This document shows, in pieces, positions 1 through 64,000 of a stretch of DNA of 64,000 nt. Position numbers and translations under genes: made by a program. The notes under the pieces are model-generated. The model had not been told where the DNA came from and made no database searches. It saw only the letters and a program-made list of their open reading frames with translations. The DNA comes from an uncultured bacterium (lineage in GTDB: Bacteria; Krumholzibacteriota; Krumholzibacteriia; JACNKJ01). The DNA is taken from positions 46,595-110,594 of the forward strand of contig CAZVHI010000005.1 in assembly GCA_964627205.1 (NCBI GenBank), read 5' to 3'. Position 1 is the stretch's first letter. Each line of letters starts with the position of its first letter.

Positions 1-592
1 GCCACACCTTCTCCGGCCAGGCGGCGCCGGGAGCGATGCCGATGGGCCTATCCTCGGCCGAGATGCCCAGTGCCGTCAGCTCGGCGTCCACGGCCGCGCG
101 CAGCTCGTCCGCGATGGGGTAGGGTCGCGCGGGGGCGGCCCGGTAGCCTCGGCCCAGGGCCCGGGCCACGGCAGCGCGCTGCCGTTCCCGCACGGGATCG
201 AGCGCGCGGCGTGTGCGCAGCGCTCCGGGCAGCCAGCGGCGTGACAGCATGAGCCGGCGGCGCAGGTCCTCGCGCTCGGTCTTCACCCAGCGGGGACGGC
301 CGCGCAGGAGGCTTCGCAGCAGGCGGCTGCGCAGGTTGTCGTGCAGGTCGAGGACGAGATCGAAGCGCTGGTCGCTCAGCTTGGCCGCGATCTCCCTCAG
401 CTCGCCGAGCCCCGCGCCGCGGGGCAGGGTCCAGAGCCGCGTCAGCTCGGGCAGGGGCGCCAGGAGTTCGTGGTACTCCTCGAGCAGGAGGAAGTGCAGT
501 TCGCCGTTTGAGCCGGCGGAAAGGTCCCGGACGGCGGGGAGGGTCAGCAAGAGATCGCCGAGCGAGCCGAAGCGAATGACCAGGATCTTCAT
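1..592 (-). CDS. Glycosyltransferase family 9 (ADP-heptose:LPS heptosyltransferase-like). Partial: the N-terminal ~197 aa lie in the window and the 3' end runs off the window start.
   Basis: Reverse-strand translation from ATG at 592 gives MKILVIRFGSLGDLLLTLPAVRDL...RPIGIAPGAAWPEKVW, the typical GT9 heptosyltransferase N-terminus. The ORF-track entry 48..788(-) is a different frame and is Arg-rich junk. Confidence 0.7.
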   Translation of the reverse strand, partial: MKILVIRFGSLGDLLLTLPAVRDLSAGSNGELHFLLLEEYHELLAPLPELTRLWTLPRGAGLGELREIAAKLSDQRFDLVLDLHDNLRSRLLRSLLRGRPRWVKTEREDLRRRLMLSRRWLPGALRTRRALDPVRERQRAAVARALGRGYRAAPARPYPIADELRAAVDAELTALGISAEDRPIGIAPGAAWPEKVW

Positions 593-707
593 GGCGGAAG
601 CGGATGCCTATCGTGGAGAGAGATCCGGCAGTGTAGGCGCCCGCCGGGGCCCCGTCAAGCCGGCGCGGCCTTGACAGGATCGGCCCCGGAGGGGAAGCTA
701 CATCGCG

Positions 708-1718
708 ATGCGTGAACGAACAGCAAACACGAATTCGGGGCAGGGGGAAGTCGCGACGAGGATCGTCGCGCACGATCTCCGCCACCATCTCGCACTCCTC
801 GCCTGCGACCTCGGTCTGACACGCGAGCGCCTGCGGCGGAGGGAGCGGCCCGTGGCCGAGCTCTACCCGCCCCTGCTGCTGCGGCTCGCGGCCGGACTCG
901 TGCAGGCGGATGAGCTGCTGGCGGGCCGGCGGCCGGTGTCTCTCCGCGAGCGCGACTCCGGCGATTTCACCCCCCTGCTCCGGGAGCTCTGGCAGCGCTT
1001 CCTAGACGCGGGACGCCTTCGCCCCGAGAGCAGCGAACTGCACCTGACTGGTCCCCTGCGCTGGCCCGGCGAGCCCGTGCAGCACCATTCGCTGCTCCTT
1101 AACCTGCTGACGAACGCCTGCGAAGCGGCGCCGGACGGACCCGTTCTCCTGACGGCGGATCCAACCGGGCTGCGAGTGGAGAACGGCGGCCGGGGTCTGA
1201 CTCCGGAGCTGGTCGATCAACTGAACCACGGCCGCGCGCCCGCCCCCGCGAGCGGGCGGGGCCAGGGGCTCGGGCTGATCCTGCGCGGCGCCTCCGAGCT
1301 GGGCCTGCGTCTGCAGGTCGAGACCGGCGCGTCGCGGACACGCTTCGTCCTCGCGCGCGAGGATCCGGATGCACCAGCCCTTCTCCTCGTGGAGGACGAC
1401 GACGAGCTCCGCGTCATGTTGACCGAGCTCTTCCGCAGGGAGGGCTGGCGCGTCGAGGAGAGACGCGGGGACGAGGAGACCGAGCCCCGCGCCGGCGCCT
1501 ACCGGGTCGTCGTCGCCGACCTGAACCTGCCGGCCCAGGGCGGCGACCACTTCCTGTCCGCGTGGAAGCGTGTCGATCCCGCGGCCCACACGCTCCTGCT
1601 CACCGGCGAGAGCGAGGCGTCCGAGCGCCGCCATGACGGAGTGGACGCGGTCGTCATCAAGCCGGGGCTGCAGCGCCTCCTCGCAATCCTGGCGACGCTG
1701 CGGGAGAGCGCGCGATGA
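708..1718 (+). CDS. Cytoplasmic hybrid sensor histidine kinase (DHp H-box + HATPase_c + C-terminal receiver domain). No sensor or TM region.
   Basis: H-box VAHDLRHHLALL near the N-terminus. HATPase motifs LLNLLTNACEAAPDG, ENGGRGL and GRGQGLGL. REC domain LLLVEDDDELRVML...VVVADLNLP...LLLTGE. The TGA overlaps the next ATG (ATGA at 1715-1718). Confidence 0.75.
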   Translation: MRERTANTNSGQGEVATRIVAHDLRHHLALLACDLGLTRERLRRRERPVAELYPPLLLRLAAGLVQADELLAGRRPVSLRERDSGDFTPLLRELWQRFLDAGRLRPESSELHLTGPLRWPGEPVQHHSLLLNLLTNACEAAPDGPVLLTADPTGLRVENGGRGLTPELVDQLNHGRAPAPASGRGQGLGLILRGASELGLRLQVETGASRTRFVLAREDPDAPALLLVEDDDELRVMLTELFRREGWRVEERRGDEETEPRAGAYRVVVADLNLPAQGGDHFLSAWKRVDPAAHTLLLTGESEASERRHDGVDAVVIKPGLQRLLAILATLRESAR

Positions 1719-2959
1719 TCCTGGACCTCAGCCTGGGTGTCGTCTGCCTGCTCCTGCTCGTCTCGTCCGCCTTCTTCTCCGGCTCCGAGACGGCCCTCTT
1801 CGCGCTCGACCCGCATCAACGCCACGCCCTCCGCAAGCGGCACGACCTCCCCGCGCGCCGTGTGGCCACCTTGCTGGGCGACCTGGGCGACCTGCTCGCC
1901 ACGGTGCTCGTCGGCAACACCTTCGTGAACATCCTTCTGGCCGTCCTGGCCACGCGACTCCTGATCCGCCACTTGGGCCCGGTCCGCGGCCCCGTGATCA
2001 GCGGTTTTGCAGTCACGGCGCTCGTCCTGCTCTTCGGCGAGATTCTGCCCAAGAGCGTGGCGGTGCGCGGCCCCCTCGGCTTCAGCCTGCGGGTCTCCGG
2101 CCTGCTCACGCGCCTCTGCGCCGCGATGCGTCCCCTGACGCACGTCCTGCTGCGCCGCAGCCGCGGACTTCTCTCGTGGCTGGAGCGGATCCTCCCCGGC
2201 GACGACCTGGACATGCAGACCGACGACATGTTCGCCCTGCTGGGCCTGGCCGTAGAGGAGGGCGGCATCGGGCAGAAGGAGCGGGAGCTGGCGCGAGGAG
2301 TGCTCGACCTGGGGCAGACGCAGGTTCAGGATGTGATGACGCCGCGGGTGGACGTCTTCCTGCTCGAGGCGGAGACCGCGGCGCGCGATGCGACCCTCCC
2401 GGTGCGCGAGGCTGGCTACTCCCTGCTGCCTCTCTACGAGGGGTCGCCCGACCACGTGGTGGGGGTCCTGTCCGCGGTCGCCCTCCTCGATCACGAAGAT
2501 GATGCGCGGCCCGTGGGATCCCTGGCGACGCCACCCCGCTTCTGCCCCGAGAGCCAGAACGCGGGCGCTCTGCTCGTCGAGCTTCTGGAGGAGGGCGAGC
2601 GCCTCGCCGTGGTTCTAGATGAGTACGGCGCCCTGGCGGGACTAACTACGCTCGAGGACCTCTACGAGCTTCTCGTGGGCGACGTCCTCGACCACCGCGA
2701 CTACATCAGTCAACGCTTCTACATGCCGGACGAGAACACGCTCGTCGCCTCGAGCCGTATGGAGCCCGAGCGCGTCGAGGAGCTGCTGGGCCTGAAGCTC
2801 GTCGGCCACGACGTGGAGACCCTGGGCGGCTACCTGATGGCGGCCCTCGGCGAGGTGCCCGAGAGGGGGCGGCGCTACGAGCTGGGCCGGGTGGCCTGGA
2901 CCGTGCTGAGCGCCAAGGGGCCCGCGCTGGGGACCGTGAAGCTGGAGCGTCTACGATGA
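1715..2959 (+). CDS. CNNM/DUF21 transmembrane domain + CBS pair + CorC_HlyC protein (TlyC/CorC family hemolysin-like divalent cation transporter).
   Basis: N-terminal 4-TM DUF21 (FFSGSETALFAL, GEILPKSVA). CBS pair (VQDVMTPRVDVF..., VLDEYGALAGLTTLEDL). C-terminal CorC_HlyC-like tail. Confidence 0.85.
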   Translation: MILDLSLGVVCLLLLVSSAFFSGSETALFALDPHQRHALRKRHDLPARRVATLLGDLGDLLATVLVGNTFVNILLAVLATRLLIRHLGPVRGPVISGFAVTALVLLFGEILPKSVAVRGPLGFSLRVSGLLTRLCAAMRPLTHVLLRRSRGLLSWLERILPGDDLDMQTDDMFALLGLAVEEGGIGQKERELARGVLDLGQTQVQDVMTPRVDVFLLEAETAARDATLPVREAGYSLLPLYEGSPDHVVGVLSAVALLDHEDDARPVGSLATPPRFCPESQNAGALLVELLEEGERLAVVLDEYGALAGLTTLEDLYELLVGDVLDHRDYISQRFYMPDENTLVASSRMEPERVEELLGLKLVGHDVETLGGYLMAALGEVPERGRRYELGRVAWTVLSAKGPALGTVKLERLR

Positions 2960-3993
2960 ACGCCTGGCTCTGGCTGCTCCTGGGCTCCCTGCTGGCCAGC
3001 GGCTTTTTCTCGGGCAGCGAGACCGCTGTCGTCTCCAGCAGCCGCCTACGGCAGCGAGCCGCCCGCGAGCGCGGCCGTCTGTTCGCGGGCCTCGCCGAGC
3101 GTCTCCACCGCCGCCCCGAACACACACTGGTCGTTCTCCTGCTCGGAACCAACCTCGCCAACGTCCTGGCCTCCATCAGCGCGCTGATGATCACCGAGAG
3201 GGGACTCCATCGCCTGGGGCTCAACCTGCCGGCATTCTGGAGCGACCTGCTCTCTTCGCTCTGGGTCGCGGCCCTGGTACTCGTGGCGGGCGAGGTCCTC
3301 CCCAAGAACCTCGGCCGTCTCTACGCCCTCCGCATCACTCGCTTCACGGCACCGCTCCTGCTCGTCCTCAGCGCGCTCCTCCGCCCGCTGTTCTGGCTCT
3401 TCGATCTGATCGGACGTCTCCTGCGTTTCCTGACCGGCCGCGGCTTCGGCAGACAGCAGGCCGGCGTGTCCTGGGAGACGGTGCGCCTGCACCTCGATGC
3501 CGGGCGCGCGCAGGGCGTGGTGGGCGAGCGTGAGGACCTGCTCATACGTCGCGTCGCCCTGCTCAACCGCCTGACGGCGGAGTCGCTGATGACGCCCCTG
3601 GCTCAGCTCGACCCCTACCCGGTCACGGGGACCCTCGCCGGTCTCCGGCGCCGCCTGGCGGAGAAGCGGGCGTCCTGGAGCTTTCTCTACGAGGGCCGGC
3701 CGGAGAATCTCGTGGGTTTGCTGCCCGCCCGTCGCCTCCTGGCCCAGCGGGAGGGGATTGCGCTGGGCAACCTGGCCACCAAGCCACGTCGCGTGCCGGC
3801 CCATCGTCCCCTCCTCGACCTCATCGACGAGCTCCAGCTCACGCGAAGCAAGCTGGCCGTGGTGACCGATCTGGCGGGACATTGCCTGGGTGCGGTCTTC
3901 CTCGAAGATCTCCTGCGGCAGCTCGTCCACTTCCGCAGAGCTGACCAGGGGACGGTGAACGGGATTCACCCCGTTCGCGTTACTGAAAAGTGA
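2956..3993 (+). CDS. Second CNNM/DUF21 + CBS-domain membrane protein. It is a paralog of the upstream gene and lacks a clear CorC_HlyC tail.
   Basis: FFSGSETAVVSS and GEVLPKNLG motifs, with CBS-like segments. The start overlaps the upstream stop (ATGA). Confidence 0.75.
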   Translation: MNAWLWLLLGSLLASGFFSGSETAVVSSSRLRQRAARERGRLFAGLAERLHRRPEHTLVVLLLGTNLANVLASISALMITERGLHRLGLNLPAFWSDLLSSLWVAALVLVAGEVLPKNLGRLYALRITRFTAPLLLVLSALLRPLFWLFDLIGRLLRFLTGRGFGRQQAGVSWETVRLHLDAGRAQGVVGEREDLLIRRVALLNRLTAESLMTPLAQLDPYPVTGTLAGLRRRLAEKRASWSFLYEGRPENLVGLLPARRLLAQREGIALGNLATKPRRVPAHRPLLDLIDELQLTRSKLAVVTDLAGHCLGAVFLEDLLRQLVHFRRADQGTVNGIHPVRVTEK

Positions 3994-4043
3994 GTAGTGT
4001 TTACCGGAATCACCAAGCGCAAATTAGAGATAGCGAAAATATC

Positions 4044-4072
4044 TTGCAGAAATCGCTCATATCTCGTATTTT
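4044..4072 (+). promoter_or_regulatory. Putative sigma70-like promoter (TTGCAG-17-TATTTT) in an AT-rich island upstream of the XRE-cupin operon.
   Basis: The 3994-4117 region is strikingly AT-rich for this genome. It contains the hexamers and a flanking inverted pair GTGAGTA(3991)...TACTCAC(4082). Confidence 0.35.
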
Positions 4073-4117
4073 TCAGATTACTCACCTCCTCTCGAAACAT
4101 CAGCAAGGAGCCGCTTC

Positions 4118-4684
4118 ATGGAACAGCTCGGTAAGATCGAGATCGGAGAGCGGATCAAGCGTTACCGTCTCGAGAAGAAGCTGACCCTGAAGGAAATCGA
4201 AGCCCTCAGCGGCGTGTCGGCCACTCACATCTCCGAGATCGAGCGCGGCAAGTCGAGTCCCACCGTGGGTGCTCTGGCGAAGATCGCCCGAGCCATGGGG
4301 AGCGAGGCTTCCTACTTCGTCGAGGCCGACGAGCTGCCGCAGGTGAGTCTGGTGCGCCAGAACCAGAGGCGACGCTATCGTTTCATGGAGCCTCCCGTGG
4401 CGATCGAGTCTCTTTCGGGGATCGTGCCGCATTCACGCATGTCCGTCATGCTCATGGCCTGGGATACGGGCGCAGTCGCCACCGGCGAGGTGAACCGGCA
4501 CGAGGGCGAGGAGTTCATCCTCGTGCGCACCGGCATCCTCGAGGTCTACGTCGAGGACGAGCGGCACATCCTCAAGGAGGGCGACAGCCTCCACTACCAC
4601 GCCTCCAGCCCGCATCGGATCGAGAACATCGGAGATTCGGTCTGCGAAGCGCTGGTCGTCACCGTGCCCAGCTTCAAGATCTAG
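4118..4684 (+). CDS. XRE-family HTH + C-terminal cupin transcriptional regulator.
   Basis: HTH segment LTLKEIEALSGVSATHISEIERGKSSPT. The cupin domain ends ...GDSLHYHASSPHRIENIG. RBS AAGGAG is upstream. Confidence 0.85.
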   Translation: MEQLGKIEIGERIKRYRLEKKLTLKEIEALSGVSATHISEIERGKSSPTVGALAKIARAMGSEASYFVEADELPQVSLVRQNQRRRYRFMEPPVAIESLSGIVPHSRMSVMLMAWDTGAVATGEVNRHEGEEFILVRTGILEVYVEDERHILKEGDSLHYHASSPHRIENIGDSVCEALVVTVPSFKI

Positions 4685-4694
4685 GAGGGGAGCG

Positions 4695-5264
4695 ATGGAG
4701 ATCCAAGAACTCGGCGCGCGCATCAAACGGATTCGGAAAGCGCGCAGCCTCACACTCAAGGACATCGAGGCCCGCAGCCATGTCTCCGCCACGCACATCT
4801 CCGAGATCGAGCGCGGCAAGACCAGTCCCACGATCGGCGCCCTGGCCCGCATCGCGACCGCACTGGGCAAGGACACGGCTTTCTTCCTCGAGACCCAGAA
4901 CCTGGACGACGTCAGCAGGATCAAGTACGAGGATCGCGAACGCATCCCCTTCAAGACCACAAAGGGCTACTATCAGCCCCTGACCCACGGCATCCCCGGC
5001 GGGCGTCTGCAGGCCTATCGCCTGCACATCGAGCCGGGCGGTATGGTGCAGTACAGCCATCCTGCCCAGGAAGGGGAAGCCACGGTCTACATCGAGCAAG
5101 GCGAGGTGCTGTTCTCCGTGGAGGAGGAGCATCACAACATGAGCGCCGGCGACAGCATGCACTTCACGGAGATCTTCGCCCCGCGCATCGAGAATCCGTC
5201 CAAGAGCGAACCTGCCGATCTGACTCTGGTCAGCACGAGGCGGCACAGCCTCGACGAACTCTAG
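4695..5264 (+). CDS. XRE-family HTH + cupin transcriptional regulator (tandem paralog).
   Basis: LTLKDIEARSHVSATHISEIERGKTSPT is near-identical to the upstream gene's HTH. Cupin domain GDSMHF. RBS GGAGGGGAG. Confidence 0.85.
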   Translation: MEIQELGARIKRIRKARSLTLKDIEARSHVSATHISEIERGKTSPTIGALARIATALGKDTAFFLETQNLDDVSRIKYEDRERIPFKTTKGYYQPLTHGIPGGRLQAYRLHIEPGGMVQYSHPAQEGEATVYIEQGEVLFSVEEEHHNMSAGDSMHFTEIFAPRIENPSKSEPADLTLVSTRRHSLDEL

Positions 5265-5272
5265 GAGGCCAC

Positions 5273-5635
5273 GTGGGTAGCAGAGCCGAGCCCGATATCG
5301 TCTTTCTCAGCTTGCTGCTGAATCTGCAGGGCGCCGCCCTGCAGCAGATGGGCAAGATGGCCAGCCCGCTCACCGGCGAGGTGGAACGGAATCTCGCGAT
5401 GGCGAAGCAGTCCATCGACCTGCTCGAATGCCTGGACAGAAAGACCAAGGGGAACCTGAGCGAAGACGAGGAGAAGACCTTCCAGGAGATCCTCACCCAC
5501 CTGCGGCTGAATTACGTCGCCGAGCTCCAGCAGGAGCAGCAAGAGGGCGGGGAAACGGGCGAGGGGGACGAGGACGCGGAGAAGGAGACGAGCTCCGGCG
5601 GCGATAGCGAGGACGCTGCCACCGCGGGGGACTGA
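5273..5635 (+). CDS. DUF1844-like small acidic protein.
   Basis: FLSLLLNLQGAALQQMG...NLAMAKQSIDLLECLDRKTKGNLSEDEEK matches the DUF1844 pattern. The C-terminus is acidic. GTG start after AGGAGG. Confidence 0.6.
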   Translation: MGSRAEPDIVFLSLLLNLQGAALQQMGKMASPLTGEVERNLAMAKQSIDLLECLDRKTKGNLSEDEEKTFQEILTHLRLNYVAELQQEQQEGGETGEGDEDAEKETSSGGDSEDAATAGD

Positions 5636-6988
5636 ATGCCCCGCCGATCCTCGCTTCGCTGGGTGGGCCTGGCCCTGGCCCTGTTCCTTTCCAGCCTGAT
5701 GCACGCGCTACCCGCCGGCGCCGGCTTCGGCGGTCCCGAGGCGGGCGGGCTGCTGCACGTCCGCAGCACGGACACCGTCGGCCTGGGCACGCTGCGCAGC
5801 ACCCTTTCCCACAGCTACTACTTCCAGGACGTCGGTGAGGACAGCCGCTATCACTTTTCCCTCGGCAGGCTGGGCCTGGCCTTCGGCCTGGGGGACGTCG
5901 GCCACGTCAGCTTCGACAGCCGCGTCCTCGGTGCCATGCGCTTCGCCTCCGTCCAGGATCCGATCCTGTATGACGCGATCGGTGACTCCGACTGGACAGC
6001 AGGCCTCGGCGACAGCGAACTGGGGCTCAAGCTCGTCCTGCCCATGCCCGTGTCGCGTCTGCGTCTCGCCGCCGAGGTTGACCTGCTTCTGCCGACGGGG
6101 GACACGGAGAAGCACTTCAGCGGGGAGAGTCGCGACTACGAGCTGGTCGGCGTGATCAGCATCGACCTGCTGCGAGGCACCAACTTTGTCCCGACGCGCC
6201 TCCACCTGAACGCCGGGCTGCGCGTCAACCGCAATCCCGAGGGGCAGGGCCTGCCGCCCGCGCTCGACCCGTCCGAGTGGAGCAGTCCCTTCCCGCCCTA
6301 CTATCCAGCTCTCGAGGCGGAGGAGTTGATCGACACCCGGCGACAGAGCCTCTACGGCGCGGGGCTCGAGTTCATCGGCACTCGCACACGGCTCTACGGC
6401 GAGTTGACGGTGGAGACGCTCTATCATCTCACCGACCGCTACGCCACGCGGGAGAATCTCTGGCAGCTCGGCCTGGGCTTCCGGACGCGCGGGCCCTGGC
6501 GCCTCGAGCTCTTCGGCGCCTTCGACATCAACCTCTCCCACGACGACTTCGACACCGAGTTCGAGCCGCACTACCCGCGTCTCGTGACGACGGTCGGACT
6601 GAACCGGAGCTGGCAGGTTCTCGCGGGGGATCCGGACCGGGACGGAGTGCGCGGCGACGCCGATCTGTGCCCGGACCGGCCGGAGGACTTCGACGGTTTC
6701 GAGGACGAGGACGGCTGTCCCGATCCCGACAACGACCGCGACGGCGTGCCCGACCTGATCGACCTCGCGCCCAGCCTGCCGGAGGACTTCGACGGCTTCG
6801 AGGACGCGGACGGCCGGCCCGACCTGGACAACGACAACGACGGTATCGCCGACCGGGACGACCTCTGCCCCGACCGTCCGGAGGACTTCGACGGCATCGA
6901 AGACGAGGACGGCTGCCCCGACCGCAACGGCGGAACTGGCGAAGGCGATGCCGAGCCGCGTGGCGACGACTTGCGAGAGCAGGGCTGA
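5636..6988 (+). CDS. Secreted protein: signal peptide, N-terminal predicted beta-barrel-like domain, and C-terminal thrombospondin type-3 (TSP3) calcium-binding repeats. No OmpA C-terminal domain.
   Basis: Signal peptide MPRRSSLRWVGLALALFLSSLMHALPAGAG. Three repeats of CPDRPEDFDG[FI]EDEDGCPDxDNDxDG (DxDxDGxxD motifs). The start is adjacent to the DUF1844 stop (TGAATG). Confidence 0.7.
   Translation: MPRRSSLRWVGLALALFLSSLMHALPAGAGFGGPEAGGLLHVRSTDTVGLGTLRSTLSHSYYFQDVGEDSRYHFSLGRLGLAFGLGDVGHVSFDSRVLGAMRFASVQDPILYDAIGDSDWTAGLGDSELGLKLVLPMPVSRLRLAAEVDLLLPTGDTEKHFSGESRDYELVGVISIDLLRGTNFVPTRLHLNAGLRVNRNPEGQGLPPALDPSEWSSPFPPYYPALEAEELIDTRRQSLYGAGLEFIGTRTRLYGELTVETLYHLTDRYATRENLWQLGLGFRTRGPWRLELFGAFDINLSHDDFDTEFEPHYPRLVTTVGLNRSWQVLAGDPDRDGVRGDADLCPDRPEDFDGFEDEDGCPDPDNDRDGVPDLIDLAPSLPEDFDGFEDADGRPDLDNDNDGIADRDDLCPDRPEDFDGIEDEDGCPDRNGGTGEGDAEPRGDDLREQG
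6660..6925 (+). repeat. Three tandem ~90-99 bp direct repeats encoding the TSP3-like units.
   Basis: The unit ccggaggacttcgacggNttcgaggacgNggacggc recurs near 6680, 6779 and 6869. Confidence 0.7.
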
Positions 6989-7011
6989 CGCAGCGCTGAA
7001 TCGCGCAAGCG

Positions 7012-7887
7012 CTACGATCCCCGGCGCTCTTCCTTCTTGATTTCCTGCCAGTGGGATTCCATTTCGGGGAGGTCGGCGACCTCGAGGCTTCGACCCCCGT
7101 CGCGCAGGCGCCTCTCCATGGCTGCGAAGCGGCGCAGGAACTTCGCGTTCGCTCCGTCGGCCACCTCCTCGGCGTCCATGTCGAGCCAGCGACAGAGATT
7201 TGCGGTGACGAAGAGGAGGTCGCCCAGCTCGTCTCGGATGCGACCGCGGCTCTCGTCCCCGAGGGCGCGCCGGTAGCGGACGGACGGGCTCCCGTCGCCC
7301 GGCGGTGGCGCTTCGGGCAGGCTCTCCAGCTCCGACCAGAGCTCCGCGAGCTCCTCGCGCAGCTTGCTCAGGACGCCCCGCAGGTCGGGCCAGTCGAAAC
7401 CCACCGTGGCGGCGCGGTCCTGGTAGCGATGGCTCTTGGCGAGCGCGCCCATGCTCGCCGGCAGAGGCCGCAGCAGCCCCTCCGCTTCGCCGTTCGCGCG
7501 CCGCTCCTCGCGCTTGACCGCCTCCCACACGTCCAGCTGCGCGTCGGTGTCGCGAGGGGTGGACGCCTCGCCGCCGAAGAGGTGGGGGTGGCGGCGCCGG
7601 AGCTTCTCGTCGATGCTGCGCAGCGCCTCGCCGGGGTCGGTGCCTTGCTCGCGTGCCAGGAGCTGCAGGCCGAACAGCAGCAGATAGGCCATGTCACCGA
7701 GTTCGTTCACCATGCCTACAGTGTCGTTCTGGTCGCAGGCCTCCAGCCACTCGTGGCCCTCCTCGATGGCGAAGCGGGCGACGTCAGCGGAGCGCTGCTC
7801 GCGGTCCCAGGGGCAGCCGCCCTCGGCCAGTAGCGAATCGAGGGTGCGCCAAAGTCGCTTGAGTTCTTCTGTGGGCAGATCGGGCAT
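7012..7887 (-). CDS. mazG: Nucleoside triphosphate pyrophosphohydrolase MazG.
   Basis: CPWDREQ motif, two EExxE-type MazG repeats, and HPHLFGG. Confidence 0.85.
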   Translation of the reverse strand: MPDLPTEELKRLWRTLDSLLAEGGCPWDREQRSADVARFAIEEGHEWLEACDQNDTVGMVNELGDMAYLLLFGLQLLAREQGTDPGEALRSIDEKLRRRHPHLFGGEASTPRDTDAQLDVWEAVKREERRANGEAEGLLRPLPASMGALAKSHRYQDRAATVGFDWPDLRGVLSKLREELAELWSELESLPEAPPPGDGSPSVRYRRALGDESRGRIRDELGDLLFVTANLCRWLDMDAEEVADGANAKFLRRFAAMERRLRDGGRSLEVADLPEMESHWQEIKKEERRGS

Positions 7888-8037
7888 GGCCGGAAACTAG
7901 CACGGCTCCCCGCGCGTGGCAATCGTCCCGCCCCGCCCTTCGCGCGGTGTCCGGCGCTCCCCGCCACCGACTCCCGTTGACGGCTTTCGCCGCGGCGCGC
8001 TATGCTGATGGATCACGCCCAGCCGAGAGACGCCCGC

Positions 8038-10815
8038 ATGGATACCATCCGCATCCGCGGTGCCCGCGAGAACAACCTGAAGAATCTCGACCTGGACATC
8101 CCCCGGGGGCGCCTGGTCGTGATCTCGGGCCTGAGCGGCTCGGGGAAGAGCAGCCTGCTTTTCGACACCCTCTACGCGGAGGGCCAGCGCCGCTACGTGG
8201 AGAGCCTCTCCACCTACACGCGCCAGTTCCTGGAGAGGTTGCGCCGGCCCGATGTGGACTCGCTCGAGGGCATCGGCCCCGCGGTGTCCATCCGCCAGAA
8301 GAACACCGTGCAGCACTCCCGCTCCACCGTCGCCACCTACACGGAGATCGCGGACTTCCTGCGCGTGCTCTTCGCCCGCGCGGGCGAACAGCACTGTCCG
8401 CGCTGCGGACGGCGCGTGCAGCGAGACGAGGCCTCGGACCTCGCCCTGTACCTGGGGCGCGAGTACGCGGGCGCCGCCGTCCTCGTGGCCTTCCCCTTCC
8501 GCCTGGGCGGTGGCGTGGGCGGCGAGCAGGTGCGCGAGGTCCTCGCGGCTAAGGGCTTCTCCCGTCTGCTGCAGGACGGACGCGCCCGGCGCCTCGCTGA
8601 CACCGAGAGCGCTGCATTGGAGAGCGACGAGTTGCTCGTGATCGTCGATCGCCTCACCCTTGCCGAAGAGACGCAGAGCCGCTTCGCCGAGGCGGTGGAG
8701 ACCGCCTATCGCGAGGGCGAGGGACGCCTGCGCCTGCTCGACGCCGACGGTGCCGAGCTGGGCCGTTACGCCGAGGGGACGGTCTGCGCGGAGTGCGAGG
8801 TCGAGCTGCCCGAGCCGCGCCCCTCCTTCTTCTCCTACCTCCGCGCCGAAGGCGCCTGCCCGGACTGCAAGGGTTACGGCAATCGGCTCGAGTTCGACCC
8901 GCACAAGCTCGTTCCCGATCCGCGTCTCAGCCTGGAGAACGGGGCCCTCGCTCCCTGGGCCTCGCAGCGCTTCGAGCGCCCGCGACGGCGTCTGCTCGAT
9001 TACTGCCGCGAGCACGGCATCTCCGTGCGCGAGCCCTTCTCGAGCCTGCCCGCGGCCACGCAGAAGCTGCTCCTGGAGGGCGGCAGGGGATTCCGCGGTC
9101 TCGTCCCCTGGTTCGAGGCGCTCCGCGGGAAGTCCTACAAGAAGTACGCTCGCTTCTTCTCCCGCCGCTTCATGTCCGAGATCAGCTGCGAGACCTGCGA
9201 CAGCAGCCGCCTGAGGCCCGAGGTGGCGCAAGTTCGTCTGGCGGAATGGACGCTGCCCGCCTTCTACAGGCTCTCTCTGCGGCAGGCGGCACGGGCGCTG
9301 GCGGAGCTCGACATCGGCGACCCAGCCGCGAAGGGCGTGGACCGGGTGCTGACGGAGCTGCGTTCCCGCTTCGACTTCCTGCTGCGCATGGGCCTGCACT
9401 ACCTCACGCTGGACCGCCCGACGCGCACTCTCTCCGGCGGCGAGTTCCAGCGCATCCACCTGGCGAACTCCCTCGGCAGCCATCTCACGGACACGCTCTA
9501 TGCCCTCGACGAGCCCACGGTGGGCCTGCACCCGCGGGACACGCAGCGCCTGCTCGAGACGCTCTACGAGCTGCGCGACCTGGGCAACAGCGTCCTGGTG
9601 GTCGAGCACGACCCCGAGGTCATCCGTGGCGCGGACGAGCTCATCGACCTGGGTCCGGGCAGCGGCGCGCGGGGGGGCGAGCTGGCCTACCAGGGACCCG
9701 TGAGGCCCCTGCCGCCTGTGGAGCCGGAGCATGCTTCGGCCACGCTGCGCTTCCTGGCCGGCCTCGAGCCGGTGAGCTTCGAGAGCGAGGATCGCCGGCC
9801 GCGGGGCAAGCTTCTCATCGAGGGGGTGAGCAAGCACAACCTGCGGGACCTCTCCGTGGAGTTCCCGCTCGGACAGTTCGTGGCCGTGTCCGGTGTGAGC
9901 GGCTCGGGCAAGAGTACCCTGGTAACCGACGTGCTGGTGTCCGCGCTGCGCAGCCCGGACGGGCCGCGGCCGGGCGACCCCTGGCGCCGCCTCCGCGGGG
10001 GGAGCCGCATCCAGAACGTGCGCGTCGTCGACCAGCGACCCGTCGGCAAGAGCCCTCGCAGCAACCCCGCGACCTATCTCGGGGCCTTCCAGTTCATCCG
10101 CCAGCTCTACGCCGCCCGCCCCGAGGCGCGGCAGCGTCGGCTCGGTCCTGAGCACTTCTCCTTCAACAGCAAGGAGGGGCGTTGCCCGGAGTGCAGGGGT
10201 CTGGGATCGGTGAAGCTGGAGATGGTCTTCATGGCCGACCTCTATGTGCCCTGCGAGGCTTGCGGGGGGAGCCGCTTCCGTCCCGAGAGCTTCGGCGTGC
10301 GCTACAAGGGGCGCAGCATCGCCGAGGCGCTGGACATGACCGTGGACGAGGCCATCCACTTCTTCGCCGGCCAGCACGCCCTGGGCGAACGCCTCTGGAT
10401 GCTGCACCGGGTCGGCCTCGGCTACTTGAAGCTGGGGCAGGGCGCCAGCACTCTCTCGGGCGGCGAGAGCCAGCGCCTCAAGATCGCGCGGGAGCTGGCG
10501 CAGGCGGGGGGAGAGCGCAACCTCTACATCCTCGACGAGCCGACCACCGGCCTGCATCCGCTGGACGTGCGGCAGCTCCTGGCGGTCTTTCGCCGCTTGC
10601 TCAAGGTGGGACATTCCCTCATCGTGATCGAGCACAATCCCCAGGTGCTGATCGCGGCGGACCACATCATCGATCTGGGGCCCGAGGGAGGGGACGAGGG
10701 CGGGCGCGTGGTCGCAGAGGGGCCGCCCGAGGCGATCGCCGCATCACCGCGTTCCCTGACGGGCCGCTACCTTGCGCCCCACCTGAGCGGGCAAACGACG
10801 AGGAGGGAAGCATGA
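8038..10815 (+). CDS. uvrA: Excinuclease ABC subunit A (UvrA, class I, two ABC modules).
   Basis: MDTIRIRGARENNLKNLDLDIPRGRLVVISGLSGSGKSSL, zinc-finger CxxC insertions, and a second Walker A GVSGSGKST. The track ORF begins 12 codons upstream at 8002, but the ATG at 8038 gives the canonical N-terminus. Confidence 0.9.
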   Translation: MDTIRIRGARENNLKNLDLDIPRGRLVVISGLSGSGKSSLLFDTLYAEGQRRYVESLSTYTRQFLERLRRPDVDSLEGIGPAVSIRQKNTVQHSRSTVATYTEIADFLRVLFARAGEQHCPRCGRRVQRDEASDLALYLGREYAGAAVLVAFPFRLGGGVGGEQVREVLAAKGFSRLLQDGRARRLADTESAALESDELLVIVDRLTLAEETQSRFAEAVETAYREGEGRLRLLDADGAELGRYAEGTVCAECEVELPEPRPSFFSYLRAEGACPDCKGYGNRLEFDPHKLVPDPRLSLENGALAPWASQRFERPRRRLLDYCREHGISVREPFSSLPAATQKLLLEGGRGFRGLVPWFEALRGKSYKKYARFFSRRFMSEISCETCDSSRLRPEVAQVRLAEWTLPAFYRLSLRQAARALAELDIGDPAAKGVDRVLTELRSRFDFLLRMGLHYLTLDRPTRTLSGGEFQRIHLANSLGSHLTDTLYALDEPTVGLHPRDTQRLLETLYELRDLGNSVLVVEHDPEVIRGADELIDLGPGSGARGGELAYQGPVRPLPPVEPEHASATLRFLAGLEPVSFESEDRRPRGKLLIEGVSKHNLRDLSVEFPLGQFVAVSGVSGSGKSTLVTDVLVSALRSPDGPRPGDPWRRLRGGSRIQNVRVVDQRPVGKSPRSNPATYLGAFQFIRQLYAARPEARQRRLGPEHFSFNSKEGRCPECRGLGSVKLEMVFMADLYVPCEACGGSRFRPESFGVRYKGRSIAEALDMTVDEAIHFFAGQHALGERLWMLHRVGLGYLKLGQGASTLSGGESQRLKIARELAQAGGERNLYILDEPTTGLHPLDVRQLLAVFRRLLKVGHSLIVIEHNPQVLIAADHIIDLGPEGGDEGGRVVAEGPPEAIAASPRSLTGRYLAPHLSGQTTRREA

Positions 10816-11783
10816 GGATCCTGGTGACCGGCGGCGCGGGCTACATCGGCGGGGGCTTCGTACGAGCATCGCTGGCGGCGGGCCACGAGCCGATCGTGCT
10901 GGACAAGCTCTCGACGGGCCACCGCGACGCGGTGCCAGAGGGCGTGGAGTTCGTGCACGCGGACATCCGGGAGCGCGCGCGGCTCGAGCCCTTGCTCGAG
11001 CGCTGCGAGGCCGTGGTCCACTTCGCTGCGCTGAGCATCGTCTCCGACTCGATCGCCGATCCCGTCGGCTACTACCGGGAGAACCTCGGCGTCTGGCTCG
11101 AGCTCCTGGATGCCATGAAGCGCCGCGGTCCCCGCAAGCTGATCTTCTCTTCGAGCGCCGCGGTCTACGGCAACGGCGAGGGCAGACCCTTCCGGGAGGA
11201 AGATCCCTGCCTGCCGGTGAATCCCTACGGCGGAACGAAGCTCGCCATGGAGCAGACGCTGGAGCACGTCGCAGGCGCGCTGGACATCGCCTGGTACAGC
11301 CTCCGCTACTTCAACGCCGCGGGCGCGCTCTCCGGGCACGGCGAGCGCCACGAGCCCGAGACGCATCTGATTCCCCTGGCCCTGGAAGCCGCCCTGGGCC
11401 TGCGCGAGCTGACCGTCTTCGGCAGCGACTACGAGACGCCCGACGGCACCTGTGTCCGCGACTACATTCACATCGCCGATCTGGCAGAGGCGCACCTGGC
11501 AGCGCTGGACGCCCTGGGCGCCGGCGGAAGCGGCATCCTGAACCTCGGCACGGGCCGGGGCCACTCGGTGCGGGAGGTCGCCGAAGCCGTGGAACGCGCC
11601 TCGGGTCGGCCCTTGCCCGCGCGGGAGGGGCCGCGGCGGGAAGGGGATCCCGCCTTCCTCGTGGCGGATGTCTCGAAGGCGGAGCGGGAGCTGGGCTGGC
11701 GAGCCTCCCGGCCGGACTTGGGCGAGATTGTGGGCTCCGCCTGGGAGTGGTCCCGACGCCTCCACGCCGGAAAGGCTGGCTAA
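10812..11783 (+). CDS. galE: UDP-glucose 4-epimerase (NAD-dependent epimerase, GalE).
   Basis: MRILVTGGAGYIGG, YxxxK segment (NPYGGTKLAME), and RBS AGGAGG. The ATG overlaps the uvrA stop (ATGA). Track ORF 10182..11783 includes upstream read-through. Confidence 0.85.
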   Translation: MRILVTGGAGYIGGGFVRASLAAGHEPIVLDKLSTGHRDAVPEGVEFVHADIRERARLEPLLERCEAVVHFAALSIVSDSIADPVGYYRENLGVWLELLDAMKRRGPRKLIFSSSAAVYGNGEGRPFREEDPCLPVNPYGGTKLAMEQTLEHVAGALDIAWYSLRYFNAAGALSGHGERHEPETHLIPLALEAALGLRELTVFGSDYETPDGTCVRDYIHIADLAEAHLAALDALGAGGSGILNLGTGRGHSVREVAEAVERASGRPLPAREGPRREGDPAFLVADVSKAERELGWRASRPDLGEIVGSAWEWSRRLHAGKAG

Positions 11784-11834
11784 GCCCCGCGCCACTTGAC
11801 ATTTAGCCCACCTGGTGCTTTAGTAGGTGTTCGC

Positions 11835-11909
11835 GCGAAGGTAGCTCAGTCGGTAGAGCAGCGGGCTGAAAACTCGCGTGTCGGCGGTTCAATTCCGTCC
11901 CTTCGCACC
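11835..11909 (+). tRNA. tRNA-Phe (anticodon GAA).
   Basis: Hand-folded cloverleaf. Acceptor GCGAAGG/CCTTCGC, D-arm GCTC..GAGC, anticodon loop CTGAAAA, T-arm GGCGG TTCAATT CCGTC, discriminator A. Confidence 0.85.
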
Positions 11910-11918
11910 GCGAACAGA

Positions 11919-11950
11919 CCCCGTCGCCGATCCAGGCGGCGGGGTTTTCC
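11919..11950 (+). terminator. Rho-independent terminator after tRNA-Phe.
   Basis: Stem CCCCGTCGCC / GGCGGCGGGG with a 7-nt loop, followed by TTTTCC. Confidence 0.55.
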
Positions 11951-12117
11951 CGTGCTTCCATTCCGCCTCCACTCGTCCGCTGATGTTCGAATCTCTCGAG
12001 ATGTTCCTCCCCCATGAGCTGACGAATCATTTGAGGATTGACAGATGGGAATTCCGAGGCTAGGTTTAGACATTAGTAGACCAACAACTCCTAAACTCAC
12101 ATTACCTGGGAGTGATG

Positions 12118-12567
12118 ATGATACTTTCTCGTGCGAGCGAGTATGCGATTCGCGCCATGGTTTATATGGCCGGACGGCAGACCGATGGTCCCATCCAGCT
12201 GAAGGAGATTGCGGAGGCGGAGAACATCCCATTCCATTTTCTCGCCAAGACCATGCAGGTGCTGACTCGCATTCGTCTGGTGAAGTCCTTCCGTGGACCC
12301 CACGGCGGCTTCACGCTGATGAAGCCAGCCGCCGAGATCCATCTTTTCGAAATCGTCAACGCTTTCGACGCCATCAGCCAGTGGGATACGACCTGCGTCC
12401 TGGGGATCAACCCCTGCTCGGATGACGTGATCTGTCCTCTACACGACGACTGGAGTCCGATCAAGGACAAGATCTTCGCCCTGTTCCAGGAGAGGACTCT
12501 CAACACCCTCGTCGGCAAGATCGAGGAGAAGCGTAGAAAGCTCCGCGAGATGGGTATGGCGGGCTGA
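12118..12567 (+). CDS. Rrf2-family transcriptional regulator (IscR/NsrR-like; three clustered Cys suggest Fe-S sensing).
   Basis: MILSRASEYAIRAMVYMAG...LVKSFRGPHGGFTL wHTH, with cysteines at CVLGINPCSDDVICPLH. RBS GGGAG. The track lists 12112 (GTG), and ATG at 12115 or 12118 is likelier. Confidence 0.8.
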   Translation: MILSRASEYAIRAMVYMAGRQTDGPIQLKEIAEAENIPFHFLAKTMQVLTRIRLVKSFRGPHGGFTLMKPAAEIHLFEIVNAFDAISQWDTTCVLGINPCSDDVICPLHDDWSPIKDKIFALFQERTLNTLVGKIEEKRRKLREMGMAG

Positions 12568-12650
12568 AGGGTTGGGACATCGCGGGCCGAGGCGGTCTGA
12601 ATGGGCCGCCTCCCCATCGTCCGCCGAATCAAGCGGCGGAAATCAGAAAA

Positions 12651-12683
12651 GGGGCGGATGCCGATCCGCCCCTTTCTTTTTCT
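12651..12683 (+). terminator. Rho-independent terminator downstream of the Rrf2 gene. It sits between convergent genes, so it is probably bidirectional.
   Basis: GGGGCGGAT gccg ATCCGCCCC followed by TTTCTTTTT. Confidence 0.6.
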
Positions 12684-12702
12684 CTTAGTACGTGGGTAGG
12701 GA

Positions 12703-13305
12703 TCAGAACAGGCTCTCCCTGGCCTCCACGTGCAGGTGCAGCCGGGTTACGAGGGCCTCTCCGTCGACGATACCCACGCCCGCGTCGCGTTCGAGACTAA
12801 GGGCCAACCCCACGTAGACGCGATCGTGCGCCTGAAAGAGCCCGAGGAAAGACGCCACGTCCACCTCCTCCTCGATCTCCGTGATCTCTCCGCCCGTGAG
12901 CGTACCGCCCAGGCTGAGGAGACGGTTCTCCTCGGACCAGAACACCGCCACGCTGTCGTGCCCGGCCACGAAGACGTCCAGGGTGAAGCCCATCTGCACC
13001 TCGCCGATCACGTTGCTGTTGTCGAAGCGGACCGTCGTGCGGATGCTCATGTCCTCGAGCTGCACGATCTCGCGCAGACCCTCGGGCGTCTCCACCGGCT
13101 CGATGGGGCTGTTCTGCTCCCAGTCGTCCTGGAAGGGCAGCAGGATGTAGTCGAAGCTGCGTTCGTCCTCGGGGATGAAGCTGTCCACGTCCAGGTTGAT
13201 GATGATGCGGTTCCCGCCGCAGCCCGGCAAAAGCACGGCCAGGACCAGAAGCGCGAACAGGATCCGGATCTTCCCGTCTCGCAGCATGTCTCTGGGATGT
13301 CTCAT
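12703..13305 (-). CDS. Hypothetical lipoprotein.
   Basis: Signal peptide with lipobox LLPGC, 200 aa. It is immediately downstream of, and co-directional with, the OMP-like gene. Confidence 0.6.
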   Translation of the reverse strand: MRHPRDMLRDGKIRILFALLVLAVLLPGCGGNRIIINLDVDSFIPEDERSFDYILLPFQDDWEQNSPIEPVETPEGLREIVQLEDMSIRTTVRFDNSNVIGEVQMGFTLDVFVAGHDSVAVFWSEENRLLSLGGTLTGGEITEIEEEVDVASFLGLFQAHDRVYVGLALSLERDAGVGIVDGEALVTRLHLHVEARESLF

Positions 13306-13321
13306 GAGCGCTCCTCCCTGT

Positions 13322-14698
13322 TCAGATCGTCAGACCCAGTCCGAGCGCCACGCCGCGCTCGTCCTGGATGTATCGATTGTGCGTTTCCAAGGCGATGTTC
13401 AGCTCCAGGGGACCCGTCCGGACGCCCAGGCCGCCGCTCACCTGCCAGCGGTCGCGGAAGTCCTTCCGCAGGCCGCCGCGCAGGGTCAGACGCCCGAGGT
13501 AGTACTCGCTCCCGAGGTGCAGCGTGTTCCGCCACGGTCGCAGCCTCAGCTCGCCCATGAGAAGCCACGTCTCCCGCGAGTAAGCGGCGTTCAGCGTCCA
13601 GAAGGGCGTGAAGCGGTAGGTGTGGCTCACCCCGCTCTCCAGGATCTCCGAGACGAGCTCGCCCTCGACGTCCCTGCCCTCCTCCGCCGGATCGACGAGG
13701 CGCCGCCTTTCGAGGGTCGTGCTGGCGAAGGTGATGCTGCCGGCCAGGTCGCGCACGCCGACCCCGAAGTCCCAGGGCCCCCTCCTCAAGACCAGCCCCG
13801 CGTCGAGCGCGAAGCCATGCCCGAGCGCGAAGCCGTCCGTGTAGCGCTCGTAGCTGACCTGGTCGACCGCGAAGTCCTCGCTGGCGAAGAGGGTGTCGCC
13901 CGTCTCCGCGCTCAGCGCGAGGTCCGAGCTGAGCATGCCGAAGCCGGTGATGACCTTCGGCGCGACGGCGAGGTAGATCTCCGTGTCGCCGTATGGGTTC
14001 ACGAGTCCCGCCAGGAGCAGCTTCCAGGCGACGCCTCCGGCGAGGTCGAGCTCGGCGTTCAGCCCGTAGCGGGAGTTGCCGAGCACCGAATCGCCCTCGG
14101 CGAGCACGCCGTAGAGCGCGTCATCCAGTTCAGCCCGCGCCGCGCCGTCCACGAAGGGGGCGACCTGCGCGCGCCAGCGCCAGCGCTCGTCGATGGTCTG
14201 TCCCAGCCCGAGGCTGAAGCGCTCCATGCGCAGACCGAAGTCCAACGGCTCCTGGGGGAGAAAGAGCGCCGCGTCCTCCCAGAAGAGGCGGAAATGGTCC
14301 AGCCCCAGGTCGATGAGGATGTCCCCGTCGAGGGGACTCGGCTCGGTGAGCTCCATGTGGAAGGGCGGATTGGCCATCAGATTGATGACGGCGACCGGGT
14401 CGAAGTCCTCGGACTCGGGATCCATGTGCGAGAGGACGTCGACCAGGGTGGGAAGCCCCAGGGGCAAGGGGATATTGAAGCCCCCGTCCGGGTAGCGATC
14501 GGGCACGACGGAGTATGCGGGATTCTCGCCGCCGAGCCTGCTCGCCAATGGAGGAACGGCGCCGCCCGTCGCCATGCGGCGGGCGTCGAGGTCGAGCGCC
14601 AGGCCCTGCCCCGCAACAAGGACGATGAGCAGCAGCGCGGGCGCCAGCCTGCGCGCCGCGGCTTTTCCCGAATCCTTGACCACTCTGAAACGCAACAT
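13322..14698 (-). CDS. Hypothetical secreted protein, probably an outer-membrane beta-barrel (about 459 aa).
   Basis: Signal peptide MLRFRVVKDSGKAAARRLAPALLLIVLVAGQG, followed by amphipathic beta-strand-like alternation. The track ORF 13322..15139 reads through the tRNA-Thr region, and the true ATG is at 14698. Confidence 0.55.
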   Translation of the reverse strand: MLRFRVVKDSGKAAARRLAPALLLIVLVAGQGLALDLDARRMATGGAVPPLASRLGGENPAYSVVPDRYPDGGFNIPLPLGLPTLVDVLSHMDPESEDFDPVAVINLMANPPFHMELTEPSPLDGDILIDLGLDHFRLFWEDAALFLPQEPLDFGLRMERFSLGLGQTIDERWRWRAQVAPFVDGAARAELDDALYGVLAEGDSVLGNSRYGLNAELDLAGGVAWKLLLAGLVNPYGDTEIYLAVAPKVITGFGMLSSDLALSAETGDTLFASEDFAVDQVSYERYTDGFALGHGFALDAGLVLRRGPWDFGVGVRDLAGSITFASTTLERRRLVDPAEEGRDVEGELVSEILESGVSHTYRFTPFWTLNAAYSRETWLLMGELRLRPWRNTLHLGSEYYLGRLTLRGGLRKDFRDRWQVSGGLGVRTGPLELNIALETHNRYIQDERGVALGLGLTI

Positions 14699-14836
14699 GC
14701 GATCGGCCCCCGTCCTTAGGAATCCGCATCGGGGCCCAGGGAACCCCGACAGATCCGACCTTGCCCGCGTCCCGGGCACCGGGAATATACAGGCAATCGG
14801 AGTACCATTTGCCGGGCCCGCGGCCCTTGCCGCCTC

Positions 14837-14866
14837 TTGACTTCCCACGGGACCGGACGCTATATA
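14837..14866 (+). promoter_or_regulatory. Putative sigma70 promoter for tRNA-Thr (TTGACT-18-TATATA).
   Basis: The hexamers lie 20-45 nt upstream of the tRNA 5' end. Confidence 0.45.
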
Positions 14867-14884
14867 GACCTGCTCGAAACACAC

Positions 14885-14957
<73 letters not shown>

Positions 14958-14998
14958 CCCGCCGAGTCCTCCCCTCGCGGGGAGGCTCCCGCTCCTCC

Positions 14999-15026
14999 GG
15001 CCGCTCCGTTCGGAGCGGCCTTTTCC
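14999..15026 (+). terminator. Rho-independent terminator after tRNA-Thr.
   Basis: GGCCGCTCC gttc GGAGCGGCC followed by TTTTCC. Confidence 0.6.
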
Positions 15027-15049
15027 GTGCCGTCTTTCTGGAGGTGCTC

Positions 15050-16430
15050 CATGTCCAAGGCTCCACTGATGGTGAGCGTCTCGGGGATCCGGGGCGTCGT
15101 GGGCGACTCGCTCGTTCCCGAGGTCCTCCTGCGTTTCACTGGTGCCTATGCAGCCTGGTGCCGCGCGCGCGGCGCTGGTCCGAACGCGCCCGTGGCCGTC
15201 GGTCGCGACGGGCGGCCGAGCGGGCGCATGGTCCTCGACCTGGTCAAGGGGACGCTCGCTGCCGCGGGTCTCGACACGGTGGACCTCGGAGTTTGCACGA
15301 CGCCCGGAACCGCCATGGCCGTTCCCCATCTCGGCGCGGTGGGGGGCATCGTCATCACGGCGAGCCACAACCCGGCGCCCTGGAACGCGCTGAAGTTCCT
15401 GGACGGCGAGGGCAACTTCCTCTCGGCGGAGCTGGGGCGCGAGGTGCTGGCCATCGCCGAGAAGGGCGGCTTCGATTGGCGGCCCCACTCCGAGCTCGGG
15501 ACCTTCCGCCGCTGGCGGGATGCCGCGGACCATCACGTCGAGGCGATCTGCGCGCTGCCGGGCGTCGAGCGAGAGCGTATCGCGGCCGGCGGCTATCGCG
15601 TGGTCGTGGATGCGGTGAACGCCTCGGGGAGCAAGGTCGCACCCATGCTGCTGTCCGCGCTGGGCGCGGAGGCGGTGCCGCTCTACTGCGATGGCAGCGG
15701 CGAATTCCCGCACGAGCCGGAACCGCGGCCGGCCCACCTCGGCGGGCTGTCGGAGGCGGTGCGCGAGCACGGGGCGCAGCTCGGTGTCGCCCTGGATCCC
15801 GACAGTGATCGTCTGGTGCTCGTCGACGAGCGGGGCACGGTGCTCTCCGAGGAGTACACGCTCGCGCTGGCGGCCGACTACTGGCTCTCGCTGGCGCCCG
15901 GTCCCGTCGCCGCCAACCTCAGCACGAGCCGCATGATCGACGACGTCGCCGCGCGCCACGGGCAGGTCTGCCATCGCTCGCCGGTGGGCGAGGCCCACGT
16001 CGTCGCGGCCATGAAGGAGCACGGGGCCGTCATCGGCGGGGAGGGCAACGGCGGCGTGATCCTGCCGGCGCTGCACGCGGGCCGCGACGGCCTGGTCGGC
16101 ACGGCCATGATCCTGTCCTCGCTGGCCGTGAGCGGGCGTCCGCTTTCGTCCCTCGTCGCGGATCTACCTGCATACGCCATGGAAAAGCGCCGCGTCGAAC
16201 TGCGCGAAAAGGGTGAGGTGGAGACGATCCGCGACCTGGCCGCGCAGCACTTCACGGGGGAACTCGACCACCGCGACGGCGTGAAGGCCAGCTATGCGGA
16301 GGGATGGCTGCATGTGCGGCCCTCCAACACGGAGGCGATCTTGCGCATCATCGGCGAGTCCGCGGATGCGAATTGGTTGCGGAGCAAGCTGGACGAGGCC
16401 GAGCGCTTCTTCGGGGAACATTTGGGTTGA
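15050..16430 (+). CDS. Alpha-D-phosphohexomutase family protein (phosphoglucosamine/phosphomanno/phosphoglucomutase-like).
   Basis: Active-site Ser loop GIVITASHNPAPWNALKF, sugar-binding loop VRPSNTEA, and Mg loop DPDSDR. It is adjacent to glmS, which is consistent with a GlmM role, although the catalytic loop departs from GlmM's NGIK motif. Track ORF 14922.. begins inside the tRNA. Confidence 0.7.
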
Positions 16431-16499
16431 AGGGTTGGTAGATCGGGCCGATAATCACTGCACCAGGTCCCTCGCACCCGTTCCAAGGAGCCCGATCCC

Positions 16500-18326
16500 A
16501 TGTGCGGAATCATTGGCTATCTGGGCGACCGCCCCGCCCTTCCCATCCTCCTTGCGGGACTGAAGCGCCTGGAGTACCGCGGCTACGACTCCTCGGGAGT
16601 CGCTCTCCACGAAGAGGGCGGACTCACGGTGGTCAAGCGGGAGGGGAAGATCCTCAACCTGGAGCAGGCTCTCCAGGAGCAGCGGCACGCAGCCACCACG
16701 GGCATCGCGCACACCCGCTGGGCGACGCACGGCGCCCCGACGCGGGTCAACGCGCACCCGCACGTGGACGGCCCCGGCGACCTCGCTCTCGTCCACAACG
16801 GGATCATCGAGAACTTCCACCTCCTGCGCCGCTACCTCACCGAGCAAGGCATCGAGTTCCAGACGGAGACCGACACCGAGGTGCTCGCACAGCTGATCTC
16901 CCACTACTACGACGGGAGTCTCGAGGAGGCGGTGAGGCGGGCGCTTTCCATCGTCGAGGGCACCTACGGCATCGCCGTCATCCACAAGGACCACCCGCGC
17001 AGGATGGTCGGCGCCCGCAACGGCAGCCCGATGGTGATGGGCATCGGCGACGGCGAGCACTTCCTCGCAAGCGATGTCGCAGCCATCCTCGCCCACACGC
17101 GCCAGGTGATCTACCTGGACGACCAGGAGATGGTCGTCGTGCAGGACGGCGAGTTCCACACGAAGACCGTCACCAACGAGAGCGTGGAGAAGGTCATCCA
17201 CCAGGTCGACTGGGATCTCGAGAGCATCGAGAAGGGCGGCTACTCCCACTTCATGCTGAAGGAGATCTTCGAGCAGCCGACCACGATCCGCGACTCATTC
17301 CGCGGTCGCCTCCTGGAAGAGGACGGAAACGCCCGTCTCGGCGGCCTGATCACCAATCTCGACTCGCTACGGCGCGTGGACCGCGTCATCTTCCTGGCCT
17401 GCGGGACCAGCTGGCATGCCGCTCTGATCGGCGAGTACATGGTCGAGAAGCTGGCGCGCATCCCCGTGGAAGTGGAGTACGCCTCCGAGTTCCGCTACCG
17501 CAACCCGATCCTGACCGAGAACAACGTCGCGTGGTCGATCAGCCAGTCCGGGGAGACGGTCGACACACTGGCCGCCATGCGCGAGGCGAAGACGAAGGGC
17601 GCGCTCGCGTTGGGTATATGCAACGTGGTGGGCAGCACCATCGCACGCGAGAGCGACGGGGGGGTCTACATCCACGCGGGCCCGGAGATCGGCGTGGCCA
17701 GCACCAAGGCCTTCACCAGCCAGGTGACGGTGCTCGCCATCATCACCTTGCTCCTCGGCCGCATGCGCTACATCTCGAAGGACCTCGGCCAGGAGCTCGT
17801 GCGGGAACTGCAGGCGATCCCGGACAAGGTGGAGCGCATCCTCGAGATGGACGGGCAGATCGCGGAGATCGCGCAGGCCTACGCGGAAGCCAACAACTTC
17901 CTCTACCTCGGGCGGGGGATCAACTTCCCGGTCGCCCTGGAGGGCGCGCTCAAGCTCAAGGAGATCTCCTACGTGCACGCCGAGGGCTATCCCGCGGCGG
18001 AGATGAAGCACGGTCCCATCGCGCTGATCGACGAGAACATGCCCGTGGTTTTCGTGAGCCCGCGCGGGGGCAGCAACGAGAAGATCCTCGGGAACATGGA
18101 GGAGGTGAAGGCCAGGGGCGGCCGCATCATCGCGGTGGTCAACGAGGGTGACACGAACGCCTCCGCCCTCGCCGACCACATCATCCCCATCCCCGAGACC
18201 GTGGAGTACCTGTCGCCTCTGCTCACGGTGATTCCCCTGCAGCTCCTCGCCTACCACATCGCCATCCTGCGCGGATGCAACGTGGATCAACCCCGCAACC
18301 TCGCCAAGAGCGTGACGGTGGAGTAG
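16500..18326 (+). CDS. glmS: Glutamine--fructose-6-phosphate aminotransferase (isomerizing).
   Basis: N-terminal MCGIIGY glutamine amidotransferase class II, two SIS domains, 608 aa. Confidence 0.95.
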   Translation: MCGIIGYLGDRPALPILLAGLKRLEYRGYDSSGVALHEEGGLTVVKREGKILNLEQALQEQRHAATTGIAHTRWATHGAPTRVNAHPHVDGPGDLALVHNGIIENFHLLRRYLTEQGIEFQTETDTEVLAQLISHYYDGSLEEAVRRALSIVEGTYGIAVIHKDHPRRMVGARNGSPMVMGIGDGEHFLASDVAAILAHTRQVIYLDDQEMVVVQDGEFHTKTVTNESVEKVIHQVDWDLESIEKGGYSHFMLKEIFEQPTTIRDSFRGRLLEEDGNARLGGLITNLDSLRRVDRVIFLACGTSWHAALIGEYMVEKLARIPVEVEYASEFRYRNPILTENNVAWSISQSGETVDTLAAMREAKTKGALALGICNVVGSTIARESDGGVYIHAGPEIGVASTKAFTSQVTVLAIITLLLGRMRYISKDLGQELVRELQAIPDKVERILEMDGQIAEIAQAYAEANNFLYLGRGINFPVALEGALKLKEISYVHAEGYPAAEMKHGPIALIDENMPVVFVSPRGGSNEKILGNMEEVKARGGRIIAVVNEGDTNASALADHIIPIPETVEYLSPLLTVIPLQLLAYHIAILRGCNVDQPRNLAKSVTVE

Positions 18327-18329
18327 ACC

Positions 18330-18725
18330 ATGAAACGCGAGATCGTGAGCTGCCCGGACGCGCCGAAGGCCATCGGGCCTTATAGCCAGGCCGTGCGCAT
18401 GTGCAGCCTGCTGTTCACCGCCGGGCAGGTGCCGCTCGATCCCCGCAGCATGAAACTGGTGGAGGGTGGCATCGCCGAACAGACCCATCAGGTCATGCGC
18501 AACCTGGCGGCTGTCCTGGCCGAGGTCGGCGCCGGCTTCGGGGACGTGCTGAAGAGCACGATCTACGTGACCGATCTCGGCCACTTCGCCGCGCTGAACG
18601 AGGTCTACGGCGAGTACTTCCGGGACATCGACCCTCCCGCGCGCTCGACCGTTCAGGTCGCCGCGTTACCGATGGGCGCCCTGGTCGAGATCGACATGAT
18701 TGTGCGGATCCCCGCCGGTGATTAG
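18330..18725 (+). CDS. ridA: RidA/YjgF family reactive-intermediate deaminase.
   Basis: APKAIGPYSQAV...TIYVTDLGHFAALNEVYGEYF...ARSTVQVAALPMGALVEI. Confidence 0.85.
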   Translation: MKREIVSCPDAPKAIGPYSQAVRMCSLLFTAGQVPLDPRSMKLVEGGIAEQTHQVMRNLAAVLAEVGAGFGDVLKSTIYVTDLGHFAALNEVYGEYFRDIDPPARSTVQVAALPMGALVEIDMIVRIPAGD

Positions 18726-18806
18726 ATTACCGGGGGCGCGCGGCAAGTGCGCCCTGTTGACTCCGTGTTCCGGCGATCTTCCCCGCAGTTCCGGGAGGAA
18801 ACGAGC

Positions 18807-19229
18807 ATGGCGAGGTCGGGATTCGCACTTGGACTCTGTATCCTGGCGGCCGTCGCGAGCGGCCCCGGCTGCAAGTCTGGAACTTCGCCGACGGCGACGG
18901 ACGAGATCAGCCAGGCGATCCGGGCGCTCATGACAGAATGGGAGCTAGGCTTCGAGACGCAGGACGTCGAGCGGGTCGAAGCAGTGTTCGACGCGCGCTA
19001 CTGGCCCGGCGAGTTCCTGAGCGCATCGCGCTTCGACGACTTGAAGGGCCACCCGTTCCGGCTGCTCGACGTCGAGATCCAGCCGCAGGTGCAGGAGGAA
19101 TACGCGGACGCGGACTTCCGCGTCTACGTGGAGGACGCGCCCGGTCTCTCCATCCGCGTCCTCTGGACGCTGCGGGCGAGCCTCGACGAATGGCTGGTCA
19201 TCGAGGAACACTGGGGCAGTTACGAGTAA
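18807..19229 (+). CDS. Hypothetical lipoprotein/secreted protein (NTF2/SnoaL-like fold plausible).
   Basis: Signal peptide MARSGFALGLCILAAVASGPGC. The track ORF starts 20 codons upstream at 18747. Confidence 0.5.
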   Translation: MARSGFALGLCILAAVASGPGCKSGTSPTATDEISQAIRALMTEWELGFETQDVERVEAVFDARYWPGEFLSASRFDDLKGHPFRLLDVEIQPQVQEEYADADFRVYVEDAPGLSIRVLWTLRASLDEWLVIEEHWGSYE

Positions 19230-19296
19230 TGGCCGCAGGCCGGGGCGATGCGCTCGGCGCCGGCCGCAGGCTGGCAGCCTGCTAGAACTTGAACGC

Positions 19297-19394
19297 GGGA
19301 GTGGATGGGTCCTGGTGGGCCCCGAGGACTTCAAATCCTTATGCCGGGTGCTAAACCCATCCGGGGTGGGTTCGATTCCCACACATTCCCGCCA
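19297..19394 (+). tRNA. selC: tRNA-Sec (selC; anticodon UCA), 98 nt with a long variable arm, encoded CCA.
   Basis: GGGAGTGGATGGGTCCTGGTGGGCC CCGAGGACTTCAAATCCTT ATGCCGGGTGCTAAACCCATCCGG GGTGGGTTCGATTCCCACACATTCCCGCCA. The anticodon stem-loop GGACTTCAAATCC is identical to E. coli selC, and the extended acceptor and long extra arm are typical of tRNA-Sec. Confidence 0.8.
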
Positions 19395-19426
19395 TTTCTT
19401 CACCCGCCCGTGAAGGGGCCTCCGAG

Positions 19427-19969
19427 ATGAAAGCACTCCTCCCGCTGCTCTGCCTCCTCCTCGCGGCGACGAGCGTCGCGTCCGAGGCGGAGCCGCATGC
19501 CGTCCCGGCGGCCGAGGAGGAGGCCCTGGTCGAGGCTCCCACGAAGAACGCGCGGCTGGCCATCGCCGCCTCCGCACTCTTCCCGGGCCTGGGGCAGCTC
19601 TACAACGAGGAGGGGCTCAAGACGCTGGCCGTCTTCGTCTGGGAGAGCTACTACATCGCGACGATCCTGCGCGAGGCGCAGGAGGCCGACCTCTATCGCC
19701 GTCGCGCGGCAACCCTGGGCGAGGGCGAGACATGGAACGGCCTCGACCACTCCGAGCTGCGAAGCCGCTTCCACGCGCACGAGGACAGGCAGCGAGATTA
19801 CATCTGGTACGGCTCCGCCCTCTTCCTCGCCAGCATCCTCGACGCCTATGTCTTCGCTCACCTCTACAGCTTCGAGACCGACGGCGTCCGTACCCGCAGC
19901 GCCGGCATCCTTCCCGTCCTCGATCCGAGCGAACGCGCGGTAGGGCTGCAGCTCCGCCTACGCTTCTAG
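19427..19969 (+). CDS. Hypothetical secreted protein (DUF5683-like).
   Basis: Signal peptide MKALLPLLCLLLAATSVAS. The motif ALFPGLGQLYNEEGLKT resembles DUF5683. Confidence 0.45.
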   Translation: MKALLPLLCLLLAATSVASEAEPHAVPAAEEEALVEAPTKNARLAIAASALFPGLGQLYNEEGLKTLAVFVWESYYIATILREAQEADLYRRRAATLGEGETWNGLDHSELRSRFHAHEDRQRDYIWYGSALFLASILDAYVFAHLYSFETDGVRTRSAGILPVLDPSERAVGLQLRLRF

Positions 19970-19978
19970 AACGATTCC

Positions 19979-21781
19979 ATGATCCCCACGAGCCACATCC
20001 GCAACTTCTGCATCATCGCCCACATTGACCACGGGAAATCCACCCTGGCCGATCGTCTGCTGGAGCTCACAGGCACGATCTCGTCCCGCCAGATGCAGGC
20101 GCAGGTTCTGGACGACATGGAGCTCGAGCGCGAGCGGGGAATCACGATCAAGAGCCACCCCATCGCCATGCGCTACGAGGATGCAGGAGGAGAGGAGTAT
20201 CGGTACAACCTGATCGACACGCCGGGGCACGTGGACTTCAGTTACGAGGTGAGCCGCAGTCTCGCGGCCTGCGAGGGGGCGATCCTGGTCGTGGACGCGG
20301 CGCAGGGCGTGGAAGCCCAGACGCTCGCCAACCTCTACCTCGCGCTCGAGAACGACCTCGCGCTTCTGCCAGTGATCAACAAGATCGACCTCCCCAGTGC
20401 ACGCACCGAAGAGGTGAGAGAAGAACTGGTGCAGATCCTGGGGGTGGAACCGGATGAGATCCTGGCGCTCAGCGCCAAGAGCGGCGAGGGCGTGCCGGCG
20501 CTCCTGGACGCCATTGCCGAGCGTCTGCCGAGCCCCGTGGATCGCACCCTGGAGCCCTTCCGCGCGCTGATCTTCGATTCGAGCTACGACTCCTACCTGG
20601 GGGCAGTAGCGACCGTGCGCGTCATGGAGGGGACAGCAAAGAAGGGCGACCGCGTACGCTTCCTCGCCGCCGGGAAGGCATACGAGGTGCAGGAGCTGGG
20701 CTGCTGGGTGATGGGGCGCCAGCCCACCCCCGAGCTTCGGGCGGGCGAGGTCGGCTATCTCATCACGGGCGCGAAGCAGATCCGCGACGTGCGCGTGGGG
20801 GACACCCTGGCGGCCGATCTCGACCCGGCGCCGAAGCCGCTGCCGGGCTACCGTCCCGTCAAGCCCATGGTCTACAGCGGGCTCTACCCCGCCCAGAGCG
20901 AGGACTACGAGGAGCTGCGCGAGGCGATGGAGAAGCTGCAGCTCAACGACGCGGCCATTTCCTACGAGCCGGAGAGCAGCAGCGCCCTGGGCTTCGGCTT
21001 CCGCTGCGGCTTCCTGGGTCTTCTGCACTTGGAGATCGTACAGGAGCGCCTCGAGCGGGAGTTCGACCTCACCCTCATCGCCACGCTCCCCAACGTGGAG
21101 TATCGCGCCATCCTGAAGGACGGCGAGGAGGTCTCGGTATCCAATCCGGCCCAGATGCCCGATCCCGCCGCCCTGGCGGAGATCCGGGAACCGGTCGTGA
21201 GAGGCACGATATACACGCCCTCCGATTATGTGGGCGCCGTGATGAAACTCTGCATGGAGCGGCGCGGAGTCCAGGAGGGCATGAGCTACCTGGACAGCCA
21301 GCGGGTCGAGCTGCATTTCCGGCTTCCGCTGGCTGAAGTCGTAGTGGACTTCTACGATCGTCTGAAGAACAATAGCCGAGGACACGCGAGCTTCGATTAC
21401 GAATACGCCGGCCACGAGCTCAGCGACATGGTCAAGCTCGGCATCCTGGTGAACGGCGACCCGGTGGACGCGCTGTCCAGCATCGTCCACCGCGACAAGG
21501 CCCAGTTCTGGGGCAAGTTGCTCGTGGAGAAGCTGAAGGAGGAGATCCCCCGGCAGCTCTTCCAGGTGGCCCTTCAGGCGGCGGTGGGCGCGAAGATCGT
21601 CGCCCGCAGCAACATCAGCGCCCTGCGCAAGAACGTCACCGCGAAGTGCTACGGCGGCGACATCACCAGGAAACGGAAGCTGCTCGAGAGGCAGCGCGAG
21701 GGGAAGCGGCGGATGAAGCAGGTCGGCAACGTCGAGATTCCGCAGGAGGCCTTCCTGGCTATCCTGAAGGTCGAACGATAG
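19979..21781 (+). CDS. lepA: Elongation factor 4 (LepA).
   Basis: IRNFCIIAHIDHGKSTLADRLL, G-domain motifs, 600 aa. Confidence 0.95.
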   Translation: MIPTSHIRNFCIIAHIDHGKSTLADRLLELTGTISSRQMQAQVLDDMELERERGITIKSHPIAMRYEDAGGEEYRYNLIDTPGHVDFSYEVSRSLAACEGAILVVDAAQGVEAQTLANLYLALENDLALLPVINKIDLPSARTEEVREELVQILGVEPDEILALSAKSGEGVPALLDAIAERLPSPVDRTLEPFRALIFDSSYDSYLGAVATVRVMEGTAKKGDRVRFLAAGKAYEVQELGCWVMGRQPTPELRAGEVGYLITGAKQIRDVRVGDTLAADLDPAPKPLPGYRPVKPMVYSGLYPAQSEDYEELREAMEKLQLNDAAISYEPESSSALGFGFRCGFLGLLHLEIVQERLEREFDLTLIATLPNVEYRAILKDGEEVSVSNPAQMPDPAALAEIREPVVRGTIYTPSDYVGAVMKLCMERRGVQEGMSYLDSQRVELHFRLPLAEVVVDFYDRLKNNSRGHASFDYEYAGHELSDMVKLGILVNGDPVDALSSIVHRDKAQFWGKLLVEKLKEEIPRQLFQVALQAAVGAKIVARSNISALRKNVTAKCYGGDITRKRKLLERQREGKRRMKQVGNVEIPQEAFLAILKVER

Positions 21782-21789
21782 GAGTGACG

Positions 21790-22413
21790 ATGGCGAGGCA
21801 GAAAGGTCCCGCGAAGAAGAAGTCAGGCCTGAGAGAGTTCATCGACATCGTGGTCTGGGCGGTGGTCATGGCCTTCCTGGCCCGCAGCTTCCTGATCCAG
21901 GCCTTCCGCATTCCCAGCGGCAGCATGGAGGACACGCTCCTGGTGGGGGACTTCCTCTTCGTGAACAAGTTCCTCTACGGACCGCAGATCCCCTTCACCA
22001 AGGTTCGCCTGCCCGGGCTGCGTGAGCCGCGTCCCGGGGACATCATCGTCTTCAAGTACCCCGGCGAGAAGGACGACTTCATCAAGCGCTGCGTGGCCGT
22101 CGGCGGCCAGACCGTCGAGGTCCGCAACCACAAGCTCTTCGTGGACGGGGAGGAGCGGGACGAGCCCTTCACGAAGCACGTTCTGCAGGGCAGCGGCCTC
22201 CGGGGCGCGGCGCGCAACTTCGGCCCCGTGGAGGTGCCCGAGGGCAAGCTCTTCATGATGGGCGACAACCGCGACAACAGCAAGGACAGCCGCATGCTCG
22301 GCTTCGTCGACTGGAAGCGGGACGCCAAGGGCAAGGCCATCTTCATCTACTGGTCCTGGAACGGGCAGCGCAAGTTCCCGCGCTTCGATCGCATCGGCGA
22401 TCTCATCCGGTGA
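21790..22413 (+). CDS. lepB: Signal peptidase I.
   Basis: SGSMEDTL (catalytic Ser box), GDNRDNSKDSR box, lepA-lepB synteny. The track ORF begins upstream at 21646. Confidence 0.85.
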   Translation: MARQKGPAKKKSGLREFIDIVVWAVVMAFLARSFLIQAFRIPSGSMEDTLLVGDFLFVNKFLYGPQIPFTKVRLPGLREPRPGDIIVFKYPGEKDDFIKRCVAVGGQTVEVRNHKLFVDGEERDEPFTKHVLQGSGLRGAARNFGPVEVPEGKLFMMGDNRDNSKDSRMLGFVDWKRDAKGKAIFIYWSWNGQRKFPRFDRIGDLIR

Positions 22414-23507
22414 AGCCCTCCCTCTACGTACACGTGCCCTTCTGCGCGAGCCGATGCTCCTACTGCGGCTTCTATTCCGAGACGGAGGGCGATCCCGAGC
22501 GCTACCTGGACGCCCTCGCCGCCCAGCTCACCCTCGCCACGGAGCGTCTCGGCGACCAGGCCCTGCCCAGCGTCTACATCGGTGGTGGCACGCCGAGTCT
22601 GCTCGCTCCGTCACAGCTCGTCCGTTTGCTGGCACTGCTCGCGCCCTGGATCGGCGAGGACACGGAGTGCACGCTCGAGTGCAACCCCGAGGACCTGGAC
22701 GAGGCGCGGCTCGCGGTCCTCGTGGGCGGAGGGGTCAGTCGCATCAGCCTCGGGCTTCAGTCCTTGTGCGACGAGGAGCTGGCGCGAGTAGGGCGCCGCC
22801 ACGACGCGGCCGGTGGCCAGCGAGCCCTGGCTCTCGCGGTCACAAGCCCGCTGGGGGTTTCGGTCGACCTCATCCTCGGCCTGCCCGGACAGAGCGAGGA
22901 GAGCTTCGCCCGCAGCTTGGACGGGGTACTCGCCCGCGAGCCGGAACATCTCTCCCTCTACTGCCTGGAGCTCGAGGAGACAGCGCCCCTCGCGGAAGCC
23001 CTGTCGCGGAGGCCGGACCCTGCGGCCTCGGAGCGCCGCCTGGCAGGCGGCTACCGCCTGGCGCACCGGCGGCTGGCGGATGCCGGCTACCGGGCCTACG
23101 AGGTCTCCAACTGGTGCCGCCCGGGCAAGGAGTGCCGCCACAACCTGGGCATCTGGCGGGGGGGCGAGTACCTCGGCTTCGGCCCCGGCGCGCACTCCTA
23201 CTGGGACGGCGAGCGCTGGTCCTGGCCGGCCTCCCTTGAACTCTGGGAGGTCCCGCTCATGGCGGGGCGGGAGCCGGAGCCCCTGCCCGACCTGCGCGAC
23301 AGCGAGCAGCGGCGCCTGGAGCGCCTGCTTCTGGGTCTGCGCATCCGGGACGGCATCGCGCGGGACGATTCCCTCCTGGCGGGCCGCGAGGCCTTCCTCG
23401 AAGAGCTGGCAGCGCGGGACTGGGCGCGCTGCGAGGAGGGGCGCTGGCGCCTCGAAGCGGAGGGCTGGCTGCGGCTGGACGGCATCCTGACCAGGCTGGC
23501 CTCTTGA
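22410..23507 (+). CDS. hemW: Radical-SAM heme chaperone HemW (HemN-like, oxygen-independent coproporphyrinogen oxidase family).
   Basis: HVPFCASRCSYCGF (Cx3Cx2C motif), 365 aa. Confidence 0.8.
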   Translation: MKPSLYVHVPFCASRCSYCGFYSETEGDPERYLDALAAQLTLATERLGDQALPSVYIGGGTPSLLAPSQLVRLLALLAPWIGEDTECTLECNPEDLDEARLAVLVGGGVSRISLGLQSLCDEELARVGRRHDAAGGQRALALAVTSPLGVSVDLILGLPGQSEESFARSLDGVLAREPEHLSLYCLELEETAPLAEALSRRPDPAASERRLAGGYRLAHRRLADAGYRAYEVSNWCRPGKECRHNLGIWRGGEYLGFGPGAHSYWDGERWSWPASLELWEVPLMAGREPEPLPDLRDSEQRRLERLLLGLRIRDGIARDDSLLAGREAFLEELAARDWARCEEGRWRLEAEGWLRLDGILTRLAS

Positions 23508-23532
23508 CAGTGCCCGGAGCCTGGCCTAAATT
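23504..23532 (+). promoter_or_regulatory. Putative sigma70 promoter for hrcA-grpE-dnaJ (TTGACA-17-TAAATT).
   Basis: Near-consensus hexamers overlapping the hemW 3' end. No CIRCE palindrome was found nearby. Confidence 0.45.
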
Positions 23533-23565
23533 TTCCGGGCAACGTCCCCAAACAGGTTGATTTTC

Positions 23566-24348
23566 ATGGACTTCAGGTATTACGAACTCCCGGCGGATCG
23601 ACGCCTACGCGTTCTGGACTCCGTGATCCGTCTCTACACGGATCAAGCGGAGCCCGTGAGCTCCGCGGCGGTGTCTCGCGATCTCGAACACTGCTGGTCG
23701 TCCGCCACCGTGCGCAAGATCTTCACCGAGCTCGAGGAGCTGGGCTGGCTGGACCAGCCCCACCGTTCCGCGGGGCGCATGCCCACGAGCCTCGGCTACC
23801 GGGTCTATGTGGAGAAGGTCGTACGTCCCGCCGAGGGCGGCAGAAACTGGGAGCGCTGGCTGCAGTCCGAACTGGATTTCGAGGACGCATCCCTGGCGAA
23901 GCTTCTCGATCGGGCCGCGAACCTGCTTAGCGGGCTCAGTCACGCCCTCGGGGTCTCGCTCTTGGTGGTCGCGCCGGGGGGCGATCCCGCCGAGGGTCGC
24001 GTACAGATCACCGGCGTCGACGAGCTGCTGGAGCAGCCGGAGTTCGAGGACCCCGCCCGCCTCCGGGTTCTCATCCATCTCCTCGACGACGCCCTTCCCC
24101 TCAGCGGCTACCTGCGGGGTCTGAGCGATCGTCCCGGGCAGGTCAGCCTACGCATCGGGGAGGAGAACAGCTTCCGCGAACTGTACGACTTCAGCGTGAT
24201 CACGACCCGCATCGATCGCTCCGAGGAGACGGCGTTGATGGGTCTCGTCGGCCCGGTGAGGATGGAGTACCCGCTGGTCCTGAGCGCCATGGACAGCCTG
24301 GTCCGCCTGCTGCACGCCGGCCCCTCGTCCTCGGAGAACTGGAGCTGA
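23566..24348 (+). CDS. hrcA: Heat-inducible transcription repressor HrcA.
   Basis: C-terminal GLVGPVRMEYPLVLSAMDSL motif. Followed by grpE and dnaJ. Confidence 0.8.
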   Translation: MDFRYYELPADRRLRVLDSVIRLYTDQAEPVSSAAVSRDLEHCWSSATVRKIFTELEELGWLDQPHRSAGRMPTSLGYRVYVEKVVRPAEGGRNWERWLQSELDFEDASLAKLLDRAANLLSGLSHALGVSLLVVAPGGDPAEGRVQITGVDELLEQPEFEDPARLRVLIHLLDDALPLSGYLRGLSDRPGQVSLRIGEENSFRELYDFSVITTRIDRSEETALMGLVGPVRMEYPLVLSAMDSLVRLLHAGPSSSENWS

Positions 24349-24349
24349 G

Positions 24350-25012
24350 ATGAAGCGCAAGCGCAAGGGCAAGGCCGACGATGCGGCCGCCAGGGTCGAG
24401 GCGCGTGCCAAGGCCGGCGGCAAGCCGATCGATCCGGACGGGGATACCGCCACGGAGGCCGCCTTCACCGAAGCAGCGGGCGCTGAAGCCGCGGGTGCCG
24501 ACACCACGGCGAAGATCGCGAAGCTTCCCGCCGCCGCCGAGCTCCAGAACCGGCTGAGCGCCCTCCAGTCCGAGTTTGAGCAGTCGAGTCTTCTCTGGCG
24601 CGAGCGCGAGGAGGGGCTCCTGCGCCAGCTGGCGGAGCTGGACAACCTGCTGCGCCGACAGCGCCGGGACCGGGAGCGCGAGGTGGAGCAGCGGCGGGGC
24701 GAGATCCTGACGCCGCTGATCGCGGTGCTCGACGACCTCGACCGCGCTCTCGCTCACCTGCCCGAGGGAGAGGATTCCGCCTTCGCCGAGGGCATCGCTC
24801 GCATCGCGGATGCGCTGCAGGAGACCCTCGCCCGTCAGGGTCTCAGACCCATCCCGGCCATGGGCGAGAAGTTCGATCCCCAGTTCCACGAGGCCCTGAT
24901 GCGCGTCGAGTCCGACGATGTGGACAGGGGTCACGTCGTCCAGGAGATCCAGAAGGGCTACATGCTGGACGACCGGGTCCTGCGCCCGAGCAAGGTGTCG
25001 GTCGCCGGCTAG
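24350..25012 (+). CDS. grpE: Nucleotide exchange factor GrpE.
   Basis: Coiled-coil N-terminus and a C-terminal GrpE fold (FDPQFHEAL...GYMLDDRVLRPSKVSV). Confidence 0.85.
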   Translation: MKRKRKGKADDAAARVEARAKAGGKPIDPDGDTATEAAFTEAAGAEAAGADTTAKIAKLPAAAELQNRLSALQSEFEQSSLLWREREEGLLRQLAELDNLLRRQRRDREREVEQRRGEILTPLIAVLDDLDRALAHLPEGEDSAFAEGIARIADALQETLARQGLRPIPAMGEKFDPQFHEALMRVESDDVDRGHVVQEIQKGYMLDDRVLRPSKVSVAG

Positions 25013-25021
25013 GAGAGGCTG

Positions 25022-26149
25022 ATGTCCAAGCGCGACTACTACGAGATCCTGGGCCTCGAGCGGGGCGCCGGCGAAGAAGCCGTGCGCAAGGCCTATCGTA
25101 AGCTGGCCATGCAGCACCACCCCGACCGCAATCCCGACGACCACAGCGCCGAGGAGAAGTTCAAGGAGGCGACCGAGGCCTACGAGGTCCTCAAGGATCC
25201 CCAGAAGCGGCAGGCCTACGACCAGTTCGGGCACGCGGGGGTCTCGGGGCAGGGCTTCGGCGAGCAGGGGCCCTTCGGTTTCGGCGCTGGCGGTATCGAC
25301 ATGGAGGAGGCTCTGCGCGCCTTCATGCAGGACTTCGGCTTCGACTCCTTCTTCGGCGGCGGTGGCCGGGGTCGTCAGCGCAGGACCGAGCGCGGTGGCC
25401 GGGACCTTCGCGTCCGCGTCGGGCTGAGCCTCGAGGAGGCGGCCGCCGGCGTGACCAAGCAGATCAAGCTGAAGAAGAAGGTGGGCTGCGGGTCCTGCGC
25501 CGGCAGCGGGCAGCGGCCGGGTTCGCAGATGCAGCGCTGCCAGGCCTGCCAGGGCAGTGGCGAGATCCGGCGCGTGCAGCGCTCGATCCTGGGCCAGTTC
25601 GTCAACGTCTCGCCCTGCCCCCAGTGCGGCGGCGAAGGCGTGCAGCTGCAGGATCCCTGCCCCCAGTGCCGGGGCGAGGGACGCAGCGACGGCAGCGAGA
25701 CATTGAGCGTCTCCATCCCGGCGGGCGTCTCGACGGGCGACTACATCCCCCTGCGCGGCAGCGGGGAGGCGGGCCTGCGCGGCGGCCCGGCGGGGGACGT
25801 GATCGTCGTCCTGGAGGTGAAGGAGCACAAGCTCTTCGAGCGCAGCAAGCAGGACCTGCTCCTCGACCTCCCCGTCACCCTCGGCACTCTCGCGCTCGGC
25901 GGCAAGGTGGAGGTGCCGACCTTGGACGGGGCGGCCATGCTGAAGATTCCCGCCGGCACCCAGAGCCACCAGATCCTCCGCATGCGGGGCAAAGGCCTCC
26001 CGCATCTGAATTCCCACCGCCGCGGCGACCTGCTGGTGCGGCTCGTCGTCTGGTCGCCCGAGCGCCCGTCGAAGGAAGAGGCCCGGCTGCTCAAGGAGCT
26101 CGATCAGATCGAGCGCGAACGGTTGCCGGGGCCCCGCAAGCCGAGCTAG
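25022..26149 (+). CDS. dnaJ: Chaperone DnaJ.
   Basis: J-domain KRDYYEILGL...HPDRN, G/F region, four CxxCxGxG zinc repeats. Confidence 0.95.
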   Translation: MSKRDYYEILGLERGAGEEAVRKAYRKLAMQHHPDRNPDDHSAEEKFKEATEAYEVLKDPQKRQAYDQFGHAGVSGQGFGEQGPFGFGAGGIDMEEALRAFMQDFGFDSFFGGGGRGRQRRTERGGRDLRVRVGLSLEEAAAGVTKQIKLKKKVGCGSCAGSGQRPGSQMQRCQACQGSGEIRRVQRSILGQFVNVSPCPQCGGEGVQLQDPCPQCRGEGRSDGSETLSVSIPAGVSTGDYIPLRGSGEAGLRGGPAGDVIVVLEVKEHKLFERSKQDLLLDLPVTLGTLALGGKVEVPTLDGAAMLKIPAGTQSHQILRMRGKGLPHLNSHRRGDLLVRLVVWSPERPSKEEARLLKELDQIERERLPGPRKPS

Positions 26150-26184
26150 CAGAAAACCCTACCCGAAGGGAGCCCGAGGGAGCC

Positions 26185-26916
26185 ATGCACGAGCGGCCCA
26201 TCGTCCTTGCGCCCGAGCTCCACGAATCGCAGCGCAGCTTCGAGCTGACGGGGACGGAGTTCCACCACATCTGCCGCGTGCTACGTCTCCGGACGGGGGA
26301 CGAGCTGGAGTTCCGCGACGGCCGCGGCCTCGTGGCGCAGGCCCGCCTCGAGGGCGTGGAGCGGCGTCGGGCCCGGGCGGCGATCCTGTCCCGCGAGCGG
26401 CCGGAACCCCCCGCGGGACCCGCGCTGCAGCTGGCCCTGCCCTTGCTCAAGGGGCGGCGCCTCGACTGGATCCTGGAGAAGGGGACGGAGCTCGGTGTGG
26501 CGGCCTTCCATCTCTTTCTGAGCCGGCACGGCGTCGTCCGCCGCGAGCGGGCTCCCGAACGATACGCCGAGCTGATCGCCTCGGCCTATTGCCAGTGCCG
26601 GCGACTGATCCTGCCGGAGCTGACGGGTCCGCGTCCCTTCGACGAGCTTCTCGCCGTGGCCCGCGACGAGGACTGGGCGATGGCCTGGGGCGACGAACAG
26701 CTCGCCGGCAGCGGCGGGGGCGCGGCGGACTGGACCATGGAGCAGGGCCGGACCCACCTCGCCTGGGTCGGTCCCGAGGGCGGCTTCGACGACTCGGAGC
26801 GGGAGGCCCTGCGGGAGGCGGGCGCTCTGGCACTGAACCTGGGCCCCCTGCGCCTGCGCTCGGAGACGGCGGCTCTGGCCCTCGCATGCCGATTCCCTTC
26901 GATGGCAGGGAGATAA
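26185..26916 (+). CDS. rsmE: 16S rRNA (uracil1498-N3)-methyltransferase RsmE.
   Basis: PUA-like N-terminus and SPOUT C-terminus. The track ORF 25624.. includes upstream read-through, and the ATG at 26185 gives a typical 243-aa protein. Confidence 0.7.
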   Translation: MHERPIVLAPELHESQRSFELTGTEFHHICRVLRLRTGDELEFRDGRGLVAQARLEGVERRRARAAILSRERPEPPAGPALQLALPLLKGRRLDWILEKGTELGVAAFHLFLSRHGVVRRERAPERYAELIASAYCQCRRLILPELTGPRPFDELLAVARDEDWAMAWGDEQLAGSGGGAADWTMEQGRTHLAWVGPEGGFDDSEREALREAGALALNLGPLRLRSETAALALACRFPSMAGR

Positions 26917-26932
26917 GACGACTTCGGCCGCG

Positions 26933-26961
26933 TTGACAGCTACCCAAAGCGAGCCTATAAT
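26933..26961 (+). promoter_or_regulatory. Perfect-consensus sigma70 promoter (TTGACA-17-TATAAT) upstream of yqeY-cvpA-mutS2-dnaG-rpoD.
   Basis: TTGACA gctacccaaagcgagcc TATAAT. The AT-rich leader continues to the GAGGAG RBS before the ATG at 27022. Confidence 0.6.
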
Positions 26962-27021
26962 GGCTAAGTTTTTACTTTGCACACCCTTCCAATCCCCCAC
27001 AACGAGGAGAATTAGCGCACC

Positions 27022-27468
27022 ATGACCTTGCAGGAAAGCCTGACTGCTGACCTGAAGACGGCCATGAAACAGGGCGAGAAGCTTCGCGTCAGCGTGCTCC
27101 GCATGCTCCGCTCCGAGCAAAAAAACGCGGAGATCGCCAAGGGTGAAGACCTCACGGAACCTGAGCTGCTCGAGCTGCTCTCCCGCTACGCCCGCAAGCG
27201 CAAGGAGTCAGCGTCCGAGTACGAGAAGGGCGGCAGGCAGGACCTCGTGGACAAGGAGCTCGCGGAGTTCGAGATCGTCCAGGCCTACCTGCCCCGGGCA
27301 CTGGGCGAGGAGGAGCTCGCCGTCCTGGTCAGCGAGGTGATCGAAGCGCAGGGGGCCAGCGGCATGAAGCACATGGGGGCGGTCATGAAGGAGGTTCTCG
27401 CCCGCGCGGCCGGGCGGGCGGAGGGCGCCGCGGTAAGCGCCCTGGTGAAGGCCAGGCTCTCCGGATGA
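27022..27468 (+). CDS. GatB/YqeY domain protein.
   Basis: 148 aa. LKTAMKQGEKLRVSVLRMLRSEQKNAEI is the typical YqeY pattern. Confidence 0.8.
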   Translation: MTLQESLTADLKTAMKQGEKLRVSVLRMLRSEQKNAEIAKGEDLTEPELLELLSRYARKRKESASEYEKGGRQDLVDKELAEFEIVQAYLPRALGEEELAVLVSEVIEAQGASGMKHMGAVMKEVLARAAGRAEGAAVSALVKARLSG

Positions 27469-27998
27469 GCGAGAGTGTGGGGATCCATCTTCTCGTGCTG
27501 GCCCTGGGGGGCACGCTCCTGCTCGGAGCTTATCACGGCTATCGCGGCGGCCTCGTGCGCAGCGCGTTCAAGCTGCTGGGCCTGGTTGCGGGTCTCCTTC
27601 TGGCCCGGCCGGCGGCCGTGGCCGTAGAGCCCTCCCTCGAGGAGCTTCTCCATTTCCCCGGGTCCTGGTACGTGCTGATCATCGCCTGTTTCGTGGGCAT
27701 CGTCCTGATCTTCGGCCTGGTTGGCTGGCTGATCTCGCTCATGATCCGCTGGACTCCCCTGGGCTGGATCGACAAGCTGGGCGGCGCCGCCCTGGGGCTT
27801 CTGCTGGGACTCTTCGTGGCCGGCCTGCTCCTGGGCCTCCTGGACAACCTGGAGCTGCTCTCGCCCCTGCTGGCGGAGGCTCAGGGATGGGAGGCGGAGT
27901 TCCTGCAACTGCTCTTGGACATCACTCCCGGTCTCTTCGACGGTCTCGAGGCTCTGCTCGACCCCGAGAAGCTACGCGTGCCGCGGGGCGCGGTCTGA
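27465..27998 (+). CDS. cvpA: CvpA family membrane protein (colicin V production protein-like).
   Basis: 4-TM small protein with CvpA-like hydrophobic architecture. Overlapping starts (ATGA). Confidence 0.65.
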   Translation: MSESVGIHLLVLALGGTLLLGAYHGYRGGLVRSAFKLLGLVAGLLLARPAAVAVEPSLEELLHFPGSWYVLIIACFVGIVLIFGLVGWLISLMIRWTPLGWIDKLGGAALGLLLGLFVAGLLLGLLDNLELLSPLLAEAQGWEAEFLQLLLDITPGLFDGLEALLDPEKLRVPRGAV

Positions 27999-30430
27999 TG
28001 CCCTGGCGCGCGAGTGGACCCGCCCTGGACAGCGGCCAGGGTGCCACGGTGCTGGACTTCCCCGAGGTCCTGTCCGCGCTGGCGGAGCACGCCCAGCTCG
28101 AGCGCAGCGCCGAGGCACTGCGGGCCTTGCGCCCCCTCGCAGACCGTGGCTTGATCGACGCGCGGCGCGCGCGCGTGCGCGACTGGCTGCGCTTGCTCGA
28201 GGGGGGCCTGTCCCCCGAGCTCGGCGGGCTCGCGGACCCGGGAGCGCTGCTGGACCGCGCCCGCCGGGAGGGCGCCGAGTTGAGCGGCCCCGGCCTGCGT
28301 TCGCTGGCCGGGACCCTGCGCGCGCTCGCCACCTGCGGATGTTTCCTGCACGAGCACGCAGAGGAGGCGCCCACCCTCGCCGCGGACTGGGGGTCCCCCG
28401 CGGACCTCTCGCCCCTGGCGGACGGAATCGAGCGCTGTCTCGACGACGACGGCGAGCTGAGAGACGACGCGAGCCCCGCACTGGCGCGCATCCGCGCGCA
28501 GATCCGCGAGGCGCGCGAGCAGGTGCGCGTCACCCTCGACGGACTTATCCGCGGCCGGCTGGAGAGCGGCAGGGAGGACGTGCGTCCCCGCATTCGCTCG
28601 GGGCGACTCGTGCTGCCGGTTCGGCGCGAGCAGCGCTCGCGGCTGGCGGGCATCGTCCACGACGAGTCGGCCTCGGGACGCACACTCTTTGTCGAGCCGC
28701 TCGAGACCGTGGAACTGAACAACCGCGTGACCTCGCTGCTCGCGGAGGAGGCCAAGGAGACGGCGCGCATCCTCCGCGACCTCACGCGCAGGGCAGGTCA
28801 ATGGGCGGGCGAGATCACGTCGCAGGTGGAAAGCTTCGCCGGCCTCGACCTGCCTCTGGCCGTAGCCCGCTTCTGGCTGGGCAAGCCGCACGCCTGGGCG
28901 GAGTGGGACGAGGCCGACGGTCTGCGGCTGGCGGGCGCGCGGCATCCCCTGCTGGGTCGCTACCTGCCTGCGGACCAAAAGCTGGTGCCCCTCTCCGTGG
29001 AGCTGGCGCCCGAGCTGCGCCTGCTCCTGGTCACCGGCCCCAACACGGGGGGCAAGACCGTCCTTCTGAAGACCCTGGGTCTGGCAGTGCTGATGAACCA
29101 GTGCGGGCTGCCCCTGCCCGCGGAGGACGGCACGCGGCTCCCCCTGCTGGGACGCGTCTTCGTCGACATCGGAGACGAGCAGTCGCTGGTCGACTCCCGC
29201 TCCACCTTCAGCGCCCACCTGGAGCACCTGACGCGCATGGTCGACCACGCGGAGCCGGACTCGCTGATCCTGGTCGACGAGATCGGCGACGGTACCGATC
29301 CCGAGGAGGGGGCAGCGCTGGCGAGGGCGATCATGAGCCATTGGCTGGGTCGCGGGGCCCGAGCGGTGGTGAGCACGCACTTCGGGATCCTGAAGGGCTT
29401 CGCCCAGGAGACGGACGGCGCAGCCAACGCGGCCATGGAGTTCGACCCCGTGGCGCGCCGACCCCTCTACACGCTGCGCTTCGGTGTGCCGGGAAGCAGC
29501 CGCGCGCTGGCCACCGCCCGCCGTCTGGGCATGGATCCCGTGGTGCTATCGGAGGCGGAGCGGCTGCTCGGCGAGGAAGCCCTGAGCCTGGAAGCCCTGC
29601 TCGAGCGACTCGAGCGGGAGACCCGCGAGGCCACGCGCTCCCGCGAGGAGGGCGAGGCCTCCAGGCAGCGCTACGAGTCGCTGGAGGCTGACTACAAGGA
29701 CCGCCTGACCGGCGTGCGCCGGGAGGAGAAGCGCATCCTGGCCGACGCGCGCCGGGAGGGGCTGAGCTTCCTGACCGACGCGCGCCGGGAGATCGAGGCC
29801 GTCGTGCGCGCGCTGCGGGAGTCGGAGGCCGACCGCGAGAGCATCCAGGCCGCCCACGAAAAGCTAGCCGAGATCGGGCGGCGGCTCGATCGGGTCGCGC
29901 CCGCGCCCGCGCTTGGCGAGGCGCTCACGGACTGGCGGCCCGGCGACCGCGTCCGCCTGCGGAGCACGGGCCGGAGTGGTGAGATCGTGGAGGCGGCGGG
30001 CGAGGGCCGCCTTCGGGTCCGGATCGGCGGGCTCAGTTTGATCCTTCCCTTGGAGGAGCTCGTTCCCGTCTCCCCGGCTCCGGCGGCGGAAGCGGTCGGG
30101 GGTGGAAAGGCTTACGTGGACGTGAGCTACCGCGCCGAGACGCCGGACTCCTACCGGCTCGATCTGCGGGGGCTGACCGTGGAGGAGGCCCTGGAGCAGC
30201 TGGACGGTTTCCTCGACGGCGCGGTGCTCGCCGCCTTCCACTTCGTCGAGATCATTCATGGCAAGGGCACGGGTGCCCTGCGCAGGGCGGTGCAGGACGC
30301 CCTGCGCCAGGACAGCCGCGTGCGGGAACACCACCTGGCAGACCAGAACCAGGGCGGCAGCGGGGCCACCGTCGCCGTGCTGACTGGCGGGGGCGGCGGA
30401 GATCCGGGAGTCCGTGATGAGCGCCCCTAA
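27998..30430 (+). CDS. mutS2: Endonuclease MutS2 (MutS domain III/V ATPase + C-terminal Smr domain).
   Basis: Walker A LVTGPNTGGKT, then DEIGDGTDP, and a Smr tail LDLRGLTVEEAL...IIHGKGTGALR. The track ORF starts upstream at 27887, and the ATG at 27998 overlaps the cvpA stop. Confidence 0.85.
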   Translation: MPWRASGPALDSGQGATVLDFPEVLSALAEHAQLERSAEALRALRPLADRGLIDARRARVRDWLRLLEGGLSPELGGLADPGALLDRARREGAELSGPGLRSLAGTLRALATCGCFLHEHAEEAPTLAADWGSPADLSPLADGIERCLDDDGELRDDASPALARIRAQIREAREQVRVTLDGLIRGRLESGREDVRPRIRSGRLVLPVRREQRSRLAGIVHDESASGRTLFVEPLETVELNNRVTSLLAEEAKETARILRDLTRRAGQWAGEITSQVESFAGLDLPLAVARFWLGKPHAWAEWDEADGLRLAGARHPLLGRYLPADQKLVPLSVELAPELRLLLVTGPNTGGKTVLLKTLGLAVLMNQCGLPLPAEDGTRLPLLGRVFVDIGDEQSLVDSRSTFSAHLEHLTRMVDHAEPDSLILVDEIGDGTDPEEGAALARAIMSHWLGRGARAVVSTHFGILKGFAQETDGAANAAMEFDPVARRPLYTLRFGVPGSSRALATARRLGMDPVVLSEAERLLGEEALSLEALLERLERETREATRSREEGEASRQRYESLEADYKDRLTGVRREEKRILADARREGLSFLTDARREIEAVVRALRESEADRESIQAAHEKLAEIGRRLDRVAPAPALGEALTDWRPGDRVRLRSTGRSGEIVEAAGEGRLRVRIGGLSLILPLEELVPVSPAPAAEAVGGGKAYVDVSYRAETPDSYRLDLRGLTVEEALEQLDGFLDGAVLAAFHFVEIIHGKGTGALRRAVQDALRQDSRVREHHLADQNQGGSGATVAVLTGGGGGDPGVRDERP

Positions 30431-32243
30431 GCAGGACTTCACGGACTTCAAGGAGCGAGTCCGCGCCGCGACGGACGTGGTCGAGCTGGTCGGGCAGTAC
30501 GTGAAGCTGCGCCGTGTCGGCAGCAACTGGCAGGGTCTCTGCCCCTTCCATCACGAGCGTACGCCCAGCTTCAACGTGAGTCCGGAGAGGCAAAACTACT
30601 ACTGCTTCGGTTGCCACAACGGGGGGGATGTGTTTTCTTTCGTCATGGAACAGGAGGGCCTCGACTTCAAGGAGGCGCTCCTGTTTCTGGCCAAGAGGGC
30701 AGGAATCCCCGTGGAGGCCGCGTTCGAAAGGGGAGGGGGACGCAGCCGCCACGATCTCTTCTACCGGATCAACGAATCCAGCGCCGAGTTCTATCACAAG
30801 CTGCTCGCCCGATCGCCGCAGGGAGAGAGGGCACTGGAATACCTGCAGCGGCGCGGAATCGGCGAACAGAGCATCGCCGACTTCCAGCTGGGATTCGCCC
30901 CGCAGTCCTGGAGACAGCTTCACGATCACCTGAGCGCGCAGGACTTCCCCCCTGAGCGCAGCGAGGAGGTCGGACTGATCCGGCGGAAGTCCTCCGGACC
31001 CGGATTCTATGACACCTTCCGAAACCGCATTCTCTTTCCCGTCCGCTCGGTGGGCGGACGAGCGCTCGGTTTCGGCGCGAGGGTCCTGGACGATTCGCTG
31101 CCCAAATACATCAACTCCGCCGACAGCCCTGTCTACACGAAGAAGGCCATCCTCTACGGCCTGGACCGGGCCTGGCGCGAGATCAGGCGGAGCAAACTGG
31201 CCCTGCTGGTGGAGGGCTACTTCGATGTGATCGCCCTCCACCAGGCCGGCATCCCTCTCGCCGTGGCAGTCTGCGGCACGGCCTTCAGCAGCGAGCAGGC
31301 GCGGCTGCTCGCCCGCTACAGCGAGAGGATCTGCATCGTCACCGACGGCGACGCGGCCGGACAGAGGGCGGCGGTGCGCGCGGCGGGGGTCCTGCTGACC
31401 GTCGGCGCGCGGCCCGCGGTGGCGAGCATGGAGGCGGGCGAGGATCCCGACTCCCTCGTGCGCAAGATCGGCGGTGAGGCCTTCCGGGAGCGCGTGCAGG
31501 GCGCGCCCGGCTACTTCGAGTTCCTGCGCGGACTCGTGCGGCAGCGCGGCGACCGTCCCGCGGAGAAGGAGCGGGCGATTCGGCGCGTCCTGGAGGACCT
31601 CAGCGCCTTCGACGACGGGGACCTGCGCCTGGAGAGCCTGCTGGAGGAGCTGTCGGAGGTGTTCACCGTGGAGCGGGGCGTCCTCACGCGCGCCCTGCGG
31701 AAGGCGCGGCGTCCCGCACCGGCCGGCGCCTCCGCCCGGGAGGCGCGCAGCACCGGTGAGGAGGAGCTGAGCGGCGAGGAGGACGAGCAGCAGGAGCGGC
31801 GCGAGAAGCTGCTCCTGCGCATCCTGCTCGATGGCGGCGAGAACCGCGACGCCCTGCTGGCGATCCTCCAGCCCGAGCACTTCGGCGATCCCCTGCGGGC
31901 GCGCCTGTTCTCGGTGCTCGCCGCCCTGGGGCGCGCACCCGGGCCCAAGGAGCTGGGGGAGCTCTTCCCCGATCCGGCAGCCGCCGCGGCGGTCGGCGAG
32001 CTGAGCTTCCTCGCGCTGCCGGCCGAGAGTGGGCGAGAATGGGTTCAGGCGAGCGCCCTGCGTCTGAAGCTGAAACGCCTGCTCGAACTCAACCGCGACT
32101 TCCAGGGCCGGGCTCAGGCGATGGAACTGGCGGGGGAGACGGTGCAGCCCGATCTGCTGGCGGAGTGGAGGCACGTGGGGGAAGCCATCCGCGAAGTACG
32201 CGCGGAGATCGATCAGATACTTGCTAAGCGGAAGGGGTCCTAG
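30414..32243 (+). CDS. dnaG: DNA primase DnaG.
   Basis: Zinc-binding [11 protein letters not shown]...[15 protein letters not shown] domain, 609 aa. Confidence 0.9.
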
Positions 32244-32247
32244 GCGA

Positions 32248-34002
32248 ATGAGCAAGAGCAAGACCAGTCGCATCATCGTTGCCCTGAAGAAGCTGGCGGA
32301 GAAGAAGTCCTACCTCCTGCACGACGACATCTACGAGCAGTTCTCCGAGGAGTTCGACATTGACGCGGTAGACACCGTCTACTCGCGCCTGTCCGAGCTG
32401 GGCATCGATGTTTACGACAGCCAGGAAGAAGCGCAGGCCAAGCTCAAGGCTCAGGAGGCGCGGCAGAAGAAGCTCTCGGAGAAGATGAGCCAGGCCGCCG
32501 TACAGAGCATGCGCTACGACGACCCCGTGCGCATGTACCTGCGCGAGATGGGCAAGGTCCCGCTCCTGGACCGCGAGGGCGAAATCGCCATCGCGAAGCG
32601 AATCGAGGCGGGCAAGCATCAGGTGATCGAATCGCTCTTCAACTCGTCCCTTGCCGAGCTCTTCATCGGGGACTGGATCCAGGCGCTGAACGCGGGCGAC
32701 CTCAGCGTCGAGGACCTGATCCAGGTGGACACGGGCGGCTACCAGGAGCACCACACTCCCCAGGGGCGGGACAAGGCGGCCGTGGTGCGCTCCCTCAAGA
32801 AGATCTGCAGGCTGAGGACGGAGTTCCTTGCCTTCCACGAGAAGCAGCGCCGGGCGAGCACGGATCGGCAGAAGAAGTCGGCCACCAAGGCCCTCACGCT
32901 CCGCGAGGATCGCTGGCGCGGTCTGATGCACGGACTGAACTTCCAGCCCAAGCACGTGGACGCCCTTGTCGAGTCCGTCCGGGAACAGCACGAGGAATAC
33001 ACGGGCCTGGCTAAGCAGATCTCCCACTACGAGAAGTTCCTCGGCATGGAGTACGGCGGTCTCCGTGAGACCCTGAAGAAGATGCGGGATCGTGGGTGGA
33101 AGACGATCCAGATTCGCGGCAAGGGCAAGTGGACCTTCTCCTCCCTGGAGGATCTACGGAAGAAAGAGTACTCCCTGATCCGCAACCTGCGGGCGATGGA
33201 GAAGAGCCGGGGGATCACCCGCGAGGAGCTGCAGGGCACGGTGAACCGGGTCGAGGACGGCGAGCGCAAGGGACAGCAGGCGAAGAAGGAGATGATCGAG
33301 GCCAATGTGCGGCTGGTGATCTCGATCGCCAAGCGCTATACGAACCGCGGCCTCGAGTTCCTTGACCTCATCCAGGAGGGGAACGGCGGCCTTATGCGGG
33401 CCGTGGACAAATTCGACTACCGCAAGGGTTACAAGTTCTCCACCTACGGTACCTGGTGGATCCGCCAGGCTATCACGCGGGCGATCGCGGACCAGGCGCG
33501 AACGATCCGTGTGCCGGTCCACATGATCGAGGCGATCAACAAGGTCAGCCGGGCGAGCCGCAAGCTCATCCAGGAGTACGGGCGCGAGCCAACGCCCGAG
33601 GAAGTCGCCAAGTACCTCAACTTCCCCGTCGAAAAGGTCAAGGGCGTGATGAAGGCGAGCATGGAGCCCATCAGCCTGGACCGACCCATCGGCGAGGACG
33701 AGGACAGCAACCTCGGCGACTTCATCGAGGACCTGCACGCCGACAGCCCCGCCTCCTCGGCGGCGCACTCGATGCTAAAGGACCAGCTCGCCAAGGTGCT
33801 CTCCACGCTGACCCGTCGCGAGGAAAAGGTGATCCGCCTGCGCTTCGGCCTGGGGGACGGCACGCCGCGCACCCTGGAGGAAGTGGGCACGATCTTCCAG
33901 GTGACGCGCGAGCGCGTGCGGCAGATCGAGGCGAAGGCGATTCGCAAGCTGCAGCACCCCAGCCGGGCGCGCAAGCTCAAGGGCTACGTGGAGAATTACT
34001 GA
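32248..34002 (+). CDS. rpoD: RNA polymerase sigma factor RpoD (sigma-70).
   Basis: Regions 1.2-4.2, including [24 protein letters not shown] and the region 4 HTH. dnaG-rpoD synteny. Confidence 0.95.
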
Positions 34003-34044
34003 GCTCGCCTAGCGTCGCGTGGCCAGGCTTCGTACAGCAGTCCG

Positions 34045-35172
34045 CTAGGAGCCGTCGAAGCCGATCTTCGGGTCATAGCGGCGCTCGTCCTCATGGCAAT
34101 CGGCGCAGTCCGGCGGCGTGCCGAATCCCTGTACATGGCAGTCGGAGCAGTCGGCCTCGCGGTGCTCTTCGTCGAGCTCCACGCCTGTGGACGCGTGGCT
34201 GAACTCGGTCGGCTGCCAGTCACCCGGGTGACAGAACTGGCAGCGCGGTTCGAGCTTCATGAAGGCTCCTCGCTGGCCATGGCAGCTGCGGCAGCTGAGC
34301 CCGGCATGATAGCTCGCCAGGGGCCAGCCGGTGACGTCGTGGCTGAATAGGTCGTTCGGGTCGCGGCCGTGGCAGGTATCGCAGTACTCGTCTTCCTCCC
34401 TGTGGCATCGGAAACAGGTGTCGTGCAAGTCGGTCTCGGTGGGAGCGCCCATCGGGTGCAGCTCCTCGCCCTGCACGTGGCAGCGCTTGCAGCTCTGCTG
34501 CTGATGGCACTCGACGCAGTCCCGCTCGTAGAGCTCCGAGTGGTTCCTGTGGTGGAATGGAACCTTGTCCCCCTCCTCGTACTCGGTCCGGAAGACGATC
34601 AGCTCGATCAGCTCGATCTTCTCGTAGTGGGAGTGTTCGCAGACCTCTGACGGTATTCCCGGCACCGCCTTCTCGTGGCAGATCTCGCAGGCGGTGTCGT
34701 TGTCCCACTCCTCGTGGCAGGCGAGACAGTTCCGGTGGTAGGCGCCCTTGAGCCCCGGCTGGGCGATGTCCTCGTGGACGATCTCCGTGGGGTGGCAGCT
34801 CTTGCATTCGGGGTGCGGGTCGTTCGGGGGCGTGAAGTGGTGGCAGGTCTCGCAACCCCCGTTCAGCTGGACCATCTCGGCATGCCGCAGGTGGTTGAAA
34901 CGCACGGGGACGTAGAGCTTCTCCAGCTCGTCCATGATCACGATGCTGGGCCCCATCTCCGCTTCCAGGGCGTCCATGACCTCGTGGCGCGGGCAGATCT
35001 GCGACTTCAGGCAGGGGTTCACCGGCGACGGCCGCTCGCAGTGGTGGCACTCGTTGCAGTCGGGGGTCCTGCGAGTCGCCTCCGCTGCGACGGGTTGCAA
35101 TGCCGTGCAGAGGATCGTGACCACGAACAGTAGAAGGCCAAGCGATCTCTCGACTTCACTTCGCTTCTTCAC
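34045..35172 (-). CDS. Periplasmic multiheme c-type cytochrome with 13 CxxCH motifs.
   Basis: Signal peptide, then CNECH, CETCH, CKSCH, CLACH, CEICH, CVECH, CKRCH, CFRCH, CDTCH, CRSCH, CQFCH, CSDCH, CADCH. GTG start at 35172. Confidence 0.85.
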   Translation of the reverse strand: MKKRSEVERSLGLLLFVVTILCTALQPVAAEATRRTPDCNECHHCERPSPVNPCLKSQICPRHEVMDALEAEMGPSIVIMDELEKLYVPVRFNHLRHAEMVQLNGGCETCHHFTPPNDPHPECKSCHPTEIVHEDIAQPGLKGAYHRNCLACHEEWDNDTACEICHEKAVPGIPSEVCEHSHYEKIELIELIVFRTEYEEGDKVPFHHRNHSELYERDCVECHQQQSCKRCHVQGEELHPMGAPTETDLHDTCFRCHREEDEYCDTCHGRDPNDLFSHDVTGWPLASYHAGLSCRSCHGQRGAFMKLEPRCQFCHPGDWQPTEFSHASTGVELDEEHREADCSDCHVQGFGTPPDCADCHEDERRYDPKIGFDGS

Positions 35173-35321
35173 CGTTGTCCTCTCTTACTGCTCTTCCCCT
35201 TCTTCGCCGGAGTGGCCACCAGCGCTCTGATGAAGACGATGAAGAGCAGGAGATAGCCGATGACCAGCAGGTACTCGATGCCCTTGGTTGCGAAGATGTC
35301 CACGTACTCGAAACTTTCCAT
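35169..35321 (-). CDS. Unannotated 50-aa single-TM protein (putative small subunit of the redox complex).
   Basis: MESFEYVDIFATKGIEYLLVIGYLLLFIVFIRALVATPAKKGKSSKRGQR. Its TGA overlaps the cytochrome GTG start (GTGA), and its ATG lies 1 nt after the NrfD-like gene stop. Not in the ORF track (too short). Confidence 0.5.
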   Translation of the reverse strand: MESFEYVDIFATKGIEYLLVIGYLLLFIVFIRALVATPAKKGKSSKRGQR

Positions 35322-35322
35322 C

Positions 35323-36573
35323 TCATCCCCCCTTGCCTGTCGCCTCGTCCGCCGTCGCCCAGGCGGGCGGATCCCCGAGCACCGGCATCCGGTTCACGAC
35401 CCAGCGGAACACCCAGATCTCGGCGCAGATCACACCCAGTGTAACCTCGATCTCCATCCAGGTCGGCACGTAGCGCACGGCCGCGTCCCACTGGAAGGCG
35501 ATGACCGAGATGTTGAGCCGGTTGAGGATGATGCCGACCATCGCCAGGACCGCGGCGACGCGGATCGTGCCCACGCTACGGCTGCGCACCGCCCGGAAGA
35601 AGAGGACGCCGGGCAGGAGGACGAAGCCGATCACCTCGAGCAGGTACCAGGCTCCCCAGGCCGTTCCCAGCTGTTGCCAGTGCTGGCCGTGCACCAGGAT
35701 GAGCAGCTTCATGAAGAGGTAGACGAAGATCGCGCCGGCGCAGATCCGGCCCAGGCCGACGAGGATGTCGTCCTGGGACGCGTGCGCCCCGCGGCCGAGC
35801 CGGTGGCTGAACACCCTGTGGCTGATCGAGCCCTCGAAGATCACCATCGAGAGCCCGGCGAAGATGCTGGAGACGAAGAAGAGCACGGGGATGAACTCCG
35901 TGTACCACAGGGGATGGATCTTGCTCTTCGCCGTCAGGAAGAGCGCGCCGAGGCCCGACTGGTGCAGCGTGGAGAGCGTGATCCCGAAAATCACCGCGCC
36001 GATCGTCAGCACGGCGAAGATCCGCCGCACGCGCCGCCAGCCGAGCCACTCGGCCACGGCGGGGAAGAACTCGATCAGCTCGGCGAGCATGTAGAGCAGG
36101 AAGTGCCAGGCCACGAGGAAGAGCACCGAACTGACGCCGAAGGAGTTACCGATGATCGGATTGACGACGTTCCAGGGTCTGCCCAGGTCGAGCAATAGCG
36201 CGCCCGCGTAGAACACGTAGGCGAGGAAGCCGTTCAGGACCGTCGCCCGTACGATGGGGTGATACTGCTTGGCGCCGAGGATGTAGACGAGGAAGGTGAG
36301 CACGTAGGCACCGCCGGCGAAGGCGACGCCGGTGACCACGTCGAAGCCGATCCAGATGCCCCAGGGATAGTCCTGGGACAGGTTGGTGATCGCCCCGAGC
36401 CCCTTGGCGAAGCGGATCACAAGCAGGAACACAGCCAGCAGGATGATCGGAATCGAGATCAGGTTGAAGGGCGTCAGCAGGCTGCCCTTGGGCTTCAGCT
36501 CGCGCGCGAGGAAGCCGGCGAGCTCCCGAGGCCGGACGGCTTCTTGCGTCGGCGAACCCAAGGGCCGGCTCAT
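35323..36573 (-). CDS. NrfD/PsrC/HybB-family integral membrane quinone-interacting subunit.
   Basis: 416 aa with about 8-10 TM helices. NrfD-like topology. The start overlaps the FeS gene stop. Confidence 0.8.
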   Translation of the reverse strand: MSRPLGSPTQEAVRPRELAGFLARELKPKGSLLTPFNLISIPIILLAVFLLVIRFAKGLGAITNLSQDYPWGIWIGFDVVTGVAFAGGAYVLTFLVYILGAKQYHPIVRATVLNGFLAYVFYAGALLLDLGRPWNVVNPIIGNSFGVSSVLFLVAWHFLLYMLAELIEFFPAVAEWLGWRRVRRIFAVLTIGAVIFGITLSTLHQSGLGALFLTAKSKIHPLWYTEFIPVLFFVSSIFAGLSMVIFEGSISHRVFSHRLGRGAHASQDDILVGLGRICAGAIFVYLFMKLLILVHGQHWQQLGTAWGAWYLLEVIGFVLLPGVLFFRAVRSRSVGTIRVAAVLAMVGIILNRLNISVIAFQWDAAVRYVPTWMEIEVTLGVICAEIWVFRWVVNRMPVLGDPPAWATADEATGKGG

Positions 36574-37439
36574 GGCGCCTCCTCGCCCAAGGTCTCGCGC
36601 TCAGCGCGTCGCGTCCGACTCGCCCCGTAGAGGAAGGCCGGCCAGAGAAGCAGGATGATGGGCACGGAGTAGAGGAAATCCTGCGTGTGCTCCGGGATCG
36701 GTGTCGTCCCGAGATCGGTCCGGAAGCCGATCTGCTTGAAGGGGACCGCCGAGAGGTAGAGCCACGAGGTTCCACCCACCTCGCACTCGCCGTAGATGTC
36801 GTGAACGTACTTCTCCGGGTTGCCGTAGATCCTGCTCCGCGCGATCTCGACGAGCTCCCGGCGCGTGCCGAAGGCGAGCGCCTCGACGGGGCAGCCCTCG
36901 ACGCACGCGGGAATCTGCCCCTGCTGCAAGCGCTCCGCACAGAAGACGCACTTCTGGATCTTGGGGTTGGCGCTGTGGTACTCGAACTTGGGCACGTCGA
37001 AGGGGCAGGAGATCATGCAGTAGCGGCAGCCCATGCACTTGTCTCCGCGCCAGATGACCGGGCCCCGCCGCGTCTTGTGCATCGCCTGGACCAGGCAGGC
37101 CGACGCGCAACCGGGCTGGTTGCAGTGCATGCACTGCCGCTTGACGAAGAACTCACCCTTTTCCGTCTCGAAGCGGTTGACCACGGTCCACTGGGACGGG
37201 CTCGTCCGCCGTGGCTGAGCGAAGACGCTCTTGTCCTTGATGTCGGGCACGGGGAGGGCGTGGGTTTCCGCGCAGGCCTCCTCGCACTTGCGGCAGCCGT
37301 TGCAGCGCACGGTGTCGACGAGCACGGACAGGAACTCCGTGTCGTCTCCTCGCGCGGGAGCCCGGCCGGAGGCGCGTCCCGGCAGGAGACCCGTCCCCGC
37401 TGCGCCGCCCACCAGTTTGAGGAACTGCCTTCTCTCCAT
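36570..37439 (-). CDS. Tat-exported 4x[4Fe-4S] ferredoxin-type subunit (HybA/NrfC/PsrB/HmcB-like) with a C-terminal TM anchor.
   Basis: Twin-arginine signal MERRQFLKLVGGAAGTG. Four Cys clusters (CNGCRKCEEAC...CP, CMHCNQPGCASAC, CMGCRYCMISCP, CVFCAERL...CVEGCP). C-terminal hydrophobic helix. Confidence 0.85.
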   Translation of the reverse strand: MERRQFLKLVGGAAGTGLLPGRASGRAPARGDDTEFLSVLVDTVRCNGCRKCEEACAETHALPVPDIKDKSVFAQPRRTSPSQWTVVNRFETEKGEFFVKRQCMHCNQPGCASACLVQAMHKTRRGPVIWRGDKCMGCRYCMISCPFDVPKFEYHSANPKIQKCVFCAERLQQGQIPACVEGCPVEALAFGTRRELVEIARSRIYGNPEKYVHDIYGECEVGGTSWLYLSAVPFKQIGFRTDLGTTPIPEHTQDFLYSVPIILLLWPAFLYGASRTRRAERETLGEEAP

Positions 37440-37650
37440 GGCTCTGGAATCTCCTCGTATGGAATGGGACGCGGAAGTTCCCGGATATCATAGTTCAGGG
37501 CCTTTTTAACTTCAATATGAATTCGGGATTTCTTTCTCTAGGATACCTGGATACTTGGGACTGCGCCTCAAACGGGGATCGGAGCAGCATTCGGGGGGGG
37601 GGCAGATCCCCTTGACTCGCAAGCTCTTCGGGCCTAGCCTCGGCCACAGC

Positions 37651-37724
37651 GGGCCCATAGCTCAGTTGGTCAGAGCGGGCGACTCATAATCGTTCGGTCG
37701 CAGGTTCGAGTCCTGCTGGGCCCA
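37651..37724 (+). tRNA. tRNA-Met (anticodon CAT; elongator Met or lysidine-modified Ile2).
   Basis: Acceptor GGGCCCA/TGGGCCC, anticodon loop CTCATAA, T-arm GCAGG TTCGAGT CCTGC. Confidence 0.8.
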
Positions 37725-37765
37725 CCGCCGCGCTCGCACGGAGATCCCAACCCGTCCGGAAGGCC

Positions 37766-38470
37766 ATGCACGAAGACCATCCCATCCTGCAGCTCTACCA
37801 GGAAGACCGTCGCGCCCTCTTCTGCGAGCGGCGACTCGAGGAGATCCCCCGGGCCCTAGACGCCCTGCGCAAGGAGGCCCTGGTGCGCAAGGAGGGCCAG
37901 GATCGCCGCCTCCAGGAGCTGGGCGAGCTGGAGGAGTCCATGCGTCACCTGGAACGAGACGCCCAGTACCAGCGGGAGAAGCTGAAGGGCCGGCAGGATC
38001 AGCAGATGAAAGTCACGACCCTGGATGGTATGCGCGCCGGCGAGCACGAGATCGAGGGGCTGCAGAAGAGCATCGCGGGCCTGGAGGAGCGCGTCTTCGA
38101 GAAGATGGAATCCCAGGAGATCCTCCAGCGGGAGATCCAGCTCCGAGAGTCGGCGGAGATCGACGAGACGGAGAGGCTGCGCCGCGAAGCCGAGGAGCTG
38201 GAGGTGGAGCTGCGCGAGTGCCAGCACGAGCGCGAGAAGGCCGGGCTGCAGAGGGAGCGCCTTCTCGGGGAGATGGACGAGGCCTTGGCCCGTCGCTACC
38301 AACGCATCTTTCAGAACCAGAGCTACGCCACACTGGCTCCCCTGCGGGACGGCGCCTGCAGCGGCTGCGGCGAGAAGCTGCCGCCCCAGCAAGCCCTGGA
38401 GGTCCGCAAAGCCGGTCGCGTCGAGACATGCCAGGGCTGCGGTCGCCTGGTGATGTGGGTCGAGCAGTGA
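37766..38470 (+). CDS. Coiled-coil + C-terminal C4 zinc-ribbon protein (COG1579/DUF164-like).
   Basis: Long heptad-rich middle and a C-terminal CSGCGEKL...CQGCGRLV zinc ribbon. Confidence 0.7.
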   Translation: MHEDHPILQLYQEDRRALFCERRLEEIPRALDALRKEALVRKEGQDRRLQELGELEESMRHLERDAQYQREKLKGRQDQQMKVTTLDGMRAGEHEIEGLQKSIAGLEERVFEKMESQEILQREIQLRESAEIDETERLRREAEELEVELRECQHEREKAGLQRERLLGEMDEALARRYQRIFQNQSYATLAPLRDGACSGCGEKLPPQQALEVRKAGRVETCQGCGRLVMWVEQ

Positions 38471-39114
38471 AGCGGGCGAACCTGGAGCGGCTGCTCCGCT
38501 TCCTGCGCGGAGAGGAGGGCGAACTCGACCTCGAGCCCGCCGCCAGGGAGGAGCTCGCGGACTGGCTGGAGACGCGTCTCCACGCCGAAAGTGGGGAGTC
38601 TTCCCGCGCGAGCAAGGCGAAGAAGCGCAGCCGCGGCGTGGCGGGCAAGGGCGTCGCCGGCGGCCGAGCCACCGCCGGGGCAAAGGCCCGCCAGCGGCGC
38701 GGTTCGCCCCCGGCGGGGGCGGTGGCCCTGCTCTACTGCGACGGGGCCAGTCGGGGCAATCCCGGCCCCGCGGCGCTGGGCTTCGTGGTCAGCATGGACG
38801 GCGAGACGCTCCTCGAGCACGGCGAGACGCTCGGCCGGATGACGAACAACCAGGCCGAGTACCGGGCCATGCTTGCCGGCCTGGAGGCCGTGCGCACGCT
38901 GGGTTTCGAGCGCGTGGAGCTGCGCCTGGACAGCGAGCTGATCGTGCGCCAGCTCGAGGGTCGCTACAAGGTCAAGAACGCGCAGCTGAAACCGCTGTAC
39001 GCGCGGGCCCAGGCGCTGCTCGGCGAGTTCGCCCGCTGGGGCGTGGAGCACGTGCCGCGCGAGGAGAACCACGCCGCGGACGCCCTGGCCAACGAAGCCC
39101 TGGACTCCCTCTGA
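38467..39114 (+). CDS. rnhA: Ribonuclease HI with a roughly 80-aa basic N-terminal extension.
   Basis: LYCDGASRGNPGPAA...NNQAEYRA...NHAADALA catalytic DEDD residues. The GTG start overlaps the upstream stop (GTGA). Strong GC3 bias in the extension supports translation. An alternative GTG at 38722 would give a minimal 130-aa RNase H. Confidence 0.75.
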   Translation: MKRANLERLLRFLRGEEGELDLEPAAREELADWLETRLHAESGESSRASKAKKRSRGVAGKGVAGGRATAGAKARQRRGSPPAGAVALLYCDGASRGNPGPAALGFVVSMDGETLLEHGETLGRMTNNQAEYRAMLAGLEAVRTLGFERVELRLDSELIVRQLEGRYKVKNAQLKPLYARAQALLGEFARWGVEHVPREENHAADALANEALDSL

Positions 39115-39136
39115 ACGGACTCCCTATACTCCAATT

Positions 39137-39486
39137 GGAAGCGGACCGGACGGCCGCGGGCCCTCGGGTCCGAGGAAAGTCCGGGCTCCACAGGGCAGGG
39201 TGCTGGGTAACTCCCAGGGGAAGCGATTCCACGGAAAGTGCCACAGAAAATATACCGCCGGCTCCGGCCGGTAAGGGTGAAAAGGCGAGGTAAGAGCTCA
39301 CCGGGCGCCCGGTGACGGGCGTCGCACGGCAAACCCCACCCGGAGCAAGACCAAGCAGGGAAGACGAGGTGGCCCGCCTCGACCATTCCCGGGTAGGTTG
39401 CTCGAGGCGGCCGGTAACGGTCGCCCTAGATAAATGGCCGTCGCTCCCCGCGGGGAGGACAGAACCCGGCTTACAGGTCCGCTTCC
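39137..39486 (+). ncRNA. rnpB: RNase P RNA (rnpB, bacterial type A).
   Basis: P1 GGAAGCGGACC...GGTCCGCTTCC. P4 halves GAGGAAAGTCCGGGCTCC and ACAGAACCCGGCTTA. GGTAAGGGTGAAAAGGCGAGGTAAGAGCTCACC. A T-run follows. Several track ORFs here are artefacts. Confidence 0.85.
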
Positions 39487-39526
39487 TTTTCTTTTCCGCA
39501 GCGCAACCCCTGCCCACGGAGGACGC

Positions 39527-41305
39527 TTGGATCCCGCCCCCGCCCCCGCCCCTTCCTTCCACCTTCGCGAAGCGGCGCCTCCCGAGGAGAAGAGAAGGCT
39601 CGCGGCGGAGCTGAGCCTGCCGCCGGCCGTGGCCGACCTGGCCTGGCAGCGCGGCATCCGCGGTATGGCGGACTGGGAGGAGTGGACGTCGGTCGACGTC
39701 ACGGAGCAACACGATCCCCACCTCCTGCCCGACATGGACCTGGCCGTCGACCGCCTGCTCTTCGCGCGGGAGCACGGCCAGAAGGTGCTCGTCCACGGCG
39801 ACTACGACGTAGACGGCCTCACCGGCGCCGCGCTGCTCTACCGCGCCCTGCGCGGCCTCGGCCTAGACGCGCAGGCCTTCGTGCCGCACCGCGAGCGCGA
39901 CGGCTACGGTCTCTCGCGGCGCGCGCTCGAACACTCCCGCGAGCGCGGCTGCTCCCTGGTGGTGACGGTCGACTGCGGCTCCTCGGACGGCGAGCTGATC
40001 GAGGAGATGGCACTGGGCGGCCTGGACACCATCGTCACCGACCATCATCTCGCCACGGAGCGGCCGGAGGCGCTGGCCTTCGTGAGCCCGATGCGCAGCG
40101 GCAGCGAATACCCCTTCGAACACCTGGCCGGCAGCGCCATCGCCTACAAGCTGGCCCTCGCGCTGCACGAAGCGCTGGGCCGGCCCCAGGCGCCGGAGAC
40201 CTGGCTGGACTATGTCGCGCTGGGGACCGTGGCCGACGTGATGCCGCTCAAGGGCGAGAACCGCCTCCTGGTCCGGGCCGGCCTGCGGGAGATGAGCCGG
40301 CGGCTCACCGCCCGCAGGGGTTCGCGCGAGGATGTGCACCCCGCGTGGCGCGCGCTGGCCCGCGTGGCGAAGCTGCCGGCGGGCGAGCTCAGCGCCCAGG
40401 ACCTCGCCTTCCGCCTCGCACCGCGGCTCAACGCCCCCGGCCGCCTCGGCAGCGCCCGTCCGTCCCTCGACCTGCTCTGCGCCACGGACGCGGACGAGGT
40501 GGATTCGCTGGCCCGGCGCATCGAGGAGATCAACGAGCGCCGGCGCAAGCTCGAGGGCGTAATCACAGAGGACGCTCGCGAGGCGGCGCGCAGGCGCCTG
40601 GAGCGCGCCGAGCGCGAGAACAGGCACCTCGGCATCCTCGTGCTGGCCGGCGAGGGCTGGCAGCCGGGGGTGCTGGGGATCTCCGCCGCGCGGCTCGTCG
40701 AGGAGTTCGGGCTGCCGGTGCTCCTCATGGGGCTCGAGGCGGACGGCTCGGGCCGGGGCTCGGGCCGGGGCCAGGAGGGGCAGGACATGAAGAAGCTCCT
40801 GGACGGCGCCTGCGCCCACCTCGAGCGCCACGGGGGCCACCGCCGCGCCGTGGGCTTCAACCTGAAGGCCGGCCACTGGGAGAGTTTCTCCCGAGAGCTG
40901 GAGGACTGCCTGCCGGCCCCCGGCGGCGACGGCTCGTGCCGCCTCCTGATGGACGTCGCCGTGAAGGGCTCCGAGCTGAACCGCGACTTCCTCGACGGCC
41001 TCGAGCAGCTCGGCCCCTTCGGCGAGGGCAATCCCGAGCCGCTCCTGCTCCTGCGGCGAGCGGTGCCCACGGACGCGCGCGTGCTCAAGGGCTGTCACCT
41101 GCGCATCGAGTTCCTCGCAGACGATGGCCTGCGCCGCCGAGCCATCGTCTTCGGTCGCGCGGAGCAGCTGCAGGGCCGCGTCGAGCCGGGGGTCGAGACG
41201 GACCTCTGCCTGCGCGTCGCCCGCGACACCTATCAGCGGCGGCCCGGCGAGCACGGCGTCGCCCTGCACCTGGTGGACCTCGGACCGGCGGAGGCGGCGA
41301 GTTGA
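39527..41305 (+). CDS. recJ: Single-stranded-DNA-specific exonuclease RecJ.
   Basis: DHH motifs VHGDYDVDGLTG, DCG and TDHH, plus a DHHA1 domain. The track ORF (39434..) starts inside rnpB. Suggested TTG at 39527, preceded by GGAGGA; an alternative is ATG 39665. Confidence 0.8.
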   Translation: MDPAPAPAPSFHLREAAPPEEKRRLAAELSLPPAVADLAWQRGIRGMADWEEWTSVDVTEQHDPHLLPDMDLAVDRLLFAREHGQKVLVHGDYDVDGLTGAALLYRALRGLGLDAQAFVPHRERDGYGLSRRALEHSRERGCSLVVTVDCGSSDGELIEEMALGGLDTIVTDHHLATERPEALAFVSPMRSGSEYPFEHLAGSAIAYKLALALHEALGRPQAPETWLDYVALGTVADVMPLKGENRLLVRAGLREMSRRLTARRGSREDVHPAWRALARVAKLPAGELSAQDLAFRLAPRLNAPGRLGSARPSLDLLCATDADEVDSLARRIEEINERRRKLEGVITEDAREAARRRLERAERENRHLGILVLAGEGWQPGVLGISAARLVEEFGLPVLLMGLEADGSGRGSGRGQEGQDMKKLLDGACAHLERHGGHRRAVGFNLKAGHWESFSRELEDCLPAPGGDGSCRLLMDVAVKGSELNRDFLDGLEQLGPFGEGNPEPLLLLRRAVPTDARVLKGCHLRIEFLADDGLRRRAIVFGRAEQLQGRVEPGVETDLCLRVARDTYQRRPGEHGVALHLVDLGPAEAAS

Positions 41306-43494
41306 GCGATAAGCTGCCGCAGGTGGATAAGCAGGACGAAGGAGCCCGGCGGGAGCTGTCGGGCCTGCTCGCCAAGGCGCGCCGTCTGTCCCCCCAGATG
41401 CCGATCGACATCATCGAGCGCGCGTTTTGGTCGGCCCGTGAGGCGCACAAGGATCAGAAGCGCCGCTCGGGCGAGCCATACTTCTTGCACGTGCTGGCCG
41501 TGGCCAAGACCTGCGCCGAGATGAACCTCGGCTCCAACGCCGTTGCCGCTGCGCTGCTGCACGACACCGTCGAGGACACGGCCATCAGCGTGGAGATGAT
41601 CCGCCGTGAGTTCAATCCCACGGTGGCGACGCTCGTCGACGGCGTCAGCAAGATCAGCGCGCTTCGTTTCGCGAGCGAGGAGAAGGCCCAGGCGGAGAAC
41701 TTCCGAAAGCTGCTCCTGCACATGAGCAAGGACATCCGCATCCTGCTCATCAAGCTCGCCGACCGCCTGCACAACATGTCCACGCTCGGGTTTCTCGCGC
41801 CGGAGAAACGGCGGCGCATCGCGCGCGAGACCATGGACATCTACGCGCCCCTGGCCAACCGCCTCGGCATCGGTCGTGTCAAGTGGCAGCTCGAGGACCT
41901 CTGCTTCAAGTACCTCGAGTCGGAGCAGTACGAGCGCATTGCAAGCAGCATGGGCATGCGGCGGGAGTCGCGCGACGAGTTCATCGCGGAGATGCGTGAC
42001 CTGGTCCAGCACAGCATGGACGAGAACAACATCGAGTGCGCGGTGCAGGGGCGGGCCAAGCACCTCTACAGCGCCTACCGCAAGATGATCGCCCAGCACC
42101 TGAGCCCCGAGGAGATCTTCGATCTGCTGGCCTTCCGGATCGTCACGGAGTCCGTGGCCGACTGCTACCACGCGCTGGGCGTGATCCACACGCTCTTCAA
42201 GCCCCTGCCGCAGCGCTTCAAGGACTACATCGCCACGCCGAAGCGCAATGGCTACCGCAGCCTGCACACGGCCGTGATCTCCGACGACGGCCGCGTCTTC
42301 GAGGTGCAGATCCGCACCCACGAGATGCACCAGATCGCCGAGTTCGGCATCGCCGCGCACTGGCGCTACAAGGAGGGGGGCGGCGAGCGGGACGACAAGG
42401 AGAGCGCCCGTGACCTGGACTTCCTGCGCACCTTCCTCGACGAGCTGAAGGAGGGCGAGTGGGGGGAGGACCCGTCCGAGTTCATGGCCCACCTCAAGAT
42501 CAACCTCTTCCAGGAGGGGATCTTCGTCTTCACGCCGCGGGGCGACCTGCACAACCTGCCTGCGGGCGCAACGGCGCTGGACTTCGCCTACGCCATCCAC
42601 ACTGCGGTGGGCGACCGCTGCGTCGGCGCCCGTGTGGACGGCAGGATCGTGCCCCTGCGCCGTGAGCTGAAGAGCGGCGAGGTAGTGGAGATCCTCACGC
42701 GCAACGACGCGCGCCCCAGTCGCGACTGGCTGAGCTTCGTCAAGACGAGCAAGGCCATGAGCCGCATCAAGCGGCGCCTCCGGCAGAGCGAACTGGAGCA
42801 ATCGCTGCGCCTTGGCCGCGAACTGCTCGAGCGGGAGTTCAAGAAGCAGCACAAGTCCTATCCCGAGATGGAGGAGTTGAGCCAGGCCGCAGAAGCGCTG
42901 GGCGTGGAGGACGGGGTGCGGATCGTGGAGGGGGTCGGGCGCGGCAACTTCTCCGCCGCCCAGGTCTTCAACCGCATCCACCCGCCCGAGGAGAAGGCGC
43001 CGGAGCTGATCCCCAGCGAGGAGGCCGTCACGCGTATCAGCCGCGACGCGGTGCGGGGCGTGCGCGTGGAAGGCCATGGCAACATGATGATCCGCTTCGC
43101 GGGCTGCTGCTCGCCCGTGCCGGGCGACGCGATCGTCGGTATCGTAACGCGCGGCCGCGGGATCAGCATCCACCGCAACGACTGCATCAACGTGGTGGAC
43201 AACCCGGTGGTCGAGGACCGCATGGTCGCGGTGGAGTGGGACGTGGGGGATCAGGAGAAGTTCCTCGTCGGGCTCTTAGTCAGCGCGGATGACCGGCCGA
43301 ACCTGCTTGTGGACGTCACCGGCAAGATCTCCAAGACCGGCACGAACATCACGAGCGGCAGCTTCGAGCGCGACGAGAAGGAGCTGCTCACGCGCTTCCA
43401 CTTCACGCTCGAGGTTCGGGACACGGCCCAGCTCGAAGAGGTGATGCGCAGCATCAAGTCGGTAAAGGGGGTGCAGGATGTCTCGCGGCGCTGA
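41302..43494 (+). CDS. relA: Bifunctional (p)ppGpp synthetase/hydrolase (RelA/SpoT homolog).
   Basis: HD domain (HDTVEDT), synthetase domain (RSLHTAVISDDGRVFEVQIRT), TGS and ACT domains. TTG at 41302 with GGAGG 7 nt upstream; alternative ATG 41398. Track ORF 39682..43494 is a read-through frame. Confidence 0.85.
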   Translation: MSDKLPQVDKQDEGARRELSGLLAKARRLSPQMPIDIIERAFWSAREAHKDQKRRSGEPYFLHVLAVAKTCAEMNLGSNAVAAALLHDTVEDTAISVEMIRREFNPTVATLVDGVSKISALRFASEEKAQAENFRKLLLHMSKDIRILLIKLADRLHNMSTLGFLAPEKRRRIARETMDIYAPLANRLGIGRVKWQLEDLCFKYLESEQYERIASSMGMRRESRDEFIAEMRDLVQHSMDENNIECAVQGRAKHLYSAYRKMIAQHLSPEEIFDLLAFRIVTESVADCYHALGVIHTLFKPLPQRFKDYIATPKRNGYRSLHTAVISDDGRVFEVQIRTHEMHQIAEFGIAAHWRYKEGGGERDDKESARDLDFLRTFLDELKEGEWGEDPSEFMAHLKINLFQEGIFVFTPRGDLHNLPAGATALDFAYAIHTAVGDRCVGARVDGRIVPLRRELKSGEVVEILTRNDARPSRDWLSFVKTSKAMSRIKRRLRQSELEQSLRLGRELLEREFKKQHKSYPEMEELSQAAEALGVEDGVRIVEGVGRGNFSAAQVFNRIHPPEEKAPELIPSEEAVTRISRDAVRGVRVEGHGNMMIRFAGCCSPVPGDAIVGIVTRGRGISIHRNDCINVVDNPVVEDRMVAVEWDVGDQEKFLVGLLVSADDRPNLLVDVTGKISKTGTNITSGSFERDEKELLTRFHFTLEVRDTAQLEEVMRSIKSVKGVQDVSRR

Positions 43495-43551
43495 GTTGCC
43501 CTGCGCAGCTCGCGGCCTGCGCACTGTTCCGCGCGGATCGGGAGGGCGGCC

Positions 43552-43989
43552 GTGAGGGTCGTGCTGCAGCGCGTGTCCGAGGCGCGGGTGCGCACTGGTG
43601 GGCGGATCGTTGGGGAAATCGGCCCTGGCCTGCTCCTGCTTTGCGCCTTCCAGGAGAGCGACGACGAGGCGACCCTGACCTGGATGGCTGCCAAGTGCGC
43701 TGACCTGCGCGTCTTTCCCGATGACGAGGGCAAGATGAACCGCTCCTGCCGCGAGGTGGGGGGCGCGGTGTTGGCCGTGAGCCAGTTCACGCTCTACGGC
43801 GACTGCCGCAAGGGGCGGCGGCCGAGCTTCGTCGGCTCCGCGCCGGCCGAACAGGCCGAGCATCTCTACGAGCGCTTCCTGCAGATCCTCGTAGACGAGG
43901 GGATGACCGTCGCCTCGGGCGTCTTCCAGGCGATGATGAAGGTGGAGCTGGTCAACGACGGCCCCGTGACCCTGATCCTCGACCACTGA
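43552..43989 (+). CDS. dtd: D-aminoacyl-tRNA deacylase.
   Basis: VLQRVSEARV..., SQFTLYGD and NDGPVTLIL motifs. GTG start. Confidence 0.85.
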   Translation: MRVVLQRVSEARVRTGGRIVGEIGPGLLLLCAFQESDDEATLTWMAAKCADLRVFPDDEGKMNRSCREVGGAVLAVSQFTLYGDCRKGRRPSFVGSAPAEQAEHLYERFLQILVDEGMTVASGVFQAMMKVELVNDGPVTLILDH

Positions 43990-44030
43990 GCGCGCGTTCC
44001 CGAGCGTGCCGTGAGCTTGGAGAGAAACTG

Positions 44031-44684
44031 GTGAATCCCTTCCTGCCGGAGTCCGTGCAAGAGAGGCTCGTGCTCGCCTCTGCGAGCCCGCGGCGACGTG
44101 CGCTCCTGGCCGGCCTCGGCTTCGAGTTCGTGGTGGAGCCAAGCCGATATATCGAGGTGAACGGCGAGGAGGACGATCCTGCGAAAGCCGCGCGGCGGCA
44201 TGCTCTCGGCAAGGCGCGCGAGGTGGCGGCCCGTATCCCCGGCTCGCTGGTGATCGGCGCGGATACGCTGGTGGTCGAGGGCGGACGCTTGATGGGCAAG
44301 CCCGTGGGCGCGGACGAGGCCCGGGCCATGCTGCGCCGTCTGTCGGGCCGAGAGCACGAGGTGCTCACGGGCGTGGCGCTGGCCTGTGCGAGCGCCGCCG
44401 ACGCGGCGCGGGAGACCTTGCGAGAAGCCGGCGCGTCGCGGGAAGTGGTGGAGCTCGCGCGGACCCGTGTGCGCTTCCGCGATCTGGACGAAGCCGAGAT
44501 CGACGCCTACCTCGCCAGCGGCGAGCCCTTCGATAAGGCCGGCGCTTACGGCATCCAGGGCCTGGCGAGCCAGTTCGTGAGCGGCATCGAGGGCTGCTAC
44601 TTCAACGTCATGGGCCTGCCGCTCGAGCTGCTCACGCGCATGCTACGCGCCTGGGCGGAGGGCGAGCCGGGAGGCGGTGTATGA
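44031..44684 (+). CDS. maf: Maf-like nucleoside triphosphate pyrophosphatase / septum formation protein.
   Basis: LVLASASPRRRALL, GADTLV and AGAYGIQG motifs. Confidence 0.85.
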   Translation: MNPFLPESVQERLVLASASPRRRALLAGLGFEFVVEPSRYIEVNGEEDDPAKAARRHALGKAREVAARIPGSLVIGADTLVVEGGRLMGKPVGADEARAMLRRLSGREHEVLTGVALACASAADAARETLREAGASREVVELARTRVRFRDLDEAEIDAYLASGEPFDKAGAYGIQGLASQFVSGIEGCYFNVMGLPLELLTRMLRAWAEGEPGGGV

Positions 44685-45742
44685 GCGGCGAGTTGCCCTT
44701 CGGCCTTCCGCACAACCTGGACTACCGCGGCGGGCGCTTACGCATCCTCGATCAGACGCTCCTGCCCCGGGAGGAGCGCTACGTCGAGGCCACCGACCTG
44801 GAGACGGTGGCAGGCGCGATCGGTGCGCTCCGCGTGCGGGGCGCGCCGGCCATCGGCATCGCGGTGGGCTATGGCCTCTGCGTGGCTCTTGCCGATTTTC
44901 TGCGGCGCGAACCGGGTGCTTCTCTCGGGGCGGCGCGCTCGGAGCTGGTGCGGGTTCGGGAACTTCTTGCCGCCACACGACCGACCGCCGTGAACTTACC
45001 CGCCGCGTTGGCGCGCCTGGAGCGAGTCGAGGCGGAGGTTTGCGCAGACGCTTCGCTGGATGTCCCGGGGCTGCTCGCGGCTATCGAGGTGGCGGCGCGC
45101 GAGCTGCATCTCGAAGAAGCCGACTGCTGCAAGAAGATCGCCGCGGCGGGCCTCGCGCTGCTGCCCGAAGAGGCGACGCTGCTCACCCACTGCAACGCGG
45201 GCCCTCTCGCCACGGGCGGCATCGGCACGGCCCTGGGGATAATACTTCGTGGGCACGAACAAGGGAGGCGCTTCGAGGTCTATGTGGACGAGACGCGGCC
45301 CCTGCTCCAGGGCGCGCGGCTCACGGCCTGGGAGCTCGGCAAGGCGGGCGTGCCCTTCCGGCTCATTCCCGACGGCGCTGCGGCGTCGCTCATCCTGTCC
45401 GGGAAGGTCGACGCTGTGATCGTGGGTGCCGACCGCGTGGCAGCCAACGGCGACACGGCCAACAAGGTGGGCACCCTGCCGCTGGCGCTGGCCTGTGGGC
45501 GCACGGCCGTACCCTTCTACGTGGCCGCGCCCCTTTCGAGCTTCGATCCGGACACCGCCCGCGGCGCGGACATACAAATCGAAGAGCGCGCCGCCGAGGA
45601 GGTGACCCACTTCGCCGGCCAGCTCGTCGCGCCGGAGAGTGCACCCGGGTACAATCCCGCCTTCGACGTCACACCCGGCGAGCTCGTCACCGCCTTCCTC
45701 ACCGAGCGCGGTGCCTTATACCCGCCATATCGATTCCGTTGA
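44681..45742 (+). CDS. mtnA: S-methyl-5-thioribose-1-phosphate isomerase (eIF-2B alpha/beta/delta family, MtnA).
   Basis: LRILDQTLLP...VRGAPAIGIAVGYG...THCNAG...GADRVAANGDTANKVGT. Confidence 0.8.
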   Translation: MSGELPFGLPHNLDYRGGRLRILDQTLLPREERYVEATDLETVAGAIGALRVRGAPAIGIAVGYGLCVALADFLRREPGASLGAARSELVRVRELLAATRPTAVNLPAALARLERVEAEVCADASLDVPGLLAAIEVAARELHLEEADCCKKIAAAGLALLPEEATLLTHCNAGPLATGGIGTALGIILRGHEQGRRFEVYVDETRPLLQGARLTAWELGKAGVPFRLIPDGAAASLILSGKVDAVIVGADRVAANGDTANKVGTLPLALACGRTAVPFYVAAPLSSFDPDTARGADIQIEERAAEEVTHFAGQLVAPESAPGYNPAFDVTPGELVTAFLTERGALYPPYRFR

Positions 45743-46164
45743 TGAATCACTTCAACAGAACGAGATGGGTGTGGTCATGGAGAGTGAAAGCAGAGCGAAT
45801 AAAGCGATCAGCAGGCGCAGACCGAGGAGCGGCTGCGGGCGGGGCTTGGGCATGATCTGTCCTCAAACATTTGAGCAGCATGGAATCCCGACACTGGATC
45901 GGAACGATCGTAGCGGTAACGACGAAACCGAGGTTTCCTTTCCGACATTCTCGTTACTCATATGACTCACGATCTCGCGCAATGATACCACACTGCTGCG
46001 CTTTCCCCATTGGATAGCCAGCTCGATCTTCGCCCGTGTTCGCCAACAGGGTCAATTGCGCTCCGCTCCGTGGGTGGCGTTGACTCCCGCCGGGGCCTGT
46101 GATAGTTTTCCGCCTCAGCGTCAAACCGTTGGAAAACCTGGACCTTCCGCGGAACAAGGAAGTC

Positions 46165-49029
46165 ATGCCGCCCACCGCGCTCCGCGCCGTCCCCTGGACG
46201 GGCCGCCTCCTGTGTCTGATGATCTGCTGCGGTCTCCTCGCATGCGCCGCCGTGCAGGCCGCGGCGCAGAGCTCGGGCGGAACCCTCACGGGCGTGATGA
46301 TCGACAAGGCCACGGGCGACCCGCTGGCCTATGGCAACGTCGTCCTGCTCGGTACCGACTATGGCGGCATGAGCCTGGACGACGGCACCTTCCTCGTCAC
46401 CAACATCCCCCCCGGCACCTACACGATCCGCGCCAGCTACATGGGCTACAAGATGGCCGAGAAGGCGCTGGTGCGCCTGCGCAACGGCACCGTCCTCGAG
46501 CTGGAGTTCGAGCTGGAGCCCACGGTGATCGAGTCGGAGACGATCACCGTCTATGGCGAGAAGCCCCTGGTGGACGTCACCGAGGCTTCGAGCATCAAAA
46601 GCCTGGCCGCGAGCGACATCGCCATGATGCCCGTGGAGACGGTGGAGGAGGTTGTGATCGCGCAGCCGGGCGTCGTGCAGCAGGACGACGAGATCCACAT
46701 CCGCGGCGGCCGCTCCGACGAGACCCTCGTGCTCGTCGACGGCGTGCCGATGAAGGACGCCCTGGCCGGCACGAGCAGCGCCAAGGGTATCGACTCGAAG
46801 TCCGTCGCCCAGATGGACCTGATCACCGGCGGCTGGCGTGCCGAGTTCGGCAACGCCATGGCGGGCGTCATCAACGTGACCCTCAAGGAAGGCGGCGAGA
46901 CCTTTAGCGGCTTCACCGAGTACGGCATCGACCACTTGCCCTTCGTCGGCACGGACTGGGAGCACTACTACACCGACACCTACAAATTCCAGTTCGGCGG
47001 GCCGATGCCCGGCAGCGGCACCTGGTTCCCCGGCGAGCGGCTGAGCTTCTTCAGCAACTTCTCCGGTCAGATCATGAATACGCGCTTCCCGAGCATCCGC
47101 AACATGCCGGGGGGCGAGGACCACGTGCAGATCCGCTACGAGGATAGCTTCCTGGGCATCCCCATCATCTGGAAGAGCCCCGACATCGCCCCGCGGCAGA
47201 ACAACAACTGGAACGTCATGGCGAAGGTGGCCTGGAAGCTGAACAAGGACCACAAGTTCACCCTGACCCTGACCAAGTACCTCGCCTTCGACCAGGGCTT
47301 CGACCGCCACGACATCAGCGACCTCACGCGGCAGAGCAACCGCTACCCCTACCGGTGGTCGCACTATCTCAACCACTACAGCGCCTTCCTCGAGGACCGC
47401 AACACGGCCGTGCTCAAGTACCGGCAGAACGTGTCGGGCAGCATGTTCCACGAGCTGCAGATCTCGCGCTTCTTCGTACGCATCCGGCAGGACTCGCAGA
47501 AAGAGGCCGTCGATGAGCTGCGTGACTACATCGCGCAGTACGCGCCCAGCGCACTCGACTGGCCCGACGCCGCCCAGGGCGAGTTCTGGGACTTCCATCC
47601 CTACTTCTATTTGAACGGGGACTACAACCAGTACCGGGACCGCTACACGGAGCGCTACGCGTTCAAGTGGGACATCACCAAGAAGTGGTACCCGCACCAC
47701 AAGGGGAAAGCCGGCTTCACGCTCGGCTACGAGAGCATCCAGAACATCGAGATCCGCGATCCCTGGATCCAGCGTGAAGACGGGCTTGGCCGCAAGGACA
47801 TCTTCCGTTCCTTTCCGACCACCGGGCACATCTACCTGCAGGACGACATCGAATACCAGGGCTTCGTTTCGAACGTCGGCCTGCGCACCGACATCTGGTT
47901 CCCGGGACAGTTGGCCGAAGGTGCCGCCCAGGCCGCCATCGACGGCACGGCCGGCGACCTCTTCACCGCCGAAGTGGGCCATGAGTACTTCCGAAGCACC
48001 AACAGCCTCTTCGGCAACCGCTACAAGTACACGATCAGCCCTCGCGTGGCGATCAGCTACCCGGTCACCGACAGGGACAACCTGTTCTTCAACTACGGGC
48101 ACTTCAGCCAGTGGCCCACCTACTACTACGTCTACACGCACGTGGCCAGCGGCGTGGAGGACCTCTTCGGCAACCTGGGCAACATCAATCTCGATCCCCA
48201 GATCACGATCCAGTACGAGCTGGGCGCGCGGCACAGCTTCAGCTACAACGTGGCCGGCGACCTGACGGTGTTCGTCCGCGACATCTTCAACTACCCGACG
48301 AGCGAGCGCTACACGGTGCAGTACTACGACCCGGTGGAGGGGAGCAAGGAGGCGACCTACTTCCTCTACCGCAACAGCGACTACTCGCGCAGCCGCGGCA
48401 TCGAGCTTTCTATACGCAAGCGGCGCGGGCGCTACTTCTCCGGGTCGGTCAACTACACCTTCTCCATCGCCACGGGCAAGAGCAGCGACCCGAACGCCCA
48501 GCGCGAGCTCTATGTCGGCGGCGCGACGGGCGAGGTCGAGCTGCAGGAGGGCTTCCTGTGGTGGAACCGGCCCCACCGCCTCACCGCCACCTGCGACTTC
48601 CGCGTACGCGACATCCGGGGCCCGGAGATCCTCGGCGTCCGGCTGCCCGGGCACTGGGGCTTCAACGCCTACTACAGCCTCTCCAGTGGCCGCGCCTACA
48701 CGCCGGAGGACACCACGGGCCAGCCCATCGGCGAGGACTACTCCCGCAACGGCCCCATCGAGCAGAACCTCAACATGAAGCTGCAGAAGTGGATCATCTG
48801 GGGCGACTACCGTATCGACCTCACCCTGCAGGGCTGGAACATCTTCAACTGGAGCCAGCCCCGGCACATCGACCCCATCACGGGTGATCACTACAAGGAG
48901 GGCTACGGCAGCTACGCAGCCCAGCTCACCGATCCCGACTCCCGGCTCTCGCGCTACCTCAGCCTCGCCGACCCCTCGCGCAACGGCAGCCCGCGCCGCT
49001 TCAAGCTCAGCCTGGGGGTGAACTTCTGA
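46165..49029 (+). CDS. TonB-dependent outer-membrane receptor, SusC/RagA-like (N-terminal CarbopepD_reg domain + plug + 22-strand barrel).
   Basis: Signal peptide, carboxypeptidase-regulatory-like domain (LTGVMIDKATGDPLAYGNVVLLGT...YTIRASYMGY), plug motif IHIRGGRSDETLVLVDGVP, and a C-terminal aromatic (F). The track ORF starts at 46099; ATG at 46165 follows RBS AAGGAAG. Confidence 0.85.
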   Translation: MPPTALRAVPWTGRLLCLMICCGLLACAAVQAAAQSSGGTLTGVMIDKATGDPLAYGNVVLLGTDYGGMSLDDGTFLVTNIPPGTYTIRASYMGYKMAEKALVRLRNGTVLELEFELEPTVIESETITVYGEKPLVDVTEASSIKSLAASDIAMMPVETVEEVVIAQPGVVQQDDEIHIRGGRSDETLVLVDGVPMKDALAGTSSAKGIDSKSVAQMDLITGGWRAEFGNAMAGVINVTLKEGGETFSGFTEYGIDHLPFVGTDWEHYYTDTYKFQFGGPMPGSGTWFPGERLSFFSNFSGQIMNTRFPSIRNMPGGEDHVQIRYEDSFLGIPIIWKSPDIAPRQNNNWNVMAKVAWKLNKDHKFTLTLTKYLAFDQGFDRHDISDLTRQSNRYPYRWSHYLNHYSAFLEDRNTAVLKYRQNVSGSMFHELQISRFFVRIRQDSQKEAVDELRDYIAQYAPSALDWPDAAQGEFWDFHPYFYLNGDYNQYRDRYTERYAFKWDITKKWYPHHKGKAGFTLGYESIQNIEIRDPWIQREDGLGRKDIFRSFPTTGHIYLQDDIEYQGFVSNVGLRTDIWFPGQLAEGAAQAAIDGTAGDLFTAEVGHEYFRSTNSLFGNRYKYTISPRVAISYPVTDRDNLFFNYGHFSQWPTYYYVYTHVASGVEDLFGNLGNINLDPQITIQYELGARHSFSYNVAGDLTVFVRDIFNYPTSERYTVQYYDPVEGSKEATYFLYRNSDYSRSRGIELSIRKRRGRYFSGSVNYTFSIATGKSSDPNAQRELYVGGATGEVELQEGFLWWNRPHRLTATCDFRVRDIRGPEILGVRLPGHWGFNAYYSLSSGRAYTPEDTTGQPIGEDYSRNGPIEQNLNMKLQKWIIWGDYRIDLTLQGWNIFNWSQPRHIDPITGDHYKEGYGSYAAQLTDPDSRLSRYLSLADPSRNGSPRRFKLSLGVNF

Positions 49030-50027
49030 TGCCGCCCCTACGCCGCATCCTCCCGCTCCTCGCCCTGCTCCTCCTGCTGGCCGGGCCCCTGCGCGCCGCC
49101 CAGGAGCTGGGCGCGCTGCGTGTGGCGACCAGCAGCGGTACATTCTTGAAAATCGGCATCGGCCCGCGGGCGGCGGCCATGGGCGGCGCCTGGTCGGCGA
49201 TCGCCGCCGACGCCACGGCCGCCTGGTACAATCCCGCCGGCCTGGGGCAGCTGCCCAACCGCCAGCTCTTCGCGGGCTACATCGCCTGGCCGGCGGGCAT
49301 CCACTATGGCAACTTCATCGTGGCCATGCCGATGGCGAGCCTGCGGGGCAACGTCGCCCTTCAGTTCGGCAACCTGTCGACGACACTCGACGAGACCGAC
49401 GAGTACCACCCCTACGGCACGGGGCGTCGCTTCGTCTATTCGGACTGGGTGCTGGGCGCGTCCTACGCGCGCTCGATGACCGACCAGCTCCTCTTGGGCC
49501 TGACCGTCAAGTACGTGCGCGAGGACCTCGGCTCGACGGTGGGGGGTCCCGTGATCAGCACCTGGGTGGTGGACGCGGGCACGCTCTACAGTATGGGCTT
49601 CCGAAACCTGCGCATCGGCATGAGCATCCAGAACTTCGGCCCCGACTTCAAGCCCGTGGGGAGCTACTGGAACCACGTCGAGGAGAAGGAGGAGGACTAC
49701 GAGGGCTTCCCGCCGCCGTCCGCCTTCAAGCTGGGGGTGGCCTTCGAGCCGTGGAAGAGCTACCCCTGGATCCTCACCCAGACCCTCGAGATGAACCATC
49801 TCGCCGACAACCAGGAGACGCTCGCCACGGGCCTCGAGCTGTCCTACATGGGCGGGCTCTTCGCCTTGCGCAGCGGCTACAACTTCATGGCCGACGAGAT
49901 GGGACTCGCGGCCGGCTTCGGCGCGACTTTCATGATGGGCTCGGCGCTGGCCGGGCTGGACTACTCCTACACGGACGGCAACTCGCTGGGGGGCATCCAT
50001 CGCTGGGCCCTCCGGCTGGACTTCTAG
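49029..50027 (+). CDS. FadL/PorV-like outer-membrane beta-barrel protein (possible T9SS-associated shuttle/PorP-PorV family).
   Basis: Signal peptide, then AAMGGAWSAIAADATAAWYNPAGLG (FadL/PorV-type N-terminal motif). C-terminal ...WALRLDF (aromatic terminus). Confidence 0.5.
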   Translation: MPPLRRILPLLALLLLLAGPLRAAQELGALRVATSSGTFLKIGIGPRAAAMGGAWSAIAADATAAWYNPAGLGQLPNRQLFAGYIAWPAGIHYGNFIVAMPMASLRGNVALQFGNLSTTLDETDEYHPYGTGRRFVYSDWVLGASYARSMTDQLLLGLTVKYVREDLGSTVGGPVISTWVVDAGTLYSMGFRNLRIGMSIQNFGPDFKPVGSYWNHVEEKEEDYEGFPPPSAFKLGVAFEPWKSYPWILTQTLEMNHLADNQETLATGLELSYMGGLFALRSGYNFMADEMGLAAGFGATFMMGSALAGLDYSYTDGNSLGGIHRWALRLDF

Positions 50028-50034
50028 GGGGGAG

Positions 50035-50973
50035 ATGCGCCGCGCGGTATGGCATCTACTGCTCTTCACCCTGCTGGCGGCGGCCTGCGGCGTGAAGCCC
50101 GAGCTGCCGAGCCAGATTCCCAGCACGGAGGTGCTGGGCGACGAGAGCTACACGCTGCCCTACTACTGGGTGATCGGCGGCGTGACGGACATGCTCGTGC
50201 ACCGCGGCACGCGCATCTTCTCGATCATCCAGGACGCCGACAGCGTGAGCATCTATCCCACCTACGCGCGCGGCGACACGCTGCCGAGCCACAAGCGCCT
50301 GTTCACGGGGCTCACTGCTCCGCGCCTGCTGGCCGACGGTAGCGACCACAAGTTCCGCCTCTGGGTCTACGACGACGGCGATGCCACGCTGAAGGGCTTC
50401 GACGGCGGCGAGTTCCTCGACACGCTGACGGTGGAGATCGCCCACAGCGATCCCGCCTGGCAGGACGTGGTGGCGGTCGCCGCGGACAACGAGGCGCGCG
50501 TCTTCGTGGCGGACCGGGCCGCCAACAAGATCTATCGCTACCGCGTGAGCGATCCGCCCGCGCCCGAGCTGGAGGCCGACGGCGAGATCCAGTGGGTATC
50601 TCAGCAGGCGGGGGCCACGGTGCGCGACCTGGCCTATTCCGCGGGCTGGCTCGTCCTGCTGGACGACGGGCTCGGCACGATCCAGCTTCTCGATCCGGCG
50701 AGCGAGCTCGATCCGGTCTTCGAGTACATGGACGGCGTGCTCGCCCAGCCGGAGGCCGTCACCGCGAACGAGGCGCACATCTTCGTGATGGACCGGGCCG
50801 ACACCACGATCTGGGAGATCGGTTGGGATCTCGAACCGGACGGCGCCCGCCGCGTGAACGAAGGCGCGAACCAGGTGCTGCGGAATCCCACGGCCTTCAC
50901 GGTGAACGAGAGCAAGGTCTACGTGGCTGACATCGAGCAGGGAAGGGTCTTCGACTATGAGAAGCGCCAGTAG
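50035..50973 (+). CDS. Lipoprotein with NHL/beta-propeller-like repeats.
   Basis: Lipobox LLAAAC. Repeated RVFVADRAANKIYRY, HIFVMDRADTTIWEI and KVYVADIEQGRVFDY blades. Confidence 0.55.
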   Translation: MRRAVWHLLLFTLLAAACGVKPELPSQIPSTEVLGDESYTLPYYWVIGGVTDMLVHRGTRIFSIIQDADSVSIYPTYARGDTLPSHKRLFTGLTAPRLLADGSDHKFRLWVYDDGDATLKGFDGGEFLDTLTVEIAHSDPAWQDVVAVAADNEARVFVADRAANKIYRYRVSDPPAPELEADGEIQWVSQQAGATVRDLAYSAGWLVLLDDGLGTIQLLDPASELDPVFEYMDGVLAQPEAVTANEAHIFVMDRADTTIWEIGWDLEPDGARRVNEGANQVLRNPTAFTVNESKVYVADIEQGRVFDYEKRQ

Positions 50974-53254
50974 ACGCAAAGCCGGCGGTCGCCGGCGTCT
51001 TCCGCTCGCCCTCTTGGCGCTGCCGGCGCTCCTGCTCGTCCTCGACGTCGGGCTCGGTGCGGGCCCGCGCTCCCACGACCTGCCGGCGGGCCTGCTGCCC
51101 GCGGAGCTGGGTCCCTTCTGGGCGGGCGAACGTGAGGACCTGCTGCTCGACTACGTCTTCAAGACGCAGAACGTGGGCAACATCGCGCTGGCGGTCTCGA
51201 ACCACGGTTTCCTGGGCAACAACTTCGCCACGCGCGACGCGTCGATGGAGTATCCCAAGGGCTCCGAGGTGGACCACCTGATCCGCGCGGGCATCTGGGT
51301 CGGGGGCATCAACGCGAACTTCGACACCCTGGTCACCACCGGCGTGCAGGACGGCTACTGGGGCAGCTACACGCGCCCGACCGAGTGGGTGCCGGTCTCG
51401 ATCCCGCCCGAGGAGCAGAACATGGGCTGGATCCGTGAGCGGAGCACGCTTCCGACGAGCCCCTACTACTCGCCCCAGGACGCCATCAGCGAGCAGGACT
51501 TCGTGACCGGCTTCCTCGACACGCTGGACCACCAGCGCACACCGTCGACGGGCAACGCGGACGACTGGCACAGCGCGAGCGGGCTGAACATCCTGCAGGA
51601 GAGCTTCGCCTGGAGCTACGAGCCGGCCGACGCGATGATCCTGCTCAAGTGGACCATGGTGCCCACCCAAACCCTGCTGAACGCGCACATCGGCATGTAC
51701 GCAGAGCTGACTACCGGTTGGAAGGGCCAGTATCCCATCGGCGATTGGCCGCCCAGCAGCGCGAACTGGTTCTACCACCACAACCTCTACTGGTTGGACG
51801 ACCTGCCTGACTACGCCGAGCTCAGCGAGGAGCCGTACAACATGGTGGCCGAGCACCACTGGACCTACGGCGACGGCCGCGCACCCCAGCACGCGGGCAT
51901 CAAGTTCCTCGGCGCGAAGTACAAGCCCTCGGGCGGCGAGTGGAGCGAGGACGTCTCGCAGGTCTCCTGGCGCTGGTGGGACTGGGAGCCCGGCAGCCTG
52001 GCACGGGACAACGACCACGAAAAGTATCCCATCATGGCCGAGCCGGGCGTCGATGACTGGACCGAGATCACACCGGCGCCGGACAGCTCCGGCGACAGCC
52101 CTGTGCAGCTGTTGAGCGTCGGGCCCTGGAATCTCTATCCGGGCGGCGAGGGGCAGGATCCCGACACTCTCGTCCTCTCCTGGGCGATGCTGGCCGGCGA
52201 CAGCTTCGAAGACCTCGTGGACAACGCCCTCTACGCGCAGACCGTCTACAGCTTCAACTTCACGGTGCCCACGCCGCCCCACTCGCCCCGCACCCGCGTG
52301 GAGTCGGACGAGAATCGGATCCGCGTGCTCTGGGAGGGGAGCCCCGAGCTCTCGGTGGACGCGGTGACCGGCGACTACGACTTCGAGGGCTACCGGATCT
52401 ACGTCGGCCGCAGCTCCGAGGAGGCGAGCTACGACCTGGTCAAGGAGTTCGACCTCGCGGAGATCCCCGCGAAGAATCCGCTCTTCGACGCCTACTTCAC
52501 CTCGACCTGGCTCCAGTCGGAGCTGGACGAGCATCCGGAGTGGGACAGCTTCCAGGACGTTCTCGACGACTGGTGGAGCCCCGGTGTCTACACCTGGCAC
52601 GAAGGCACGACGGCGCCCTTCCACGTGACCGAGCGCGATTCGGTGGGCTACAACACCGGCCTCGGCGGCGTCCTGATGGACGAGGAGGACTGGGTGGTCG
52701 AGGGCGAAGGGGCCGACAGCACGGTCTACAAGTACGAGTTCGTGCTGGAGAACGTCTCCGACGGCCATCACTACTGGATCTCCGTGACGAGTTTCGACCT
52801 CGGCAATCCGGAGACGCCGAGCCTCGAGAGCGGCGCCGGCCAGAACGTCCAGAGCGTCGTCCCCGGACGCAGCCCGGCGAGCGCCGCGGGGCAGAAGGTG
52901 ACGGTCTTCCCCAATCCCTACCGCGGCAGCGCGATCTGGGACAGCAACCGTGCCACGGGACGCTACGTCTGGTTCGCGGGATTGCCCGCCCGGGCGCAAA
53001 TCAAGGTGTTCACGCTCGCGGGCGACCTGGTGGCGGAGATCGACTTCGACAGCGAGACCTATACCGGTAGCAACGCCGCGGGTGTCTACCCGGGCGGCGA
53101 GGGCGCCCAGCCGCCCATCCTGCCGGGCACGATGGCGGCCTGGGACCTGCGCAGCCACAACGGCCAGCCCGTCGCCACGGGGCTCTATCTCTTCTCGGTC
53201 ACCGACGAGAGCACGGGCGAGACCCAGCAGGGCAAGTTCTTGGTGCTGAAGTGA
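50957..53254 (+). CDS. Large secreted protein with FN3-like region and C-terminal T9SS/FlgD-Ig-like sorting domain (putative T9SS cargo).
   Basis: Signal peptide. The C-terminal roughly 100 aa, KVTVFPNPYRG...GLYLFSVTDESTGETQQGKFLVLK, resembles Por_Secre_tail/FlgD_ig CTDs. Confidence 0.6.
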   Translation: MRSASRRKAGGRRRLPLALLALPALLLVLDVGLGAGPRSHDLPAGLLPAELGPFWAGEREDLLLDYVFKTQNVGNIALAVSNHGFLGNNFATRDASMEYPKGSEVDHLIRAGIWVGGINANFDTLVTTGVQDGYWGSYTRPTEWVPVSIPPEEQNMGWIRERSTLPTSPYYSPQDAISEQDFVTGFLDTLDHQRTPSTGNADDWHSASGLNILQESFAWSYEPADAMILLKWTMVPTQTLLNAHIGMYAELTTGWKGQYPIGDWPPSSANWFYHHNLYWLDDLPDYAELSEEPYNMVAEHHWTYGDGRAPQHAGIKFLGAKYKPSGGEWSEDVSQVSWRWWDWEPGSLARDNDHEKYPIMAEPGVDDWTEITPAPDSSGDSPVQLLSVGPWNLYPGGEGQDPDTLVLSWAMLAGDSFEDLVDNALYAQTVYSFNFTVPTPPHSPRTRVESDENRIRVLWEGSPELSVDAVTGDYDFEGYRIYVGRSSEEASYDLVKEFDLAEIPAKNPLFDAYFTSTWLQSELDEHPEWDSFQDVLDDWWSPGVYTWHEGTTAPFHVTERDSVGYNTGLGGVLMDEEDWVVEGEGADSTVYKYEFVLENVSDGHHYWISVTSFDLGNPETPSLESGAGQNVQSVVPGRSPASAAGQKVTVFPNPYRGSAIWDSNRATGRYVWFAGLPARAQIKVFTLAGDLVAEIDFDSETYTGSNAAGVYPGGEGAQPPILPGTMAAWDLRSHNGQPVATGLYLFSVTDESTGETQQGKFLVLK

Positions 53255-53283
53255 GCGCGCCCGGGAGGAAAGGGATTCGCAAC

Positions 53284-54840
53284 ATGCGTTCGATTGCCAC
53301 GACGATCCTGCTTGCTGCCTGTGCCGCGGCGCTGCTCTACGGCTGCACGGACGAGGGTAGCCTGTTGCCCAACCAACCGCCCGAGACCCTGCTGGTCGTG
53401 GACGACACCGAGCTCGACACCACCCACTACATCCAGACGCTCAGCTGGCACGGCGAGGACCACGACGGCGAGGTGCTGCGCTTCGAGTACAAGTGGACTC
53501 TCGCGGACGGCACGACCGCGGGCGACTTCGATACGACCTGGGTGGGGCTCGTCGAGCCCTTCGTCACCGTGACGCGCGACACCTTCTTCCTGCCTGTGCC
53601 CACTGTCTGGGCGGACACGCTGACTCATCACTTCCAGGTCCGCGCGGTGGACGACGAGGGCGCCGTCGACGCCACGCCGGCAAGCGCGCGGATCCGGGTC
53701 TTCAATCAGGCCCCGCGCCTCTACGCGATCGCGGGCGGTGACACGAGCAGCACGCTGGTGCTGCCCGAGAGCATCCTGCCCGTGCTGAGCTTCCAGTTCC
53801 GGGTCATCGATCCCGACAACCCCCTGCCGGACCAGGAGGACGCGGGCGCCTACATCGACGAGTTTCGCTTCTGGTTCGAGGACTCGCTGGACTACATGTC
53901 CCTGCCGCCCAGCGACACCCTGCTCACCGTGCGCCCCGAGGAGTTCGGCGAGCAGGTGGGGATGGAGCGGGAGTTCCACCTGCAGGCGGTGGACCTGGGC
54001 GGCGCCATGAGCAACGTACTCGCCGCGAGCACCTTCGTCCAGGACGTCACGAGCGCCCGTGTGCTCGTCCTCGACTCCGCGGATTCCTTCTCCCCCTCGG
54101 TGAGCATCGTCGATCCCTTCTGGCACGACGAGGTGGCAGGCCTGCTGCCCGCCGACGAGGTCTACCTGCACGATTTCGAGGCCGACGGGCCACTCGTCCA
54201 CCCCGACCACCTCCATCTTATCTTCTCTCTGTTCGAAGCGGTGCTGTGGTATAATGGTGGGGCGGGAAGCGCGGATAACACTAGCAGTAGCGAGCCCACG
54301 CCCGAAATCAGCGAGGCCGAGACTGGCCTGCGTGCCTATCTCGAAGGGGGGGGCAAGGTTCTGCTGTCGAGCTACAACCTGATCGGGGCCAGCGTCAGCC
54401 CGATCTCGGGCGGAAGCCTCTCGGCCGAGTTCGAGACGGAGGTGCTCCTCACCGACAGCCTCTTCGTGCACGTGTCGGGCACGCCGGACAATCTGCCGTC
54501 CTCCAACTGGCGAGTCTGGCCGCCGACAGCAGAGATCCCGGGCTTCCCGGCTGTAGGAACGGAGACCCTCCGCAACGCCACCGCTCTGCGGGGGATCGAC
54601 CGGATGTCCCTGCAGCCAACCGCTCTGGCAGACGGCGTGATCGAGGAGCTCTACTTTCTCCCGCAGGGCAGCTTCGATCCGCCCAGTGCCGACGAGGGCG
54701 GCTCGGTGGGTGTCCGTCGCTACTTCGATTCCGGCGGGGAGTTGGTCTTGCTCACCTTCCCGATCAGCCTCGCCGGGGGGTACGACAACAACCTGGAGCA
54801 GATGGAAAGATTCTTGACCGCTTTCGGAGTGACTCCATGA
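53284..54840 (+). CDS. Hypothetical lipoprotein (about 519 aa).
   Basis: Lipobox LLAACAAALLYGC, RBS GGGAGGAAAGGG. No recognizable catalytic motifs. Confidence 0.5.
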   Translation: MRSIATTILLAACAAALLYGCTDEGSLLPNQPPETLLVVDDTELDTTHYIQTLSWHGEDHDGEVLRFEYKWTLADGTTAGDFDTTWVGLVEPFVTVTRDTFFLPVPTVWADTLTHHFQVRAVDDEGAVDATPASARIRVFNQAPRLYAIAGGDTSSTLVLPESILPVLSFQFRVIDPDNPLPDQEDAGAYIDEFRFWFEDSLDYMSLPPSDTLLTVRPEEFGEQVGMEREFHLQAVDLGGAMSNVLAASTFVQDVTSARVLVLDSADSFSPSVSIVDPFWHDEVAGLLPADEVYLHDFEADGPLVHPDHLHLIFSLFEAVLWYNGGAGSADNTSSSEPTPEISEAETGLRAYLEGGGKVLLSSYNLIGASVSPISGGSLSAEFETEVLLTDSLFVHVSGTPDNLPSSNWRVWPPTAEIPGFPAVGTETLRNATALRGIDRMSLQPTALADGVIEELYFLPQGSFDPPSADEGGSVGVRRYFDSGGELVLLTFPISLAGGYDNNLEQMERFLTAFGVTP

Positions 54841-54914
54841 ATGAACGTGCCCGCGGGACCGCCCAGGGCCCACGGCATCAATCGGTCTTAATAGTTAGCC
54901 TTCAGGGGGCAGTG

Positions 54915-56789
54915 ATGAAACATTTCGTAACGTTCGCGATCCTTGGCCTGATGCTCATAGCGAGCCCGGCCTGGGCACAGGAAGTCCACACTCTCTACGA
55001 GATCAACACGGACCAGGTGATAGAAGGCACCTTCGTTCGCGTAGAGGACGTCATCGTGACCGGGGTTTCCTATAATGGTTGTTACGTCCAGGAGCAGGCC
55101 GGCGGCGAGTACAGCGGCGCCTGGCTCTACACGGGCGGCGCCCCGGGAACAGTCATCGGCGACCTCGTGGACATCGAGGCCATCTACGAGGAATACTACG
55201 GCATGACCGAGCTCAACGCCTCGAGCACGGGCGGCTGGGTCGTCGTGGACACGGGCTACTTCCCCTCGCCGTACGTCGCCCGGGCCGCGGAGGTCAACAC
55301 CGCGCATCCCCTGGAAGCCGAGAAGTGGGAGTGCGTGCTGGTCCAGGTGCTCAACGTCGAGTTGACCATCCCGCCTGACGAATATGGCGGCTGGTTCGCG
55401 ATGGAGTTCGGCTACCCGGACAACGACCAGATCATGGCCGACGACCAGCTCGGCGTTCCGGGCCCCACCGAGATCGGCACGCAGATCTCGTCGATCACAG
55501 GCCCCCTGCAGTTCTCCTTCGACGACTTCAAGATCCAGCCACGCGATGACGACGACATCGTCTACATCGGCGCGGCGCCAGCGCCCAACCTCGACTACGC
55601 CATCGTCACGGGCGCGAGTACGATCGACGTCCGCTTCGACCGCGACGTGGATGAGGGGACGGCGGAGACCGCCGGCAACTACTTCCTCGACGTTGGCACA
55701 GTCCTCACCGCCGAGCTCGACGCGGTGGAGTTCGACCTCGTGCACCTGACCCTGCAGGATCCCATGACCGTCGAGGTCCTGCTGACACTGACCGTCTTCG
55801 ACGTGCAGAACACGGATGGGATCCCGATGTCCCCGCAGGACGTGCCGTTCTGGGGCGGCATCAACGACGTGCCCTTCGTCCAGTTCCCCGACGCGAACGG
55901 CGACTCGAGCGCGATCATGAACGAGTACGTCACGCTCACCGGCGTCGTGCACAGCAAGTACGACATCTGGGGCAACCACGTCTACCTGCAGGATATCAAC
56001 CCGCCCCTGCCGGACCGCGTGCCCTTCAATGGCATCGAGATCTACATGTCCTCGCTGCTGGACGAGATCCAGGTGGGCGACATCGTGGTGATCGGCGACA
56101 TGCTGACCGAGTACTACGGCATGACCTCCATGACCGAGCCCTTCCTGCACTATGAGATCGTCTCGAGCGGAAACACCGTGCTCGGCCCCGAGGAGATCAC
56201 GATCGGCGATCCCACCGACGCGGCGCACTACGAGCAGTACGAGGGCGCCCTGGTCGAGGTGAAGGAGGTCGTGGTCGTAGAAAGGCCCGGCGAGTGGAAC
56301 TTCTACGACTGGGCGGTCAGCGTCGACTGGCTGAACTGGCTCCGGGTCGGCAGCATGGGCGACTACGACTACAATCCCGGCCTCGGCGACACCCTGAACG
56401 TCCGGGGCACGCTGCGCTACGAGTACGGCGAGTACAAGCTCATGCCACGCAGCGACGACGATATCGACATCATCTGGCAGAACCCGATCTCGGTGCCCGG
56501 GATGCCGGCCGAGGGCAACTTCCTGGCCCAGAACTATCCGAATCCGTTCAACCCCGCGACGAAGATCGCCTTCCGCCTCGCCAGCGAGGGCGAGGCCGTG
56601 TTGTCGGTCTTCGACGTCCAGGGGCGCCTGGTCAAGACCCTGCACACGGGCGTGCTGCCCGCGGGCGAGCAGCAGGTGATCTGGCACGGCGACACGGAAC
56701 AGGGATCGGAGGCGCCGAGCGGTCTCTACCTCTACCGCCTGCAGACGGCGGAGGAGACCCTGACGCGCAGCATGCTGTTACTCAAGTAG
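54915..56789 (+). CDS. Secreted protein with internally duplicated domain and type-A T9SS C-terminal sorting domain.
   Basis: Signal peptide MKHFVTFAILGLMLIASPAWA. Two copies of a ...V.V.GVV...Y.......Y.QD...GI.IY......GD.V.I.G...EYYGMTE[LM] module. C-terminal NFLAQNYPNPFNPATKIAF...GLYLYRLQTAEETLTRSMLLLK (TIGR04183-like). Confidence 0.65.
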   Translation: MKHFVTFAILGLMLIASPAWAQEVHTLYEINTDQVIEGTFVRVEDVIVTGVSYNGCYVQEQAGGEYSGAWLYTGGAPGTVIGDLVDIEAIYEEYYGMTELNASSTGGWVVVDTGYFPSPYVARAAEVNTAHPLEAEKWECVLVQVLNVELTIPPDEYGGWFAMEFGYPDNDQIMADDQLGVPGPTEIGTQISSITGPLQFSFDDFKIQPRDDDDIVYIGAAPAPNLDYAIVTGASTIDVRFDRDVDEGTAETAGNYFLDVGTVLTAELDAVEFDLVHLTLQDPMTVEVLLTLTVFDVQNTDGIPMSPQDVPFWGGINDVPFVQFPDANGDSSAIMNEYVTLTGVVHSKYDIWGNHVYLQDINPPLPDRVPFNGIEIYMSSLLDEIQVGDIVVIGDMLTEYYGMTSMTEPFLHYEIVSSGNTVLGPEEITIGDPTDAAHYEQYEGALVEVKEVVVVERPGEWNFYDWAVSVDWLNWLRVGSMGDYDYNPGLGDTLNVRGTLRYEYGEYKLMPRSDDDIDIIWQNPISVPGMPAEGNFLAQNYPNPFNPATKIAFRLASEGEAVLSVFDVQGRLVKTLHTGVLPAGEQQVIWHGDTEQGSEAPSGLYLYRLQTAEETLTRSMLLLK

Positions 56790-56800
56790 GGGATTACTCG

Positions 56801-56872
56801 GAAAGGGCCCCTGTCATTCCTCCTTGGCTCCGGCTTCGCAGTCGCAACGGAGGAATGACAGGGGCCCTTTCC
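56801..56872. repeat. Perfect 23-bp inverted repeat with a 25-nt loop between convergent genes (terminator-like or REP/MITE-like element).
   Basis: GAAAGGGCCCCTGTCATTCCTCC ... GGAGGAATGACAGGGGCCCTTTC. Confidence 0.6.
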
Positions 56873-56898
56873 ATGCACCCCCGTACCAGTTCGCGGGT

Positions 56899-57576
56899 TC
56901 AGCGGCGGAAGCGCTGTTCGGCGATTTCCTCGTCGCCGTGAAGGATGTAGAGCTCCTCGCTGCCCGTCGAGGCGCCCAGGAAAAGCCCGACTACACTGCC
57001 GGCCCCTCCGAAGACCATGGCACCGAGCAGGGCCGAATCCCCCGCATCCAGATGGAGTATGCCGTCTCGCGGTTCACCTTGGCTGATGACGAGGCCTAGC
57101 AACGCGCCGGCGGTCGCGCCGGTGAGGACGCCGTAGCCCAGGCCCTGCATCGCGCCGCTCGAACGGCTGCTCACGGAGATCCAGGCGATATGGGTCGTGG
57201 GGACGGCGATGCGAACCTCAGAATCCACACCACGCCAGAAGGTCGAGTCCGGTCGGATTTCCAGGTCGTAGGCGGAGCTCGTCCGCAGGCCGGTGAAGGT
57301 CACCATGCACTTGCGACCCGCGGTGATCGCGTTCAGCTCGGCAAGCGACACCTTTTCGGACTCCTCGTCCCGCCCTTTCATCCGGGTCTGGAAGCCCGAC
57401 CCCTCCTCGACCCCGCTGCCAGCGGGGGAGGGATTCAGCTCCACCTTGCGGATGCTCGTGCAGTCCGCCAGGCCGAGCACCGTGGCCGCCGCGAACATAG
57501 CGCCTGCGGCCCACCTCGAGCGCCGGGATCTCACCGGTCTTTTCATCCTGCGAACCTTTCTGGTGGGCGGATACAT
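56899..57576 (-). CDS. Lipoprotein with a C-terminal glycine-zipper membrane domain.
   Basis: Lipobox VLGLADC. C-terminal GATAGALLGLVISQ...GAMVFGGAGSVVGLFLGAS. The track ORF extends upstream to 57858. Start at ATG 57576 (GGAGA RBS) or 57546. Confidence 0.5.
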   Translation of the reverse strand: MYPPTRKVRRMKRPVRSRRSRWAAGAMFAAATVLGLADCTSIRKVELNPSPAGSGVEEGSGFQTRMKGRDEESEKVSLAELNAITAGRKCMVTFTGLRTSSAYDLEIRPDSTFWRGVDSEVRIAVPTTHIAWISVSSRSSGAMQGLGYGVLTGATAGALLGLVISQGEPRDGILHLDAGDSALLGAMVFGGAGSVVGLFLGASTGSEELYILHGDEEIAEQRFRR

Positions 57577-57788
57577 GATTCTCCGCTCGCTGTGGGGATC
57601 GGTCAAGCCCGCGATCTCTCGGACCGCAGCATGTTGCCGGGCCTGGACCGGCGAAGGGGCGCCGTGTATCCTGGAACCCGTCTCGCCGTGCCGGCGGGTG
57701 GGTGTCATCTTCTTGAGCGGAGTCTGAAAGTCGTAGCGAAGAGAGAGGACACGCGCTCTCTGATCGGAGCTTTGGAGGGGGTTCCAGG

Positions 57789-58637
57789 ATGGACGTTCAC
57801 CAGTTCTTCGTTCATGTACCGGCGACGATGCTGCGTCAGCACCTGCCGGTGATCTCAAAGCTACCGGTGGGTCTGGAGATCCTCGTCGACCACGAAACGC
57901 TCGCCCCCGGCTTCCGGCCCGAGCTGGAGCGCCTGGCCGCCGAGCTGCGAGCGCTGGGACGACCCGTCAAGTTCCACGCGCCCTTCCGCGACCTCGCCCC
58001 CGGCGGCCACGATCCAGAGGCGGTCGCGCTGGCGCGGCGGCGCCTGGTGGCCGCCCTCGAGCTCGCCCCGCTCTTCGGGGCCAGTTGCGTCGTCGCCCAT
58101 ACAGCCTGGGATCCGGGCAGCTACGAACTGGAGTCCACCGGCTGGCTCGATCGCTCGGCGGCTTTCTGGGGGGGGATGGCTGCAGACGCGGAGCGCTGCG
58201 GCGTGTCGATTGCGCTCGAGAACGTCTTCGATCGCGATCCCGACATCCTGGCCGAGCTGCTCGGGCGGCTGCCGGCAGCCCGGTTCGGAGCCAACTTCGA
58301 CACCGGCCACTGGCACGCCTACTCCCACGCCCCGTTGTCGGCCTGGTTCGAGAGCCTGGAGGGGCGCATCCTCTCCCTCCACGTCCACGACAACCAAGGC
58401 CAGGCGGACGAGCACCTGGCCCTGGGCAGCGGAACCTTCCCCTGGAGGGAGTTCTACGCCCTCGTGCGAGGCCTCGAGCGGCCCTTCGAGTGGACGGTGG
58501 AGAACCGCAACCTGGCCGATCTCCTGGCCAGCGCCAGCCATCTCGGCCGGCATTCCGGTATCCCGGAGTTTGCCTTCCTCGCAGCCCTTGCCGGGGGCTG
58601 CGAGGATGCCGCCCCCGATCCTAGCCGGGCCCCTTGA
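57789..58637 (+). CDS. Sugar phosphate isomerase/epimerase (xylose isomerase-like TIM barrel, AP endonuclease 2 family).
   Basis: ALENVFDRDPD and SLHVHDNQGQADEHLALGSG metal-binding segments. Confidence 0.7.
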   Translation: MDVHQFFVHVPATMLRQHLPVISKLPVGLEILVDHETLAPGFRPELERLAAELRALGRPVKFHAPFRDLAPGGHDPEAVALARRRLVAALELAPLFGASCVVAHTAWDPGSYELESTGWLDRSAAFWGGMAADAERCGVSIALENVFDRDPDILAELLGRLPAARFGANFDTGHWHAYSHAPLSAWFESLEGRILSLHVHDNQGQADEHLALGSGTFPWREFYALVRGLERPFEWTVENRNLADLLASASHLGRHSGIPEFAFLAALAGGCEDAAPDPSRAP

Positions 58638-58662
58638 CAGCGACGTAAGCCTTTGTTAGATT
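58634..58662 (+). promoter_or_regulatory. Putative sigma70 promoter for rplM-rpsI (TTGACA-17-TAGATT).
   Basis: Consensus -35, good -10, about 100 nt upstream of rplM. Confidence 0.5.
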
Positions 58663-58761
58663 GGCGCTTCGTTTTGCTCTCCCGATTTCGATCCAACCCT
58701 GGTCCCCGGAGAGCCGTGGGGGACAGGGGCTTCGTGTGGGAATCCCCTGATGGAGGAGATC

Positions 58762-59190
58762 ATGAAGACCCACGTAGCGAAGGGTGGGGATGTGCGGCAG
58801 CGCTGGTACATCGTGGATGCCGAGGGGCAGACGCTCGGCCGTCTCGCCACGAGGGTGGCCCACGTGATCCGCGGCAAGCACCACCCCGACTTCACGCCCC
58901 ATATCGACCACGGGGATCACGTCATCATTGTCAATGCGGAGAAGATCCAGGTCACGGGCCGCAAACGCGAGCAGAAGACATACTCTCGCTTCTCCGGCTA
59001 CCCGAGCGGACTGAAGGTCTGGAGCCTGGGAGAGGCACTGAAAGAGCGGCCCGAGGATGTCGTGGCGCATGCCGTGCGCGGGATGCTGCCGAAGACCCGC
59101 CTGGGGCGTCGCCTGATCCGGAAGCTCCGGGTCTACACGGGCGCCGGCCATCCCCACTCGGCCCAGAACCCGGAGCCTTTCGAGTTCTAG
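58762..59190 (+). CDS. rplM: 50S ribosomal protein L13.
   Basis: MKTHVAKGGDVRQRWYIVDAEGQTLGRLAT aligns to the E. coli L13 N-terminus. The track start at 58750 is 4 codons upstream. Confidence 0.9.
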   Translation: MKTHVAKGGDVRQRWYIVDAEGQTLGRLATRVAHVIRGKHHPDFTPHIDHGDHVIIVNAEKIQVTGRKREQKTYSRFSGYPSGLKVWSLGEALKERPEDVVAHAVRGMLPKTRLGRRLIRKLRVYTGAGHPHSAQNPEPFEF

Positions 59191-59222
59191 GCTCCCGATC
59201 GTGAGCGAAGGAGATCCAGAGG

Positions 59223-59615
59223 ATGCCTGAAGTTTACAACGCCACCGGACGTCGCAAGGAGTCGGTGGCCCGCGTGCGCGTGATCGAGCCCGGCACGGGC
59301 AAGCAGACGGTCAACGGCCGCCCCCTCGACAGCTACTTCGGCCGTCGGAACCTCGTCATCCAGGTGCGTCAGCCCCTGGAGTACGTGGACATGATGGACT
59401 CGCTGGACATCGTGGCCACGGTGGGTGGCGGGGGCATCTCGGGCCAGGCGGGTGCCGTCCGCCTGGGGATCGCGCGTGCGTTGCTGCACAAGGACGAAGA
59501 ACTGAAGAAGACCCTGCGTAGCTCCGGCTGCCTGACCCGCGATCCGCGCATGAAGGAGCGGAAGAAGTACGGTCAGCCCGGTGCTCGCAAGCGCTTCCAG
59601 TTCTCGAAGCGTTAG
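59223..59615 (+). CDS. rpsI: 30S ribosomal protein S9.
   Basis: GRRKESVARV...GGGISGQAGAVRLGIARAL...KKYGQPGARKRFQFSKR. Confidence 0.95.
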   Translation: MPEVYNATGRRKESVARVRVIEPGTGKQTVNGRPLDSYFGRRNLVIQVRQPLEYVDMMDSLDIVATVGGGGISGQAGAVRLGIARALLHKDEELKKTLRSSGCLTRDPRMKERKKYGQPGARKRFQFSKR

Positions 59616-59720
59616 TCGAAAACAAACCGCACGCCGGCGGACCGGGCGGCAGGTCTTCTCGCGAGAAGCTACAGGCCCGGGAGGAAACCGGCGGAGGATA
59701 CAACCTGCAGGAGGATAGGC

Positions 59721-60578
59721 GTGGGTTATTCCATTACCATCAAGGACATGCTGGAGGCGGGGGTCCACTTCGGGCACCAGACCAGGCGCTGGAACCCGAA
59801 GATGAAGCCCTACATCTTCGCCGAGAAAAACGGCATCTACATCATCGATCTCCAACAGACCTTCAAGCTGGCCGAGGTCGCCTACGAAACGGTTCGCCAG
59901 GTGGCGGCCAGCGGCGCTCCCGTTCTCTTCGTCGGCCCCAAGAAGCAGGCTCAGCTCACCATCAAGGAGGAGGCCGAGCGCAGCGAGCAGTTCTTCGTCA
60001 TCGAGCGCTGGCTGGGCGGCCTGCTCACGAACTTCTCGACGGTCCGCAAGAGCCTCGATCGCCTCGAGGACATCGAGAAGATGAAGGTCGATGGGCGCAT
60101 CGAGCAGTTCAACAAGAAAGAGCGCATGCAGCTCGAGAAGAAGCGCGACCGCCTCGAGCGCATGTTGGGCGGCATCCGGGGCATGGAGCGCGCGCCCGGT
60201 CTCGTCTTCGTCGTCGACACGGCTCAGAGCGACATAGCGATCAAGGAAGCCAACAAGCTGAAGATCCCCGTCGTCGCCATCATCGACACGAACTGTGACC
60301 CCGATCCCGTCGATCACCCCATCCCGGGCAACGACGACGCCATCCGCTCCATCCGTCTCTTCACGCACATGGTGGCAGACGCCGTCATCGAGGGCCGCGC
60401 CATGATGAAGGACAAGGAGAAGACGGAGAAGGCCAAGGCCGAGAAGGCGGCTGCCGACAAAGCCGCCGCGGAGAAGGCCAAGAGCGATGGCGTGGTCGAG
60501 AAGAAGTCGGCAGGCAAGGCGGCGAAACGCGCCAAGCCCGACACGGAGACCACGAAGAGCCCCAAACTGGACGCCTAG
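59721..60578 (+). CDS. rpsB: 30S ribosomal protein S2, with a Lys/Ala-rich C-terminal tail.
   Basis: [19 protein letters not shown]...IIDLQQT, plus a C-terminal [18 protein letters not shown] tail. Confidence 0.95.
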
Positions 60579-60628
60579 GCGGGGGCGTCCCAGCAAGCAC
60601 CCTAGCGCGATAGTCGAGGAGGAGAGCG

Positions 60629-61231
60629 ATGCCCGAGATCAGCGCCAAGCTGGTGAAGGAGCTCCGGGAGAAGACCGGAGCCGGCATGATGGACTGCAAG
60701 AAGGCCCTGGGCGAGACCAGCGGCGACCTCGAGAAGGCCATCGACTTCCTACGGACCAAGGGCCTGGCCGACGCCAAGAAGAAGTCCGGCCGCGCCACGA
60801 AGGAGGGTCTGGTCTACTCCTACATCCACCCGGGCGGCAAGGTGGGCGTCCTCGTGGAGATCGCGTGCGAGACCGATTTCGTGGCCCGCACCGACGACTT
60901 CCAGGGCTTCTGCAAGAACGTCGCCATGCAGGTCGCGGCCGCCGCGCCCCTGGCCATGGACCGCGACAGCCTGGACGCGAACCACATCGAGCACGAGCGG
61001 GAGATCGCGCGCCAGCAGGCCCTCGAGACCGGCAAGCCGGAGAACATCGTCGAAAAAATCGTCAACGGGCGGATCGATAAGTACTATAGTGAGGTCTGCC
61101 TGCTCGAGCAGGCTTACGTGAAAGACCCCGGAATGACCGTCCAGGACCTGCTCAGCTCGACGATCAGCAGCATGGGCGAAAACATGATCATCCGCCGTTT
61201 CGCCCGCTTCCAGTTGGGCGAAGAGATCTGA
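60629..61231 (+). CDS. tsf: Elongation factor Ts (short form).
   Basis: LVKELREKTGAGMMDCKKAL...VLVEIACETDFVARTD. Confidence 0.95.
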   Translation: MPEISAKLVKELREKTGAGMMDCKKALGETSGDLEKAIDFLRTKGLADAKKKSGRATKEGLVYSYIHPGGKVGVLVEIACETDFVARTDDFQGFCKNVAMQVAAAAPLAMDRDSLDANHIEHEREIARQQALETGKPENIVEKIVNGRIDKYYSEVCLLEQAYVKDPGMTVQDLLSSTISSMGENMIIRRFARFQLGEEI

Positions 61232-61242
61232 TCCGAGGCTCT

Positions 61243-61977
61243 ATGCCGGCTGCGCCCTACCAGCGCGTCCTCCTCAAACTGAGCGGCGAGACCCTCGCCG
61301 ATGCGGCGGGTCAGGGCATCGACTTCGAGCGGGCCCGCGACCTGGTGGGACCGCTCCGCGAAGCCAGGGCGCTCGGAATCGAGATCGCGCTGGTCCTGGG
61401 CGGGGGCAACCTGATGCGCGGCAGGGCAGCCCGCCGGGCCGGTGTGGCGGCCGTGCAGGCCGACCGCATCGGGATGCTGGCCACCGTCATGAACGCACTC
61501 GCCCTCGGCGCCCTTCTGGAAGCCGAGGGCGTTTCTGCGACGGTCCTCGCGGCGACGCCGCTGCCCGGGCTCGCGGAAGCCTGGTCGATCGAGCGCGCCC
61601 GCGCCGTGCTGGCAGACGGCGGTATCGTCATCGCGGCGGGGGGGCTCGGCCTCCCCTTCTTCACCACGGACACGACCGCTGCGCAGCGGGCCGTCGAGCT
61701 GGAAGCGGACTTGCTGCTCAAGGCCACCACGGTCGACGGTGTCTACTCCGCCGATCCTCGTCAGGCGCCGGACGCCGAGCGCTTCCCGCGTCTCGACTAC
61801 GACGAGGTGCTGGCGCGCGACCTGCGAGTCATGGACGCCACCGCCTTCGCGCTTTGCCGCGAGCATTCGCTACCCGTCAGGATCTTCAACTTCACGCAGG
61901 CCGGCGCCCTGATGCGGATTCTCCACGGCGAGGATCTGGGTAGCCTGGTCAGCAAGGAGGACCGGAATGATCGATGA
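61243..61977 (+). CDS. pyrH: UMP kinase.
   Basis: YQRVLLKLSGE...LVLGGGNLMRG...VVIAAGGLGLPFFTTDTTAAQRA. Confidence 0.95.
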   Translation: MPAAPYQRVLLKLSGETLADAAGQGIDFERARDLVGPLREARALGIEIALVLGGGNLMRGRAARRAGVAAVQADRIGMLATVMNALALGALLEAEGVSATVLAATPLPGLAEAWSIERARAVLADGGIVIAAGGLGLPFFTTDTTAAQRAVELEADLLLKATTVDGVYSADPRQAPDAERFPRLDYDEVLARDLRVMDATAFALCREHSLPVRIFNFTQAGALMRILHGEDLGSLVSKEDRNDR

Positions 61978-62524
61978 ACTACTGCGCGACACCGAGGACC
62001 GCATGGGGAAATCTTGTAAAGCCACGGAGCAGGAGTTCAACCAGATCCGGGCGGGACGGGCCAGCACCGCGCTCCTCGACACGATCCGCGTGGACTACTA
62101 CGGCACCCCCACGCCGCTGAACCAGGTGGCGAGCCTCGCCGTGCCCGAGGCGCGTCTGCTCACGGTCTCCCCCTGGGAGAAGAACATGCTGCCCGTGATC
62201 GAGAAGGCCGTCCTGGCCGCCAACCTGGGCCTGACCCCCGGGAACGACGGCAACGTCATCCGCATCCCGATTCCGGCGCTCACCGAGGAACGGCGCAAGG
62301 ACCTCGTGAAGCGGGTCAAACAACTCGCCGAGGAAGGCCGTGTGGCCATCCGCAACGTGCGGCGCCACAGCATCGATGGCGCCAAGCAGGCCCAGAAGGG
62401 CCAGGAGATCACAGAAGACGATCTCAAACGCGTCGGCGAGTCGATCCAGAAGCTGACCGACCGCTTCATCGGGGAAGTGGACGCCTCCCTCGAGAAGAAG
62501 ATCGCCGAGATCATGGAAGTCTGA
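61967..62524 (+). CDS. frr: Ribosome recycling factor.
   Basis: IRAGRASTALLDTIRVDYYGTPTPL...IRIPIPALTEERRKDLVK. Confidence 0.95.
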   Translation: MIDELLRDTEDRMGKSCKATEQEFNQIRAGRASTALLDTIRVDYYGTPTPLNQVASLAVPEARLLTVSPWEKNMLPVIEKAVLAANLGLTPGNDGNVIRIPIPALTEERRKDLVKRVKQLAEEGRVAIRNVRRHSIDGAKQAQKGQEITEDDLKRVGESIQKLTDRFIGEVDASLEKKIAEIMEV

Positions 62525-62537
62525 GAGGCGGACTGCC

Positions 62538-63278
62538 GTGGCCGACGCCGACGAGCTCAAGAAGCGGATCCTGAGCCGCGAACTCCCCAGGCACGTCGCC
62601 GTCATCATGGACGGCAACGGGCGCTGGGCCCGGCAGCGGATGCTGCCTCGGATCATGGGTCACCGCGAAGGCCGCAAGGCCGTCCGCCGCACGGTGGAGG
62701 CGGCGGCGGAGATCGGCGTCGGTGCGCTCACCCTCTTCACCTTCTCCATGGAGAACTGGCAGCGCCCCAGCGCCGAGGTGAAGGCCCTGATGCGCTTCCT
62801 GGAGGAAGTACTCGAGAGCGAATTCCTCGAGCTGGACCGCAACAACATCCGCCTGACCAGCATGGGACGCCTGGAGCTCCTGCCCGAGTCCACACGCGAG
62901 CACCTGGAGAACACTCAGAAGCGGCTGGAGGGGAATACCGGCATGGTCCTGAACCTGGCACTCAGTTACAGTGGCCGCTGCGAGATCGTGGATGCCGCCC
63001 GCCGCTTCGCCGAGCGCGTGGCGAGTGGCGAGGCCGACCCCGCCGATCTGGACGAGGACGCATTCAGCGCCGGACTCTACCGGCCCGAGCTCGCGCCCGT
63101 AGATCTGCTCATCCGCACCAGCGGGGAGCAGCGGATCAGCAACTTCTGCCTCTGGCAGCTCGCCTACGCCGAGATTCACATCACGCCGACCCTCTGGCCC
63201 GATTTCGCGGCCGAGCATCTCTATAAGGCCCTCGCAGACTTTCAGGGACGGGAGCGCCGTTTTGGCCAGGTCCTCTGA
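62538..63278 (+). CDS. uppS: Undecaprenyl diphosphate synthase (cis-prenyltransferase).
   Basis: HVAVIMDGNGRWA, TLFTFSMENWQRP, IRTSGEQRISNFCLWQLAYAE. Confidence 0.9.
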   Translation: MADADELKKRILSRELPRHVAVIMDGNGRWARQRMLPRIMGHREGRKAVRRTVEAAAEIGVGALTLFTFSMENWQRPSAEVKALMRFLEEVLESEFLELDRNNIRLTSMGRLELLPESTREHLENTQKRLEGNTGMVLNLALSYSGRCEIVDAARRFAERVASGEADPADLDEDAFSAGLYRPELAPVDLLIRTSGEQRISNFCLWQLAYAEIHITPTLWPDFAAEHLYKALADFQGRERRFGQVL

Positions 63279-64000
63279 GCGGAAGGCTCCGCCCGCCCTC
63301 GGCCGCCGGCTGCTGGCGGCCGCCGTCCTCGTTCCCCTCTGCATCTTCATCTTCATCCGGGGTGAGTGGCTCTTCGCCCTGACCGTAGCGGCCGTCGCCG
63401 TCCGGCTGCTCCACGAGTACGCCGCCCTCGCGCGCGTGCGCGGGCAGGAGCGCCTCTTCGAACTGCTGCTGCCCTTGATTATCGTCGAGCTCGCTGCCTT
63501 CTGGGTCTGGGGTCAGACCGGCGGCATCGCCGCCTTCTCGATCGCTGCCCTGCTGCTTCTTTCCGGCGAGGCGCTGCGCGGGCGAATCGAGGGCGCCACG
63601 GCCCGCGTGGGGGAGTGGCTGCTGGTCCTCTTCTACCTTGGCGTCCTCCCAGGGCACTGGCTGCTCCTGCGGGAGCTGCCTCTGGCCGTCGGCCTGCCCT
63701 ACGAGGCGGGCGGGCACTGGCTGCTCTATGGCGCCGGCATCACGTGGCTGGGCGACACCTTCGCCTACTTCGTCGGCAGCCTCGTCGGGCGACACCCCCT
63801 GCCGTCGCGGGTGAGCCCGCGCAAGTCCGTGGAAGGCGTGCTAGGCGGGCTGGGCGGCGCGCTGCTTACGGCCTGGCTCCTGGCGCGCTTCTGGGCGCCC
63901 TTCCTCACGCTCTGGCAAGCGCTGGCAGCAGGTCTGCTGCTCTCGGTCTTCGGCCAGCTCGGCGACCTATTCGAGTCGCTGCTCAAGCGCGACGCGGCCG
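63262..64000 (+). CDS. cdsA: Phosphatidate cytidylyltransferase CdsA. Partial: the 3' end is beyond the window.
   Basis: Multi-TM. SPRKSVEGVLGG and GQLGDLFESLLKRD signature. No stop in the window. Start tentatively TTG 63262, overlapping the uppS end. Confidence 0.7.
   Translation, partial: MARSSERKAPPALGRRLLAAAVLVPLCIFIFIRGEWLFALTVAAVAVRLLHEYAALARVRGQERLFELLLPLIIVELAAFWVWGQTGGIAAFSIAALLLLSGEALRGRIEGATARVGEWLLVLFYLGVLPGHWLLLRELPLAVGLPYEAGGHWLLYGAGITWLGDTFAYFVGSLVGRHPLPSRVSPRKSVEGVLGGLGGALLTAWLLARFWAPFLTLWQALAAGLLLSVFGQLGDLFESLLKRDAA

Follow-up and report, generated by a model that had tools for sequence, protein, structure and literature searches.

A six-gene cassette co-inherited across bacterial phyla and predicted to encode a TonB-dependent surface complex with type IX secretion cargo

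What could a TonB-dependent receptor (TBDR) do in the company of a secretion-type outer-membrane barrel, two lipoproteins, and two exported proteins, with no SusD partner and no recognizable enzyme? The question is raised by a cassette of six genes (g1 to g6, Table 1) at positions 46165–56789 of the window, the whole 64,000-nt stretch of uncultured Krumholzibacteriota DNA that we analyzed. All six open reading frames were confirmed there on the forward strand, with GC3 values of 0.87–0.95 versus GC2 values of 0.38–0.48. A preliminary description of the sequence had reported co-directional genes with overlaps or gaps of at most 75 nt, and the layout is indeed this compact: g1/g2 and g3/g4 overlap by 1 and 17 nt, respectively, and the remaining junctions are gaps of 7 (g2/g3), 29 (g4/g5), and, at the largest, 74 nt (g5/g6). 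Table 1 gives the likely starts; public pipelines differ on three of them (954 or 976 amino acids for g1, 765 or 746 for g4, and 650 or 624 for g6). Three of the six proteins lack a Pfam family.

Table 1. Features of the cassette and of its upstream region (window coordinates).
Feature	Coordinates	Strand	Details
Intergenic region 5' of g1	45743..46164	+	~420 bp; presumed promoter region of the operon
g1, TonB-dependent receptor	46165..49029	+	954 aa from ATG 46165; JGI alternative GTG 46099, 976 aa
g2, PorV/PorQ-family outer-membrane barrel	49029..50027	+	332 aa; signal peptide; C-terminal Phe
g3, lipoprotein, NHL-repeat six-bladed beta-propeller family	50035..50973	+	312 aa; Cys18 = 50086–50088
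g4, secreted protein	50957..53254	+	765 aa; signal peptide
g4 galactose-mutarotase-like supersandwich	about 51158–52258
g4 FN3 with insertion	about 52271–52873
g4 PorZ-like T9SS CTD	about 52889–53251		ends GKFLVLK
g5, lipoprotein	53284..54840	+	518 aa; Cys21 = 53344–53346
g5 Ig/FN3-like domains (two)	about 53371–54048		WxGxDxDG motifs
g5 GATase1/ThuA/GIFT-like domain	about 54049–54837		no catalytic Cys
g6, secreted protein	54915..56789	+	624 aa from ATG 54915 (650 aa from 54837)
g6 ExeM/NucH-N-terminal-type OB (DUF5689-like) modules (two)	about 54978–55571, about 55857–56471		around an Ig-like domain
g6 type A T9SS CTD	about 56529–56786

The cassette is seemingly single-copy and lies among housekeeping genes, with envelope genes adjoining. 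We found no regulator with it, the region upstream of g1 has no riboswitch match in Rfam (E ≤ 1), and a scan of this region for promoter and terminator consensus gave a signal no better than shuffled sequence. Given the housekeeping context, the lack of a regulator or riboswitch, and the apparent single copy, a constitutive envelope function fits as well as nutrient uptake.

Synteny in related phyla, which the preliminary description had proposed as a check, is conserved. Among the related loci, 38 have complete flanks of 10 kb, and 37 of these contain all six genes, a clustering of the six families far beyond chance. The closest relatives are in Krumholzibacteriota, and the cassette extends to at least seven phyla (Eisenbacteria, Ignavibacteriota, Bacteroidota, Kryptoniota, Marinimicrobia, Fermentibacteria, and WOR-3). 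Several of these are candidate phyla allied to Bacteroidota. Carriers include the cultured Rubrivirga (Rubrivirga sp. IMCC43871, NZ_CP177355.1) and a 3.6-Mb contig (contig_1130 of ERZ25039603). The genes occur in two orders (123456 and 465123), and no other gene family recurs near them. Because the six genes are co-inherited as a unit across phyla, one joint function is strongly argued. Literature searches that paired either Krumholzibacteriota or Eisenbacteria with T9SS or with TonB, and PorV with Ignavibacteria, returned nothing on the cassette; it is without a described function, and its co-inheritance across phyla is the main new result.

The product of g1 has a signal peptide, a CarboxypepD_reg N-terminal domain, a TonB box-like motif, a plug, and a barrel. 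Pfam models for the N-terminal domain (CarbopepD_reg_2, 51.6 bits), the plug (Plug, 39.0 bits versus a cut-off of 23.9), and the barrel (TonB_dep_Rec_b-barrel, 45.7 versus 27) all matched above their cut-offs. Motif inspection places a TonB-box-like ETITVYG (46537–46557) N-terminal to the plug and a Phe at the end of the protein (...GVNF). With a plug, a barrel, a TonB-box-like motif, and a C-terminal aromatic residue, g1 is a predicted TonB-dependent transporter (TBDT). The preliminary description called this receptor SusC-like, a term now limited to the N-terminal architecture because the SusC/RagA model TIGR04056 does not match the g1 of the window at E ≤ 1e-3; its classification as a TBDR stood and its membership in the SusC/RagA family was ruled out. 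Orthologs of g1 match TIGR04056 partially only (29 of 35; best 2.2e-31). In a profile search against the PDB, the best match (9gbc_A, an entry that a paper on siderophore piracy in Bacteroides cites) covered only the N-terminal 255 residues of g1; we dismissed it as uninformative on the substrate.

The barrel encoded by g2 matches the NCBIfam model of the PorV/PorQ family (NF033709) over the whole protein (146.5 bits, cut-off 90), and each of the 38 g2 orthologs passes the same model (best 2.8e-72). Among the named equivalogs, the top score is that of PorQ (NF033711; 63.8 bits, cut-off 220), with PorV2 (52.9 bits) also far below its cut-off. The preliminary description had taken PorV, the general cargo shuttle, as the model for g2, an assignment that the PorV score contradicts (NF033710; 41.1 bits, cut-off 250). 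Passing the family model and missing the named equivalogs is a pattern common to all 38 orthologs. This places g2 in a separate clade that is not PorV, PorQ, or PorV2 and is nearer PorQ by score and by size, its 332 residues approaching the 335 positions of the PorQ model. PorZ is a surface protein that keeps its C-terminal domain (CTD) and presents a glycolipid to the sortase. A better analogy for g2 is a dedicated anchor of retained-CTD cargo, as PorQ is for PorZ. One locus (L094) holds a g2-g3-g4 block with no neighboring TBDR, which ties g2 to g4. A search for PorV/PorQ paralogs with g2 homologs in the related 3.6-Mb genome recovered cassette orthologs only.

The likeness to PorZ extends to the tail of g4. 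The C-terminus of the PorZ model is matched by 45 of 49 g4 family members versus 3 of 49 for the generic type A CTD model, and an AF2 model shows the g4 CTD as a seven-strand sandwich. The protein as a whole is not a PorZ: it scores 28.4 bits with NF052228 (cut-off 260), the CTD alone matching, and it has none of the two beta-propellers that characterize PorZ. The g4 family is large (about 1,300 clusters at 50% identity, E ≤ 1e-30) and has no Pfam model; its profile found no match among PDB sequences. A second type IX secretion system (T9SS) tail is present in g6, which scores 31.3 bits with the T9SS sorting domain TIGR04183 (cut-off 23) and whose orthologs mostly match Por_Secre_tail (42 of 45). 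Thus, the T9SS-tailed cargo of the preliminary description is represented by two proteins. The two OB modules of g6 reflect an internal duplication (E 3e-5).

The remaining two genes encode lipoproteins. The g3 of the window has no match in a Pfam scan, so its reported NHL identity is upheld at the level of the family: 35 of 37 orthologs match NHL (best 6.4e-16), seven match the six-bladed propeller DUF5128, and the lipobox Cys18 is invariant. Furthermore, hhalign identifies g3 and the gene next after g2 in order-B loci as homologs (probability 99.8%, E 3e-30). The GATase1-like domain of g5 lacks the nucleophile of the Cys-His-Glu triad, and we rejected a role for g5 as a catalytic glutamine amidotransferase. 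Both g4 and g5 have binding-type folds and no catalytic domains.

We propose, at roughly even odds (about 0.5), that the cassette encodes a TonB-dependent complex at the cell surface, with a dedicated PorQ-like barrel that holds the components exported by the T9SS in the way that PorQ holds PorZ. The six products would form one outer-membrane complex around the transporter g1. As a PorQ-like, 14-strand-type barrel, g2 would be the dedicated cognate carrier and anchor of the exported components, keeping g4 at the cell surface beside g1 through a PorZ-like and probably uncleaved CTD. The NHL propeller of g3 and the Ig/FN3 and non-catalytic GATase1-like domains of g5 would make these lipoproteins accessory subunits. 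An extracellular ligand, most likely a polymer, whether glycan or nucleic acid, could be captured by the g4 supersandwich, the OB/DUF5689-like domains of g6, and the Ig domains of g5 and be passed to g1 for TonB-energized import. It is only the TBDR features of g1 that point to uptake. The preliminary description had likewise proposed an uptake system, with surface binding components delivered by T9SS; the T9SS-type CTDs and the PorV/PorQ-family barrel agree with this, and the models it drew on for g2 (PorV) and g1 (SusC) do not hold. Against the proposal, polymer import with no accompanying degradative enzyme is unusual. T9SS core genes (sprA/sov, porK/L/M/N, porU, and porV) were absent from the window and from the 10 kb around it.

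Parts of the proposed complex have precedents. Cognate barrels hold CTD proteins in the PorQ-PorZ and PorV-PorU pairs of the Porphyromonas gingivalis T9SS attachment complex, which, like the cassette, combine a PorV/PorQ-family barrel with a T9SS-exported surface protein, the one in the cassette having a PorZ-like CTD; PorZ keeps its own CTD as an anchor (PMC10947112, PMC12365241, PMC10202324). Similarly, SprF/PorP-like carriers are cognate barrels that anchor type B CTD adhesins at the surface, although both the barrel family and the CTD class are unlike those of the cassette (PMC10994853). In the Bacteroidota BAM complex, the FadL/PorV-like barrel BamG sits beside another barrel and holds the surface protein BamH with its extracellular loops, the partner barrel being BamA rather than a TBDT (PMC12578637). 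For TBDTs, the DdbCD system is an established case of dedicated surface binders (bioRxiv 10.1101/2025.03.18.642099).

If the proposed complex is real, its TBDT would be partnered by type IX secretion cargo held on a private PorQ-like barrel, linking two machineries that are hallmarks of the superphylum. TBDTs with surface partners (SusCD, BtuBG, and DdbCD) account for much of the ecological success of Bacteroidota. To our knowledge, the surface partners described so far are all lipoproteins. The cassette is also genetically tractable, since cultured carriers such as Rubrivirga exist, and offers a concrete handle both on the unexplained T9SS role of the TBDR-like PorF and on how FCB bacteria outside Bacteroidia capture substrates without SusD. 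More speculatively, and with the odds against it, the cassette could be an ancient machine of the FCB superphylum that physically couples T9SS to TonB-dependent transport, with cargo permanently docked by retained CTDs on the PorQ-like barrel serving as the extracellular lid and antenna of the TBDT. Such a machine might be the ancestral operon form of PorF-PorQ-PorZ or, in phyla without SusD, a general device for polymer (possibly DNA) uptake or competence.

A possible but doubtful alternative is that the cassette serves the T9SS as an accessory or attachment module and is not a nutrient importer, making it an operon counterpart of the P. gingivalis PorF-PorQ-PorZ proteins. The g4 supersandwich, a carbohydrate-type fold, would then serve to bind surface glycan or LPS, with recycling or import of the glycan falling to g1. 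Indeed, the architecture of g1, g2, and g4 parallels PorF, PorQ, and PorZ, with PorQ the top named equivalog for g2 and the PorZ CTD matched in nearly all g4 members. The apparent single copy, housekeeping context, and adjoining envelope genes are consistent with such a role. PorF (PG0534), a TBDR-type barrel that g1 resembles in protein type, is needed for full T9SS function and serves this function rather than classical nutrition; porF, porQ, and porZ mutants are alike in their partial phenotypes, and the import of glycans for A-LPS biogenesis or linkage has been suggested as the role of PorF (PMC5445135, PMC12704123). However, g4 has a supersandwich and an FN3 domain where PorZ has two beta-propellers, g2 falls short of the equivalog scores of both PorQ and PorV, and the cassette has no PorU-like sortase. 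Its operon encodes the barrel and its cargo together with two lipoproteins, a second cargo, and a TBDR. Furthermore, the cassette is also carried by Bacteroidota orders, including Flavobacteriales and Chitinophagales (as MAGs). These orders have canonical PorQ and PorZ, which suggests that the cassette comes on top of the core T9SS.

Somewhat less probable is a device for extracellular nucleic-acid capture and uptake, in which DNA bound by the g6 modules would be imported through g1. The lead comes from g6: two stretches of it match the N-terminal, non-catalytic region of the extracellular nucleases ExeM/NucH (E 9e-14), and its 45 orthologs include 12 with the nucleic-acid OB fold (PF01336) and eight with DUF5689 (E < 0.01), one of these exceeding the DUF5689 cut-off (40.5 versus 28.6 bits, over positions 20–216 of 217). 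DUF5689 proteins partner CarboxypepD_reg-type TBDRs for DNA use or transformation in the DdbC-DdbD pair of Bacteroides thetaiotaomicron (ddbABCDEF) and in RA0C_RS04915/04920 of Riemerella natural transformation, a combination of receptor and DUF5689/OB-like surface partner that the cassette may share (bioRxiv 10.1101/2025.03.18.642099; PMC8459023). In those systems, however, the partner is a lipoprotein with nucleases alongside, whereas g6 is an acidic T9SS cargo, no nuclease gene is found in the cassette or recurrently near it, and a PorQ-like barrel, g3, g4, and g5 are added. The g6 of the window itself scores 13 bits (E 0.098) with DUF5689 (PF18942). The DNA lead is further weakened because the g6 modules are extremely acidic (net charges of -29 and -27, Lys+Arg 2.5–4.4%, median pI of the orthologs 4.8), the opposite of a typical DNA-binding surface. 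Some g6 orthologs carry CBM_56 instead, which together with the carbohydrate-type fold of g4 also argues against DNA as the ligand.

We rejected a conventional polysaccharide utilization locus (PUL) with unrecognized enzymes, in which the g4 supersandwich would be a novel glycoside hydrolase or lyase, as improbable. In favor of this reading, the acidic residues E124, D162, and D169 of g4 show more than 95% conservation across 86 sequences. The cassette also resembles SusCD PULs and utilisomes: its TBDT has a CarboxypepD_reg-type domain at the N-terminus, its operon encodes surface accessory proteins, and its proteins show FN3/Ig and carbohydrate-type folds. However, a supersandwich is normally a non-catalytic N-terminal domain, and the (alpha/alpha)6 catalytic domain is missing from g4 (AF2 model). 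Pfam and NCBIfam models of SusD, CAZymes, and peptidases matched none of the six proteins, as the preliminary description had anticipated in regarding a clear CAZyme or peptidase domain as the mark of a conventional PUL, and no such genes were called within 10 kb on either side. The cassette also differs from SusCD PULs in lacking the SusC/RagA signature in g1, a sensor, and a regulator, in having accessory proteins delivered by T9SS and not just by lipoprotein export, and in its apparent single copy, its constancy across phyla, and its housekeeping surroundings, where PULs are variable and multi-copy.

Searches of PDB sequences with single g2, g3, and g6 proteins gave trivial matches only (an FlgD Ig domain and a weak PorV). 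Profile searches bear on the last alternative, that g2 is an ordinary FadL-type channel for hydrophobic compounds with unrelated neighbors, no T9SS link, and no joint system: weak Pfam matches to Toluene_X and UPF0164 (the FadL-type and PorV matches being below threshold) and a JGI label of "long-subunit fatty acid transport protein" on some orthologs favor it, but it is effectively refuted by the family model passed by every ortholog, by the six-gene synteny kept across phyla, and by the match of the g2 family profile to PorV (6h3i_F, E 6.6e-26) versus just 1.4e-4 for TodX, so that of the "FadL/PorV-like barrel" first described the PorV/PorQ-family part stands and the ordinary FadL part does not.

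The main new result of the analysis is the conservation across phyla of the six-gene cassette g1–g6. The preliminary description had presented it as a co-directional outer-membrane locus with no SusD and no recognizable enzyme, and both points hold. All six plus-strand ORFs carry a strong coding signal (GC3 0.87–0.95, GC2 0.38–0.48). Neighbouring ORFs overlap by 1 nt (g1/g2) and 17 nt (g3/g4), and are separated by 7 nt (g2/g3), 29 nt (g4/g5) and 74 nt (g5/g6). HMM and Rfam-type searches of the cassette and its flanks, which consist of housekeeping genes, found no SusD, CAZyme, peptidase, regulator or riboswitch. Public pipelines assign different starts to g1, g4 and g6. The window lies on a JGI metagenome contig of 132 kb. 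The window g4 protein is approximately 71–73% identical to proteins from Candidatus Krumholzibacteriota MAGs, and the literature searched did not describe the cassette.

Cassette genes, neighbours and other features in window numbering (cassette starts are the likely ones, from signal peptides, lipoboxes and ortholog N-termini)
Feature	Position	Strand
tRNA-Sec (Rfam, 73.3 bits)	19297-19390	+
Multihaem cytochrome (Cytochrome_C7/CIII-like) and NrfD-family membrane protein cluster	34045-37439	-
RNase P RNA, bacterial class A (315.9 bits)	39138-39489	+
Longest recJ ORF	39434-41305	
5' of cassette: recJ, relA/spoT, dtd, maf, eIF-2B-like gene		
g1, TonB-dependent transporter (TBDT)	start 46165	+
g2, PorV/PorQ-family barrel	start 49029	+
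g3, NHL lipoprotein	start 50035	+
g4, supersandwich protein	start 50957	+
g5, Ig/FN3 and GATase1-like lipoprotein	start 53284	+
g6, protein with two ExeM/NucH-type modules	start 54915	+
Convergent 199-aa ORF	56899-57498	-
3' of cassette: AP-endonuclease-2 gene, rplM, rpsI, rpsB, tsf, pyrH, frr, uppS, cdsA, dxr, rseP, Omp85 gene, tamB		

Queried with the g4 alignment, the species representatives of GTDB gave at least 600 matching stretches, of which at least 571 were confirmed; the best 80 of these loci were analyzed. They come from Eisenbacteria, Ignavibacteria/Ignavibacteriota, Kryptoniota, Fermentibacteria, WOR-3, Neomarinimicrobiota and Bacteroidota, the last represented by Rhodothermales (including the cultured Rubrivirga sp. 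IMCC43871), Chitinophagales, Salibacteraceae and Schleiferiaceae. Clustering all ORFs of the 80 loci returned exactly the six window families as recurrent, with no enzyme or regulator family recurring beside the cassette. Furthermore, the synteny that the preliminary description had proposed to look for is present: family HMMs detected all six genes in 37 of the 38 loci with full 10-kb flanks. Complete genomes with the cassette include Rubrivirga sp. IMCC43871 (NZ_CP177355.1), Melioribacteraceae OY760517.1 and contig_1130 of ERZ25039603. An exhaustive profile search placed the g4 family in 1,302 clusters at 50% identity (E<=1e-30).

Two gene orders prevail in the loci examined. The order 1-2-3-4-5-6 occurs in the Krumholzibacteriota-like locus L007, Eisenbacteria and WOR-3, and 4-6-5-1-2-3 in Ignavibacteria, Bacteroidota, Marinimicrobia, Fermentibacteria and Kryptoniota. 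In the latter order, hhalign identifies the gene 3' of g2 as a g3 homolog (probability 99.8%, E 3e-30). Eisenbacteria often carry an additional g4 paralog directly 5' of g1 (4-1-2-3-4-5-6; loci L008, 10001–11935, L015, L025 and L028). Split forms also occur, with g2-g3-g4 and no TBDR, g5 or g6 inside locus L094 (8071–11812) and g4-g5 alone in L093 (9986–13220); the missing cassette genes may be encoded at other sites in the two genomes. Two short contigs binned outside the FCB superphylum, L086 (titled Methylomirabilota) and P0257 (titled Limnocylindria), also carry cassette genes; their gene pattern and identity resemble Eisenbacteria, and mis-binning therefore probably explains their placement outside the superphylum.

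Domain content identifies g1 as a bona fide TBDT. Its CarboxypepD_reg, Plug and barrel domains each exceed Pfam cut-offs, the plug is preceded by a TonB-box-like ETITVYG motif that follows the N-terminal domain, and the last residue is Phe. g1 matched neither the SusC/RagA model nor any substrate-specific NCBIfam equivalog; it is not a SusC-family protein, and the SusC-like label given to it earlier fits only its N-terminal domain architecture. On the PorV/PorQ family model (cut-off 90), the barrel g2 reaches 146.5 bits, and it falls far under the equivalog cut-offs (PorQ 63.8, PorV2 52.9 and PorV 41.1 bits), a pattern repeated in 38/38 g2 orthologs. The g2 family profile matches PorV at E 6.6e-26 and the FadL-type TodX at only 1.4e-4. 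Together, these scores place g2 in a separate clade within the family of T9SS carrier barrels. A generic FadL identity is ruled out by the family score and profile matches.

The remaining products are surface proteins and lipoproteins. In g3, the lipobox Cys is invariant and NHL repeats were matched in 35/37 family members. No Pfam or NCBIfam family covers g4; a good AF2 model (pLDDT 86, pTM 0.82) shows a galactose-mutarotase-like supersandwich, an FN3 domain and a 7-strand C-terminal sandwich. In 45/49 g4 family members the C-terminal end aligns with the final 86 positions of the PorZ model, and only 3/49 match the generic type A CTD model. The g6 protein carries an internally duplicated module related by homology to the N-terminal, non-catalytic part of ExeM/NucH nucleases (E 9e-14), and its C-terminus scores above the cut-off of the T9SS type A model. 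Thus, both g4 and g6 carry T9SS-type tails, in line with the T9SS-tailed cargo of the preliminary description. The large surface proteins g4, g5 and g6 (window 51000–56789) are extremely acidic (pI 4.05–4.30, net charge −57 to −71), the barrels g1 and g2 having pI ~5.4–5.7, and this acidity may reflect binding of Ca2+ or another cation, or a cationic ligand.

Barrels of the PorV family serve as carriers for CTD cargo, which they receive at the translocon (PMC10994853). PorQ anchors PorZ, PorV anchors PorU, and both anchored proteins retain their CTDs (PMC10947112; PMC12365241; PMC10202324). Furthermore, the FadL-like barrel BamG can abut another barrel while holding the surface protein BamH (PMC12578637). 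In the cassette, a private PorQ-sized barrel stands beside a TBDT and a cargo whose CTD is PorZ-like, and all three have been inherited together across very distant lineages. This makes a TBDT-centered surface complex the most likely reading, with a probability of roughly one half. The analysis establishes the six components and their joint inheritance; association, CTD retention and transport are our inference. In this model, T9SS would export g4, and probably also g6, to the surface, where g2 would dock them. Lipoprotein subunits would be supplied by g3 and g5, and g1 would be the import route for the ligand.

The cassette could instead serve T9SS itself as an accessory or attachment module. 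In P. gingivalis, full T9SS function requires the TBDR-like protein PorF, whose mutant phenotype is like those of porQ and porZ; PorF has been proposed to import glycans that are used in A-LPS biogenesis or linkage (PMC5445135; PMC12704123). The parallel between g1/g2/g4 and PorF/PorQ/PorZ makes this role a serious, though unlikely, alternative. However, the likeness of g4 to PorZ is confined to the CTD, the cassette lacks a sortase, and it is also found in Bacteroidota orders that have canonical PorQ and PorZ. The preliminary interpretation is supported in part. The surface-complex reading retains the earlier notion of a TBDT with T9SS-delivered surface parts but sharpens it, dropping the SusC identity and replacing the PorV shuttle with a PorQ-like anchor. 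The widely conserved cassette would then be a variant of the class combining a TBDT with dedicated surface partners.

Leads on the ligand conflict, and we do not choose between nucleic acid and glycan. The g6 modules are related to DUF5689, a domain of DdbD and RA0C_RS04920, which pair with CarboxypepD_reg-type TBDRs in DNA use or natural transformation (bioRxiv 10.1101/2025.03.18.642099; PMC8459023). Among orthologs, the module matches the nucleic-acid OB fold in 12/45 and DUF5689 in 8/45, one exceeding the DUF5689 cut-off. However, the window g6 match to DUF5689 is marginal (E 0.098), its modules are extremely acidic (net charges −29 and −27), and no nuclease accompanies the cassette. The carbohydrate-type fold of g4 and the CBM_56 domain of some g6 orthologs point to a glycan.

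We also identified other features around the cassette. The convergent 199-aa ORF has a lipobox-like GLADC motif, a Gly-rich hydrophobic C-terminal region and no Pfam family, and is not conserved beside the cassette in the related 3.6-Mb genome (locus L007). More FlgD_ig/CTD-type proteins flank the L007 cassette (2916–4997, minus strand; 16082–17131, plus strand), indicating many T9SS-type tails in the Krumholzibacteriota-like lineage. The multihaem cytochrome/NrfD cluster suggests an anaerobic respiratory module, and the tRNA-Sec indicates that the Krumholzibacteriota-like source organism probably uses selenoproteins. The RNase P RNA overlaps the 5' end of the longest recJ ORF; therefore, the real recJ start lies further 3', matching the JGI call (592 aa).
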